Positions 1-64,000 of a DNA stretch of 64,000 nucleotides are shown here, in pieces. The stretch comes from Macrostomum lignano. Lineage: Eukaryota. The position numbers were made by a program, and so were the translations under genes. Position 1 is the first letter of the stretch. Each line of letters opens with the position of its first letter. The stretch is from assembly GCA_002269645.1 (NCBI GenBank), contig NIVC01001580.1, positions 180,791 through 244,790 on the forward strand. Direction: 5' to 3'. A model generated the notes under the pieces. It had not been told where the DNA came from. It was given only the letters and a program-made list of their open reading frames with translations, and searched no databases.

Positions 1-3000
1 CGTTCCGAAGACAACAACAACTGCTGCCACGACTGCAACGGAGCGCGAATTAAGGAAAAGACTACAACTTCAGCGACAACAACAACAACTGCAGCGACAA
101 CAACTGCTACTACAACAACACCAAAGCCAACAACAACTACGGCACCCCAACAACAACTACTCTTGCACCAAGTACAACAACAACTCCTACCACGACAACA
201 CCTAAGACAACTACTACAACGGCTTCCACAACCACAACCACAGCTGAACGAACAACGACGACAACACCAGAGCCGACCACAACTACAACATCAACACCTA
301 AAGCAACAACAACTACATTGGCTCCCACTACGACAACAACACCAACTACCACTACTACAGCACCAACTACGACAACAACGGCAACAACTACCACAACTGC
401 GACAACTACCACAACTCCGACAACAACTACCACAACACCGACAACAACTACAGCAACAACTACAACTGGAGCTCCAGCTGTCTGCCCGCTCGGATCGGAC
501 ATGCAGGAAGTGATGGCCCGGCCCTCTGTCATTCCAGACAGCGCTATTCGAGTTCGCCGGTGTCTGAGGCGTTTGATGCCGCCAGTGTACGCCCGGCCCG
601 TCTGCCCGCTGCCAACAGCCTTCCAGTTGACCAGCGCCCGTCAGTGACATCGGCGCCGATCGTTCAGAAGATCAGACTGGTTGGCAATGCAAAGACCGCC
701 TATCTGATGGTGCAATATAACAAGGAGAAATCATACACCCGATTCCCTGAGTCAACAACAGCTGGTATCAACGGAAACGAGGACATCTACATCCCGTCTG
801 CATCGAGAATCATGTCGATCAAGGTGTTGCTGAAGGAGCCAAAGGATGCTTCTCAGACACACTTCAAGGTACATCTCGAAGTATTCATGTGCGTTCCGAA
901 GACAACAACAACTGCTGCCACGACTGCAACGGAGCGAATTAAGGAAAAGACTACAACTGCAGCGACAACAACAACAACTGCAGCGACAACAACAACTGCA
1001 GCGACAACAACAACTGCTACTACTACGACACCAAAGCCAACAACAACTACGGCACCACCAACAACAACTACTCTTGCACCAACAACAACAACAACTCCCA
1101 CTCCAACGGAGCGAATCAAGGAAAAGACTACGACTGCAGCGACAACAACAACATCTGCTACTACTACAACACCAAAGCCAACAACAACTACGGCATCACC
1201 AACAACAACTACCATTGCGCCAACTACAACAACTCCCACTCCAACTGAGCGAATCAAGGACAAGACTACAACTGCAGCAACAACAACAACTACTGCTACT
1301 ACCACAACAACAGCTGCGACGACCACAACAACCGCTGCACCGACAACAACAACAACGCCTACTACAACGACTGCTTCAACAACCACTACTACAACTCAAA
1401 AACCAATGACAACAACAACTGCTGCGCCAACGACGACAACTGCACCAACAACCACTACCACAGCCGCAGTAACAACCACTTCTATTATCGATTGTGACAC
1501 TCTTGAAGAAGCCATCAATAACCCGAGCTACATTCCTGCGACAGCCGTTACAGTCAGTGTGGGATCGTTCTCTCAGAATAAATGGACAATTCCAGCTTCC
1601 GCTAAGTCGCCTAGTATTGAGGTCGTCATGAACCGCATGTACAGCTCTCTAAAATTGGCTCAGGTTTGTAACTCACCTAGACTCTATTTTCAAAAGTAAA
1701 AGCTAAATAAAGTATTTATTATTTCTATTTTCAATATTGTACACTACTTACATTGTTCTAGGTTCGCGTGGACTCGCCAGTCGCCGGATCAGTCGTGGCT
1801 GAGTACATATATGCCAACGAGACAGCTTGGACCCCAATCAATGAAGTTGGCAAGCCGAAGGGAACTATTTCGTCCGGACTTACATTTGAAGTTGCCCCGA
1901 GGGCTAAAATTACAAAGATCAGGTTCACAAATGTTACTTTCTCATCTGCAGCAGATGTTACTGCTACTATTAGCCTTAAGATCTGCAAAATGAATGGCGT
2001 TAATACTAATACTGCTGGAACTGCAACAGCCACAGCGAAGACGCCGTTCAAACCACCAACTGTTCCTCGTTACACAACAACGGAAGCGCCGACAACAACA
2101 ACAACAACAACAACAGCAACAACAACAACAACAACGCCAGTCCCTACTACCACAACAACACCAAAACCAACAACAACAACAGCTCCAACAACCACTACTA
2201 CAACTCCAACAACAACAACTACAGAAATACCAACGACTACGACTACTACAACAACAGCAAAACCAAAAACAACAACCACACCAGAGACAACGACTACCAC
2301 TACAACACCAGAACCAACAACAACAACCACACCAGAGCCAACAACTACCACAACAACACCAGAACCAACAACAACAACCACACCAGAGCCAACAACTACC
2401 ACAACAACACCAGAACCAACAACAACAACCACACCAGAGCCAACGACTACCACAACAACACCGCAGACAACTACAACTACAACACAAGTTCCTACAACCA
2501 CAACGACACCAAAAACAACAACAACTACACCAGTTCCGACAACTACAACGACGCCAACTACTACTACAACAACCACATCAGCGCCAACAACAACTACTAC
2601 AAAAGCAGCAACAACTACTACTACAGAAGCAGCAACAACTACTACTAGCCCAGCTTGCGACGAGACTTGTCTGTTGGACTTCGGCTGCGACCGAAACGCT
2701 CAAGTGCGAGCCCCTGGTGGTGCGTCCTCAGTTCAGCTGACTGACTTTAAGGGATCCATCTCAGAGCAGTTTGCGTGCATTGCAAAGACAGTCACTTGCT
2801 GTCCAGATGGCTACAGCAAGGTCGACAAATTCTGCGTCAAGGACACGGTTGGTTGCACTACAACGCCTCCAATCGATTGTAAGTCGCCACTTCCAAGCAC
2901 CTGCCTAAAAGAAGTGACATGCGAAGAGATGACATCCGTGAGATTCAGTGAGCCTGTAAACTCTAACTCCAAATGTCACAGCATTCTGTCGAACTGCGGA

Positions 3001-5630
3001 TCATCTATCTGTCCAACTGGATATCGAAACAACATGAAGGGATATTGTGTCAAGTACCCAGGCTCAGATACATGTCTCAGAGCCTGCCAGTGCAAGTTCA
3101 GAAACGGAACCACAACTGACATCCGCATTGATGAGTGGTGTGACATGGGTGACTGCAGAGAGTGCCAGTGCCGCTGGGACTCCAAGAAGGGAGGCAAGAT
3201 TTGGAGCAACTGCCGAGCCGGCGTCTGCACATCGCATCGCCCGACCACAGCGGAGCCAATCACAACAACAACTAAGATTGTTACAACTACAACCACGCCA
3301 GTGCCAACAACTACAGTCTTGGAGACAACAGTGGCTCCGACTCCGCCACCAGTGTGTGACAAGGTTGTCAGCGATGTATCTAGCGGCTTCTTCCTGCGCT
3401 TTGACGCTTCTTCAACAGAGGAAGGCAGAACTGTAAGCAACGCAGCGCCAACCTCTACAGGCTGGCGTTCAGCCTCCAGCGATTCCAACCCGTCGTTGAG
3501 CGTTCGCTTCAGAGACACCATCCAGCTGTCGCACATTGACATCAGCCCGTACAATATCCGTTCCGTATCCATTGACGTCAGCACCGATAATCGAGTATTT
3601 ACACCTGTCAAAGATGCCTCTGGAGCCATCCGGCTGTGGAACATGAACGACAAGTTTGGCGAATATCAGCGAATTCGGCTGGCCATGCTAAAGGCGGATC
3701 TTATCGATACGCTCGCCGTGCGCATCAACATTCAGCGCATCAGGTCAGATTTGGCCACCGGCCTCAACATCCGGGTCTACGGTTGCCCGCCCGAGTGCAA
3801 ATCGCCAATGGTGCCCACCAACTGCACCTGTGTGAAGACCTGCGACAAGACCGAGTGCCCGACAGGATCTGCTTGCCTGCCAGGCTGCACCTGCCGGAGG
3901 GAATGGTAATGAACGGTGGAAAATGCATCGCTCGAACGGAGTGCCCGTGTTACTACAACGTTCAGAGCAGAGTACTCAAGGTTTGTAATATTCATCTTTG
4001 CATCAATATACATGTAGCTTCACTTCATATTTTCGATATTAATGTCATGATAACATAGCGGTACAACCCACCATCCTTTGATTATTCAGATTGGTGAGAA
4101 GATCCCGAGTGCGAAGAATTGCACAGATGTTTTGTGCACAGCTAGCGGACTGGTGCGTGAAGTGAACACAGAGCGTGACGGATGCCACAATTGCAGTAAG
4201 TTTTGAGCATTGCCTCTGCAAGTTAATTTTAATTCTATATACGCAGGTAAAAACAATTGCAAATCTACTCGTCCCTCAGCCGGTGGCATGGAGTGGACAC
4301 CGTGCAAAGACTGCCACAAGACCTGCAAGCACCGCAAGATGTCTGCTGCCTGTCTCGCAACCTGCAAGCCTGGCTGCGCCTGCCCGAAGGGCACCTACAT
4401 GGACGAGGCCTCAGGAAAGTGCGTGCCCAGCTGCCCCTGCGAGATGGAGGGTGTAAAGTATCCAGTTGGAAAGAAATGGACTGACAAGTGCCGCTCCTGC
4501 GAGTGCACCATGGAAAAGGGCGCCGTGTGCAAGGAGTCGGCTGCCATCTGTCAACTTGCCCATCTGGATATGTGATGAAGAACGACGACCCCGCCGATGG
4601 TAAGTGCTGCGAGTGCGTGCCGATCAAGTACTGCGAGTACAAGGGCGTGAAGCACCCTCTCGACACGGTGTGGTCTGACGGCCCGTGCAAGTCGCTCGAG
4701 TGCCGACGAACCTCATCGGGCGAAACCAGGCTGGTAGAGAAGATCACAGAATGCCCAGCTAAATGCGCCAACGGCATGGCACCTGTGGTAAAGGGCAACA
4801 AGTGCTGCTACTGCGAGCCTGTGACCACCACGACTGCTCCGACTACGACAACTACCGCTATCGTCACAACCACTGCGCCAGTCTGCACGCTACACCTCTG
4901 CCGACTGCCATGCGGCTCCGAGTCCATGAGCAACATGACCGACGTCCGGTCCAAGTGCATCAAGTCAGGCTACGTAAACTGCGGCTACGTCTGTCCAGCC
5001 GGCTACACGATGCGCAATTTGTCGTCTGGCAACGTCGTGTGCGAGATGATCGAGGCCTGCACCACAACAACTCCCGCTACAACAACAACTACAGCCGCCA
5101 TTACAACAACCACTCTGGCTGCCACAACAACTACAAATGCTACAACAACTGAGGCGCCATCCAACTGCAAGCCGGTGACAACTGCGGCCAAGGTGCTGCG
5201 TCAGGGCGACTGCGTGTCAACCAAGGCGGTGGCCCTGACCGCCTGCGCGGGTGGCTGCTCCAGCGGTGCCTACGTGAGCGAAGCTACTGGCATGCTGGTC
5301 AGTCAGTGCGCCTGCTGCCAGCCAACATCCACGAGCACTATGGAGACGCAGCTGTCTTGCCGTGAGTGCCTCCTCCGTTCAGTTCGTTCAAAGCAAAGTT
5401 CTCTGAGCTAGTCTTGGAGTTCCAGACTTGAGCAAATAATACCAATATTAGTTCAATCATGTATCAATTGCACCCTGCTCAATTGAGGTAGCCTAGGCCG
5501 GGGTTTCATTCTGTGGTCAGCCTTGAACAAACAACTAATTTAATGAACTGTTTAACTTTCAGCTGGCGGAGTCACCAAGACGTTCAAGTACCAGGTGATT
5601 CGGGCTTGCGGCTGCCGAAGCTGCAAGTGA
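1..5630 (+). CDS. 3' part of a large gel-forming mucin-like gene (Thr-rich PTS tracts alternating with discoidin/FA58C-like domains, then TIL, VWC-like, C-terminal cystine knot); multi-exon, starts upstream of the window
   Basis: Thr/Pro-rich ORFs 560-1699, 1768-3909 and 4488-5411. GT-AG introns at 1664-1761, 3981-4089 and 5362-5562. The last exon completes a CTCK (CxGxC...CxCC...C PGGVTKTFKYQVIRACGCRSCK*, stop 5628-5630). TIL-like segment CVKTCDKTEC...CLPGCTCPEG. Apparent 1-bp frameshifts near 548, 3893 and 4551. Confidence 0.85.
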
Positions 5631-6426
5631 GGACTGTGATTATCATGTCTGCTGCCAATCGTGAACAGCTTAAATAACTCTGACTACTTACTGTATGATA
5701 AAGGGGACACAGAATCTTCCGCTGTGATTTTCCTTGATGCCCGATTCTACAATAAATATATCTTTTCTTATTTTTCTTCTCTTCCCTGGTTGAAAGGTTT
5801 CAAAACAAAATTAAAAAACTTCCAACTCACAAATCCAACATTGTTAGAATTGTACGCCATAACTGGACACGTGGATTTCGGGTGCGTAGTGTAAGGTATT
5901 CTGACTTCCTCGACTTTGTGTCACCGTAACTAGCTTCGATAAATAAGTTTGTGTTGGCTGGAAAAATTTTGTTAATACTGGACTATCATAATTAATAACA
6001 GAAAACAAAAGAGAAGAAAAACATTGAAACAAAATTCACACGCAAAAAACTATCCTACCAACCCAGCCAACATAATTAATAAATAAAGTTATTGTTTTCA
6101 AAACTTGTGATTCTCTATTTTTCGCGCCAAAGTACGCCTAAAAGATTTAAATTGAAAACAGCTCTTGTTATCTATAGTTTTGATCTAAATAATTTTTTCC
6201 GTTGAAATAAAAGGACAATAGATTAGAACAAAACATATGTTTATTAGTGACAAAAGATCTGCTGGCCTTCCAGTTACGCGCACGCAGTTAAATATTTTGC
6301 TTCGGGTTTTTTCACGAAAATCGAACAACCTACTAATAGTAGCATGGTTTCCCTAAAACTACTTATATCAGATGTCGGAACTTTTCAGAAATTCTCTAAT
6401 ACGAGCGTATGTGCGATAGTTTTTTA

Positions 6427-7300
6427 CTCTCTCTCCCTCTCCTCAGTCTAACTCTCTCCCTCTCCTCACTCTAACTCTCTCCCTCTCCTCACTCTAACTC
6501 TCTCCCTCTCCTCACTCTAACTCTCTCCCTCTCCTCACTCTAACTCTCTCCCTCTCCTCACTCTAACTCTCTCCCTCTCCTCACTCTAACTCTCTCCCTC
6601 TCCTCACTCTAACTATCTCCCTCTCCTCACTTAACTCTCTCCCTCTCCTCACTCTAACTCTCTCCCTCTCCTCACTCTAACTCTCTCCCTCTCCTCACTC
6701 TAACTCTCTCCCTCTCCTCACTCTAACTCTCTCCCTCTCCTCACTCTAACTCTCTCCCTCTCCTCACTCTAACTCTCTCCCTCTCCTCACTCTAACTCTC
6801 TCCCTCTCCTCACTCTAACTCTCTCCCTCTCCTCACTCTAACTCTCTCCCTCTCCTCACTCTAACTCTCTCCCTCTCCTCACTCTAACTCCCTCCCTCTC
6901 CTCACTCTAACTCTCTCCCTCTCCTCACTCTAACTCCCTCCCTCTCCTCACTCTAACTCTCTCCCTCTCCTCACTCTAACTCTCTCCCTCTCCTCACTCT
7001 AACTCTATCCCTCTCCTCACTCTAACTCTCTCCCTCTCCTCACTCTAACTCTCTCCCTCTCCTCACTCTAACTCTCTCCCTCTCCTCACTCTAACTCTCT
7101 CCCTCTCCTCACTCTAACTCCCTCCCTCTCCTCACTCTAACTCTCTCCCTCTCCTCACTCTAACTCTATCCCTCTCCTCACTCTAACTCCCTCCCTCTCC
7201 TCACTCTAACTCTCTCCCTCTCCTCACTCTAACTCTATCCCTCTCCTCACTCTAACTCCCTCCCTCTCCTCACTCTAACTCTCTCCCTCTCCTCACTAAC
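6427..7300. repeat. CT-rich 23-bp minisatellite (CTCTAACTCTCTCCCTCTCCTCA)n
   Basis: Tandem copies read directly from the sequence. Confidence 0.95.
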
Positions 7301-8108
7301 CTTCTTCTTCTTCTTCTCACTGACCCTCTCCCTCTCCTCCCTCTACCCATCTCCCTCTCCTCACTCTAACCCTCTAACTTTCCTCACTCTACCAGAAATC
7401 CTCTCCCTCCTCTTCCTCTAACCCTATCCCTCTCAAACTTCTAGTCCGGTACAAACCTCTAGTACTGGAAGTAAAAACGTCCAATCCAGTACAAGCCAAT
7501 TTATGAAGTACATTTCAGACAAATTACAAGTGATGTGGGGAAATTCTGCAAAGTAATGAGTTTCATAAAAAATGAAGCTCAACTTGAGATATCGGCAAGT
7601 TACAAATGGCAAGTGAGAAGCGTTTTTTCCAAAAGCCACGTCACATGGGATGATGTCTCTACAGGACGAAGTCACGATGGATTCTTGACAAATTAATTAC
7701 AGTCGCAAGCGTGAACTCTTCACAAGTGCATTGATCAGTTATCAGCTTGATTCACCAATTTTGATGTTGCTCGAGAAGCTGCTGCTTTATAAAACAAGAG
7801 CTCACTTGAATGAAACCGATCTGATACTCGTACAGCTCGGCAAACACACCGAGATCTGAGCTTGAGAATTCGGTGCATCAAAACTTGTTGAGCTGCTACG
7901 AAGAGGCAACGTCATGTGTCATGTACAAGCAGACGGTTTTGCGACAACTTATCCGAATATCTTTGAGGCCAATTCAAGCGCTCTGCAGACAGAATTGGCT
8001 TCAAACACCTGTCCGAGTAAAGTCAAGGAGGATCTGCTCCGCATTCTTAAAACTGGAGAGGCAGAATGGTCATTCCTCAATAAGGATTTCCTTGGGAATT
8101 AGTGATAG

Positions 8109-8510
8109 GCTCGGCCTTGGGAGTTAGCGGTACGCTCGGCCTTGGGAGTTAGCGGTACGCTCGGCCTTGGGAGTTAGCGGTACGCTCGGCCTTGGGAGTT
8201 AGCAGTACGCTCGGCCTTGGGGGTTAGCAGTACGCTCGGCCTTGGGAGTTAGCAGTACGCTCGTCCTTGGGGTTAGCAGTACGCTCGGCCTTGGGAGTTA
8301 GCGGTACGCTCGGCCTTGGGGTTAGCAGTACGCTCGGCCTTGGGAGTTAGCGGTACGCTCGGCCTTGGGAGTTAGCGGTACGCTCGTCCTTGGGAGTTAG
8401 CAGTACGCTCGTCCTTGGGGTTAGCAGTACGCTCGTCCTTGGGAGTTAGCGGTACGCTCGTCCTTGGGAGTTAGCGGTACGCTCGTCCTTGGGAGTTAGC
8501 GGTACGCTCG
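8109..8510. repeat. 25-bp minisatellite (GCTCGGCCTTGGGAGTTAGCGGTAC)n
   Basis: Tandem copies with minor variants, read directly. Confidence 0.95.
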
Positions 8511-8952
8511 TACCCCGCTGACCAGCCAATTGAGAGGGTCATGGTTACCGGAGAAAGATTGATCTGCTCTGTTACTCTAATAGAGCTGCTTCGCTTCGCT
8601 GCCAGTGTGATCCAGATCGAGTTGGGACTCATCCGCTTACAGGTAAGTAGAGGACCGTCACAGCTGGATTTGCATAGGATAAAAATCCATTACCTGCACC
8701 CAGTAATTGCTCTGGAGACACTTACCTGTAGTTAGAGCTGCTTACTGTCAGCTCTTTCAAAGCTCTTGTTTAAAATGGTAATTACGATGAAAGCATCTGT
8801 GCAGACGAGAAGACAGGTAGATAAGTAAATAATGGGTCTAAACAGACAGCTTCATTTCAGCTGCTCTGACTCACGAACTGAGTGCTTCGCTAACAGTAAA
8901 ATTCATTTACCGATGCAAACAGACGGTGGGCCTAATATCTTCGGCCTAAATC

Positions 8953-8960
8953 TATATAAA
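8953..8960 (+). promoter_or_regulatory. Probable TATA box of the WSC/PAN gene
   Basis: TATATAAA about 45 nt upstream of the ATG at 9006. Confidence 0.5.
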
Positions 8961-9005
8961 ACTTCTGTCCAATGCAACACTGACAAAACCCAGTCCAGCC
9001 GGGCC

Positions 9006-9848
9006 ATGCTTCTCAGCAGGATCCTCTGCGCTGCTCCGATCCTGAGCTGCCTGATCTGCGCCGTTCTCTGTCGCCAGTTCCAGACATCGGACGTCGGCTG
9101 TTTTCTTGACTACACGAACGGAATGAGAGACGTCGGTGACATGAAGCACCTCAACCTCACACGAATCGGAAGCTCCGAAGTATCTCCGATATTCGAAGGC
9201 GGTAACGCTTTTGTCGGCAGCTACTCGATAATGACCCACGAGCTGTGCGGCAGCGTCTGTGGTCTGGGAGGCTTCCAATTCGCGGCTCTGCAATCGATGT
9301 ACTGGTGCTTCTGCGGCAACTCGTACGGGTCGCTGGGCACTGCTCCTGAATCGAACTGCACTCATGCTTGCAGTGGAAACCACACGCAGAACTGCGGAGG
9401 CCACTACCGAAACCGGGTGCTCCGGCTGACCTACACCAACGGTGAGTTGCTGCTGCTGGTGGCTATATGTTCGACACCTGTTCTCTTATGTTGCGACATT
9501 GTATGTTGGCGACAAAACTAAGTTTAAAGCAGTAACTCAAATCTCAAATGCCTTTGATTGGCGCGATTTGTTTAACTTTAAATGATTTCATTCAAAACTA
9601 AAGGTAACAACTTTTTCGTCCACGGCAACCGGACCTTCGTCGAGCTCAACAACGCTAATGCGCCGAACTTTACGGCTGTCAGCGCTTCGAGTTTGATCCA
9701 TTGCACGTATCTGTGCTCCAGTAAAGGTTCCGGTTGCCAGGCGGTGATCTTCAGCCAGCAGCAGCGCCTGTGCCACCTGCTTGAGTTCGCTGCGGTCCCG
9801 GCCGCCCTCAGCAGTGAAAGCAGCGGCGAATTCTTTGTTCGTGGCTGA
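9006..9848 (+). CDS. Secreted WSC-domain + PAN/apple-like protein (2 exons, 9006-9441 and 9604-9848; 226 aa)
   Basis: Signal-peptide-like N-terminus. WSC pattern GCF...MTHELCGSVC...FAALQ...WCFCGN...C...CSGN...CGG...RV. A phase-1 GTGAG...AAG intron joins in frame to a PAN-like exon (S...HC..LC...GCQAV.F.....CHL). Confidence 0.8.
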
Positions 9849-10329
9849 GTGCGAATTGAGCAATTGAGCAGAGCACTGTAGGAAACGCAATTTAGAGTCA
9901 GATCAATACGTACAAATTGCAACTAGCAAGCATATATACCTAAGCCTAAAGTACTAACCGGTTAGAGAAGTCTGCGTTTGAAATTGACTGACCGAAATTG
10001 TAGGCAAAACTGTTTTTGCTTCAGCCTTTCTCGTCCCGAATTCCAAAAATTTTTTATTCTTCATCCCAACAGCGTTTCAATGTATATTTTCCTTGATGGT
10101 ATTTGCGAATGAACTTCTGTGCGTAAGACATTCTCTTTCTACTTTTATTCTGTAAATCTCCAGAAAAAAATAAAGCTGACTGCATGTATGTGCAATCGGA
10201 GCAATGACGTATCCTTAATTGTTTTCTGTTTTCCCTCTAAACAGCAGAAAATGTTATTTTTAAACGCGTTTACTCGTACAAGAATTTGCCTTAATGCTAT
10301 TCGTAATGACGCAGCAACCGCAGCGATCA

Positions 10330-10480
10330 AGACCAGGATCCGGCAGATCCCTTCGATCAGCGCGCGTCCATATCCATTTAATTGGTTCTGATGAGTACTA
10401 TCGAATCGTCAATGACCAGATCGTTCGTGACGCATCCCGACCTGGCGCTATTGTAACTAAACTCGGCTCTATGTACCCTG
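10330..10480 (+). pseudogene. Small decayed BEL/Pao LTR-retrotransposon pol remnant
   Basis: Allowing one frameshift, it reads ADPFD...SISILIGSDEYYRIVNDQIVR...PGAIVTKLG, resembling the BEL/Pao motif ADPxF...IDILIGAD.Y......G..P.A..TKLG. Recognised by eye only. Confidence 0.4.
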
Positions 10481-10841
10481 TGGGTCTATTTTTGTCACCG
10501 AAGTCGCTGCAGAAGAGATTAAATAAAAAGGCAGAAGCAACATAAGTTTGTTTAATTATTCTTTCCAAAGCGCTTCTGTCCGTCAAGGGCTAGGGAGTGA
10601 GGTGAGGGAGAGGGTATAGTGAGGAGAGGGAGATGAGTAGAGTCATCGCTAGTATGTCTACTCACCACTGTGCGACCATTTACTTGCATTGGCCCCTTGC
10701 GTCTTTACCTCTACTCTATAGTACTCGTACATTATTGCAGCTGCTTTTTGCCCTTCATTATATTTGAGCTTGCGTCTCGTTTTTAATACTTGTCTTGTAT
10801 GAATTACAAATACGACTGGTATATGCAATACAATGCTTTAA

Positions 10842-11016
10842 GGCTCGTCCACACAGCCATCAAATAAGACAGCATTTCGTGTGATCACACAGTTTGTACG
10901 TCAAATTTGATTCCTTTGTACATTGTTCGTGTGATTTGGTCACTCGTTTGATCGAGAACAACTAAAGCACAACTTTAGTAGTCCGGCATTGCGTTTAATG
11001 GCAGTGTGAATGGGCC
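10842..11016. mobile_element. Degenerate 175-bp MITE (Harbinger-like or TTAA-specific)
   Basis: Imperfect 23-bp TIRs (GGCTCGTCCACACAGCCATCAAA versus reverse complement GGCCCATTCACACTGCCATTAAA), with TTAA on both sides. Confidence 0.5.
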
Positions 11017-12189
11017 TTAAGACTCCTGACTAAAGGTGTCACCTGTTTAGTCAAATTCTGAAATTCTAGTTGAGTAAAAAACTTCAGTGGACACAAAACT
11101 GCCTGCAACCTTTTTTTACTGTGGCCAGCTGGAGACAGATTGAGCAGTGCGTTCGGCCAATGTAAAACCGAATTCTAATCCCCTTGAGAAACACAGACAT
11201 CCAAGACATTGGCAGCATCAAGGGTCCGATCACTATCATTGGCGTTTAGGCAATCAATTATTCGTTCACAGGCTCCTACTTGGCGAACCCACCAATCGAC
11301 GAACTCTTCGAATTGAATCGAGTTCTTCTAGACAGTTGCTATTCCATTTATCTTATTCCGAAATCACCTCTCGACCTTTAATTCGTTTCATCCGCACGTT
11401 GAAGCGGTTTTTCTGCAGCTATCATTTCGGGTCCTTAGCTGACCCAAAACAACTTTGTTGCAGGTCAGGCAAACGAGTTGTGCGGAACTGCTGCTTTTTG
11501 TTTTAATTTTAGCGGTTAAATTTCAATTGAATAAAAAATTAAATGGGCTTTATATACTCTTTTGGGGGCTTGAAAGACACACTAGGAGGGGCGGGGTCAT
11601 ACTATATATGCTTTTTAAAAAGCATTAGAGCGGCGTTAATTGGGGAAAATATTTATTATTTTATAACTGTTTACACAAAAATTGAAAATATCCCCCATTT
11701 CGAACCCCACAGTGCCACACAGCGAAAACCTCATGCCCCCCACCCCAGCTCAACCGCCCCCATTACGATAGGCGATCTTAGTTTGTAGTTATTCTACATA
11801 GAATTGAACAGTCTCAGTACGTATAATATGCCCTTTGTAAAATATTGCTTTTTTGTAAACGTGTTTGTGGGAACTAAAAATTTAATTCAGTACGGGGAGG
11901 GTACGGGCACCCCTACCCCCATCGACCCGCACGCCCGTTCTTCTATCTCCACAACGTTTGGCAGGGTTCTGCTAACCCGTACTACTTAAAGTATTCAAAA
12001 CAAGGAAGTATAGTTTTGTTTTGCTGTTAAATTTAATCCGTTGATTATTGAAATCTCTTTTATTCGCTTCTATGCGACAACATGATTTTTTTGCTTTGGA
12101 ACTCTTTTCTGAGTTGAAAGGTTTGCTAATAATATTCAATTTTTGGTCAGTTTTTTGCTTCGAGCGGGAACCAGCTTGTACACCTCAGC

Positions 12190-12399
12190 TCAAGTCTTCC
12201 AACAGGCGCACTTGTTCCCCCTTTTCATGCGGCTCGATGCCCTGCAGTTGAAGGACTTGGCGAACTCCTTGTTGTGAGACATGGCGCTGTCAACTCTAAA
12301 CTGGGTGATTTCGTGCGGTTCAAAATATTTACAGCCCCTAATTTTTATCATCTGTCTATAAGCGAGCTGCGCTGCCAGTGTAAAAAACAGCCGATTGAG
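12190..12399 (-). CDS. Last exon of a neprilysin-like (peptidase M13) gene or pseudogene
   Basis: The minus-strand frame after a TTCTAG acceptor reads LNRLFFTLAAQ...PHEITQFRVDSAMSHNKEFAKSFNC...RMKRGNKCACWKT*. This matches the M13 C-terminus (LFF..AQ...H....RV...SN..EF...FNC....M...KC..W). Not in the ORF track. Confidence 0.55.
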   Translation of the reverse strand, partial: LNRLFFTLAAQLAYRQMIKIRGCKYFEPHEITQFRVDSAMSHNKEFAKSFNCRASSRMKRGNKCACWKT

Positions 12400-12939
12400 C
12401 TAGAATTGTTTGCAGATCCTGCATGAAGGCGTGCATATGAGATGGAAGACGAAATTTTCAGCTTTGTTGCATTGAAGCTGGCTCCTTCTGGGTAGCTGTC
12501 GTTGATAAATCTATCTAAAGCTGTCGAAGAAAGGGTTTTTGATCCAGAATCGATTTTGTGGATATTCTTGAACAGATAAATACTTTACCATCCACTTGAA
12601 GCAAAGACTTGTCAAAAACAGGGCTCCAAAGCTGTCTTCTTCAGCATTTTTGACTTTTTGGCATAGGCCTGAACAAGAGGCGCATAGGCTCTTTTCAGGG
12701 CTGGTACAAATTTGCCCGATTCTCCTTCGTCCGACAGTTCGAAAAAGTCAGCAGTGTATTTTAGCCTTTGAAGTCGTTTAATGGTTTGATTTGACCTTAA
12801 TTCTGAGATGTTACACTTTGTATAGCGACCCTCTTGACGATCTGAAATTACTACTCGTAATTTAGCTGATTTACTAATGGGACACGGGGGCGACTCCTGA
12901 TGTTCCCGTGCCCCTAAGTCCTCGAGTCATTGGCGTGGA

Positions 12940-13746
12940 AACTCCGGATCCCCTTCGCGGTGGAAGGAGGCTTCGGAGTGGCTCTGGCCGTACGGCGGCA
13001 TCGGTGAGCAAATCGGCACTGAGCTCTGGAGCAGCTACCAGTCCGTTGAAGTCAAAGCAGATTCCCTAGCCTACTTTTCGAGTTGCGCGAGCATTCGCCT
13101 GATCAGATTTAGCTGGCGCCATCAGGTACGCTGCCACAAGCCCTAGGTCAGATGCTTTCTGATTCCAACTCTGATTCTGTTGCTTCTGTGTGCGACACTC
13201 GTAATCCAACCGCATCATCTTCGGCCGATCAAAGCCAAGGTCGAACAGTTCGCTAACCCGAGCATAAAAAGCGAATATACTCAACCAGCTCCGACACATC
13301 CACGGTTCCCGTCTCGGAAAGACGCGCCAGCTTGCAGTCATGCAACATGTGAATCAGCGCGTTCGCGTTTCCAATAATCCAGTCACCGAATGACATTGAC
13401 TCAACAGCCGCTGACTTTGACTTCATACTCACTCGGCCCGATTTATCGACTGTGGTGGCCAACCCGGCATCCTTCTGCTCACGGCTACTTAGGTGTTCCA
13501 CCGGCCTGTGTGCCCCTCCGGCAACTGTCCCTTCTGACTCAAGGTTAGGGCCTTCATTCAAAACCCTCTCAAAAAGGCACGACATCTCACCGGGCGGATC
13601 ATTGCGTCTCCGTAAATCGAGCGTCAGCTTCTAGAGCGGCTTCTTGCTTGCGTAGAGTCAGGAGGCGCACCCCTTCTCCGCGAGCTCCTCGTGGGCCTCT
13701 CCACGTCCTCTGCCTTTTGCTATTTCTGGAACTGTTATCCGTGTCT
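12940..13746 (-). mobile_element. Decayed DIRS/Ngaro-like (tyrosine-recombinase retroelement) gag, 3' half, interrupted by the Polinton
   Basis: Frameshifted fragments read ...MRLDYECRTQ..QNQSWN...DL and GICFDFNG.GSCSRAQCRFAHRCR..GQSH, similar to the DIRS/Ngaro gag YD..FR...W and Cys/His motifs. Continues from the SAP ORF at 39948-40277. Confidence 0.5.
13578..13746 (+). repeat. Left copy of the 169-bp direct duplication flanking the Polinton
   Basis: Matches 39927-40095 with a single substitution (CACCCCTT versus CACCCTTT). Confidence 0.95.
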
Positions 13747-13747
13747 G

Positions 13748-14087
13748 AGTAGTAGGGCGAATTATGATACTGCCGCACTAGCACTGGCGAGATAGGCGGC
13801 AATGCAAATGTATAGGGAAAAATACACTGCGGAGATATGAGCCCTATCTCTGTGCATTGGGGACGGCTAAGCACTGCAGAGATATGAGCTCTATCTCTGT
13901 GCATTGGGGACGGCTAAGCACTGCAGAGATATGAGCTCTATCTCTGTGCATTGGGGACGGCTAAGCACTGCAGAGATATGAGCTCTATCTCTGTGCATTG
14001 GGGACGGCTAAGCACTGCAGAGATATGAGCTCTATCTCTGTGCATTGGGGACGGCTAAGCACTGCAGAGATATGAGCTCTATCTCTG
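13748..14087 (+). repeat. Left TIR of the Polinton, with six 47-bp internal repeats
   Basis: Reverse complement of 39587-39926; repeat unit GAGATATGAGCTCTATCTCTGTGCATTGGGGACGGCTAAGCACTGCA. Confidence 0.95.
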
Positions 14088-14461
14088 TGCATTGGGGACG
14101 GCTAAGCACTGCGGAGATAGAGGCGATTCATGATACTGCCGCACTAGCGCTGGCGAGATAGGCGGCAAAAAGGATATAGGAAAAATACACTGCGGAGAGG
14201 ATCCTATCTCTGTGCATTGGGAACGGCTAAACATTGCAGAGATAAGAGGGGTGGCCAATCTCTGTGCTCTGTGTTAGGGTAAGGTTATAAAGTTTTACAA
14301 CTGCACAGAGGACGGCTGGTGTTGCTTACCTGGATAAGGGGACGGGGGGGATACACTAATTACAGCCAGTGGCCTCTATAACGGTAAAGTAATTATTACC
14401 TGAGCATGGCTGGATGTTCATATACGATATGATAAGGAGAGGGCATGCATGTACAAATTAC

Positions 14462-14469
14462 TATATAAG
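14462..14469 (+). promoter_or_regulatory. TATA box (TATATAAG) for the left-arm ORF
   Basis: About 100 nt upstream of the ATG at 14571; mirrored by a TATATAAG at the right end. Confidence 0.5.
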
Positions 14470-14570
14470 CAGCCACGCAAGTACAAATAAACAAATAGAC
14501 AAAAACAAATTGTATAAAAGGATTTTTAAAAACCTTACTACTTCTAAAAAACAACTCTTTCTCTTTCAAA

Positions 14571-15971
14571 ATGAAAACTTTTAAAAGTTGTCATAGAGAC
14601 CTCTATGAGGTCTGTATAAGCTGCGAAGTGTGCCTGCTTGGAGGCGTGTCCCCAAGACACCACGAGAATGAGAACTGTCTGGTCTCATGCTGGTTGGCAT
14701 GCGACCAGTGCGGCACCGTCGAAGCTCTGCAGGAGGGAAAAATTCCAGCATATCATCGAGGACACAAGATCGTCAGCGATGACAAGAAAAAGCAAGAAAG
14801 TAACCGCTGGAAAGTAATCCGCGCCATCAAAAAGAGCAACGAGAGAGAAAAGAAGAGCCAGCAGAAAAAGGGAGCCAGCAGGAGTCTGCTATCAGCTCAC
14901 TTGAGTCAAGTAATTGACTCTACATTGAAGAGGATGAGGCCAAGCGGGTCTTCAGCAGCTGCAGAATTTGAAGTTGAGCTGTCTGCTGGAGTCGAGGCTG
15001 CTGGAGTCGAGGCTGCTGGAGTCGAGGCCGCTGGAGTCGAGGCTGCTGGAGTCGAGGCTGCTGGAGTCGAGGCTGCTGGAGTCGAGGCCGCTGGAGTCGA
15101 GGCTGCTGGAGTCGAGGCTGCTGGAGTCGAGGCTGCTGCTGTCATAAACTTCATAGAGGAAGATGTCCTGGATCAGTTCCTCAGGGAATTCAACGCTGGT
15201 CAGCAGCAGCAGCAGCAGCAACCTGTCTCTTCGGTTCCGGTGATTGCTGGAAAACAACTTCATCTAATTGAAGACGACCACGAAATGGAAATCCTAGAAG
15301 AGGAGGGCAGCGACAATGAGTCGCATAATGCAATTGTGCCACCTGCAGCTCCAGCCGCCCCAGCTGCTCTGGCCGCCCCAGCTGCTCTGGCCGCCCCAGC
15401 TGCTCTGGCCGCCCCAGCTGCTCTGGCCGCCCCAGCTGCTCTGGCCGCCCCAGCTGCTCCAGCCGCCCCAGCTGCTCTGGCCGCCCCAGCTGCTCCAGCC
15501 GCCCCAGCTGCTCTGGCCGCCCCAGCTGCTCTGGCCGCCCCAGCTGCTCTGTCCGCCCCAGCTGCTCTGTCCGCCCCAGCTGCTCTGGCCGCCCCAGCTG
15601 CTCTGGCCGCCCCAGCTGCTCCAGCCGCCCCAGCTGCTCTGGCCGCCCCAGCTGCTCTGGCCGCCCCAGCTGCTCTGGCCGCCCCAGCTGCTCTGGCCGC
15701 CCCAGCTGCTCTGGCTGCCCCAGCTGCTCCAGCCGCCCCAGCTGCTCTGGCCGCCCCAGCTGCTCCAGCCGCCCCAGCTGCTCTGGCCGCCCCAGCTGCT
15801 CTGGCTGCCCCAGCTGCTCCAGCCGCCCCAGCTGCAGCCTCTGCAATTCCAGCTTCTCAATCCGAAACTCCACCCGTGCCAGCTGGAGTTGCCTTCTTTC
15901 TGCCTCCTGTCGGCGGGGCTGGGTACGAGGTAACGATTTTCGAAAATCGTATTAGAATTGTGCCGCTGTGA
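14571..15971 (+). CDS. Polinton accessory protein: Cys/His-rich N-terminus, basic patch, (AAGVE)x10 and about 27 (AAPAAL/P) repeats; function unknown
   Basis: 466-aa ATG ORF just inside the left TIR and downstream of a TATA box; 15-bp and 18-bp coding tandem repeats. Confidence 0.65.
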   Translation: MKTFKSCHRDLYEVCISCEVCLLGGVSPRHHENENCLVSCWLACDQCGTVEALQEGKIPAYHRGHKIVSDDKKKQESNRWKVIRAIKKSNEREKKSQQKKGASRSLLSAHLSQVIDSTLKRMRPSGSSAAAEFEVELSAGVEAAGVEAAGVEAAGVEAAGVEAAGVEAAGVEAAGVEAAGVEAAGVEAAAVINFIEEDVLDQFLREFNAGQQQQQQQPVSSVPVIAGKQLHLIEDDHEMEILEEEGSDNESHNAIVPPAAPAAPAALAAPAALAAPAALAAPAALAAPAALAAPAAPAAPAALAAPAAPAAPAALAAPAALAAPAALSAPAALSAPAALAAPAALAAPAAPAAPAALAAPAALAAPAALAAPAALAAPAALAAPAAPAAPAALAAPAAPAAPAALAAPAALAAPAAPAAPAAASAIPASQSETPPVPAGVAFFLPPVGGAGYEVTIFENRIRIVPL

Positions 15972-16855
15972 CTAAGCAATTTTTGTACTTTTTTGCTTTC
16001 TGTGTGGAGTGAGAAATCTACCCATTTATTGCAATTATTGCTAAAACTTTATTTCAACTAGCTTTTTAAAGTTGAAAGTAGGTACATTAATTAATGATTT
16101 GATCATCTCATAACTCTGTATTCGCTTCTAGGAATCTTGCTTATAAGTTTTCAGTTTTCATTTCCAAATTAGTTTTAAAAAAAGCTCGTAGCTCGTAGTG
16201 GCAACCAATATTTTTTTGGTATCCGAGGTAAAAAAAAATTATTTGAAAAGTAGGTGAAACATTATACAGTTGAATTTAACAAATTAAAATCAACATAACA
16301 TACTTTCAATAAATTGGTGATGGTTTCGTATGCTTGGTGCGATTGATTAGGTATAATTTTCTTTCTACTGCTTTGACGCGGTGTTTCCTCATTCTTTAAT
16401 TATTGAACTTTTCAGCTATATTTCTGCTTCTAAACTCTCGTCTGTATTTGTAATTCATTGTTCCATGCATTGTTTATTGACTATGATTGCACCATGTGAA
16501 TTCGATATTTTTTTAAAAAATATATATATAATGTCAGCATTTTTCCACTCGGTGATTGGTTTGTTAATTAACTATTGGCTTCATTTTGCATTTTTTACCG
16601 ATTGAGTCTGCGTAGGAGGCAAATAGAAACGAACTTTTACGAATAGGGATCAATAGAATATGCATGCAGAGAGCTAGCTTAAGGGAGAACCAAAAAAATA
16701 TAACCAGCATCTACTAGCTTGTAAGTGTGGATATTGTACCAGTATTGCAGCAATAAAGACTTACGAAAAAAGATTTCAAATATTCACTCCCAGTTGCTTA
16801 TGACACTCAGTTGCAGCCAGTAAACACTGTCAGCTTTTAACTGCTTGCCTTTTCT

Positions 16856-17270
16856 ATGGTTGAGCACTCCTGGATGGAGCAGGAGAATGACCACTCATGG
16901 ATGGAGAATGACCACTCATGGATGGAGAATGACCACTCATGGATGGAGAATGACCACTCATGGATGGAGAATGGCCACTCGTGGATGGAGGATGACCACT
17001 CGTGGATCGAGTATGACCACCCTTGGGTGGACCATGACGTCAGCAGCGAGTCAGCAGCCAGCAGCGAGTCGGCAGCCAGCAGCGAGTCGGCAGCCAGCAG
17101 CGAGTCGGCAGCCAGCAGCGAGTCAGCAGCCAGCAGCGAGTCAGCAGCCAGCAGCGAGTCAGCAGCCAGCAGCGAGTCAGCAGCCAGCAGCGAGTCAGCA
17201 GCCAGCAGCGAGTCAGCAGCCAGCAGCGAGTCAGCAGCCAACAGCGAGTCGGTGACTGATGCACACCAAG
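16856..17270 (+). CDS. Low-complexity exon ((DHSWMEN)n, (SSESAA)n), possibly the first exon of pPolB
   Basis: ATG at 16856 and a strong CAAG|GTAAGT donor at 17270/17271. The phase-1 acceptor CCAG|GT at 17502/17503 is in the pPolB frame. Confidence 0.4.
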
Positions 17271-17693
17271 GTAAGTGCCTTTATTTATCCTTTTCAACTT
17301 ACTTAAAAATTTTCTTATCAATGCGATGTATATTATGCAGTCTAAAATTTTAGTCCAAAGAATGGGAGAAGGGGAGATAAAAGACTTTATACCGGTAGGG
17401 TTGTACATGTATGCTTGGGTACAGACGTTTAGTTTAGTATCTTTGATATTTGAAACTATAGGCAGCAAAAAACAAAAATATTATCCTAAAACCACAAACC
17501 AGGTTCAACAGTCAGCTTCAGCAGAGTTGCCCAAGCCTATGATCAATCACTGGAAATACTGAGGCTCAGATCGAGTCACCCAGACACGCTTCCGTCAGAA
17601 TTTTTTGTCCAAGCTGGAGACAAAATTATTGAGGCAGTTCAGCAAAGAATTTCAAGACATCATTACAAAGTTCAGCTAAAGGCGAATATTCGA

Positions 17694-20600
17694 ATGGTCC
17701 GAATAAGAGATGGGGAGATGCTTGCCGAAGAGGACAGATGGATAAGCTGTAAAATGCAGGCCCTAGACCTAGGTGGTGAAGCAGGCCGTTTAAACAACTG
17801 GTTGATTGAGCAGGAGCAGGAGTTGGAGAGGATCTGTAGTATGATTAATACGAACGGCAGTGGCTGGACAATTAAACAAATTAATTTTCTAGACATCAAC
17901 CTTGCCAGGTACAATCCAATTCGATTTCGCCAGGGCAGAGCCGTTAGATTCAATCTTCCTGCCAGTTTGAAGAACAAAAAGGCTGTTATCAATCCACCGA
18001 GCACAGGCAAAGACTGTTTCCTGTACGCCTGTCTCGCTGCACTGCACAGCGCCGATCCGAAAGTTCAGAAATCGCCCAACAGAATATCCTCTTACGATGA
18101 ATGGTTGCGTGAGCTGGACTTTGCAGAAATCTCCATGCCAGTGAGTGTCGCTGATATCGATCGCGTCGAGTCTAACAATCCAGGAATTTGCATTTCTGCG
18201 TTCTCTTGGCAGCAGGGCAGTGTGACTCTTCTCCGTCGCCGCAAGCATGAGTCAGATGACCGAAGACACCTCATGCTTTTGCTAGTTAAAGACAGCTACG
18301 GATCGGAGCACTGGTGTGCAATTACTAATTTTGACAGGTTAATGAACAGTCGTAATGGTCCCGCCATGAGGAAGTGGTGCACGAAATGTTTAACATCATT
18401 TTATAGCAACGAGAGGCTTCAAGAGCACAGGAACGAATGCAGCATTACTGCAGAAAATCCTGTCAAAGAAACGCTTCCAGTTCCAGGACAGAATGAAATA
18501 AAGTTCCGAAACTGTCAAAACACTGTCAGTCCACCATTCGTTGCCTATGCCGACCTGGAAGCCATTTTGCGAGCGAACACAGACCCTGCTAACCTGATCT
18601 CAAAGCATGAACCATGTGCAGCAGCTTTTCTTGCAGTGCCTCGTGAAGGCATGACAGGACCTCCGCTTAGGCCAGAAGGAGACATGTACAAGGTCTTTTG
18701 CAATGCGGACCCTGATGAGTGTATCCTTGGTTTTCTCAAATCTCTTGAAAGCCTGGCTCAGGATATATTTCACTGGAACCAGAAGCATAGCCACCAGCCG
18801 GCTGACCGATCATCCGCGACCGTCATGGATGATTTCAATTCTGCTGAGGTATGTCACTACTGCAAGAAGAACTTTAAAAGTTCTACAGATAAACATTTTG
18901 ACCACGATCATTTAAATGGACAGTACAAAGGTGCAGCATGTCAAGAATGCAACCTGCGAGCACAGCTCCGACGCCGGTTTCTGCCCCTGGTTTTTCACAA
19001 CTTAGGCGGCTACGACCTTCATCTTCTACTTTCCACTGCGCTTGGGAGCATGAAAAATTGGAAACTTAGTGTTGTTCCGCAATCATCCGAGCGATACTTG
19101 TCACTAAGGGCGGAATTCCCTGTTGCAAGTTACGTAAAGAACGGAAAAGTTGTGCCAATCATGTTTACAATTCAGTTCATCGACTCGCTCTGCTTTTTGA
19201 AGGGAAGTTTGTCCAATTTGTTTGCTAATCTTCCCGAAGCTGAATGCAAGCTGACAATGCAAATGCTTGAGTCAAGACCACATCTTTCAAGAGAGCTACT
19301 TCGAAAAAAAGGGATTTTCCCATATGATTACCTCACAGGATTTGAGATTCTCGAGCAGTCGGTTTTGCCGCCTAAAGATGCTTTTTTTAATCGACTTTCC
19401 GATCGGGGAATTTCCGACGACGACTACAATAGAGCAAGAGCGGCATGGGCGGCATTTCAATGCAAAAGTTTGAAGGATTATATGCTCGCCTATCTTGAAA
19501 TGGATGTAAGGCAGCTGGCTGACATTTTCGAGACATTCCGACAGGCCAGTCTGAAAGAGGACGGATTGGATCCGGTACACTACTTTACTACTCCTGGTTT
19601 GTCTTACGACTCAGCTCTAAAGTCGACTGGAGTGGTTCTAGAGCAGCTGACTGATGCTGACATGTATCATCTGTTTGAGAAGGGAATACGAGGAGGCATG
19701 TCCTTCATTAATGTGCATTGCGTCAAAGGTAATAATCCTAGCTTGCCAGGTTATGATGATCAGCAAGAGAGTGTAAGCCTCATGCCGATCGATATGAACA
19801 ACTTGTATGGCTTTGCCCTGTCGCTTCCGCTTCCATGCAGGGAATTCAGGTGGGTACCGGAACAGGAAATCCAGTTCTGGGACTCCAATCGGTTTCTGTC
19901 ACTCAATCCAGAAGCCGAGATCGCCTACCTTGTTCAACTCGATCTAGAATACCCAGCTGAGATTCACGATTCGACTCAGGAGTTACCGTTTGCACCTGAA
20001 AAATCAAAACCACAGCCAGATCAATTCTCGCCGTACATGGCCGAACTATGGAAAGAGATTGCTGAACAGCGAACTGGCAATGCTGAAGCTAAGTTTCAAG
20101 CAACGGAGAAGCTTCTACTCACCTGTACCGACAAGGATTCTTACGTAGTTCACAGCACCGTTTTAAGATTTTACCTGCAACACGGAATGCGGATCAAGTG
20201 CGTCAAAAAAATGATTTCGTTCAAGCAGGAAAATATTTTCGCGCCGTACATTGCCAGCAACAATGAAAAAAGAGCTTTGGCAACTTCCGAGTTTGCTAAG
20301 GATTTTTACAAATTGAAAAACAATTCTCTCTTTGGAAAAACTATGGAGAACGTTCGAAAAAGATGCGATGTTCGAATTTGCACTAACCAGACTCAAGCAG
20401 AAACTTGCGCCTCTCGACCAAACTGTGCCGCATTCTCGATTATCAATGAGTCGTTGAGCATTTTTCAGCTCAAAAAAGATAAAGTCACGCTTGACAAGGC
20501 CATTTTCGTTGGCCAGGCAGTTCTCGATCTCTCTAAGATGGCCATGTACAGCCTACTATATGACAGGCTCCGACCGCTGTTCTGTCATTCAGACGGTTCC

Positions 20601-21152
20601 AGAGACATGATGCTTTGCGGAGGTGATACTGACTCATTTTTTCTAGCTTTCAAGAATCATGATTTAACATCGGAGGTAATCCCGAAGCTTAGAGAGGAAA
20701 AAATACTTGACACATCCAACTATTCTCGAGACCATCCGCATTTCTCTGAAGAGTTAAAAGGAAAGCTGGGCTGCGTTAAAGATGAATCTGCTGGTGGAAT
20801 TTACCAGGAGTGGATTCTTTTGCGTCCAAAACTTTATTCGTTTCTCCCTGCCGAGAATTCGAGTGCAAAGATCAAGAAAACTGCCAAAGGCGTGAAGCAG
20901 TCAGTAGTAAGACAGCAAATTTCGCATGCGAACTATGTCGACGCGTTCGAGTCCAAGCAAGAGCAGATGGTTGCCATGACAGCGATTGTTTCCAAGAAAC
21001 ACGAAATCTTCACGTCGGTCATGGAGAAAAGAAGCCTATCGGTGTGGGAGGATAAGCGAGTGTGGCTTAGCAGTAATCGAAGCCTGCCCTACGGACACTA
21101 TGCGCTGACGCCCGCATCCCACGATCAGCTGAAGCGCATCCGACTGGTCTAG
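17694..21152 (+). CDS. pPolB: Protein-primed family B DNA polymerase (pPolB) with an inserted endonuclease-VII-like Zn domain
   Basis: Exo motifs YADLEA, FHNLGGYD, FIDS and KGIFPYDY; polymerase motifs DMNNLYG, KLKNNSLFGK and GDTDS; CHYC...DHDHLNGQYKGAACQECN insert. The frame is open upstream to 17490. Confidence 0.96.
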   Translation: MVRIRDGEMLAEEDRWISCKMQALDLGGEAGRLNNWLIEQEQELERICSMINTNGSGWTIKQINFLDINLARYNPIRFRQGRAVRFNLPASLKNKKAVINPPSTGKDCFLYACLAALHSADPKVQKSPNRISSYDEWLRELDFAEISMPVSVADIDRVESNNPGICISAFSWQQGSVTLLRRRKHESDDRRHLMLLLVKDSYGSEHWCAITNFDRLMNSRNGPAMRKWCTKCLTSFYSNERLQEHRNECSITAENPVKETLPVPGQNEIKFRNCQNTVSPPFVAYADLEAILRANTDPANLISKHEPCAAAFLAVPREGMTGPPLRPEGDMYKVFCNADPDECILGFLKSLESLAQDIFHWNQKHSHQPADRSSATVMDDFNSAEVCHYCKKNFKSSTDKHFDHDHLNGQYKGAACQECNLRAQLRRRFLPLVFHNLGGYDLHLLLSTALGSMKNWKLSVVPQSSERYLSLRAEFPVASYVKNGKVVPIMFTIQFIDSLCFLKGSLSNLFANLPEAECKLTMQMLESRPHLSRELLRKKGIFPYDYLTGFEILEQSVLPPKDAFFNRLSDRGISDDDYNRARAAWAAFQCKSLKDYMLAYLEMDVRQLADIFETFRQASLKEDGLDPVHYFTTPGLSYDSALKSTGVVLEQLTDADMYHLFEKGIRGGMSFINVHCVKGNNPSLPGYDDQQESVSLMPIDMNNLYGFALSLPLPCREFRWVPEQEIQFWDSNRFLSLNPEAEIAYLVQLDLEYPAEIHDSTQELPFAPEKSKPQPDQFSPYMAELWKEIAEQRTGNAEAKFQATEKLLLTCTDKDSYVVHSTVLRFYLQHGMRIKCVKKMISFKQENIFAPYIASNNEKRALATSEFAKDFYKLKNNSLFGKTMENVRKRCDVRICTNQTQAETCASRPNCAAFSIINESLSIFQLKKDKVTLDKAIFVGQAVLDLSKMAMYSLLYDRLRPLFCHSDGSRDMMLCGGDTDSFFLAFKNHDLTSEVIPKLREEKILDTSNYSRDHPHFSEELKGKLGCVKDESAGGIYQEWILLRPKLYSFLPAENSSAKIKKTAKGVKQSVVRQQISHANYVDAFESKQEQMVAMTAIVSKKHEIFTSVMEKRSLSVWEDKRVWLSSNRSLPYGHYALTPASHDQLKRIRLV

Positions 21153-21624
21153 TGCGGGTGTTTAACAGACTGTTTAGTACTTTTTCTTGCTTTTAGAGTT
21201 GTTTAAATTGCCAAATTCTGTTTTAAATGTAGTGACTTGCATGTAGTAACTTTTACAAATTTGTATGCTTGGCTAATTGCGCTAGATTTAGCTGTCAATT
21301 TGTTTTTGCGGCGTGAAATATTGATATCAATTTAAGTTTTACTTTTTATAAAGCTGTGTGGCAAGTGCGCTCATACAATATTAATTCATTTTTGTTTGCT
21401 TTGTGTACTACTTGTTTAAAATGTGTTTTTGGTTTTTATCTGACACAAATTGTTCCTGTAAATTCAATCAGCGTTTTAATCATATTTTCTCTATCACTTT
21501 TCTATTTCTCTTCTCTCGGTGCACATCGTTTGTTATAACGATGGTAGTATTGTTTACTTTCGGATTTGATATGCGTTTTGCGATACTTTTGGTGATGGGC
21601 TAAATACGTTTTTGAAGTGTTCCA

Positions 21625-22285
21625 TAGCTGTCTGCCTGGGAAAATGAATGTAAAGAATACCAAGTTTATCCTTTTATTCACTTTTCACTAATCATTGAAA
21701 TATTTGCGGCAAATTGCTTGACTTGACTTTATTTTTATTCAATGGAAAGAACTACATTGAGTAGACGCATGCTATCGGTATGCAACTGATTCAAGGACCG
21801 AGCTCCACTGAGAACAAAAGAGCCGCTGTGAAAAAGCAGACATTTACAAAAGTTTAAATTGAAAATTAAAGCAGAAAAGGATTCTGGTTCATATTCGGCG
21901 TTTGGGATAATTGATTTTAACATTAATAAGGAAAGTGCGGAATGAACTGGGAGCTGTCCATGAGCAGTAATAGTTTTAATTCGAACACAAATTGTTTGAT
22001 GAGGCAGCAGTTGAGCCGGCACTCTCCGATGCAGCATAGCCACGAAGCGACGGGCAGCCCTTTTGGCGTCTGCGTGGGTCTTGGCACCGCAGATGCTCAG
22101 TTGCCCAGTAGGGTAGAGTAGGAGAGTCACTCTGGGAATCCGCATCCGCTTGATGAGCACCCGGGGCCAGACGGGCCGGTAGATCACATGAGCCATGCTG
22201 AGAGCCAGTTCCCGTAGAGGCAGCTGAGCGCCCCTGCCACCATCCAGTCTCAGATCTACTCCGCCAACCAGATTGGTCACTCTTA
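21625..22285. repeat. Left copy (part 1) of the 955-bp duplication flanking the LINE; part 2 is 28152-28445
   Basis: Matches 31281-32235 wherever compared, once the EnSpm element is removed. Confidence 0.93.
21735..22285 (-). pseudogene. Disrupted duplicate of the Polinton TBP-like gene (its ATG and first codons are displaced to 28152-28173 by EnSpm)
   Basis: Translation identical to 31391-31940, but separated from MSPPATAL by a 5.9-kb insertion at a TA. Confidence 0.85.
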
Positions 22286-22735
22286 CCCACATAACCAAAA
22301 ATATCGCCTCGATATCGCGTAGCAATCGCCCAACATCCCGCCTTTGAATCGCCTCGATATCGCCCAATATCGCCTATTCACCGGGTTTGTCCACCCATAC
22401 AGAGTCGCCACGATATCGCCAGGCGATATCGCCCGGCGACGGCTTTCCGAGTGCCCAGCGATGGCCTAACAAAAAAATAAGTCGTTTTTCATGCATACAC
22501 TTGAACTGCATTTATTTTATTCTTCATTTTCCATTTCGGCATTTCAGTCTTTTAAAGTTGTTAATTTTCACTCCATTCATTTTATTTACTACGAAACATG
22601 CATTGTTATTCACGATGTTCGCATGCGATAACAGCCACGTGGCACACGGCGTGCCCTTCAATACAAACTAGGCAAATGGCATTCGCGTCAGAAATGGCTC
22701 AATTACACCACAATGATTTCGTTAACAATCCCAAA

Positions 22736-24394
22736 TCACTCGTTCTCCTTGGCCTTGTGCTTCCGCGTCGGGTCCAAGGCATGAAGAAGGACATGCTTAA
22801 TGTCAGAGTTCACTTGCGCCTCGGTCACATTCAGGTTGCTGTTTTTTAAGGCTAGCTGTACTAGACTGTGCACAGCAGACTCTTCAAAGCGCCGCTTGTC
22901 CTTCGTTCCCTTGAACGTAAACTTCGCCAGCGCATCGGGATCAAAGAGGCGGCGGAGGAGCTGGCGGGTAGCCTCTCGGGAGGTCCTTCCGCCAAGTCTC
23001 GAGAGCTGCTGAGCCTGCAAACGATCAAGTATGGTAAGTCAAGTTAGAATGAAGCCCACAATTATGAGCGTAATAAATCTGGCAATTAAAAATACCAAGC
23101 TTTAGTAACGAGAAACCTAGCCGTATGCATTTTGGAAGCACGAAAAGTCAATGCTATTCATCCTTACCAATTTGACCAAATTTTCTTTCTTCTGCAGCCA
23201 AGCGTTTAGCTGATCGATTCCGGCATCCCCATTGACGGGAATGCTGAATGGTAGATCCTCAGCAGCCAAACGTGGGGTAAGAGTCTCTGTCAGCTGACGT
23301 GCTACGCCATCTACGATTGTCCGAATTGTGGCCAGCTCGCGGAGCACACGTCTTTCGAACGCTGCAAAAAAAGAATTGATCTCACATAAGCTGCACTCGA
23401 ATCGTTGTCCAATGATTGTAATTTACTATCAGCAGCAAAAAAGCCGCATGTTTTGGGAGTAGAACTCACATGACAATTCCATTCGCACTTCTGAACACCG
23501 TGATGTGCAACGCTGACTACCTACAGGTGTATTGACTGGTTCAGAGTTCTGACCTGCAGAATAGAACAGAGAGAATTGAGAAAACAAATTAAAAACTTGA
23601 GAAATAAATGCATGTATTTGGCACTTACTTGAATCAAGTTGAGAATAGACTTCAGAGGCTTCGATTTCTTCCCTTAGAGTTGAGAATGAGGTCGGCACAC
23701 GTTCCTTGGACAACTCATGAGTAAGGGTACAAGGCGTTGAAGCTGACGCTGACACGGAAGCTGACGCTGACACGGAAGCTGACGCTGACACTGGAGCTGA
23801 CGCTGAGGCTGACGCTGGAGCTGACGCTGAAGCCAAGACTGAAGGTGAAGCAAAAGTTGACCCTGAGATACAGGGGAAGGAAGGTGGATCTCTCAAACCA
23901 GAATTCAGATTTGCACGCTTAGGAGAATTTTCTTCGGAATCGGGTTCATTGTCAGAACTCGATTCCACCCTCTTTTTTCGTTGCCTATTGCCTTCCTCTA
24001 TGAAGCGCTTGGTCTTCGATCTTCTTCTTCTCTTGTCGAGATCAGTACTTTCGATTTCACCATCTTTAATGTAGCGGCTGAGTCTTCGTCGCGCGCAAAG
24101 TTCATCTGCTGTAATGGGTTGGTTATAAAGATGTGGAGTAAAAGTCAATCATCTTTGACTTGAATCGATCATTTGGTGCAAATAGTACTTACAGCATCGA
24201 GACAGCACAACAACAGGGTGTCTTTCCCATGTCTCTTCAGGGGTAGAAGCTCGGGTGCGCAAGGACTCCAGTTTGGACTTAGAAACTGATGGCCATAAGC
24301 ACTGCGTGAGCCCAATCATCCACGCCTCTGGAACATACTCCACTAACTTTAGACTCGAGTCTACATTGTTTTGGAACTCGACAACCAGATACAT
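22736..24394 (-). CDS. EnSpm accessory gene (multi-exon; C-terminal DUF4806-like domain)
   Basis: Exon-like ORFs at 24149-24394, 23429-24148, 23117-23347 and 22736-23020. The last reads LGGRTSREATRQLLRRLFDPDALAKFTFKGTKDKRRF, typical of accessory genes of animal EnSpm elements. Exon boundaries not resolved. Confidence 0.6.
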
Positions 24395-24409
24395 CTGAAG
24401 AGAGAGACT

Positions 24410-26425
24410 TCACTGGTGTACAACATTTATGAACATTGGGAATGCTGCCATTTTTTTACCAATAGGCAAGACACAGGCCTTGCGTTTTATGAAACAGATA
24501 GGCAAGGCTATAAAATTATGTGAGAGTGAGGCAATAAAAGAGATGTTAATTTTTGTTGAATCAAATGGATACCTGTACACAGGTGAATAACTTTCATACG
24601 GCTTGCAGAGTATCTGTACTGATTCACCATCAGGAATAAAACCAAAGATTCGGTAGCATTTGTTGGAGGAATCAAAAAAATGGGAGTCATTTTTTTGTGT
24701 TGAAAATTTTACACCAGATATTATGCATACCTTAAAGATCTGTTTGTCACGAAATGCAAGTGGAATAAAAATATCTTCAACAGCTTTGTCTCGAAGCACA
24801 ATGTTTTTTGGATTTGCCTTGCTCAATGGAAACTGGGTTGACTCAACTATTCTATTTGCACATTGGATAAGAGGATTCCTACTACCACGAATCCATCGTC
24901 TTAAAGTATGCAAGTAGTTTTCATATTTGAATGCACTAAACGAGTCCAAGCAACCAAGTACCTGACAATCAGAAGCCAAGTGAGTAAGTGAATGAACATT
25001 GTAGACCAGCATTCGAATGCCATATATTTCATGGCAGTTCCATACAAAACATTCTAGCAGCTCATTAGCATATGCAATTAGTTCCTGGGATGACAAGGGA
25101 TCACATAGTATGAAAATGGCTGAATGGAGGATAAGGAAATGTTCAAAAACTTTGGTAATATCCTTTAGACCAGTCATTGCAGCTACACCAGTATACAAAA
25201 GAAATGTGCGGTACTCTGTTGCTTTCCAGAAGGCTAGACAACTTAGGCCACGTGGCTTCCTTGCAAAGTCTGATGGGATCCAATCACGTAATAAGAGAAG
25301 AGATTGTGAAATATGACGAACAAAAATGCTGGGAAATCTTGTTTGCAATGGACCTCGGATCCAAAACTGTAATAGCCTTTTCATGACCCCAATGCAGACA
25401 AGATGCATATAGTCATAAGTAAAACACTGAACCATATCAATATTCAATTGCTCAAATGGGCTATTTGCTATATGATGGTCAGGATCAAGCCTACTCCTAA
25501 ATGAGCCATTAGTGCGAGGTACACAGTTAAGCTCATCAAATACTACATGGTTCACATATTTGCCAACAATAGTGCATCTTTCACATGCTGAGAAACCATT
25601 GTGGCCTTTAATTCCTTTGATAAAAGCCTTTGCTGGGCGATCAGCAACTATATTTCTCAATATGACTCGGTCTTCAAGGTGCTGTAGTTCTTGAATCAAA
25701 GATGCCAGGTAGAGGCCAGCATCAGGCTTCCCTGGTCCATAATACAAAGCAATGACAAAAGGTGATCCACCATCAATTGATCCCAAAATTGGCCAAAGAG
25801 AATCACTTTTGCTACGGAAAACAGCCATTCCATCAATATGTAATTCTAATTGACATTTCTTAAAAGGATTAATTTGATCAGAGAGCTGCTGCTCAATACC
25901 AAAATATACAAATTGGCCATCATTCATTAGTACAACTGGTTGGCTGCGTGGAGTACGGCGTAATGTTCTAGAAGTCTGTGGAAGATCAGGGAAATAATCT
26001 CGAAGAATTCCTAATAAATCATCAACTGCATCACTTGGAACATTTCGAACAGTTGCCCATTGAGCTAGGCGCTCTTTAAGTGATTTATCTTCTATAAAAG
26101 GTTGAAATGTCTCTTCTGACTCAAGTGCATCAAAATATTCATCCTCAGATTCTTCTTCAGGATATTCAAATGTTGTAAGATCATGTTTTTTCATCAATTG
26201 ATCTTCTAATAATAGCAAAGAAGTGGTTTCTATATTGATGTTATCATTTTCTTCTTCAGTAGGATTAGTAATAACAATAGTGTCAGAAGCACAATCCATT
26301 GGTATCTCTACTTTGGACTCATTCAAGGCTATATCAATATTTCCAACTTGACAATCCAACTCAATGTCATTAAGCATGGTTTGAAATTTTTGGTAAGCAG
26401 CCCTCTGGGTCTTCTTATAACTCAT
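24410..26425 (-). CDS. EnSpm/CACTA-type DDE transposase, 671 aa, uninterrupted
   Basis: Motifs HIDG...WPILG, ADRPA...KGHNGFSACERC, DYMHLVCIGV, WKATEYR, YNVHSLTHL and SAFKYENY. Confidence 0.9.
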   Translation of the reverse strand: MSYKKTQRAAYQKFQTMLNDIELDCQVGNIDIALNESKVEIPMDCASDTIVITNPTEEENDNINIETTSLLLLEDQLMKKHDLTTFEYPEEESEDEYFDALESEETFQPFIEDKSLKERLAQWATVRNVPSDAVDDLLGILRDYFPDLPQTSRTLRRTPRSQPVVLMNDGQFVYFGIEQQLSDQINPFKKCQLELHIDGMAVFRSKSDSLWPILGSIDGGSPFVIALYYGPGKPDAGLYLASLIQELQHLEDRVILRNIVADRPAKAFIKGIKGHNGFSACERCTIVGKYVNHVVFDELNCVPRTNGSFRSRLDPDHHIANSPFEQLNIDMVQCFTYDYMHLVCIGVMKRLLQFWIRGPLQTRFPSIFVRHISQSLLLLRDWIPSDFARKPRGLSCLAFWKATEYRTFLLYTGVAAMTGLKDITKVFEHFLILHSAIFILCDPLSSQELIAYANELLECFVWNCHEIYGIRMLVYNVHSLTHLASDCQVLGCLDSFSAFKYENYLHTLRRWIRGSRNPLIQCANRIVESTQFPLSKANPKNIVLRDKAVEDIFIPLAFRDKQIFKVCIISGVKFSTQKNDSHFFDSSNKCYRIFGFIPDGESVQILCKPYESYSPVYRYPFDSTKINISFIASLSHNFIALPICFIKRKACVLPIGKKMAAFPMFINVVHQ

Positions 26426-28398
26426 AGCTTTTTATAATAAAAAATTAATTAAAAATAAGATTATAAATAGTTTTAATGAAAACTGTTAACTATATCCTTT
26501 GGCTTTATATACTTATTAATACTAAATTATTTTAAAATATACAAAAATATTTAATAATTATTGTTGACCTATTAAACAATAAAAATAACCTTATAACCTA
26601 TCTATATCTTTTTATTTTTATTAGCCTATTCTTTATCTTTTGGCAAGTTTTACTAAGGAAATTAAGTGAGTGAGTAAATGAGTGAGTAAGTGTAAGTGAA
26701 TAAGCAAGTGAATAAGCTATAAGCACTAATATAGAATTTTAGAATTTAGGTAGGCCTAAGCTTCGATAATGTTAGGCCTAAACTAGATCTTAGGCCTATT
26801 GAAAGTTGAAATTTTTTAAATTTAAAAAAGTTAAAAATTTAAAATAGACCAGTTTACAAGTATACAAAAAATTGCATATACAATACTAGTGCCTATATAT
26901 AATATGAACCAATTATACAAAAATTTAATTTGAGTAAGTAGGCTATATAGTAAGTAGGCCTACACAAAGACAAGTATCAAACTTCAAAGGGTACAATGCA
27001 ATTTAAATGTCAATAATTATTTTTAAGAATCAATAGAAATTGGTAGATTCAGAAAATAAAGGAAAGTTTTGAAATTAAAACTGTTAAAAGGCATTAATCC
27101 ATAAAGATAGGGCGGCTTGATACCATAACACGAGCACTGAATCTGAATCTGAATATTGAGATTATTGCCCAGCTGGCTGCCACTGGCGCTAAGCCTAGCA
27201 CAGTTAAGGAGTTCTTTGACCAAATGTAAAGAATAATAATCGTAAGAATAAGTAAGATATTGGCAGTTCTATTTGAGAAAGCAAATCACTATTTGAAATT
27301 AATTCGTAAAACTTAAAAAGAGCTCATTGAACGATTAAGATCCGAAGATGTAATTAGGGAGGAAATACGTTTTGAAAATAAGCTGTCAGCCATATTTGTT
27401 AGCTGTTATTATAACAAACGTACATATGTTTATTTTTAAACATTTACTTGTAAATATAAAACAAAAATTCTTGAAATATCTTAATAGTTTTAAAAGCTAA
27501 AATAGTTTCTAATTAAAATCTTATAAAGTAAAAATATCAATCCGGGTAACTGACATCTCGCCATCATCATCCCACTTGTAATATAAATTTTGCCGACGAA
27601 AAAAATTCAGTTTTTATATCATTTTTTAAATAATTAAATGCACAGAACTTTTTGTTCCTGCCAAAACTCGCTATAGCGCGCGCGATTTGCAGTGCATTCT
27701 CTCAATCTTCGTCATTCCATGGATTCGAGTGGGATTCACCCCCAAATATCGCAATTGCAATTCGATCTCTCATGGCGATTCTCTATATGACCTGGCGGCT
27801 TTCCAAGAGGGGGACTGTATAACGGCAAATGGTTATCGCGCTGCGATGGATCGGCGAGAATTTTGCGCATCGCATGGGCGACACATAGGCGAACCTCGCC
27901 TAAAATATATCAAGGCGATACTTTGGCGATTGCGAGGGAACTTTTTTTTACACGAAAACGAATGTTATGGTTGCTTTTTAATAGACTAAAACTCACTTTT
28001 ATGGCGTAATTTGAATTCAACTGCAAGTAAAAAACAATGCGATCTTAACAAACGTAGCGATATCGCCTCGGTATCAATCGGCGATATATCGCCCCTTACA
28101 GCCCGGCGGGGAGTGAGCGATATCGAGGCGATTTTTTTGGTTATGTGGGTAGGGCTGTAGCTGGTGGGCTCATTTCGATCGTCAACTTCTTCACCAAATC
28201 TGCTTCTGCCAACTTTACTGCTCGTGTGCCACGGACACTGCTCGCTTCTTAAGTTGATGCAGAACTTTGGCTTAAGCCAACTGTAGTGCAGCAACGAATT
28301 TCTCACTGCACAGCCAGTATCTGAATCTTCAGTCGAGGGTGCTCCCAAATCTTCTAGGTTATAAACCTGTCTACCAAGCAGCTCAGTCAGGAAAATAG

Positions 28399-31280
<2,882 letters not shown>

Positions 31281-31283
<3 letters not shown>

Positions 31284-32235
31284 CTGTCTGCCTGGGAAAA
31301 TGAATGTAAAGAATACCAAGTTTATCCTTTTATTCACTTTTCACTAATCATTGAAATATTTGCGGCAAATTGCTTGACTTGACTTTATTTTTATTCAATG
31401 GAAAGAACTACATTGAGTAGACGCATGCTATCGGTATGCAACTGATTCAAGGACCGAGCTCCACTGAGAACAAAAGAGCCGCTGTGAAAAAGCAGACATT
31501 TACAAAAGTTTAAATTGAAAATTAAAGCAGAAAAGGATTCTGGTTCATATTCGGCGTTTGGGATAATTGATTTTAACATTAATAAGGAAAGTGCGGAATG
31601 AACTGGGAGCTGTCCATGAGCAGTAATAGTTTTAATTCGAACACAAATTGTTTGATGAGGCAGCAGTTGAGCCGGCACTCTCCGATGCAGCATAGCCACG
31701 AAGCGACGGGCAGCCCTTTTGGCGTCTGCGTGGGTCTTGGCACCGCAGATGCTCAGTTGCCCAGTAGGGTAGAGTAGGAGAGTCACTCTGGGAATCCGCA
31801 TCCGCTTGATGAGCACCCGGGGCCAGACGGGCCGGTAGATCACATGAGCCATGCTGAGAGCCAGTTCCCGTAGAGGCAGCTGAGCGCCCCTGCCACCATC
31901 CAGTCTCAGATCTACTCCGCCAACCAGATTGGTCACTCTTAGGGCTGTAGCTGGTGGGCTCATTTCGATCGTCAACTTCTTCACCAAATCTGCTTCTGCC
32001 AACTTTACTGCTCGTGTGCCACGGACACTGCTCGCTTCTTAAGTTGATGCAGAACTTTGGCTTAAGCCAACTGTAGTGCAGCAACGAATTTCTCACTGCA
32101 CAGCCAGTATCTGAATCTTCAGTCGAGGGTGCTCCCAAATCTTCTAGGTTATAAACCTGTCTACCAAGCAGCTCAGTCAGGAAAATAGACTTCCTTTCCC
32201 CATTTGACCAGATCGGACCACTGGCAATGCTCAGA
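31281..32235. repeat. Right copy of the 955-bp duplication flanking the LINE
   Basis: Begins at the LINE tail and ends at ...CAATGCTCAGA, the same point at which the left copy meets the LINE 5' end. Confidence 0.93.
31391..31963 (-). CDS. Polinton-encoded TATA-binding-protein-like protein (190 aa, intact copy)
   Basis: Two TBP pseudo-repeats: VTNLVGGVDL...YRPVWPRVLIKRMRIPRVTLLLYPTGQLSICGAK...AKRAARRF and YEPESFSALIF...LLFHSGSFVLSGAR, compared with TBP [34 protein letters not shown] and YEPELFPGLIY...LIFVSGKVVLTGAK. Confidence 0.85.
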   Translation of the reverse strand: MSPPATALRVTNLVGGVDLRLDGGRGAQLPLRELALSMAHVIYRPVWPRVLIKRMRIPRVTLLLYPTGQLSICGAKTHADAKRAARRFVAMLHRRVPAQLLPHQTICVRIKTITAHGQLPVHSALSLLMLKSIIPNAEYEPESFSALIFNLNFCKCLLFHSGSFVLSGARSLNQLHTDSMRLLNVVLSIE

Positions 32236-32483
32236 ATGTCTTCCGCCAGTTCCATGTACGGACGGGTTCCATCATTCCACTTAAACTGGTGCAGACTCTT
32301 AGATAGCTGTCTGTAGTAAACTCGCATGTCAGGTGAGACTCTCTCCCATGGATACGGAGGTGCGTACACATGGTGAGCAATGTGGTAGCTCCCCGCTCTG
32401 ATTTGAACAACTGCCAACTCCTTCACAACAAATTTTTTGCTTGTGCTGTTGCACGGGAATCCTTGGAAGTCAATGTAGTTCAT
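31632..32483 (-). CDS. Polinton accessory protein with a DEDD-exonuclease-like N-terminus
   Basis: IDFQGF...FVVKELAV...PPYPW...H..KWNDG...Y...LEDLG.P resembles a recurrent Polinton accessory family. The C-terminal third overlaps the TBP gene in another frame. Confidence 0.6.
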   Translation of the reverse strand: MNYIDFQGFPCNSTSKKFVVKELAVVQIRAGSYHIAHHVYAPPYPWERVSPDMRVYYRQLSKSLHQFKWNDGTRPYMELAEDILSIASGPIWSNGERKSIFLTELLGRQVYNLEDLGAPSTEDSDTGCAVRNSLLHYSWLKPKFCINLRSEQCPWHTSSKVGRSRFGEEVDDRNEPTSYSPKSDQSGWRSRSETGWWQGRSAASTGTGSQHGSCDLPARLAPGAHQADADSQSDSPTLPYWATEHLRCQDPRRRQKGCPSLRGYAASESAGSTAASSNNLCSN

Positions 32484-32512
32484 GATGCAGCTTTCCTTCG
32501 AAAATTTCGGAG

Positions 32513-33205
32513 TCAGTCCACCTTCTTATATACTTTTCTGGCAGGCAATTTCAGCCAGGCTGTGTTGCTCCCGTACCCCTTGACTAGACTCTCCTGTTCT
32601 TTCTCCAGTTCACCCCCTCTGCTGGTTGCCATTTTCTTCTTAACTGATTTACCAACAGCGGAAAGCGGAACATTAAGCTTTTTCTGCTGCAGAAAATCGA
32701 TGAACTCGTTCCACCCAACTGGTTCACGCTCACATGGCGAATCCCTCACTGCGTGCTGAATCAAGTCCAGTATGTTTGAGGAAGGGATTGACGTGCCTGC
32801 GATTTCCACCTCCCCGTTTTCACAAACTCGAATCAGCTCTGGATTGGTGGACAGGATCGTCCACAGACTGCGAGCCCTGGTTTTGAATTTCTGTGGCACC
32901 GACTTGCTGATCTTCTCTTCCCAGGTGCTTATCTGGGGTGTCTCTGTTTTCATCAACTTGGCTTCAGTATTGCGTGCTCCTTCTTTTCCAGCGTGCTTGC
33001 GCTTGGCCAGCAAACTTTGCATTGCACTTTGGTACATGGCGGTTTTCACATCTTCTGGACAATCCTCGGCATACAAGATGTCATCGCATTTCTTCTGAGC
33101 CTGCTTCAAGTCAGCTTCAGTGGTAGTCTCATTTGGCTTCAAATTCTGCATCAACATCTCATACTCTGCTTTAGGAATCAGAACCATTTCTGAAAATTTG
33201 TTCAT
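32513..33205 (-). CDS. Conserved Polinton protein of unknown function
   Basis: MVLIP..EY...VPQKFKTRARSL...GEVEIAG..IPSSNILDLI...PVGW.EF...L...NVPLS matches a family I recall from Mavericks; located within the compact operon-like block. Confidence 0.65.
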   Translation of the reverse strand: MNKFSEMVLIPKAEYEMLMQNLKPNETTTEADLKQAQKKCDDILYAEDCPEDVKTAMYQSAMQSLLAKRKHAGKEGARNTEAKLMKTETPQISTWEEKISKSVPQKFKTRARSLWTILSTNPELIRVCENGEVEIAGTSIPSSNILDLIQHAVRDSPCEREPVGWNEFIDFLQQKKLNVPLSAVGKSVKKKMATSRGGELEKEQESLVKGYGSNTAWLKLPARKVYKKVD

Positions 33206-33509
33206 TTTGCTTCTTCTTCTTTACCAGCTTAAGCAGAATCGGGAGTATTTTGATGAAGCCAGCCTTCAACAAGTCTGTCTTTCTTCTTTTGTGAGTAATT
33301 TTTCGAATTATCTCTTTTGACTTTGCAAGAACAGCTTTTTCATCGAGCGAAAACGATAGATTGTTTTGTAAGAGATTATGGCAGGCCTCGACAAGAAAAT
33401 AACGCACTTCTTTTGGACAATTTTTTATCAACAGCCGCTTGAAGCGCACGGTATATTTAGGTGACGCAAGAACCGCAAAAAGACTTGCATATGAATCAAG
33501 CACTTCCAT
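33171..33509 (-). CDS. Small basic conserved Polinton protein
   Basis: EACHNLLQNN...K..L...K..IRK...L.KAGFIKILP resembles the small CECALNxLxGN...GGFL Maverick family. Confidence 0.55.
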   Translation of the reverse strand: MEVLDSYASLFAVLASPKYTVRFKRLLIKNCPKEVRYFLVEACHNLLQNNLSFSLDEKAVLAKSKEIIRKITHKRRKTDLLKAGFIKILPILLKLVKKKKQNEQIFRNGSDS

Positions 33510-33542
33510 TGCGATGAAAACAATAGCTGATAAAAACAAGCT

Positions 33543-33929
33543 TCACTTTCTTAAGCAAATACAAGATGGGGTCGCTGGTTGGGCAGAATTCTGGCCCAAT
33601 TCTGGCAAAAAATTTCGCATTGAAGCAGAGTTTGAAGTTTCCTCTATTAAGTCATCGAAAACAACCAGGTCATTGGGCCTAAGTGCTGCCTCGATGTTGG
33701 TGGGAAATCCCTGGCGCAGCTGCACACCTAGGCTGTTCAGTTCTGCATGGCCTGCCTGTGAGATCCCATAGTACCACAGAACTCTGCCAGGCTTCACATC
33801 AAACATGACGTCTCTGTACTGGATCAGGTGTTCGACAAAGGTTGTTTTTCCTGCATTGGTGGGCCCGCAGACAATCATGCAGCTTCCCTGCCTGAGGCGG
33901 ATATCGTAGCAAACTTGCTTTTCTCCCAT
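33543..33929 (-). pseudogene. Packaging ATPase (FtsK/A32-like), apparently C-terminally truncated
   Basis: Walker A GPTNAGKT and Walker B LVVFDDL, but only 128 aa. No recognisable downstream arginine-finger half in the frames I read. Confidence 0.75.
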
Positions 33930-33952
33930 GTTTAATGCATAAATATTAGAAA

Positions 33953-34465
33953 TCACGGACATCTTTTTCTTAAGTTGGCTTCAAACCTCTGTAAGATTCT
34001 ATCATTCAAATGATTTTTCTCATTAGCATGCAAATGCTTCAAAATCCCCTCAAATGACCGATTGAACAGAAACTTTTGATAAGCAAAATAGATGCAAAAC
34101 ATTCCGCATTTATTAGAGTTAGCACATTGAACTCTGTTTATATTGCTTCGGAGCCAAAAGCCAGTTGTTTTAATCTCTCGAAACAAATTATAAACCAAAG
34201 ATAAAATTTCAGGTTCCCAGCCGAGGGAGTTGAACAACTCAATGCGATTTCCTTGCCCAACATAGCACACCACCCAGTGACCAAATGAGCCATTGTGCTG
34301 AAGTAGGACAAAAACAAACTTGTTTTCAAAGGAAATTGATGATCTAAATTTTCTTTTTACATTCAAGGGCAGAGAATTTTTATAGCGCAAATGTAAAGTA
34401 ACTATGAGAAATTTTTGGTAAGGCAAAAATTTTCTGGCGAGATTAAGTAGTTGAATTGCATCCAT
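33953..34465 (-). CDS. Adenain-like cysteine maturation protease (peptidase C5)
   Basis: GHW...ELFNSLG...VQ....NKCGMFCIYF; lies adjacent to the MCP gene. Confidence 0.88.
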   Translation of the reverse strand: MDAIQLLNLARKFLPYQKFLIVTLHLRYKNSLPLNVKRKFRSSISFENKFVFVLLQHNGSFGHWVVCYVGQGNRIELFNSLGWEPEILSLVYNLFREIKTTGFWLRSNINRVQCANSNKCGMFCIYFAYQKFLFNRSFEGILKHLHANEKNHLNDRILQRFEANLRKRCP

Positions 34466-34470
34466 GTCAA

Positions 34471-35754
34471 TTAAGAGGAATAGTCCAGCAAAAGCTCTCG
34501 GTGCTTGGTGACCTCAATCAGCGAGTCATACAGGCACATAGCAATCAGGGACACCGCTTCATTCAGAGCCTGTTGGAAGCGAATCTCCAGCCGCAGGTTG
34601 CCCTCCTTCTGTCCGTACCACAGAGCCGCTCCCTCGGGTGTGAGATCGAATGCAAACACCGTGGTGTTGTTGGAGAAGAGCTGGTAGGGGATCCACGGGA
34701 CCGAGTTTGTGTGGCTTGCAGATTGACAGCTTTTCAGGTAGTGCAAGTATTCTCTTACGAAGGAATTGTTTTCAGGTGTGAAGGCGCCGTGGCACACGGT
34801 TTCCCCACCTTTCTTTAGAGCCAATCGGCTAAGGTTGAAGCTCTGGAACTGTAACGGGCTCGCGTGATGATGACCGTTGAATGCTCGGTGGCTCACGAAG
34901 GCCAGCATGATGAACTTCGGCAATTTTCCATGAGTGAATCCTTCAATGTTTTTTGACTGAATACCCTGGGGTAGGATGAAGTTCTGCATTTCAGTTCGCT
35001 CGATGGGATACAGTGCATTTTGGTTTGTCAGCCCCTGCTCATGGGCCAGGCTGATGTGGGGCATCACTTTGACTCGGCGAAGATGCAGAATGCTGTGAGA
35101 GATTTCCATTCGGTATGCCGCGTTGTTTGCATTCGGGGTTCTGATGGCAAAGGCCCCATCGCTGGGGACCAGTTTGATGTGCAGGTGCAGATTGCTTAGC
35201 AGAAACACTGGGCACTGGAAAACATCGCTGAAGAGCGGCCCCGCATACTCCATCCATTGGGATTCCCTGTGGCTCTCCGTGTGCTCTTCAGCTGCCGAGT
35301 TCGGCTCCAGGAAGCCAGCAGGGTAAAGTTTTAGTTGCTGGGCATCGGATGAGCTCATTAGTGCTTTGAAGTACGCATGGTAGGGATAGAGCTGGTCTCC
35401 ACCAGACACCACTCGCTGGTTAATGCTCACAATTACATCTGAGAAGGCTGTAGACAGAACAAAATTTTCTGGGTGCACGTCACTGTCTCTGCGCTCGGTG
35501 ATGATGCCATCTCCATCTCGAACATCCTCCCTCAGCAAACCCCCATCCAGTCTCACAAGGCGGCAGCGAATATAAAGAAAAGAATTAAGCAGATCTGTAT
35601 ATTCATCGGCAGATTGGTGGCAGTCAAATTCAATGGGAGAGTTTGCAACAATGGAATTAACTGGGTGAATATCAACATAAGTAGCTTTTTCAATGCAGGT
35701 TTGTAGAACGGGCGTCTTAAATAAATCAAGTCTGGGATTGAATCCGTAAGCCAT
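34471..35754 (-). CDS. Major capsid protein (double jelly-roll, hexon-like/PY)
   Basis: LDLFKTP..QT.IE...DIHP...PIEF; LYPYHAY; GPLFSDVF; LRRVKV; YPIERTE; GKLPK....V...FNG....P..FQ.FNL; FAFDLTP; GNLRLEIRF. Confidence 0.92.
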   Translation of the reverse strand: MAYGFNPRLDLFKTPVLQTCIEKATYVDIHPVNSIVANSPIEFDCHQSADEYTDLLNSFLYIRCRLVRLDGGLLREDVRDGDGIITERRDSDVHPENFVLSTAFSDVIVSINQRVVSGGDQLYPYHAYFKALMSSSDAQQLKLYPAGFLEPNSAAEEHTESHRESQWMEYAGPLFSDVFQCPVFLLSNLHLHIKLVPSDGAFAIRTPNANNAAYRMEISHSILHLRRVKVMPHISLAHEQGLTNQNALYPIERTEMQNFILPQGIQSKNIEGFTHGKLPKFIMLAFVSHRAFNGHHHASPLQFQSFNLSRLALKKGGETVCHGAFTPENNSFVREYLHYLKSCQSASHTNSVPWIPYQLFSNNTTVFAFDLTPEGAALWYGQKEGNLRLEIRFQQALNEAVSLIAMCLYDSLIEVTKHRELLLDYSS

Positions 35755-35756
35755 GT

Positions 35757-36134
35757 CTATGACAGAGAGTCGAGCACGCGTTTCACAGTTTTCTTGCTGA
35801 CTTTTTGCTTTCGCTTTCCTCCGCCTGCTCTATTCTTCTTTGCTTTCGTCTTCCTATTCTTAAGCTTTTTCCCACTAGCCTTGCTCGACCTCTTACTGCG
35901 ATTTCCACCAGTTGCCTTTCGGGTGCCCTTCTTTTTCTTCAATCGTTTCGGACTTGCTTCAGTATTTCTTTTGCGCCTGACGTTGCTAAGCGTCGAGGCT
36001 GATGATGATGATATAGCCGCTGGCGGAGGCTGGTATGTCATGATCCCTGGGAAGCTCCCACAGCCATAGAGTGCAGGCTTTTCGTGTCCTGTCCTCACCC
36101 CCGAATATTGCTGGATTAGCTGCTGGTAGTTCAT
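35757..36134 (-). CDS. Lys/Arg-rich putative virion core (DNA-condensing) protein
   Basis: Its ATG overlaps the penton stop (ATGA) and its stop lies 2 nt before the MCP ATG. Very basic C-terminus; LYGCG fits the adenain site (M/L/I)xGx/G. Confidence 0.65.
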   Translation of the reverse strand: MNYQQLIQQYSGVRTGHEKPALYGCGSFPGIMTYQPPPAAISSSSASTLSNVRRKRNTEASPKRLKKKKGTRKATGGNRSKRSSKASGKKLKNRKTKAKKNRAGGGKRKQKVSKKTVKRVLDSLS

Positions 36135-36949
36135 TGAATGCGTTTCTCCTGAATTTGAACTGTAAGCAGAACAGGGCTGTGAGTCTGTGCAATCAGTGGG
36201 CAACCATAGATGTCCCGCAGCTGAACTCGAATGCTGTGAAGAAGACTGATTCGTTGAATCGGGAAGAATATTGTTTTCTTAAATATTTTTGTTTGATAGT
36301 TGCCCCATTCAATGCCAGCTTTCATTCCAACTGTTCTCAACAAGGAGCTCCAGTTGCAATTAGTTGACTCAACGATACTGCAGTGCACATTGATTAAGCT
36401 GGTGCGCGGGCAGCCAATGCAATGCTCGGATACGCGGCTCCCTGGCTGGATTTTCACAGCCTGGTTTCCAAATCCCAGCCAATGCAGAATTTTACTAGAT
36501 GGAAGAAACAGCTCTGCTCTCGCAGTGTTGTTGTGCACCACAGTTCGTGAGTTGCGGATTTCGAACTTCATACCAAATTCCCTGTTGCCACTACGCCCCA
36601 TCAGGCCGGACTCATCAGCCTCCATCTCAGACTCCCTGTCACTCATTGCATCAAAGAACAGCGAATCAGAGTTGGCCAGCAGCTCATTCAGGCGCTCCAC
36701 CAGCTCCTCCACTCTAGCAAAGCGTCCGGGTTGAAGAACCAGGGCCTCATGCTCTCTTCCATCTGAGACAGTGAAGCAGTAAGGCTCGTCAACATTGAAC
36801 CATGCAGCAGGCAGATGGATTTCAGCCAGACCTGCCTCATAGTCCACATTTCGATCCAAGTAAATAGGTGAAGGCAGGTAAAAATTAAAGTCACTAGGAG
36901 TACCTTCAGCATGCTCACTGTTAATCAAAATAGTTCGCATTATAATCAT
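36131..36949 (-). CDS. Minor capsid protein (penton, single jelly-roll/PX)
   Basis: SDFNFYLPSPIYL...YEAGLAEIHLP..WFN...LGF...VHCSIVE...LLRTV...I.V.LRD..G. Confidence 0.85.
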   Translation of the reverse strand: MIIMRTILINSEHAEGTPSDFNFYLPSPIYLDRNVDYEAGLAEIHLPAAWFNVDEPYCFTVSDGREHEALVLQPGRFARVEELVERLNELLANSDSLFFDAMSDRESEMEADESGLMGRSGNREFGMKFEIRNSRTVVHNNTARAELFLPSSKILHWLGFGNQAVKIQPGSRVSEHCIGCPRTSLINVHCSIVESTNCNWSSLLRTVGMKAGIEWGNYQTKIFKKTIFFPIQRISLLHSIRVQLRDIYGCPLIAQTHSPVLLTVQIQEKRIQ

Positions 36950-36977
36950 AAACTACATGATGAGGGCTGTGCCAAAG

Positions 36978-38048
36978 CTAAACCTTTCTTAAGTCTTTTT
37001 CATCCACCCAGCCAGTCGAGTCGTAGCCCGCCCATTTCACCAGATAGCGAATTTTTCCCTTCCGCTTCTCCGTTTTCAGGATCTTCTCAATCACATACAG
37101 CCGCTGTGAGTCCGGGACAGCCTGCAGCTCGTGCTCATGGAAGAGTCCTCGAATCTCTTGCCCCCGCATGTCTTTAATCTTGTACATGTAGGGATAATGT
37201 TTTGGGGCTCTGCTCACCACGGTGTACACTTCCTCACTCCAGCTCGCTTTGTATCCCTTTTTGAATATCCGTGGAGCATTGGAAATTCTCACTGACTGGT
37301 TTTCAGCGAACTTAGGCTTCTTTAATTTTTCTAGAGTCTCGACTGCTTTTCCATCGTACAGGTTCATCCACACTTCAGATTCATTCTCTTTGCAGACACT
37401 AGTGGGTGCCATTTTGATGCTTCTGTGGTAGGTATTGTTGTAGGATTTTACCAGCTTAGGCAGCACATCAAGCCAGTGCAGTGTGCTCTTGTAGGTGAAG
37501 TAGCGCCACATTCTACTTTTCAGAGTTCGATTCCATCGCTCAATGACAGCTGCCTTCTGCTCGCTGTTAGTTGGGAAAGCCAGAATCCCTCTGTCAATGC
37601 AGTATTGACGGAAAGTGGAGTTGATAAATTCCTTCCCCTGATCTGTGCGAACTGTGCGTGGCTGGCGCTTTGAACTTCTCAGTATGCTCTCGAATGCTGA
37701 CTTCACTTCTGCAGCAGATTTATTTTTCAGTGCCTTGGCCCAAGCACATTTTGAGAGCACGTCAATGCATGTGAGAATATATTTGTAGCCTTTATTATGC
37801 TTTGCGAATGGAATCATTTCCACTAAGTCAAGTTCCCACTGATCATCGATTGCGCGCACTATGATTGGGGCCCTTGGATATCGCCTCCTAGCTGGCTTGT
37901 GCAGAGTGTGCACTGGCTGCTCGCTGAGCCACTGCTCAATGCTCTTTGCAGATATTCGATCACCTCTTTGCCTCACTTCATGCAGCAACTTTGAGGCACA
38001 AGAAAAACTAGCCGGTTGCTCAGGTTTCAAATAAATTTTCTCCATCAT
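36978..38048 (-). CDS. Retroviral-like integrase with C-terminal chromodomain (Polinton c-INT)
   Basis: DDQWELDL...IDVLSK, TDQGKEF and ERWNRTLK (DDE intact); KPKF...VRIS...FKKGY...W; IEKIL...YLVKWAGY...WV. Confidence 0.95.
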   Translation of the reverse strand: MMEKIYLKPEQPASFSCASKLLHEVRQRGDRISAKSIEQWLSEQPVHTLHKPARRRYPRAPIIVRAIDDQWELDLVEMIPFAKHNKGYKYILTCIDVLSKCAWAKALKNKSAAEVKSAFESILRSSKRQPRTVRTDQGKEFINSTFRQYCIDRGILAFPTNSEQKAAVIERWNRTLKSRMWRYFTYKSTLHWLDVLPKLVKSYNNTYHRSIKMAPTSVCKENESEVWMNLYDGKAVETLEKLKKPKFAENQSVRISNAPRIFKKGYKASWSEEVYTVVSRAPKHYPYMYKIKDMRGQEIRGLFHEHELQAVPDSQRLYVIEKILKTEKRKGKIRYLVKWAGYDSTGWVDEKDLRKV

Positions 38049-38368
38049 GGGTTTATCAAGATACGTGCCTATCCACCTGCTCTAGCTGTACAGTATTTTT
38101 TCTTAAGTAGAAATTTATATTCCAATTAAATGATAGAGAAACGAGTGGCAAATTAATTTATTACTGTCAGATTGAAACCTCTAACATCGTAACAGTCGGT
38201 GTATTTTCCGAAAGCAAACAATCCATAAAAACGAACACTAAAACACTCGCACACCAGCATTTCAGAAATAGCAGAGATAAAAAACAGCATAGTGCCGTCA
38301 GGCTGGATAATCATGTGCAAGCTAAAAGTAATTTAGTTAGTCCAATGCATTCAAAGCATTCTAGCTGT

Positions 38369-39145
38369 TCAGTTATCAAAGCGAACATTGGGCTGCAGCC
38401 TCATCGCGTCCTGCCGACGAAGTTGAAATGGCAGCTTTCGCTTCCTGCTGCTGCTGCTCACCGTCGAAGCCGCTGCATGCGCCCTGAACTGATACCACAC
38501 CGGATCTTCCTCAAGGTTGGTGTCCCGCTGCGGAAGCAGTCCAGCATCAGAATCAACCGAAGGTATCGGTGTGGATGTGATTGGCTCAGTCACAATGCGC
38601 GGCCTTGTGGGCGAGCTAACGTCCTCGTCATCAGCATGATCTCCGCCCTCATCAGTCTCCATTATGGGCTTCGTGTCCTGGTCAGCCTCCAACTTGAGCT
38701 TCTTGTCCTCTTCCTCCTCTTCCTCATCAGACTCCAGCTCGTACTGCATTGTGTTCCTCAAGGGAGCCACCAGCTGACCGTCGATCCAGGAGGCGATTTT
38801 CCAGAGCTTCTGCCACAGCGGCGGAGTCAGTGGTACGGCGTTTCGTCTCAAAAACTCCTCGCAGCAATCTTCCGGCAGCCGTTTGAGCCAAATGATGCCG
38901 CCTTTGACTTCCACAAACTTATCGAAGCCGAGTTTCACGACCTTGGGCTCGTTGTTGCGTGCAGAAATCACAAGTGAGCGTTTCACCTCCTTCAATTTCT
39001 TCCATTGGTGAACATTCAGGTTGAATCCTGGGACGCCTGGCTTCAGACTTGCCGTGCTGCCGTGTCGGTAAAACTTGCGAATAGCGATAAATTTTTGTCC
39101 TTCAAACTCCTGGACTTGTGCCTTATAGCCTTCACAGATGTCCAT
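38369..39145 (-). CDS. Tandem PC4/Sub1-like ssDNA-binding or transcription coactivator protein with an acidic tail
   Basis: AQVQEFEGQKFIAIRKFY...LKPGVPGFNLNVHQWKKLKE resembles PC4 VSVRDFKGKVLIDIREYW...[20 protein letters not shown]. A second, degenerate copy follows (KFVEV...IWLKR...VPLTPPLWQKL). Confidence 0.8.
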   Translation of the reverse strand: MDICEGYKAQVQEFEGQKFIAIRKFYRHGSTASLKPGVPGFNLNVHQWKKLKEVKRSLVISARNNEPKVVKLGFDKFVEVKGGIIWLKRLPEDCCEEFLRRNAVPLTPPLWQKLWKIASWIDGQLVAPLRNTMQYELESDEEEEEEDKKLKLEADQDTKPIMETDEGGDHADDEDVSSPTRPRIVTEPITSTPIPSVDSDAGLLPQRDTNLEEDPVWYQFRAHAAASTVSSSSRKRKLPFQLRRQDAMRLQPNVRFDN

Positions 39146-39249
39146 TTTCCTTTCGCAATTGAAAACTCACAAAAGTTAAAAGCTGAGGAAAATTTCGGAT
39201 GAAATTTTGGATTTGAAAAATTGAGAATTCTTTCTTGTCAATTTCGGGG

Positions 39250-39257
39250 CTTATATA
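39250..39257 (-). promoter_or_regulatory. TATA box (TATATAAG) for the right-arm PC4-like gene
   Basis: About 105 nt upstream of the ATG at 39145; a CCAAT-type motif lies near 39306 and within the adjacent repeats. Confidence 0.5.
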
Positions 39258-39352
39258 CCCTCGACCGAACCACCCCAAACCACCCATCCCACTCCGGGCT
39301 CTGTGATTGGCTCTTTCGCAAACATTATTTCCAATTACATAGATTAACATCT

Positions 39353-39570
39353 TATCTCTGCAGTGTTAACCACCCCCAATGCAAAGAGATAGGCCGCCTC
39401 TCCTCCTATCTCTGCAGTGTTAACCACCCCCAATGCAAAGAGATAGGCCGCCTCTCCTCCTATCTCTGCAGTGTTAACCACCCCCAATGCAAAGAGATAG
39501 GCCGCCTCTCCTCCTATCTCTGCAGTGTTAACCATCTCCAGTGTAAAGAAATAGGCCGCCTCTTCTCCTA
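39353..39570. repeat. Subterminal 54-bp tandem repeat (about 4 copies), a variant of the TIR 47-mer
   Basis: Unit TATCTCTGCAGTGTTAACCACCCCCAATGCAAAGAGATAGGCCGCCTCTCCTCC starting at 39353, 39407, 39461 and 39515. Confidence 0.9.
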
Positions 39571-39586
39571 TCACTCCTGTGTTAAG

Positions 39587-39926
39587 CAGAGATAGAGCTC
39601 ATATCTCTGCAGTGCTTAGCCGTCCCCAATGCACAGAGATAGAGCTCATATCTCTGCAGTGCTTAGCCGTCCCCAATGCACAGAGATAGAGCTCATATCT
39701 CTGCAGTGCTTAGCCGTCCCCAATGCACAGAGATAGAGCTCATATCTCTGCAGTGCTTAGCCGTCCCCAATGCACAGAGATAGAGCTCATATCTCTGCAG
39801 TGCTTAGCCGTCCCCAATGCACAGAGATAGGGCTCATATCTCCGCAGTGTATTTTTCCCTATACATTTGCATTGCCGCCTATCTCGCCAGTGCTAGTGCG
39901 GCAGTATCATAATTCGCCCTACTACT
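39587..39926 (-). repeat. Right TIR of the Polinton
   Basis: Reverse complement of 13748-14087; ends ...CCCTACTACT. Confidence 0.95.
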
Positions 39927-40277
39927 CACGACATCTCACCGGGCGGATCATTGCGTCTCCGTAAATCGAGCGTCAGCTTCTAGAGCGGCTTCTTGCTTGC
40001 GTAGAGTCAGGAGGCGCACCCTTTCTCCGCGAGCTCCTCGTGGGCCTCTCCACGTCCTCTGCCTTTTGCTATTTCTGGAACTGTTATCCGTGTCTAGTTC
40101 TTCTCGACGTGGGTCAGTCGGGGCGTTGAGTTCCAGTTGCGTTGCTTCGTGGTGAGCAGCCAAGCGTTCCCTGAGTACTGCCTTACGGCCGTTTGTAGAG
40201 AGATCTGCCTGTCTAAGCGCGGCCTTCAGGCCTTTCACAGTCTCGGGCATATGCACTCTGTGGTTTGAGACAGCCAT
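39927..40277 (-). mobile_element. 5' half of the interrupted DIRS/Ngaro-like gag with an N-terminal SAP domain (includes the right 169-bp duplicate, 39927-40095)
   Basis: TVKGLKAALRQADLSTNGRKAVLRERL is a SAP motif; the sequence is continuous with 13746 and below. Confidence 0.6.
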
Positions 40278-40451
40278 TGCTACGCGGGGGTAAAAAAAAT
40301 CAACGCAGCGAGAACAAGCGATTTCAGCTCAAAACAAGGCCTAAAGGGCACAGAACACAACCAACCACCCACCCCAACGCCGCAAACCCACCCCCCACGC
40401 GTGGAGCCAAACAACCCCACGTTAGTCCACGCTGTACAAGTCGGCTAGGCA

Positions 40452-41450
40452 AACCGGTCAGACAGCACAATACTGATAGAACAGACAGCACAATACTGAT
40501 AGAACAGACAGCACAATACTGATAGAACAGACAGCACAATACTGATAGAACAGACAGCACAATACTGATAGAACAGACAGCACAATACTGATAGAACAGA
40601 CAGCACAATACTGATAGAACAGACAGCACAATACTGATAGAACAGACAGCACAATACTGATAGAACAGACAGCACAATACTGATAGAACAGACAGCACAA
40701 TACTGATAGAACAGACAGTACAATGCTGATAGAACAGACAGTACAATACTGATAGAACAGACAGTACAATACTGATAGAACAGACAGTACAATACTGATA
40801 GAACAGACAGTACAATGCTGATAGAACAGACAGCACAATACTGATAGAACAGACAGTACAATGCTGATAGAACAGACAGTACAATACTGATAGAACAGAC
40901 AGTACAATGCTGATAGAACAGACAGTACAATACTGATAGAACAGACAGTACAATACTGATAGAACAGACAGTACAATACTGATAGAACAGACAGTACAAT
41001 ACTGATAGAACAGACAGCACAATGCTGATAGAACAGACAGCACAATACGGATAGAACAGACAGCTCAATACTGATAGAACAGACAGCACAATACTGATAG
41101 AACAGACAGTACAATACTGATAGAACAGACAGTACAATGCTGATAGAGCACACAGCACAATACTGATAGAACAGACAGCTCAATACTGATAGAACAGTCA
41201 GTACAATACTGATAGAACAGACAGCTCAATACTGATAGAACAGACAGTACAATACTGATAGAACAGACAGTACAATACTGATAGAACAGACAGCACAATA
41301 CTGATAGAACAGACAGTACAATACTGATAGAACAGACAGTACAATACTGATAGAACAGACAGCACAATACTGATAGAACAGACAGCTCAATACTGATAGA
41401 ACAGACAGTACAATACTGATAGAACAGACAGTACAATACTGATAGAACAG
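40452..41450. repeat. 23-bp satellite (ACTGATAGAACAGACAGCACAAT)n, array 1
   Basis: Tandem copies read directly. Confidence 0.97.
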
Positions 41451-41685
41451 TTACTTAGTAGATTAAATCAGTATCAGTAATGAAACACTTCAGAAAAGCC
41501 TCATGCGCTCGTAGCAGCAAAACGTTAATGTTTTCAGCTGGTACTTCAATTTATTGGAAATCCGAGTCTAAAAACTTTGAATTAACTGCGAACAGCATCT
41601 GTATACGAGCGTATTGGCATAAGCATGTGAATAAGTAACTACTTCAATGAACAGAGTGCATTATTGCGTTGCTCAGTTTTGATGC

Positions 41686-44600
41686 TCAAACTTGCAGCAT
41701 CAGCCGCACTTCACGAAGAGACACAATAGTAGAGCCAGAGTGCCATATCATATAGCCGTAATTTCGTCTACCTCGCGAAGGAAAAAGTCCGTTAGGGTTG
41801 GCGTTATAGCAGTTTTTAAACCACCAGCCTCCTTTTCCAGGAGTGCTTGAGCATGAACCAGAGCCATTCTCCTTGTCCATCGTGGAGAACCGCATGCCTC
41901 TTTGGGTCTTCAACGCGTCAATGCTGACACTGGACCTGTCCCTCAGCATCTCTCGGTACGTCATCCGATACCCAGTGCTGGCGTCTCCCACCTGGAATCC
42001 CGCGTACTCCGCATGCAGCTCAGAGCCTCTCCACAGCTTCATCTCCACTCTGAGGGTGACGCCGCCCTGGCTGAGCGAGTGGATGGCGGAGAGACCTGCG
42101 GGAAGAGAGCGGCTGAGTCTGAGTCACTTCTGCTCGGCTTGTCGCCGCTGCAGCCAGGTGAGTCGCCATTCGGATGTTGAGTAAAATATTTTACCAGTGT
42201 GCGTTTCATAGCAGATAGTGGAACTAAACTGGTTTATTGCAAAAGCTAAATGTTCTATTTTAAGCCTTCTGATATCCCAGATGAGCAGCCTTTTTGCTTT
42301 TCTATTTCTGCAATTTGGGTTTTTAAATTGTATCAGATCAAGACGAATTGTCATCGAAATACTTCGGTTTGCATTCTTGACTGCGACTCAGAGCAATTAC
42401 TTGTCGGAGACAAGCGAACTTCAAACATTTTCAAAAGTACGTCATTCATCTATTATAAGGCTGTTATGAGGCTTTTTAATCTTATACATGGCATAAAAGG
42501 TGCAAATCTTTATTAGTTAAAAATGGCTTCAGTAACAGGCTTTCTGCAAACTGAAGAGAAATAAACGCAAAAACGAATTGGCTGGCGCTGCTCTGGCTGG
42601 CGCTGCTCTGGCTGGCGCTGCTCTGGCTGGCGCTGCTCTGGCTGGCGCTGCTCTGGCTGGTGCTACTCTGGCTGGTGCTGCTCTGGCTGGTGCTTCTCCA
42701 TTTCAACAAATGCACTGTGGTTGCCAACACAGCAAGCCCGCGTGTCTTGTTCGAACAGCTTGTGAAGGGCCGATCTGTTTTTTCACTGCTCTTCGCTTCA
42801 GATTAGCTTTGGGACTTCCATTTTTCGAAATTTTCTTTGTCTGAACGGAGTTTCAAAATCATTTTCATTGGTAAGTCCAGAAAACTTTTATCTTTCATTT
42901 TACTTCATCTGAAGCACACTATTGGATATCGACGGTCCTAGCGGTATAAAAACCACAGTCAGTCCACAGTCAAGACTGCACACACAGTCTTGAGCCAAGG
43001 AAACCCAAACTTGGATTCAGGACTCTCCTCGCACTCAGAACCGAAGAACGGATGGTCTCATCTTTTTGGTGAGCTCGAGGAAAATAATGGCAGCAGCTTA
43101 CTGGTTTACCTGAAGCAGCCCGAGGACCCGAAACGCAAATCAGTCGGGAAAGGTCAATGTAGAGCATTGCCGTCATGCCGCAAATTGGACTTAATATCCT
43201 ATTAAAAGGGCGGGCAGCTAAGCTTTTTATCAATCTTTCATCCGTTGAAAGTGCATGAGTCAACTAGCGTTTCATCATAAGATTCACATGATCAGCTACC
43301 ACTCCCGTTATACAATACGAGTATTAGTTGATGCAAAACTGCCGCTCACCGATCCAGAAGTCAGTGCCGTCACCGAACCCAGTCTCGTACTCAGTCCAGT
43401 TTCGTTGGAAACTCACTCTGCCGGTAAGTCGCTGCTGTATCTTCACAAACCAGCGACCGTCTGGAAGCATTTGAAACACCGCTGTGCGTTGGTCAGTGGC
43501 GCTGTGAAGCTTGGCGCAGGACTTCAGACTGGAGCAGCTGACTGCATCTTCAGACGCTTTCATTCTCCATGACGAATCGATTTGGCTGGACTTGGAGAGG
43601 CACTGCTCAGCAACCAGCGATTTCACCCGCCACTGCACGTGTCGCCACAGGTCAGCGGGCTCCGCCAGCAGAGCAGTCCTGGAAATCGTCAAATCCTTTC
43701 TTGAACGGTGCAGTTCTACATAGAGATCTCTACCTATAAAAATGAAAACTCTGTGTCTGTGTGTTCGCGATTGCCTTTGCCTTTTGAGGCAATTTGTTTT
43801 TGCCTCAAATCCTAATTTTACATGAATGTACTCTATTTTAAATTAACTCTATTCTAACTATTAACAAGTTTTTGTTTCAGTTTGACCTCAGATTGTAGAA
43901 TACATGCAAAAATAGTACTGTTTTCTCAGGGTTCAAAATGGAATTCCCTGGGTTTAATATCCGCGGGTTTCAACAGCTTGTTTCTTATAAATTACTATCA
44001 AATCAAATAATTCTATTGGATCCGATAGCTGAATAGCAACCAAGCTGGTACTGAAAGAATTTTTAGTACTCTCGCTAAGACAGCTAAGTCCTGCTCAGTA
44101 AATAACATCTATTTAACAAAACAAAAGCTTCAAATTTTGTCTAATGAAAGTTCAAACCTTCTTAGACAAAATGTCAGCTAACCTGAGATCGCGGCACTCC
44201 GTCAAGGTTCTGCAGAGCAGCCGCACCTGAGCGGACCTCCAGTCTGCCGACGCCATCAGCGGACCCACCTCGAACCGAGCACTCAACGAAGAGCTCACCG
44301 ACCTCTCAGCAGTCCATAGCCGCATGAAGTCGACCGAGCGAGGCGACAAGTCGGCCAACTGAGTCCTCACAGCATCGCGTGTGGCCTCATCTTGCAGCAC
44401 CAGATCCAGCTTCAGGTAGTGCATGTCTCGGCTGTAGTCATACCTGACTGACTCGCTGCTCAAGCTGGAGATGTTGTGGCACAGCAGAGGCTCGATGAGA
44501 AAGTGGCCCTCAATGTCGAGTGTCTGGTGCACTCGGGCAGAGCAGTTCTCTAGTTTGACGGTGCGGATGAATTTCAGCTGTCGGCATGTCGGCAGAGGTA

Positions 44601-45324
44601 AGAATCTTTGCCGGTGCAAGTCCAGATCGAAAATGCTGTCGTTTTGCAGCATTACGCGGCTCTGAACCTCATGACAAGATCCGTTTGAAATGATAAAAGC
44701 TGATATCTGCACTTTTTCAAGAGCCTCTTGTGGTGAGCTTCCAAAGTCATCACTGCGCTTCAGCTGGGTATATACTGATTGAAAATACCGGAGGGGTAAA
44801 CTTTCCTGTAAAATCATTAGACGTGAAACTTCACTTGAATCGTTCTTCAAAACAATCCTTTTGAAGCCGAGTCTCAGAGTGGCTACTGGCTCATCCGGAG
44901 TCCACAGGAAGCTGAAAACCCAAGCCGATGAGCGGGTGTCGGCTGAGACGCTGATGTTGGTCACTGTGGCGAAGCTCACAGACCTCGGTGACAGATGCCG
45001 CAGTTGACGCTGAGCCTCTGCGAGCATCCCAGCCTCCCTCATCAATACAGGGACGCTGAAGTACAGCTGCTGGGTGATGAAGTCGAATCGGGGAACAATG
45101 CCTCTCAGGCTGTCCGTCACGCACATGAGCGGCTCGACTGCCAAGTGCGGACCGTCGCTCGCTCCCGTGTCGTGCACGAACAGCGCGCAGCCGTTCACGC
45201 TGAGCTGCGCCACGAAGCGGAGCCGCGGAGAGTCAGCGGGAGAGCACTGGGAGACCTGGCCGGCTGCCAGCGAGCAGAGCAGCAGGGCCAACGCTGCAGA
45301 AACTCGCAACTGAAAGAGCTGCAT
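41686..45324 (-). CDS. Secreted fibrinogen-related protein A (signal peptide + two copies of an unrecognised domain + FReD)
   Basis: Exon 45324 to about 44160; FReD exons ending at 43350 (IQQRLTGRVSFQRNWTEYETGFG...FWIG) and 42095-41686 (GLSAIHSL...FST.DKEN...GGWWFKNCYNANPNG) joined by a phase-1 intron; TATATAAG near 45420. Confidence 0.8.
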
Positions 45325-46237
45325 GGCTTGAGATGCAAGTGTAGGGCTTGAATGTAGTTCAACTTTATTGCCTTGGTTTGCACAATCAGATGCGAAATGC
45401 GGGCTGTGCGCTGCACCGGCTTATATAGAGCTCACACAGGGTTGGGGGCATGCCATCCAATAGTGAAAGTCGCAATAGCGTAAATCAGTCGAACCTCTCA
45501 GCTGGGTGCATCCGAACCCCCAGTCAAACTGTCGAGCTGTTTAGTGCCTGTGCATTCGTGCTGCACCAGCTGAAGTCCCTGGCCACCACAAGGCACGGCT
45601 TTGTTTCTGCGAACTGAAAAATTTAAAGAACTGCGCGTGACCGCAGGCTGCAGTATTCCATTTAGAAATGGCTGTCAACCAGCGCATCTTGTAAGCAAAT
45701 TAATTTATTAAGTCAGGTTTTCTTAGTCTTCTTCATTTCTGCTTTTAGCGCATCATCTGAACGAAATAAATTTCCTAAATATAAATTCAACAGAGGCGTC
45801 TGTAATCTGTCTGTCTGAATCTGTCTTTGTCGAGTGCACCAAACGCCTGCGAGCTAACTCACAGATCAGGAGGAGAGCCTCAGAAATGATGAGACGGCAG
45901 TAGAGTATAAATAAATGACGGGAAACCCTTGAAGTGGGAATCCGAGCAACTGTAGCTTGGCGACTGTAGCGCTACTCTTATTCTGCTACAGAATAAAGTC
46001 AGTCAGTCGCGCTGGTCTATCTTGAATGCTGTTAATTAAAAAGCCAGTTGTTTTCATTTCGACAGTCAATCGAGAATTTACGAGTACATGGCACACAAAA
46101 ATCAATCAAACGGAATACTAAAACGAACTACGGGAATTCCCCTTTGGCAGTTGATCTCCGGCATTTCCCCTCCGGAATTTACCTGCCAGCACTTTCCCTC
46201 TGGCAGCAGAGGGAATCTGGCATCATTCCTTCTGGCC

Positions 46238-46712
46238 AAAGGGGAAGTGCTGGATTGGAAACGCCGAAGAAGAAACGCCAAAGGGGAAGTGCTGGATTGG
46301 AAACGCCGAAGAAGAAACGCCAGAGGGGAAGTGCTGGATTGGAAACGCCGAAGAAGAAACGCCAGAGAGGAAGTGCTGGATTGGAAACGCCGAAGAAGAA
46401 ACGCCAGAGGGGAAGTGCTGGATTGGAAACACCGAAGAAGAAACGCCAGAGGGGAAGTGCTGGATTGGAAACGCCGAAGAAGAAACGCCAGAGGGGAAGT
46501 GCTGGATTGGAAACGCCGAAGAAGAAACGCCAGAGGGGAAGTGCTGGATTGGAAACACCGAAGAAGAAACGCCAGAGGGGAAGTGCTGGATTGGAAACGC
46601 CGAAGAAGAAACGCCAGAGGGGAAGTGCTGGATTGGAAACGCCGAAGAAGAAACGCCAGAGGGGAAGTGCTGGATTGGAAACGCCGAAGAAGAAACGCCA
46701 GAGGGGAAGTGC
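46238..46712 (+). repeat. 42-bp tandem repeat x11, encoding (QRGSAGLETPKKKR)n in one frame
   Basis: Tandem copies read directly; contained in ORF 46048-46785. Confidence 0.9.
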
Positions 46713-47054
46713 TGAAGGTGAAGTTCCGGAGGTAATATGCCGGATCGGAGGAGAAGTTCCAGAGAGAAAGTGTCGGAATGGATGAAAATATGAAAGGGCA
46801 GAGGCGGAGGGGAAATGTCAGAGGTGAAGGCCAGAGGGAAAGTTTACTATTGTCAGGAGGGAATGATTGAGTGATAGTGCCGGAAAGGAAATGCCAGAGG
46901 GGAATATGGATGTGGATATAGCGCAACTCGTATCAAAATATTTTCAATCGCCTTATTACACAGCGAACTGCATCAATTCAGCTCCACTGTGTCTCTAAAG
47001 ACTGGCGACTTTGATTCATGTTTGAAAAAATGGCTTGCTATTCTTAATGTTAAA

Positions 47055-49570
47055 ATACTGATAGAACAGACAGCACAATACTGATAGAACAGACAGCACA
47101 ATACTGATAGAACACACAGCACAATACTGATAGAACAGACATCACAATACTGATAGAACAGACAGCACAATACTGATAGAACACACAGCACAATACTGAT
47201 AGAACAGACATCACAATACTGATAGAACAGACAGCACAATACTGATAGAACAGACAGCACAATACTGATAGAACAGACAGCACAATACTAATGGAACAGA
47301 CAGCACAATACTGATAAAACAGACAGCACAATACTGATAGAACAGACAGCACAATACTGATAAAACAGACAGCACAATACTGATAGAACAGACAGCACAA
47401 TACTGATAGAACAGACAGCACAATACTGATAGAACAGACAGCACAATACTGATAAAACAGACAGCACAATACTGATAGAACAGACAGCACAATACTGATA
47501 GAACAGACAGCACAATACTGATAGAACAGACAGCACAATACTGATAGAACAGACAGCACAATACTGATAGAACAGACAGCACAATACTGATAGAACAGAC
47601 AGCACAATACTGATAGAACAGACAGCACAATACTGATAGAACAGACAGCACAATACTGATAGAACAGACAGCACAATACTGATAGAACAGACAGCACAAT
47701 ACTGATAGAACACACAGCACAATACTGATAGAACAGACAGCACAATACTGATAGAACAGACAGCACAATACTGATAGAACAGACAGCACAATACTGATAG
47801 AACAGACAGCACAATACTGATAGAACAGACAGCACAATACTGATAAAACAGACAGCACAATACTGATAGAACAGACAGCACAATACTGATAGAACAGACA
47901 GCACAATACTGATAGAACAGACAGCACAATACTGATAGAACAGACAGCACAATACTGATAGAACAGACAGCACAATACTGATAGAACAGACAGCACAATA
48001 CTGATAGAACACACAGCACAATACTGATAGAACAGACAGCACAATACTGATAGAACAGACAGCACAATACTAATGGAACAGACAGCACAATACTGATAGA
48101 ACAGACAGCACAATACTGATAGAACAGACAGCACAATACTGATAGAACAGACAGCACAATACTGATAGAACAGACAGCACAATACTGATAGAACAGACAG
48201 CACAATACTGATAGAACAGACAGCACAATACTGATAGAACAGACAGCACAATACTGATAGAACAGACAGCACAATACTGATAGAACAGACAGCACAATAC
48301 TGATAGAACAGACAGCACAATACTGATAGAACAGACAGCACAATACTGATAGAACAGACAGCACAATACTGATAGAACACACAGCACAATACTGATAGAA
48401 CAGACAGCACAATACTGATAGAACAGACAGCACAATACTAATGGAACAGACAGCACAATACTGATAAAACAGACAGCACAATACTGATAGAACAGACAGC
48501 ACAATACTGATAGAACAGACAGCACAATACTGATAGAACAGACAGCACAATACTGATAGAACAGACAGCAAAATACTGATAGAACAGACAGCACAATACT
48601 GATAGAACAGACAGCACAATACTGATAGAACAGACAGCACAATACTGATAGAACAGACAGCACAATACTGATAGAACAGACAGCACAATACTGATAGAAC
48701 AGACAGCACAATACTGATAGAACAGACAGCACAATACTGATAGAACAGACAGCTCAATACTGATAGAACAGACAGCACAATACTGATAGAACAGACAGCA
48801 CAATACTGATAGAACAGACAGCTCAATACTGATAGAACAGACAGCACAATACTGATAGAACAGACAGCACAATACTGATAGAACAGACAGCACAATACTG
48901 ATAGAACAGACAGCTCAATACTGATAGAACAGACAGCACAATACTGATAGAACAGACAGCACAATACTGATAGAACAGACAGCACAATACTGATAGAACA
49001 CACAGCACAATACTGATAGAACAGACAGCACAATACTGATAGAACAGACAGCACAATACTAATGGAACAGACAGCACAATACTGATAAAACAGACAGCAC
49101 AATACTGATAGAACAGACAGCACAATACTGATAGAACAGACAGCACAATACTGATAGAACAGACAGCACAATACTGATAGAACAGACAGCAAAATACTGA
49201 TAGAACAGACAGCACAATACTGATAGAACAGACAGCACAATACTGATAGAACAGACAGCACAATACTGATAGAACAGACAGCACAATACTGATAGAACAG
49301 ACAGCACAATACTGATAGAACAGACAGCACAATACTGATAGAACAGACAGCACAATACTGATAGAACAGACAGCTCAATACTGATAGAACAGACAGCACA
49401 ATACTGATAGAACAGACAGCACAATACTGATAGAACAGACAGCTCAATACTGATAGAACAGACAGCACAATACTGATAGAACAGACAGCACAATACTGAT
49501 AGAACAGACAGCACAATACTGATAGAACAGACAGCTCAATACTGATAGAACAGACAGCACAATACTGATA
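47055..49570. repeat. 23-bp satellite array 2 (same family as 40452-41450)
   Basis: Tandem copies read directly; variant units recur with a 621-bp period. Confidence 0.97.
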
Positions 49571-49919
49571 AAAATCATTACTGGTAATTCCCGTGCGAAA
49601 ATGAATGTACAGAGAAATTTGCAAACATTATCTGTCTGTTTGAGTTGCACAGATTTCTGAGTTGGGGTGTTCAGCCTTTTATAATTAGCTTTTTGTTAGA
49701 AATAGTTTGCGTCTATTAAAATGAGTTTATAGAGTATAAATGTGTTTTCACTTTTTATGCGCTAGATTGTTTTCAGTCAGTAAGACTCTTGCAATCAGGG
49801 AGACGTAAAAATCAATATTTTTTGTTATTAATAATTAGCAGCAGCAGGCTTGTTAGTCTCCTAAACATGTTTAGCATAAGTTCGAAAATCTGTATCTGAG
49901 TCAACAGAGTGGGCCACTG

Positions 49920-50310
49920 AGTTGCTCAAGTTTTGATGCTCAAATCTGCAGCATCAGCCGCACTTCACGAAGAGACAGCCGGGCAGAGCCATACCACCAG
50001 CTGATATACCCTTCGGCCTTCAGCTAGGTGCATCCGAACCCCATATAGCTAGACTGGCGACTCGTGCTACATTAGTTGAAGTAACGCCACAAGGCACGGT
50101 TCCATTTCTTCTTACAGTAAAAATGTGAAGATCTGCGCGTGACCGCAGGCCGCAGCATTTCATTTCGAGATGGCTATCTTCCAGCGCATGCATGTGTAGG
50201 TCTCATTCGGCTTTTCTCTCAGACCTCGGATTCTGTCAGCGTTTTGCATCGCGTAAACACTTCGGCTTTCTATGTTTTCTTCGTTTCTGCTTTCAGTGCA
50301 TTGCCTGAAC
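49920..50310 (-). pseudogene. Internally deleted third copy of the FREP unit (FReD 3' end joined to upstream/promoter sequence)
   Basis: 49930-49990 matches the FReD end at 41675-41730. 50020-50310 resembles the upstream regions at 45500-45690 and 55605-55905. Confidence 0.6.
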
Positions 50311-51409
50311 GCTGAAGCAAGGAGAGACCTCTATCATGTTGGGGACGAATGTCTGTGTCGAGTGCACCAGTCTCGAGATCTGCAATCAGCAGCCAAGCAA
50401 CAAGGGTTGCAGCAATAAACAGGGTGAAAATCAAGATAGCTGCATAACGAAACTGGCACAGAAGGAGAACGCACAGAAAGGTTCTCAGAGCGGGCAGGAA
50501 AGCGAGACCCACAGATCGAGCCAGATCGAGCCCTACCGCTGGCGACCCTGTGCTGGCGCCCCACAATACCCCCCCCCACCCAAATTGCATTTCAAGTTCC
50601 TTCCAAAGCACCGCTGGTACAGACCGCATCAAATTACTTCTCCTAAAGATTTTGCAAAAGAAAAAAAAGAATTCTACGGGTAGAGAATTAATAAACAGCC
50701 TATTGAAAACTGAGACTGGGAATCTCATCTGTCCATCCTGCACTCCACTTATCCCTATAGGCCCTTCTCTACATGGAAAGTGTCCACTTTTGGCGGGTGC
50801 TCACGATGATGAACCCCACAGAATCTCACAGACTGGCACAGATTTTGGGTAGTTTTTCTGCTTTTTTAATGAGACATGTAAAATGCCTGTCATTATTGAA
50901 AAGCATAGAATAGAAGCGCTCCCCACTGCATACAGTTATCTCGCTTCTCCCGCTCATCCTAAACTTCTGCCTTTCCAAGCAGAGTTGCAGGCTGTATCCA
51001 TATATGCGACAGTCATTTTCCACGAGACTGCAACTCTAGCGTAAAAGTAGGCACTGACTTTGGTTGACAAACTCGTAAATTTACGTAAACTTACCCTCCG
51101 TAAAGTAAACTAACGTCAAGTAGCGTTTATTTACCTGAAACCACGTTAATCAACCTTCAAGTTATTGGTTAATTAACCCCCCCCCCAGTATTACGAGCAA
51201 CCCTCGCTTTCAACGGGACTGATCGGGAGCATGAGAATTTCCCACCGGCGGGAAGTTATCCTGCCGAGATTTCTCCGCCGAGGATGTCCCACAGCTAGGT
51301 TTTCCCGCAGGGGTTTTCTAGTCAGAATTTCAACTCAAATACAGTCTATAGACTAAACTAGACTACTGTATTTGAGTTTGTATTTGAGTTTAGTTCTGCT
51401 CTCCTCTCC

Positions 51410-52350
51410 TTTGTTCTGTTCTGTTCTGTTTTGTTCTGTTCTGTTCTGTTCTGTTCTGTTCTGCTCTGTTCTGTTCTGTTCTGTTCTGTTCTGTTCTGTT
51501 CTGTTCTGTTCTGTTCTGTTCTGCTCTGTTCTGTTCTGTTCTGTTCTGTTCTTTTCTGTTCTGTTCTGTTCTTTTCTGTTCTGTTCTGTTCTGCTCTGTT
51601 CTGCTCTGTTCTGTTCTGTTCTGCTCTGTTCTGTTCTGTTCTGTTCTGTTGTGTTCTGTTCTGTTCTGTTCTGTTCTGTTCTGTTCTGTTCTGTTCTGTT
51701 CTGTTCTGTTCTGTTCTGTTCTGTTCTGTTCTGTTCTGTTCTGTTCTGTTCTGTTCTGTTCTGTTCTGTTCTGTTCTGTTCTGTTCTGTTCTGTTCTGTT
51801 CTGTTCTGTTCTGTTCTGTTCTGTTCTGTTCTGTTCTGTTCTGTTTCTGCTCTGTTGTGTTCTGTTCTGTTCTGTTCTGTTCTGTTCTGCTCTGTTGTGT
51901 TCTGTTCTGTTCTGCTCTGTTGTGTTCTGTTCTGTTCTGCTCTGTTGTGTTCTGTTCTGTTCTGTTCTGTTCTGTTCTGTTCTGTTCTGTTCTGTTCTGT
52001 TCTGTTCTGTTCTGTTCTGTTCTGTTCTGTTTCTGCTCTGCTCTGTTGTGTTCTGTTCTGTTCTGTTCTGTTCTGTTCTGCTCTGTTGTGTTCTGTTCTG
52101 CTCTGTTGTGTTCTGTTCTGTTCTGTTCTGTTCTGTTCTGTTCTGTTCTGTTCTGTTCTGTTCTGTGGTCTGTTTTGTTTCAACTTTTTACACCAAATCA
52201 AATTTGTATTTGATTTGTATTTGAGTATTTGTATTTGAGTATTTGTATTTGAGTATTTGTATTTGAGTATTTGTATTTGAGTATTTGTATTTGAGTATTT
52301 GTATTTGAGTATTTGTATTTGAGTATTTGTATTTGAGTATTTGTATTTGA
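51410..52350. repeat. (TTCTG)n microsatellite followed by (TTTGTATTTGAGTA)n
   Basis: Read directly from the sequence. Confidence 0.97.
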
Positions 52351-52674
52351 GTGTATTTGAGCTACACATGATTCTATATTTAAGATGGTTAATCTTTTCG
52401 ATTATGCTTGTTGTTAATTTGAATAAAAATTGTTGAAAATATGAGCTTATTGAGTTGAAAATCACAAAAACTATTGTTTTCCGTTATTTTACGCTCGACT
52501 GTTCTTAGTCAGTAAATCTCTTACAGCCAAAAAAATTCAAAAATCAGTATTTTATGGTGAATAATCTGGGAAGGTTTGATCAGGGAAGCCTCTATGGAAG
52601 CTTCCCTGGTTGGATATTAGTGTTTAAAAATATACCGGTAAAATAGCATAAATCCGATAAAAACTGTATTTTAA

Positions 52675-55386
52675 TTAACAGATTGCTTCACTGAGTTGCT
52701 TAATTTCTGATGCACAAACCTGCAGCATCAGCCGCACTTCACACAGAGACAGCAGAGCAGAGCCAGAGTACCAGACCGGAACTGGAGCAACTGAAGGAAA
52801 ATAGGCTCCGTTAGGGTTGGTATAATAGCAGTTTGTAAACCACCAGCCTCCACTTCTTCTGTTTCTCACTCCATTTCTGTCAGAGCATTCAGAACTCCAC
52901 AGTTCCCACTTCGCCGTGGAAAACCGCCTGCCTTTGCTAGGCTCCAGAGCGTCAAAACGGATACTGGACCTGTCCCTCAGCATCTCTCGGTACGTCATCC
53001 GATACCCAGTGCTGGCGTCTCCCACCTGGAATCCTGCGTACTCCGCATGCAGCTCAGAGCCGTTCCACAGCTTCATCTCCACTCTGAGGGTGGCGCCGCC
53101 TTGGCTGAGCGAGTGGATGGCGGAGAGACCTGCGGGAGGAGAGCGGCTGAGTCTGAGTCAGTTCAGTCACACTGTCAGTCTGCAGTGACGCTCCTTATGG
53201 ACAACCACCAGAGATCGCTCTCTTTCCCTCTCTCTCTCTCTTCCTTCTGAGTGGCTGCAGTCGTTTTTGATCATCATTTTTAGTGTCATATTAGTTGATG
53301 ATGAGTTGATGGCTCAGCTAATAACAGAAGGATCCGCAACCCCACCAGCAGAGACAGAAGGCAAAGGCAGCCGGGTGGTAGGGAGCGCGAAGCAGCGACA
53401 GCAAAGTAAAATTGGAGTCGGAGCAATAGGAGTCAGGCCGAGCCTGAGAACAAGAGGCTTGAAACCCTACGGCACGCGGAGGAGAGGAGGCGCAATGGGG
53501 TTGGGGGTTAGCAGAATTTACACTGAGGTCCAGGGAGCAAGCCTAGTGTAAAGTAGACATCTAACTCCTTTCTGTAAATGTACTTTGCTGTGCATCCATC
53601 TCGCATCAATTGAAAGCGCTTGAGTCAGCTAGCATTCTGTCATAAGATGGACAAGATCTGTTATCACACCCGTCACAAATATTAGTTGATACAAAACTGC
53701 CGCTCACCGATCCAGAAGTCCGTGCGGTCACCGAAGCCAGTCTCGTACTCAGTCCAGTCTCGTTGGAAACTCACTCTGCCAGTAAGTCGCTGCTGAATCT
53801 TCAGGAAGCAGCGACCGTCTGGCTGCAGTTGAAACGCACTGGAAGGGTACGCTGTGTGTTGAGCAGAGGTGCATTGCAGCCTGGCACAGGACTTCGGGCT
53901 GGAGCACCTATAGCTGCTACAGACGATTTCATTTTCCATGATGAAGTGATTCGACTGGAATTGAAGAGGCACTGCTCAGCAACCAGCGATGTCACCCGCC
54001 ACTGCACGTGTCGCCACAGGTCAGCGGACTCCGTCAGCACAGCAGTCCTGGAAGTCAGCGTCAGTGAAGCTGTTGGCAGCTGTTTGGACTAATTCAGATC
54101 ATTATCTAATTTGACGGCTAAAAACCAAAACACTACAAAATAAAACCGTAACAAACTCTAGGCTCGTACTGAAAGTGACATTCGCATGAATACATGTAAA
54201 TTCTAGTCTAGAATAAGGCATCAGAAGTTCACAAGCATGTCAGCCAACCTGAGACCGCGGCACTCCGTCCAGTTTCCGCAGAGCAGCCGCAGCTGAGCGG
54301 ACCTCCAGTCTGCCGACGCCATCAGCGGACCGACCTCGAACCGAGCACTCAACGAAGAGCTCACCGATCTCTCAGCAGTCCACAGCCGCATGAAATCGAC
54401 CGAGCGAGGCGACAAGTCGGCCAACTGAGTCCTCACAGCATCGCGTGTGGCCTCATCTTGCAGCACCAGATCAAGCTGCTTCAGGTAGTGCGTGTCTCGG
54501 CTGTAGTCATACCTGACTGACTCGCTGCTCAAGCTGGGGATGTTGTGGCACAGCAGAGGCTCGATGAGGAAGTGACCCTCGATGTCGAGTCTCTGGTGCA
54601 CTCGAGCAGAGCAGTTCTCGAGATTGACTACCGAGTGAACCGCAGCTGTCGGCACGCGGGTAAGAATTTTTGCTTGTACACGCTGACATCATTAAAGCTG
54701 TCTTTTTGCAGCATGAAGCTGCTCTGAACTTCGTGGAAACAGCCATTCAACAGAATGGTAGCTGAGAGTTTTACATTTTTTAGAGTCCCAATTGTGGAAT
54801 TTTCGATTTTTTCTCGTTCGTTTTTCTTGGCGTGTGTTAACAAAAAAACTTTCTTTTGGTTGATATTCACCAGTCCTTCCATGTTTTTTCGCTGATTTAG
54901 AATTTCATATCTGATTTTTTGCCCAAAGCCGAGTCTCAGAGTGGCTACTGGCTCATCCGGAGTCCACAGGAAGCTCAAAACCCGAACCGATGAGCGGGTG
55001 TCGGCTGAGACGCTGATGTTGGTTACCGTGGCGAAGCTCACAGACCTCGGTGACAGATGCCGCAGTTGACGCTGAGCCTCTGCGAGCATCCCAGCATCCT
55101 TCATCAATACAGGAACGCTGAAGTACAGCTGCTGGGTGATGAAGTCGAATCGGGGAACAATGCCTCTCAGGCTGTCCGTCACGCACATGAGCGGCTCGAC
55201 TGCCAAGTGCGGACCGTCGCTCGCTCCCGTGTCGTGCACGAACAGCGCGCAGCCGTTCACGCTGAGCTGCGCCACGAAGCGGAGCCGCGGAGAGTCAGCG
55301 GGAGCGCACTGAGAGACCTGGCCGGCTGCCAGCGAGCAGAGCAGCAGAGCCAACGCTGCAGAAACTCGCAACTGACAGAGGTGCAT
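52675..55386 (-). CDS. Fibrinogen-related protein B, paralog of A (one apparent frameshift near 54630)
   Basis: Same architecture as A; FReD exons ending at 53708 and 53129-52675; TATATAAG near 55524. Confidence 0.75.
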
Positions 55387-58269
55387 GGCTTGAGATGCAA
55401 GCGTAGGGCCTGAATGCAGTTAAGCTTTATTGCTTTGATTTGCACAATAGAATACTGCTGCTGTGTCTCGCAGATTGAAAGCAGCCAAATCAGAAGCGAA
55501 ATGTGGGCTGTGCGCTGCATCGGCTTATATAGAGCTCAATGCAGTTTTAGGGGTGCATGCCGTCCAATAGTGAAAGTCGCAATTGCGTGAGTCAGTCAAA
55601 GCCTCAGCTGGGTGCATCCGAACCCTCAGCCAAAGTCTAGCTGTTTAGTGCCGGTGCACTTGTGCTGCACCAGTTGAAGTTTCTGCGAACAGTAAAAATT
55701 TAAAGATCTGCGTGCGGCGCGTGACTGCTGACCGCAGCGGTTCCAGGCATTTTTAGAGATGGCTGTCAACCGGCGCATGCGTAACGTCGCATCGGCTTTT
55801 CTCAGACCTCGATCGGTTTCTGCGTCAGGCGTTCTACATCGTGTAAACAATAAAATGTCATAACGTTACTTGTTGGCTTTTCTATGTTTCTGCTTTCAGT
55901 GCATATATATCGCCTGCTGAACAATTAAAAGATATAAATTAATATAGATTATAAACTATAGAACAGACAGAAAAATGCTGATAGAACAAATAGCACAGTA
56001 CTGCTAGACTGAATAGAACAGACACTAGAATCTGCTATAGTTGGGATCAAGAGACGAAGGCGTCGTCATCTGTGGTTTCTTGCCACAAAAAGCAGTTTGC
56101 CACGGCTCTTCGGTGTGGCTGTGGCCATGAGTGCTTCTTTTCCTCGCATCAGCTCGTGGCTGCGAGTGCATGGCTTTGAAGCAGGCGAGCTGTTGCGACT
56201 CAGCTTGCTGTTTGTTGGCATCATGCGAGCAACTGCAGTGTGCTTGTGCGACAAATGTACAATCGGCTAACATGTAAATGTAACATGTATCCATTATTAG
56301 AAATGTGTTCAAGTCACTGGCATCTCTCTAGGCTTTTTATTAGTATCAGAAATGCTAAAATCTGCCCCCTACAGTTGCAAATTCATTCGCTTCTGGTACG
56401 ACGTGATCGTGGATGGTTGGCGCGAAGACTGATATATTGCATGCATAGATTTCCCCCAGCAGGGCGAGTCGCTGCATGATAAGCTTAAATTTCTAACTAG
56501 TGCTCGTGGAGTTTTGTCTCCACATGATATGATTTGCGCTACGCACGGCCATCAGATGAAAGGACATGAGCTTGTGATCAGAGCGCCAGAATTGCACCCC
56601 CACGTCGCCGGTGTTACAATTAGCGGCTAAAAAGTATAACATTTGCTAATTATAAAAATATAACAAAGCGAAATGCAAAAATAGTAAATTAAAATCTGAA
56701 ACTTGTTTTCTTTAATTAGGGACGTAATTTTTTACTCTAGTGTTTTATTAAGGTATAAAAATAAGCAAAATTACGTACTTATTCTGAGTCTTTCACCTTT
56801 TTAATCTGCTTACTTAACCTCATTTTTTTAGGTTTACCGTTTTGCGATCCCACTAAACATCAAATTGTTTACCCTGCTACCATAAATAAAACTATGCTAC
56901 ACCCCTGGACAACAGCAAAAATAGAGGTATAAAAACTACATGGAAGACAATAATTATTCAAATCAAGGCAATGCCGCGCAGCCCAATCAAACCGAGTTCT
57001 TGGCTTTGTATCAGCAACTCTGCTTTAAGAATGAAATTAAGCCGAACGACCACATTATTTTAGCAATTAAAAGGTACGACTGTTGAATAGAAAAACATTC
57101 AATACTGATCAAACAACCAATCATATTCTGCTTTGACCTGGTTTCAATCTAATACTATGGACAACAGAAAACTTTGTCCAAATAAATTTCATTGTATCAA
57201 TAATTTATTCAAATTCCTTATTTTTAGCATAGTTTCATATTGTATCATGAGCACTTCTACTTCTATGTTTTAGAGTATTTGGAAAAAAGGCTTTCTCACA
57301 GTGAAACAGATTTTACTTCTTGACTTTATTGTCTTTTAAGGTTGGATGCATATTGAATGCAGTATGCTTATATATGCTTTTTACAAGCTATGGCTTTATA
57401 ATTATGTCATTATAAAAAATTATACATTAAAATATAATAATTCTGAAATAAACTTGAGAAAATACGAGAATATACTTTGATGATACCAGCTACTGAAAGA
57501 AATGAATAAAATGATATAAATATGTTTAAATGTATTAAACAAAAATGAAAAATATATGCTCATATATATGGACAAACCATTTTAGTATGGTGGTTATAGT
57601 GTTTTATATAATAGAATATAAAGAATACACTGTATTATGTATAGTATAAAAAATAATACACGTGTAAGACATGTTGCACTATTATTATGTAAATTATAAG
57701 CCAAGTAAATACTAAAAAAACATTACAAACCTAACATCTAGAGCACCAGTGTCCACAAGCACAGAGGGCTTAGTCCTGAACCTCACCAATGTATCAGTGA
57801 GTGCAGAGTCGGCCGGAATATTGGCTGAATGTCTCAGCGTGGACTCCTGTTTTGATGAGGTCAGCTTTGCTGACTGTCAGCTTTCTGAAGAAGGTGAGTC
57901 AACCAACTTTGTTCTGTTCTGCAGCCAGTTTTATTTGTCAGATTAGGTAGGTACGAGTATATGTATTCAAATCAACCTACTCCCCAGAGAGATTCTGACA
58001 CAATTCTTGTTCATCTTTGGGGCTTCATCAATAACATTCTCCATCCCCGACAGCCCTTCGAGCCATCATTGGCGGCCTGCGCACGAATGCGTTCTGCCGT
58101 CGGCTCGACCTCAAGGGCAACGGGATTCGCGGCAGGACAGTGGAACTGCTGGGCAGCTATTTGGAGCATAATGAGTCGCTGAAATGGTGAGCGGATGAGG
58201 ATGTGCGTTATTGTCCAATGTAAAGACAGGTTTTGAGCAATTGCTCTAGCATTCGGTTTGACTGACCTG

Positions 58270-60860
58270 ACATCCGTGTTTGACTATCCTGACATCCAGT
58301 TTGACTATCCTGACATCCAGTTTGACTATCCTGACATCCAGTTTGACTATCCTGACATCCAGTTTGACTATCCTGACATCCAGTTTGACTATCCTGACAT
58401 CCAGTTTGACTATCCTGACATCCAGTTTGACTATCCTGACATCCAGTTTGACTATCCTGCCATCCCTGTTTGACTATCCTGACATCCGTGTAATGACCAT
58501 CTATAGTTAGTCACGTAAATGTTGATCGCTTGAAAGAAACTAAATAACATTCAAAGATTTTGCATTATCCTTTTTGAATTCGCACCAAACAAATGTACTT
58601 TTAAATGCTTGCCCGCAGCCTGATCCTCGAGTGGAACCAGCTCGGCATGCTCGAGAAATCCTTCAGCGCGTTTTGCGACGGCCTGGCAAAAAATTCCGGC
58701 TTGGAAATTTTGGATTTGCGAAACAACCAGCTGAACCACGAGTGCGCCTCTGACCTCGCCAAGGTCGTTCGATGTAACTCCAGTCTCACTGTTATCGGTG
58801 AGTCAGTCAGGTTGAGTCAGTCAGTCAGGTTGAGTCAGTCAGGTTGAGTCAGTCAAGTTGAGTCAGTCAGGTTGAGTCAGTCAGGTTGAGTCAGTCAGGT
58901 TGAGTCAGTCAGGTTGAGTCAGTCAGGTTGAGTCAGTCAGGTTGAGTCAGTCAGGTTGAGTCAGTCAGGTTGAGTCAGTCAGGTTGAGTCAGTCAGGTTG
59001 AGTCAGTCAGGTTGAGTCAGTCAGGTTGAGTCAGTCAGGTTGAGTCAGTCAGGTTGAGTCAGTCAGGTTGAGTCAGTCAGGTTGAGTCAGTTAGGTTGAG
59101 TCAGTTAGGTTGAGTCAGTCAGTCAGTCAGTCAGTCAGGTTGAGTCAGTCAGGTTGAGTCAGTCAGTCAGTCAGGTTGAGTCAGTCAGGTTGAGTCAGTC
59201 AGGTTGAGTCAGTCAGTCAGTCAGTCAGGTTGAGTCAGTCAGGTTAAGTCAGTCAGTCAGTCAGGTTGAGTCAGTCAGGCTCATCCCGCGAACCTCCCAG
59301 ACCTTCGCTGGAATACAGTGGGACTCCTCGGCGCCCGCGAGCTGCTGAGCGGCATGTCGAAGAATCGAACCCTGACCCGCCTGGACCTGACGGGCAACAA
59401 CGTGCCGCAGGACCTGACCAGAGCCATCGAAATTGCCGCCGGGCACAACGAGGAGGTCGCCAGGTCGTCGTCAGGCCTCGCGCAGCGCTCAATGATGCTG
59501 TCCGAGCAGCTGAACGCCAGAGATCGGGAGCAGAAGCGCGAGGTGATTTGCCTCTTGGTTGCTATAGTAACTAAAATCTCAGTCGCCTTGTTACACATAA
59601 AGCTTTAACAAATGAATCAAATGGGAGACATAGCAACAGGATAATACCCTTGGATACGAGTCCCATAGCAAAGGTTTTATAGATTTCTTAGATACGTGTT
59701 GCATAGCAACGGTTTGTGATGCCTTGGATACGCGTCGCATAGCAACAGTTTTATAGATTTCTTTGATACGAGTTGCATAGCAACGGTTTTTGATCCCTTG
59801 GATACGAGTCGCATAGCAACGGTTTATGATTTCTTGGATACGAGTTGCATAGCAACGGTTTTATAGATTCCTTGGATACGTGTCGCATAGCAACTGTTTG
59901 TGATTCCTTGGATACGAGTTGCATAGCAACGGTTTTAGAGATTCCTTGGATACGAGTCGCATAGCAACGGTTTTATAGATGCCTTGGATACGAGTCGCAT
60001 AGCAACGGTTTATGATTCCTTGGATACGAGTCGCATAGCAACGGTTTTTGATTCCTTGGATACGAGTTGCAACGGGGACCAACTAATTGAATAAAAGTCA
60101 AGAATCAAAAGTTCATGCCAGTGTCCATTATCTCATCTATTGCCAACAGGTGTCAAAACTGCTGACTCGACTCGACAACACGGAGAGCTCGATGCGCCAG
60201 CAGTCGCACCGAAGCCACCAGCGAATCCAGCAGCTGCAGAGCCTTCTGGATGAGAAGAAGTTCCTGTTCAACCAGCAGCAGGCAAAGTGAGACTTTGGAT
60301 ATGAGTTTGATGAATAAGTCCGAAACTGAGAACTCACTTGCCCAATAAAAGTTAACCTGAATGCTTTTTGTATACATAGATTGAATATCGGGATTTAGTA
60401 CCAGGGGGCTTTAACACCAGGGGCTTTAGCACCAGGGAATTTAGCACCAGGGGTTTTAGCACCATGGGGTTTTAGCACCAGGGGTTTTAGCACCATGGGG
60501 TTTTAGCACCATGGGGTTTTAGCACCAGGGGTTTTAGCACCAGGGGTTTTAGCACCAGGGGTTTTAGCACCATGGGGTTTTAGCACCATGGGGTTTTAGC
60601 ACCAGGGGTTTTAGCACAATGGGGTTTTAGCACCAGGGGTTTTAGCACCATGGGGTTTTAGCACCAGGGGTTTTAGCACCATGGGGTTTTAGCACCAGGG
60701 GTTTTAGCACCATGGGGTTTTAGAACCATGGGGTTTTAGCACCAGGGGTTTTAGCACCATGGAGTTTTAGCACCAGGGGTTTTAGCACCATGGGGTTTTA
60801 GCACCAGGGGTTTTAGCACCAGGAGCTTTAGCACCATGGGGTTTTAGCACCAGGGGCGCC
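58270..60860. repeat. Intronic minisatellites in LRRC45: 21-bp (58270-58480), 14-bp GAGTCAGTCAGGTT (58800-59278), about 40-bp (59640-60070), 15/16-bp TTTTAGCACCA(T)GGGG (60400-60855)
   Basis: Read directly from the sequence. Confidence 0.93.
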
Positions 60861-61417
60861 AGCGGCGGTGGTTTCAAAGCAAAAAAAGTTGTTGGGAGCT
60901 ACTAAAATTAGAAGCAAAAGTGCCAAACCTGCTGTACAGTGTTGCCATAATGTGGGCAGCCTTGCCCCCCCCGGTCACGCCCCTGACACAGCCGAACCCT
61001 CAACTGTCCGCCCAGGCTGTCCCTTGCCGAGTCGCAGCTGGCAGTGGTGGAGACAAAGTACACGGAGCTGCAGAAGAGCCTGCAGCAGATGCTGCTGGAC
61101 AAGGAGGAGCTGATCCGCTCGCACGCACTGGAGATGCAGCGCCAGCGCGAAGATCGGCAGCAGCAGGAGGCCGGGCTGCGCAAGGAGTTTGACAACCTGA
61201 CGGTGAAGTGCGCCCAGCTGGAGGCCCAGGTGGCGGACAGTGAGCAGCGGGCTGAGCAGTTGAAGGCGGCCAACTTGGAGCTGCGTGAGGAAGTGGCCGC
61301 CGTGCAAGCGGAGAAGCGCCTGCGACAGGCGGAGCTGGACGAGCGTCTGCAGACGGAGCGGCAGCAGTGCAGGGACCAGCTGCTGGAGATGGAGAGCGCG
61401 CGGGATCGGGAGGTGAG

Positions 61418-63480
<2,063 letters not shown>

Positions 63481-64000
63481 CGTTATACGAGTAGTTAGAG
63501 AATGCAGAAACACTCACACAGGGTGCACCGCGACCTTGACTTTCATATTGTCAAGCTATTGTATACTCTCTGTGATACATGTATTAGGGTTGGCAAACAT
63601 GTACGTAAATCGCACAAGTCGCAACCAAAAATTTCCAGCTATACGCCGACAACTGTTCAATTTCACGTGCCATTCTGTGGATCTCCATTTGAGAGCATGT
63701 GAAATAGCTGCGTTAGTCTATAGTAATCTGCAGATCACCTAACCTAGATTTAGCCAGTTTCTGCTGTCTTTTTTTCAATACAGGTACATGTATTTTTATT
63801 CATCAACGTTATTATAGCTAATTTCAATTTTTGAGGGCCAGGAGCTCGAAAAAAAACTTGCTTATTTACTTTTACATGTAGAATGTGAGCGTCGCCTACT
63901 GCTGAGCAGCGGGCACCATTTATTTTAAATCATTCAGCGATTGGATGCACTTTAGACATGTACATGTACATCTGTTTAGGATTTATAATTTCTTTATTGA

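Follow-up and report, generated by a model that had tools for sequence, protein, structure and literature searches.

A fused PC4-like protein in a Maverick of Macrostomum lignano: a probable replication protein, and a viral TBP with its own candidate promoter box

In a 64,000-nt stretch of the Macrostomum lignano genome (hereafter the window; contig NIVC01001580.1 of assembly GCA_002269645.1), we found a Maverick/Polinton whose right arm opens with a PC4-like gene (38369..39145, minus strand) that is real and conserved. By our preferred reading, to which we assign a probability of about 0.55, its 258-aa product is a single-chain PC4 pseudo-dimer that would be made early from a host-type TATA promoter and would coat the displaced strand during protein-primed copying, with the TBP of the element acting separately, at a TAAGAA box.

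Results

Structure of the element

The element is bounded by 342-nt terminal inverted repeats (13746..14087 and 39587..39928, from arm-to-arm alignment) whose arms are 100% identical. It carries the hallmarks of the Maverick/Polinton (adintovirus) class, namely a protein-primed PolB, a retroviral-type integrase, an adenain-like protease and AGT-type inverted ends, the end motif matching that given for Mavericks/Polintons (PMC8097293). Pfam supports the polymerase gene (17694..21152, plus strand; DNA_pol_B_2, E 2e-12), the integrase, the protease, the PC4-like gene and a TBP-like gene (31391..31963, minus strand), whose second copy (21735-22292) is the product of a local duplication. The putative capsid genes, major (double jelly-roll) and minor (single jelly-roll), had no Pfam match; we take them to be such from their place in the gene order and from 23% similarity to a gene of another Maverick, and the names of the small inner ORFs are likewise presumed from gene order. 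The family to which the element belongs (family A) is large, with at least 150 PC4 matches at 100% to 35% identity (all 150 of the candidates scored, of 283), and an annotated Macrostomum lignano protein is 99% identical to the TBP of the element.

The studied copy is damaged by nested transposase and reverse transcriptase genes together with local duplication, and its ATPase gene is ~260 nt shorter than in other copies. The nested inserts lie within 21625-31941 (transposase-like ORF 24410-26425; RT-RNase H ORF 28477-31191), and segments of 661 and 296 nt near them are duplicated at 100%. A public contig spans the polymerase-to-TBP region without the inserts, which are possibly a haplotype or assembly effect; coverage between polymerase and TBP was thinner in one sequencing run, which we do not count as evidence. 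At the flanks of this one copy a 6-bp target-site duplication was not found, and a direct duplication of 172-173 nt (99%; 13578-13750 and 39927-40098) flanks the element in its place. A SAP-domain ORF (39948-40277) is encoded in the flank, and a long 23-nt tandem array (about 40300-44000) adjoins the right flank. In several subfamilies the open frame of the polymerase continues upstream beyond the first ATG (17251-17700 in the window), with a strong splice-donor-like site at about 17271; the sequence suggests that the 5' end of the polymerase may be spliced, and the sequencing-run contigs contained no splice joint there.

The PC4-like protein

The PC4-like ORF is the first inward of the right terminal inverted repeat, and so it is indeed the first gene of the right arm, as an earlier note on this DNA had it. 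That note also described the protein as having two domains, and on this point Pfam (repeat 1), an hhalign profile (repeat 2) and the AlphaFold2 fold agree. Within repeat 1 (residues 1-63; 38957..39145, minus strand), residues 8-53 match Pfam PC4 (PF02229) with E 5.5e-8 and 32.6 bits versus a cut-off of 25. The diverged repeat 2 (residues 64-130; 38756..38956, minus strand) had no Pfam match; compared with a profile of 196 cellular PC4 repeats (the host PC4 and 195 others) it reached an hhalign probability of 92%, the best of 30 column shuffles reaching 4.9%. Because its direct profile match to repeat 1 is weak (2.6%), the assignment of repeat 2 rests on the cellular-repeat profile and the model. 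The AlphaFold2 model, made from six sequences, has a pLDDT of 87 and two beta4-alpha units, so that the PC4 fold has both a profile match over cut-off and a predicted structure behind it.

Repeat 1 superposes on human PC4 with an rmsd of 1.3 Å over 64 residues, and its F14, R23 and Y26 are the equivalents of human F77, R86 and W89, the W89 register being set through a W89Y structure in the alignment. Repeat 2 lacks these residues, and nothing aromatic stands at its W89 position. Stacking on DNA is done in PC4 by F77 and W89, with Y as the yeast form (PMC9600219). Cellular PC4/Sub1/MoSub1 (PF02229; PDB 1pcf, 6ycs, 4bhm) is thus superposable on repeat 1 with the stacking residues kept; unlike it, the element's protein fuses two repeats, the second diverged, has no N-terminal SEAC/Lys-rich region, and adds a long acidic linker and a basic tip. 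In the model the PC4 domain starts as early as residue 2. In the PC4 of the host, by contrast, about 75 Ser/acidic/Lys-rich residues come ahead of the domain, a region that in human PC4 carries the phosphorylation control of coactivation (PMC9409219). Both traits of a metazoan PC4 coactivator, the N-terminal region and the single-domain homodimer, are therefore absent from this two-repeat chain.

The acidic tail reported earlier proved to be internal: 21 of the 45 residues of a poorly conserved linker (residues 131-175; 38621..38755, minus strand) are D/E, and the last 48 residues of the protein carry a net basic charge (9 K/R, 5 D/E). Family A conserves several motifs in this C-terminal part (D-P-x-W-Y, a basic RKRK-like patch and L-R-R-x-x-A-M/I; 38396..38527, minus strand), which are not clearly retained in family B, the second PC4-bearing family described below. 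We assume a resemblance between the conserved L-R-R-Q-x-A-M/I motif (38396-38430) and pseudosubstrate inhibitors of CaMKII-type kinases. The basic tip with its family A motifs could be a protein-docking or activation module; the C-terminal region of yeast Sub1 is used in elongation (PMC9600219). Both repeats are under purifying selection, with pN of 0.05-0.21 and pS of 0.63-0.96 in ten pairs from five subfamilies, among which synonymous sites are near or at saturation.

Among viral proteins the best fold match, covering both repeats, was to MOSUB of a Branchiostoma lancelet adintovirus (UniProt A0A5H3CIS2; E 4.6e-6, TM 0.76, 155 columns), which comes from the same class of element and is 15% identical. 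Its label occurs once, in the text layer of Supplementary Fig. S2 of Starrett et al. 2021 (PMC8502044), and is absent from the main text; the available parts of that paper discuss neither a function, nor a promoter, nor a TBP link for it. As far as found, 'MOSUB', 'SSDBP' and 'TBP' appear in published Mavericks only as map labels (PMC8502044), and in the accessible text of PMC11662393 PC4 is a cluster label only. Since MOSUB is the best viral match, a PC4-like gene is already labelled in the adintovirus group, and what is new here is the fused, trimmed form of PC4. The beta4-alpha-linker-beta4-alpha order is the topology of single-chain PC4-like domains (PMC7549692), which the protein has in common with PURA repeats I-II, Whirly and MRP1/2. 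PURA matched with TM 0.50-0.59, and the PC4 homolog of phage T5, employed in replication (PMC7549692), matched over 58 columns. By sequence repeat 1 is clearly of the PC4 family, not PUR or Whirly, and its context is a eukaryotic protein-primed virus.

About eight metagenome proteins, on contigs of up to 2.6 kb, have the same tandem layout, and none of ten tandem or multi-PC4 proteins examined, these eight among them, had a viral context. An Atlas search returned PC4 clusters at 0.86-0.88, which are leads only. Viral and metagenome contigs scanned with PC4, TBP and capsid alignments yielded no relatives; integrase scans yielded five partial loci, too short to show absence, with TBP or PC4 matches at 0/5.

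Terminal promoters

The earlier note had reported an identical TATATAAG ahead of both arms, which holds: motif search and copy comparison place this canonical TATA box at 14462..14469 (plus strand), before the first left-arm ORF (14571-15971, plus strand), and at 39250..39257 (minus strand), before PC4, 109 and 112 nt from the first ATGs. Neither box is part of the perfect inverted repeat, and the sequence around them cannot be aligned between the arms. In the window TATATAAG has six matches versus 1.1 expected, three of the six within the element. Among 27 copies examined, 24 have a TATA box 46-112 nt ahead of the PC4 start, in unalignable flanks, and the three copies without it all have a broken PC4 frame. 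In nine non-redundant PC4 promoters taken from these copies, the three misses excluded, TATAWAA was present in 9/9, where 300 shuffles gave 0.5 on average and 3 at most. The PC4 boxes vary among subfamilies (TATATAAG, TATATAAA, TATAAAAG, TATATAAT); in the left arm, where the first ORF was located in 11/22 loci, six have TATATAAG, three a TATATATA run and two a weaker variant. The terminal boxes are thus real, vary within the canonical consensus and are host-type promoters.

Promoter comparison adds what we take to be a CCAAT box (39306-39310, minus strand) and a GT/CACCC-box-like element (39280-39295, minus strand; several other subfamilies have it the other way round) near the PC4 promoter. 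Being canonical and accompanied by these elements, the terminal boxes need no viral factor. This bears on the transcription module of TBP, PC4 and TATATAAG proposed in the earlier note, of which the fold, the position and the conserved TATA stood, and the co-occurrence and box specificity did not. Taken literally, with viral TBP and PC4 acting jointly on the two TATATAAG boxes, the module is very improbable: the boxes are conserved before both first genes, as it would have it, but they are canonical and variable among subfamilies, PC4 is itself the product of one of the two, and the second DNA-contact strand of the viral TBP carries conserved changes (see below).

In family B the inverted repeat, 1033 nt long and 99.7% identical, includes a TATA box, so that each end of the element has a copy: one faces PC4 from a distance of 46 nt, the other faces the polymerase from 97 nt. 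Contigs from 4 + 4 sequencing runs (six different runs) cover both stretches without joints, and as they run through the TATA box they are uninformative on start sites.

TBP and PC4 among Maverick families

Further Maverick families in the genome were found with a distant capsid query, and 11 sites were taken, eight of which had an inverted-repeat pair at their borders. TBP-like frames were present at 10/11 of these sites (profile E 3e-3 to 5e-7; of four run against Pfam, two were over the cut-off, one just under and one without a match), PC4 at 0/11 (profiles without filters, E <= 0.05, 5606 frames), and a polymerase at 3/11 (families C, E and G). In family B the genes for TBP and PC4 are adjacent and their products 38% and 35% identical to those of the window element. 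PC4 without TBP is thus unseen in the genome, as both PC4-bearing families (A and B) also have TBP. Co-occurrence in the about 150 family A matches was left out as evidence because it reflects shared descent. An obligate pairing of TBP and PC4 across families, which the module would imply, is contradicted by these counts.

A very diverged PC4 could have been overlooked in other families. A 117-aa ORF of family H is weakly PC4-like (hhalign 8%, shuffles up to 0.8%) and had no match in the Atlas. Family H copies measure about 10.5 kb between repeats, with no polymerase found, and start with a Fic-domain gene (E 5e-14) followed by this acidic-tipped ORF (L131:9330-9998, L112:144-497).

At the three polymerase-bearing sites and two more family G sites, an unrelated gene lies upstream of TBP (L116:1683-2863 in C, L126:3392-4618 in G, L120:6458-7635 in E; spliced in database predictions) and has no counterpart in families A and B (3924 frames). 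In family C it comes first behind the repeat and a TATATAAG, the place that PC4 has in A and B; in family G its position is about 4.6 kb inward, downstream of a canonical TATA. It had no Pfam, PDB or fold match (model pLDDT 51), and we presume a likeness to T7 gp2.5-type proteins. It may replace PC4 as a candidate alternative ssDNA-binding protein.

Other features of these families are recorded here as side observations. In family E, TBP and a deoxynucleoside kinase domain (Pfam dNK, E 7e-24; L120:4940-6346) are encoded in a single frame, and families C and G have kinase-like ORFs and ORFs that we take to be dUTPase-like (L116:3971-4650, L106:144-619). The family B integrase gene has an intron-like interruption near its 5' end in two copies (L035:1705-2929).

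Inner promoters and the viral TBP

A motif search of the inner right arm located TAAGAA, on the minus strand throughout, before the integrase gene (36978-38048; box 38100..38105), the putative minor capsid gene (36986..36991), a small basic gene (35757-36134; box 36276..36281), the putative major capsid gene (35857..35862), the packaging ATPase gene (33967..33972), a 112-aa gene (33548..33553), ORF 31632-32483 (two boxes, 32637-32642 and 32523-32528, the latter coinciding with the third TATATAAG inside the element) and the TBP gene (32036..32041). All nine matches are in sense and none in antisense orientation, all within 160 nt of a start, and they precede 8/10 genes (binomial p 1.6e-6, the motif and the 160-nt distance having been picked after inspecting the data). 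The box is retained in three other family A subfamilies. In family B, 7/7 matches are near starts and 6/10 genes have one (p 2e-5), including an integrase site unseen when the motif was chosen. Where gene tails overlap, TAAGAA is present in 5/7 versus 1.3 expected from synonymous shuffles (p 0.0008), and it is therefore not forced by the overlapping protein.

Only families A and B use a TAAGAA-type box. The commonest 7-mer is TATAAGC in families C, E and G (before 3/7, 3/8 and 5/9 genes) and TATAAAT in families F and H (before 6/8 genes each), the last two having a TBP and a canonical TATAAATA.

The presence of a TBP gene, also claimed earlier, is confirmed by Pfam (PF00352, E 8e-25, 87 bits, two repeats over cut-off), the two copies having arisen through duplication. 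The protein is a minimal two-repeat TBP of 190 aa that retains the E-P-E-x-F stirrup, which in TBP serves TFIIB binding. At what we take to be the positions of the four intercalating phenylalanines and two central asparagines, F144, F159 and N12 are invariant, the other Phe sites are Y65 and W47 or P48 by register, and the second central Asn is replaced by T112 in all viral rows. The second DNA-contact strand reads K-T-I-T and is conserved, compared to Q/E-N in host and archaeal TBP. ORF 31632-32483 ahead of TBP, presumably exonuclease-like, overlaps the TBP gene by 330-390 nt in a different frame, as does the corresponding ORF of family B (L035:7220-8101); TBP repeat 1, which it overlaps, is the better conserved repeat in both families.

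Judging from these sequences, TAAGAA is likely a better candidate target of the viral TBP than the terminal TATATAAG boxes, and transcription control by the element would likely run through TBP and TAAGAA rather than PC4 and TATATAAG. A strict TBP switch is counted against by TAAGAA standing ahead of the family A TBP gene itself, by the canonical box of families F and H, and by a partial Maverick with no TBP found that has TATA-like boxes before 6/7 genes, in AT-rich DNA.

The fact that the TAAGAA-type box is confined to the same two families that keep PC4 and TBP together, families only about 40% alike, also speaks for the PC4-like protein as an early coactivator that helps viral TBP and host RNA polymerase II to open TAAGAA promoters, with ssDNA binding as a possible second function. 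TFIIA and TFIIB are partners of cellular PC4/Sub1 (PMC9409219), the viral TBP keeps its stirrup, and the D-P-x-W-Y and basic C-terminal motifs are conserved in family A. However, these tail motifs are not clearly retained in family B, the N-terminal regulatory region of cellular PC4 is missing, and 10/11 sites of other families have a TBP without a detectable PC4; we consider the coactivator role unlikely.

A viral TBP-like protein with an altered TATA before structural genes, and a canonical TATA before early genes, is also the pattern of beta/gamma-herpesviruses, whose late transcription uses a viral TBP mimic (KSHV ORF24, EBV BcRF1) and a TATT box (PMC6541308). The variant box of the element is similarly enriched before structural genes. 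Unlike the herpesvirus system, the element has a minimal 190-aa two-repeat TBP, no other initiation factors were found in it, and its TBP-box binding is only predicted. MELD viruses have a TBP-labelled gene in an element with an adintovirus-like polymerase (PMC8502044, Fig. 5 legend), a legend entry alone, with no promoter motif or PC4 link in the available text.

Discussion

As an alternative to the module, the earlier note had proposed that the PC4-like protein is the SSB for the protein-primed polymerase, and this is the better reading: the residues and the family B promoter fit it, and ssDNA binding, early timing and a replication role are likely. Protein-primed viruses usually have their own ssDNA-binding protein (adenovirus, phi29, Bam35). 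The replication role is favoured because repeat 1 keeps the equivalents of F77, R86 and W89 (the last as Y), because the family B TATA serves both PC4 and the polymerase, and because the best viral fold match is MOSUB and phage T5 uses its PC4 homolog in replication; it is favoured over coactivation because the N-terminal regulatory region of cellular PC4 is lacking. Separate action of TBP is favoured by the enrichment of TAAGAA before the inner genes of families A and B, and by the other families in which TBP occurs with no detectable PC4. Under this replication reading, host TFIID would fire the terminal promoters, the PC4-like protein and the polymerase would be the first products, the pseudo-dimer would bind the displaced strand via repeat 1 with repeat 2 as a scaffold, the basic tip might serve import of the protein or docking of a partner, and TBP would then favour the TAAGAA genes.

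Single-stranded or structured DNA might also be bound for other ends, such as protecting the repeat-rich termini, or a single-stranded intermediate after excision, against host repair and sensing, or the protein might be a dominant decoy of host PC4. The termini are composed of tandem repeats, internally deleted family B copies without polymerase retain the PC4 gene, and cellular PC4 is active in repair and G-quadruplex handling (reference titles in PMC9409219). Yet positional reasons keep terminal genes in internally deleted copies, and the AlphaFold2 model suggests that a fused pseudo-dimer would be an unlikely partner of host PC4 monomers, which leaves shielding or decoy quite improbable.

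Beyond the replication role itself, we tentatively propose, as possible though short of probable, a full two-stage virus programme of animal Mavericks within 15-25 kb. Terminal host-type TATA boxes would first yield the polymerase together with a single-strand-binding protein that is interchangeable among families, with a fused PC4 pair serving in A and B and an unrelated one in C, E and G; a private TBP acting on a family-specific box (TTAAGAA, ATAAGAA, TATAAGC, TATAAATA) would then yield the virion and integration genes, and in families A and B PC4 may also couple replication to the late switch. Our literature search, which lay largely outside subscription journals, found no paper assigning an ssDNA-binding protein or a promoter cascade to animal Mavericks, and none on the arrangement of PC4, TBP and promoter motif in Polintons. 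With a small, well-folded PC4 pseudo-dimer and a TBP of 190 aa that has a candidate box, both questions are within reach of work on purified proteins. If true, such an early/late programme would strengthen the case for Mavericks as real viruses.
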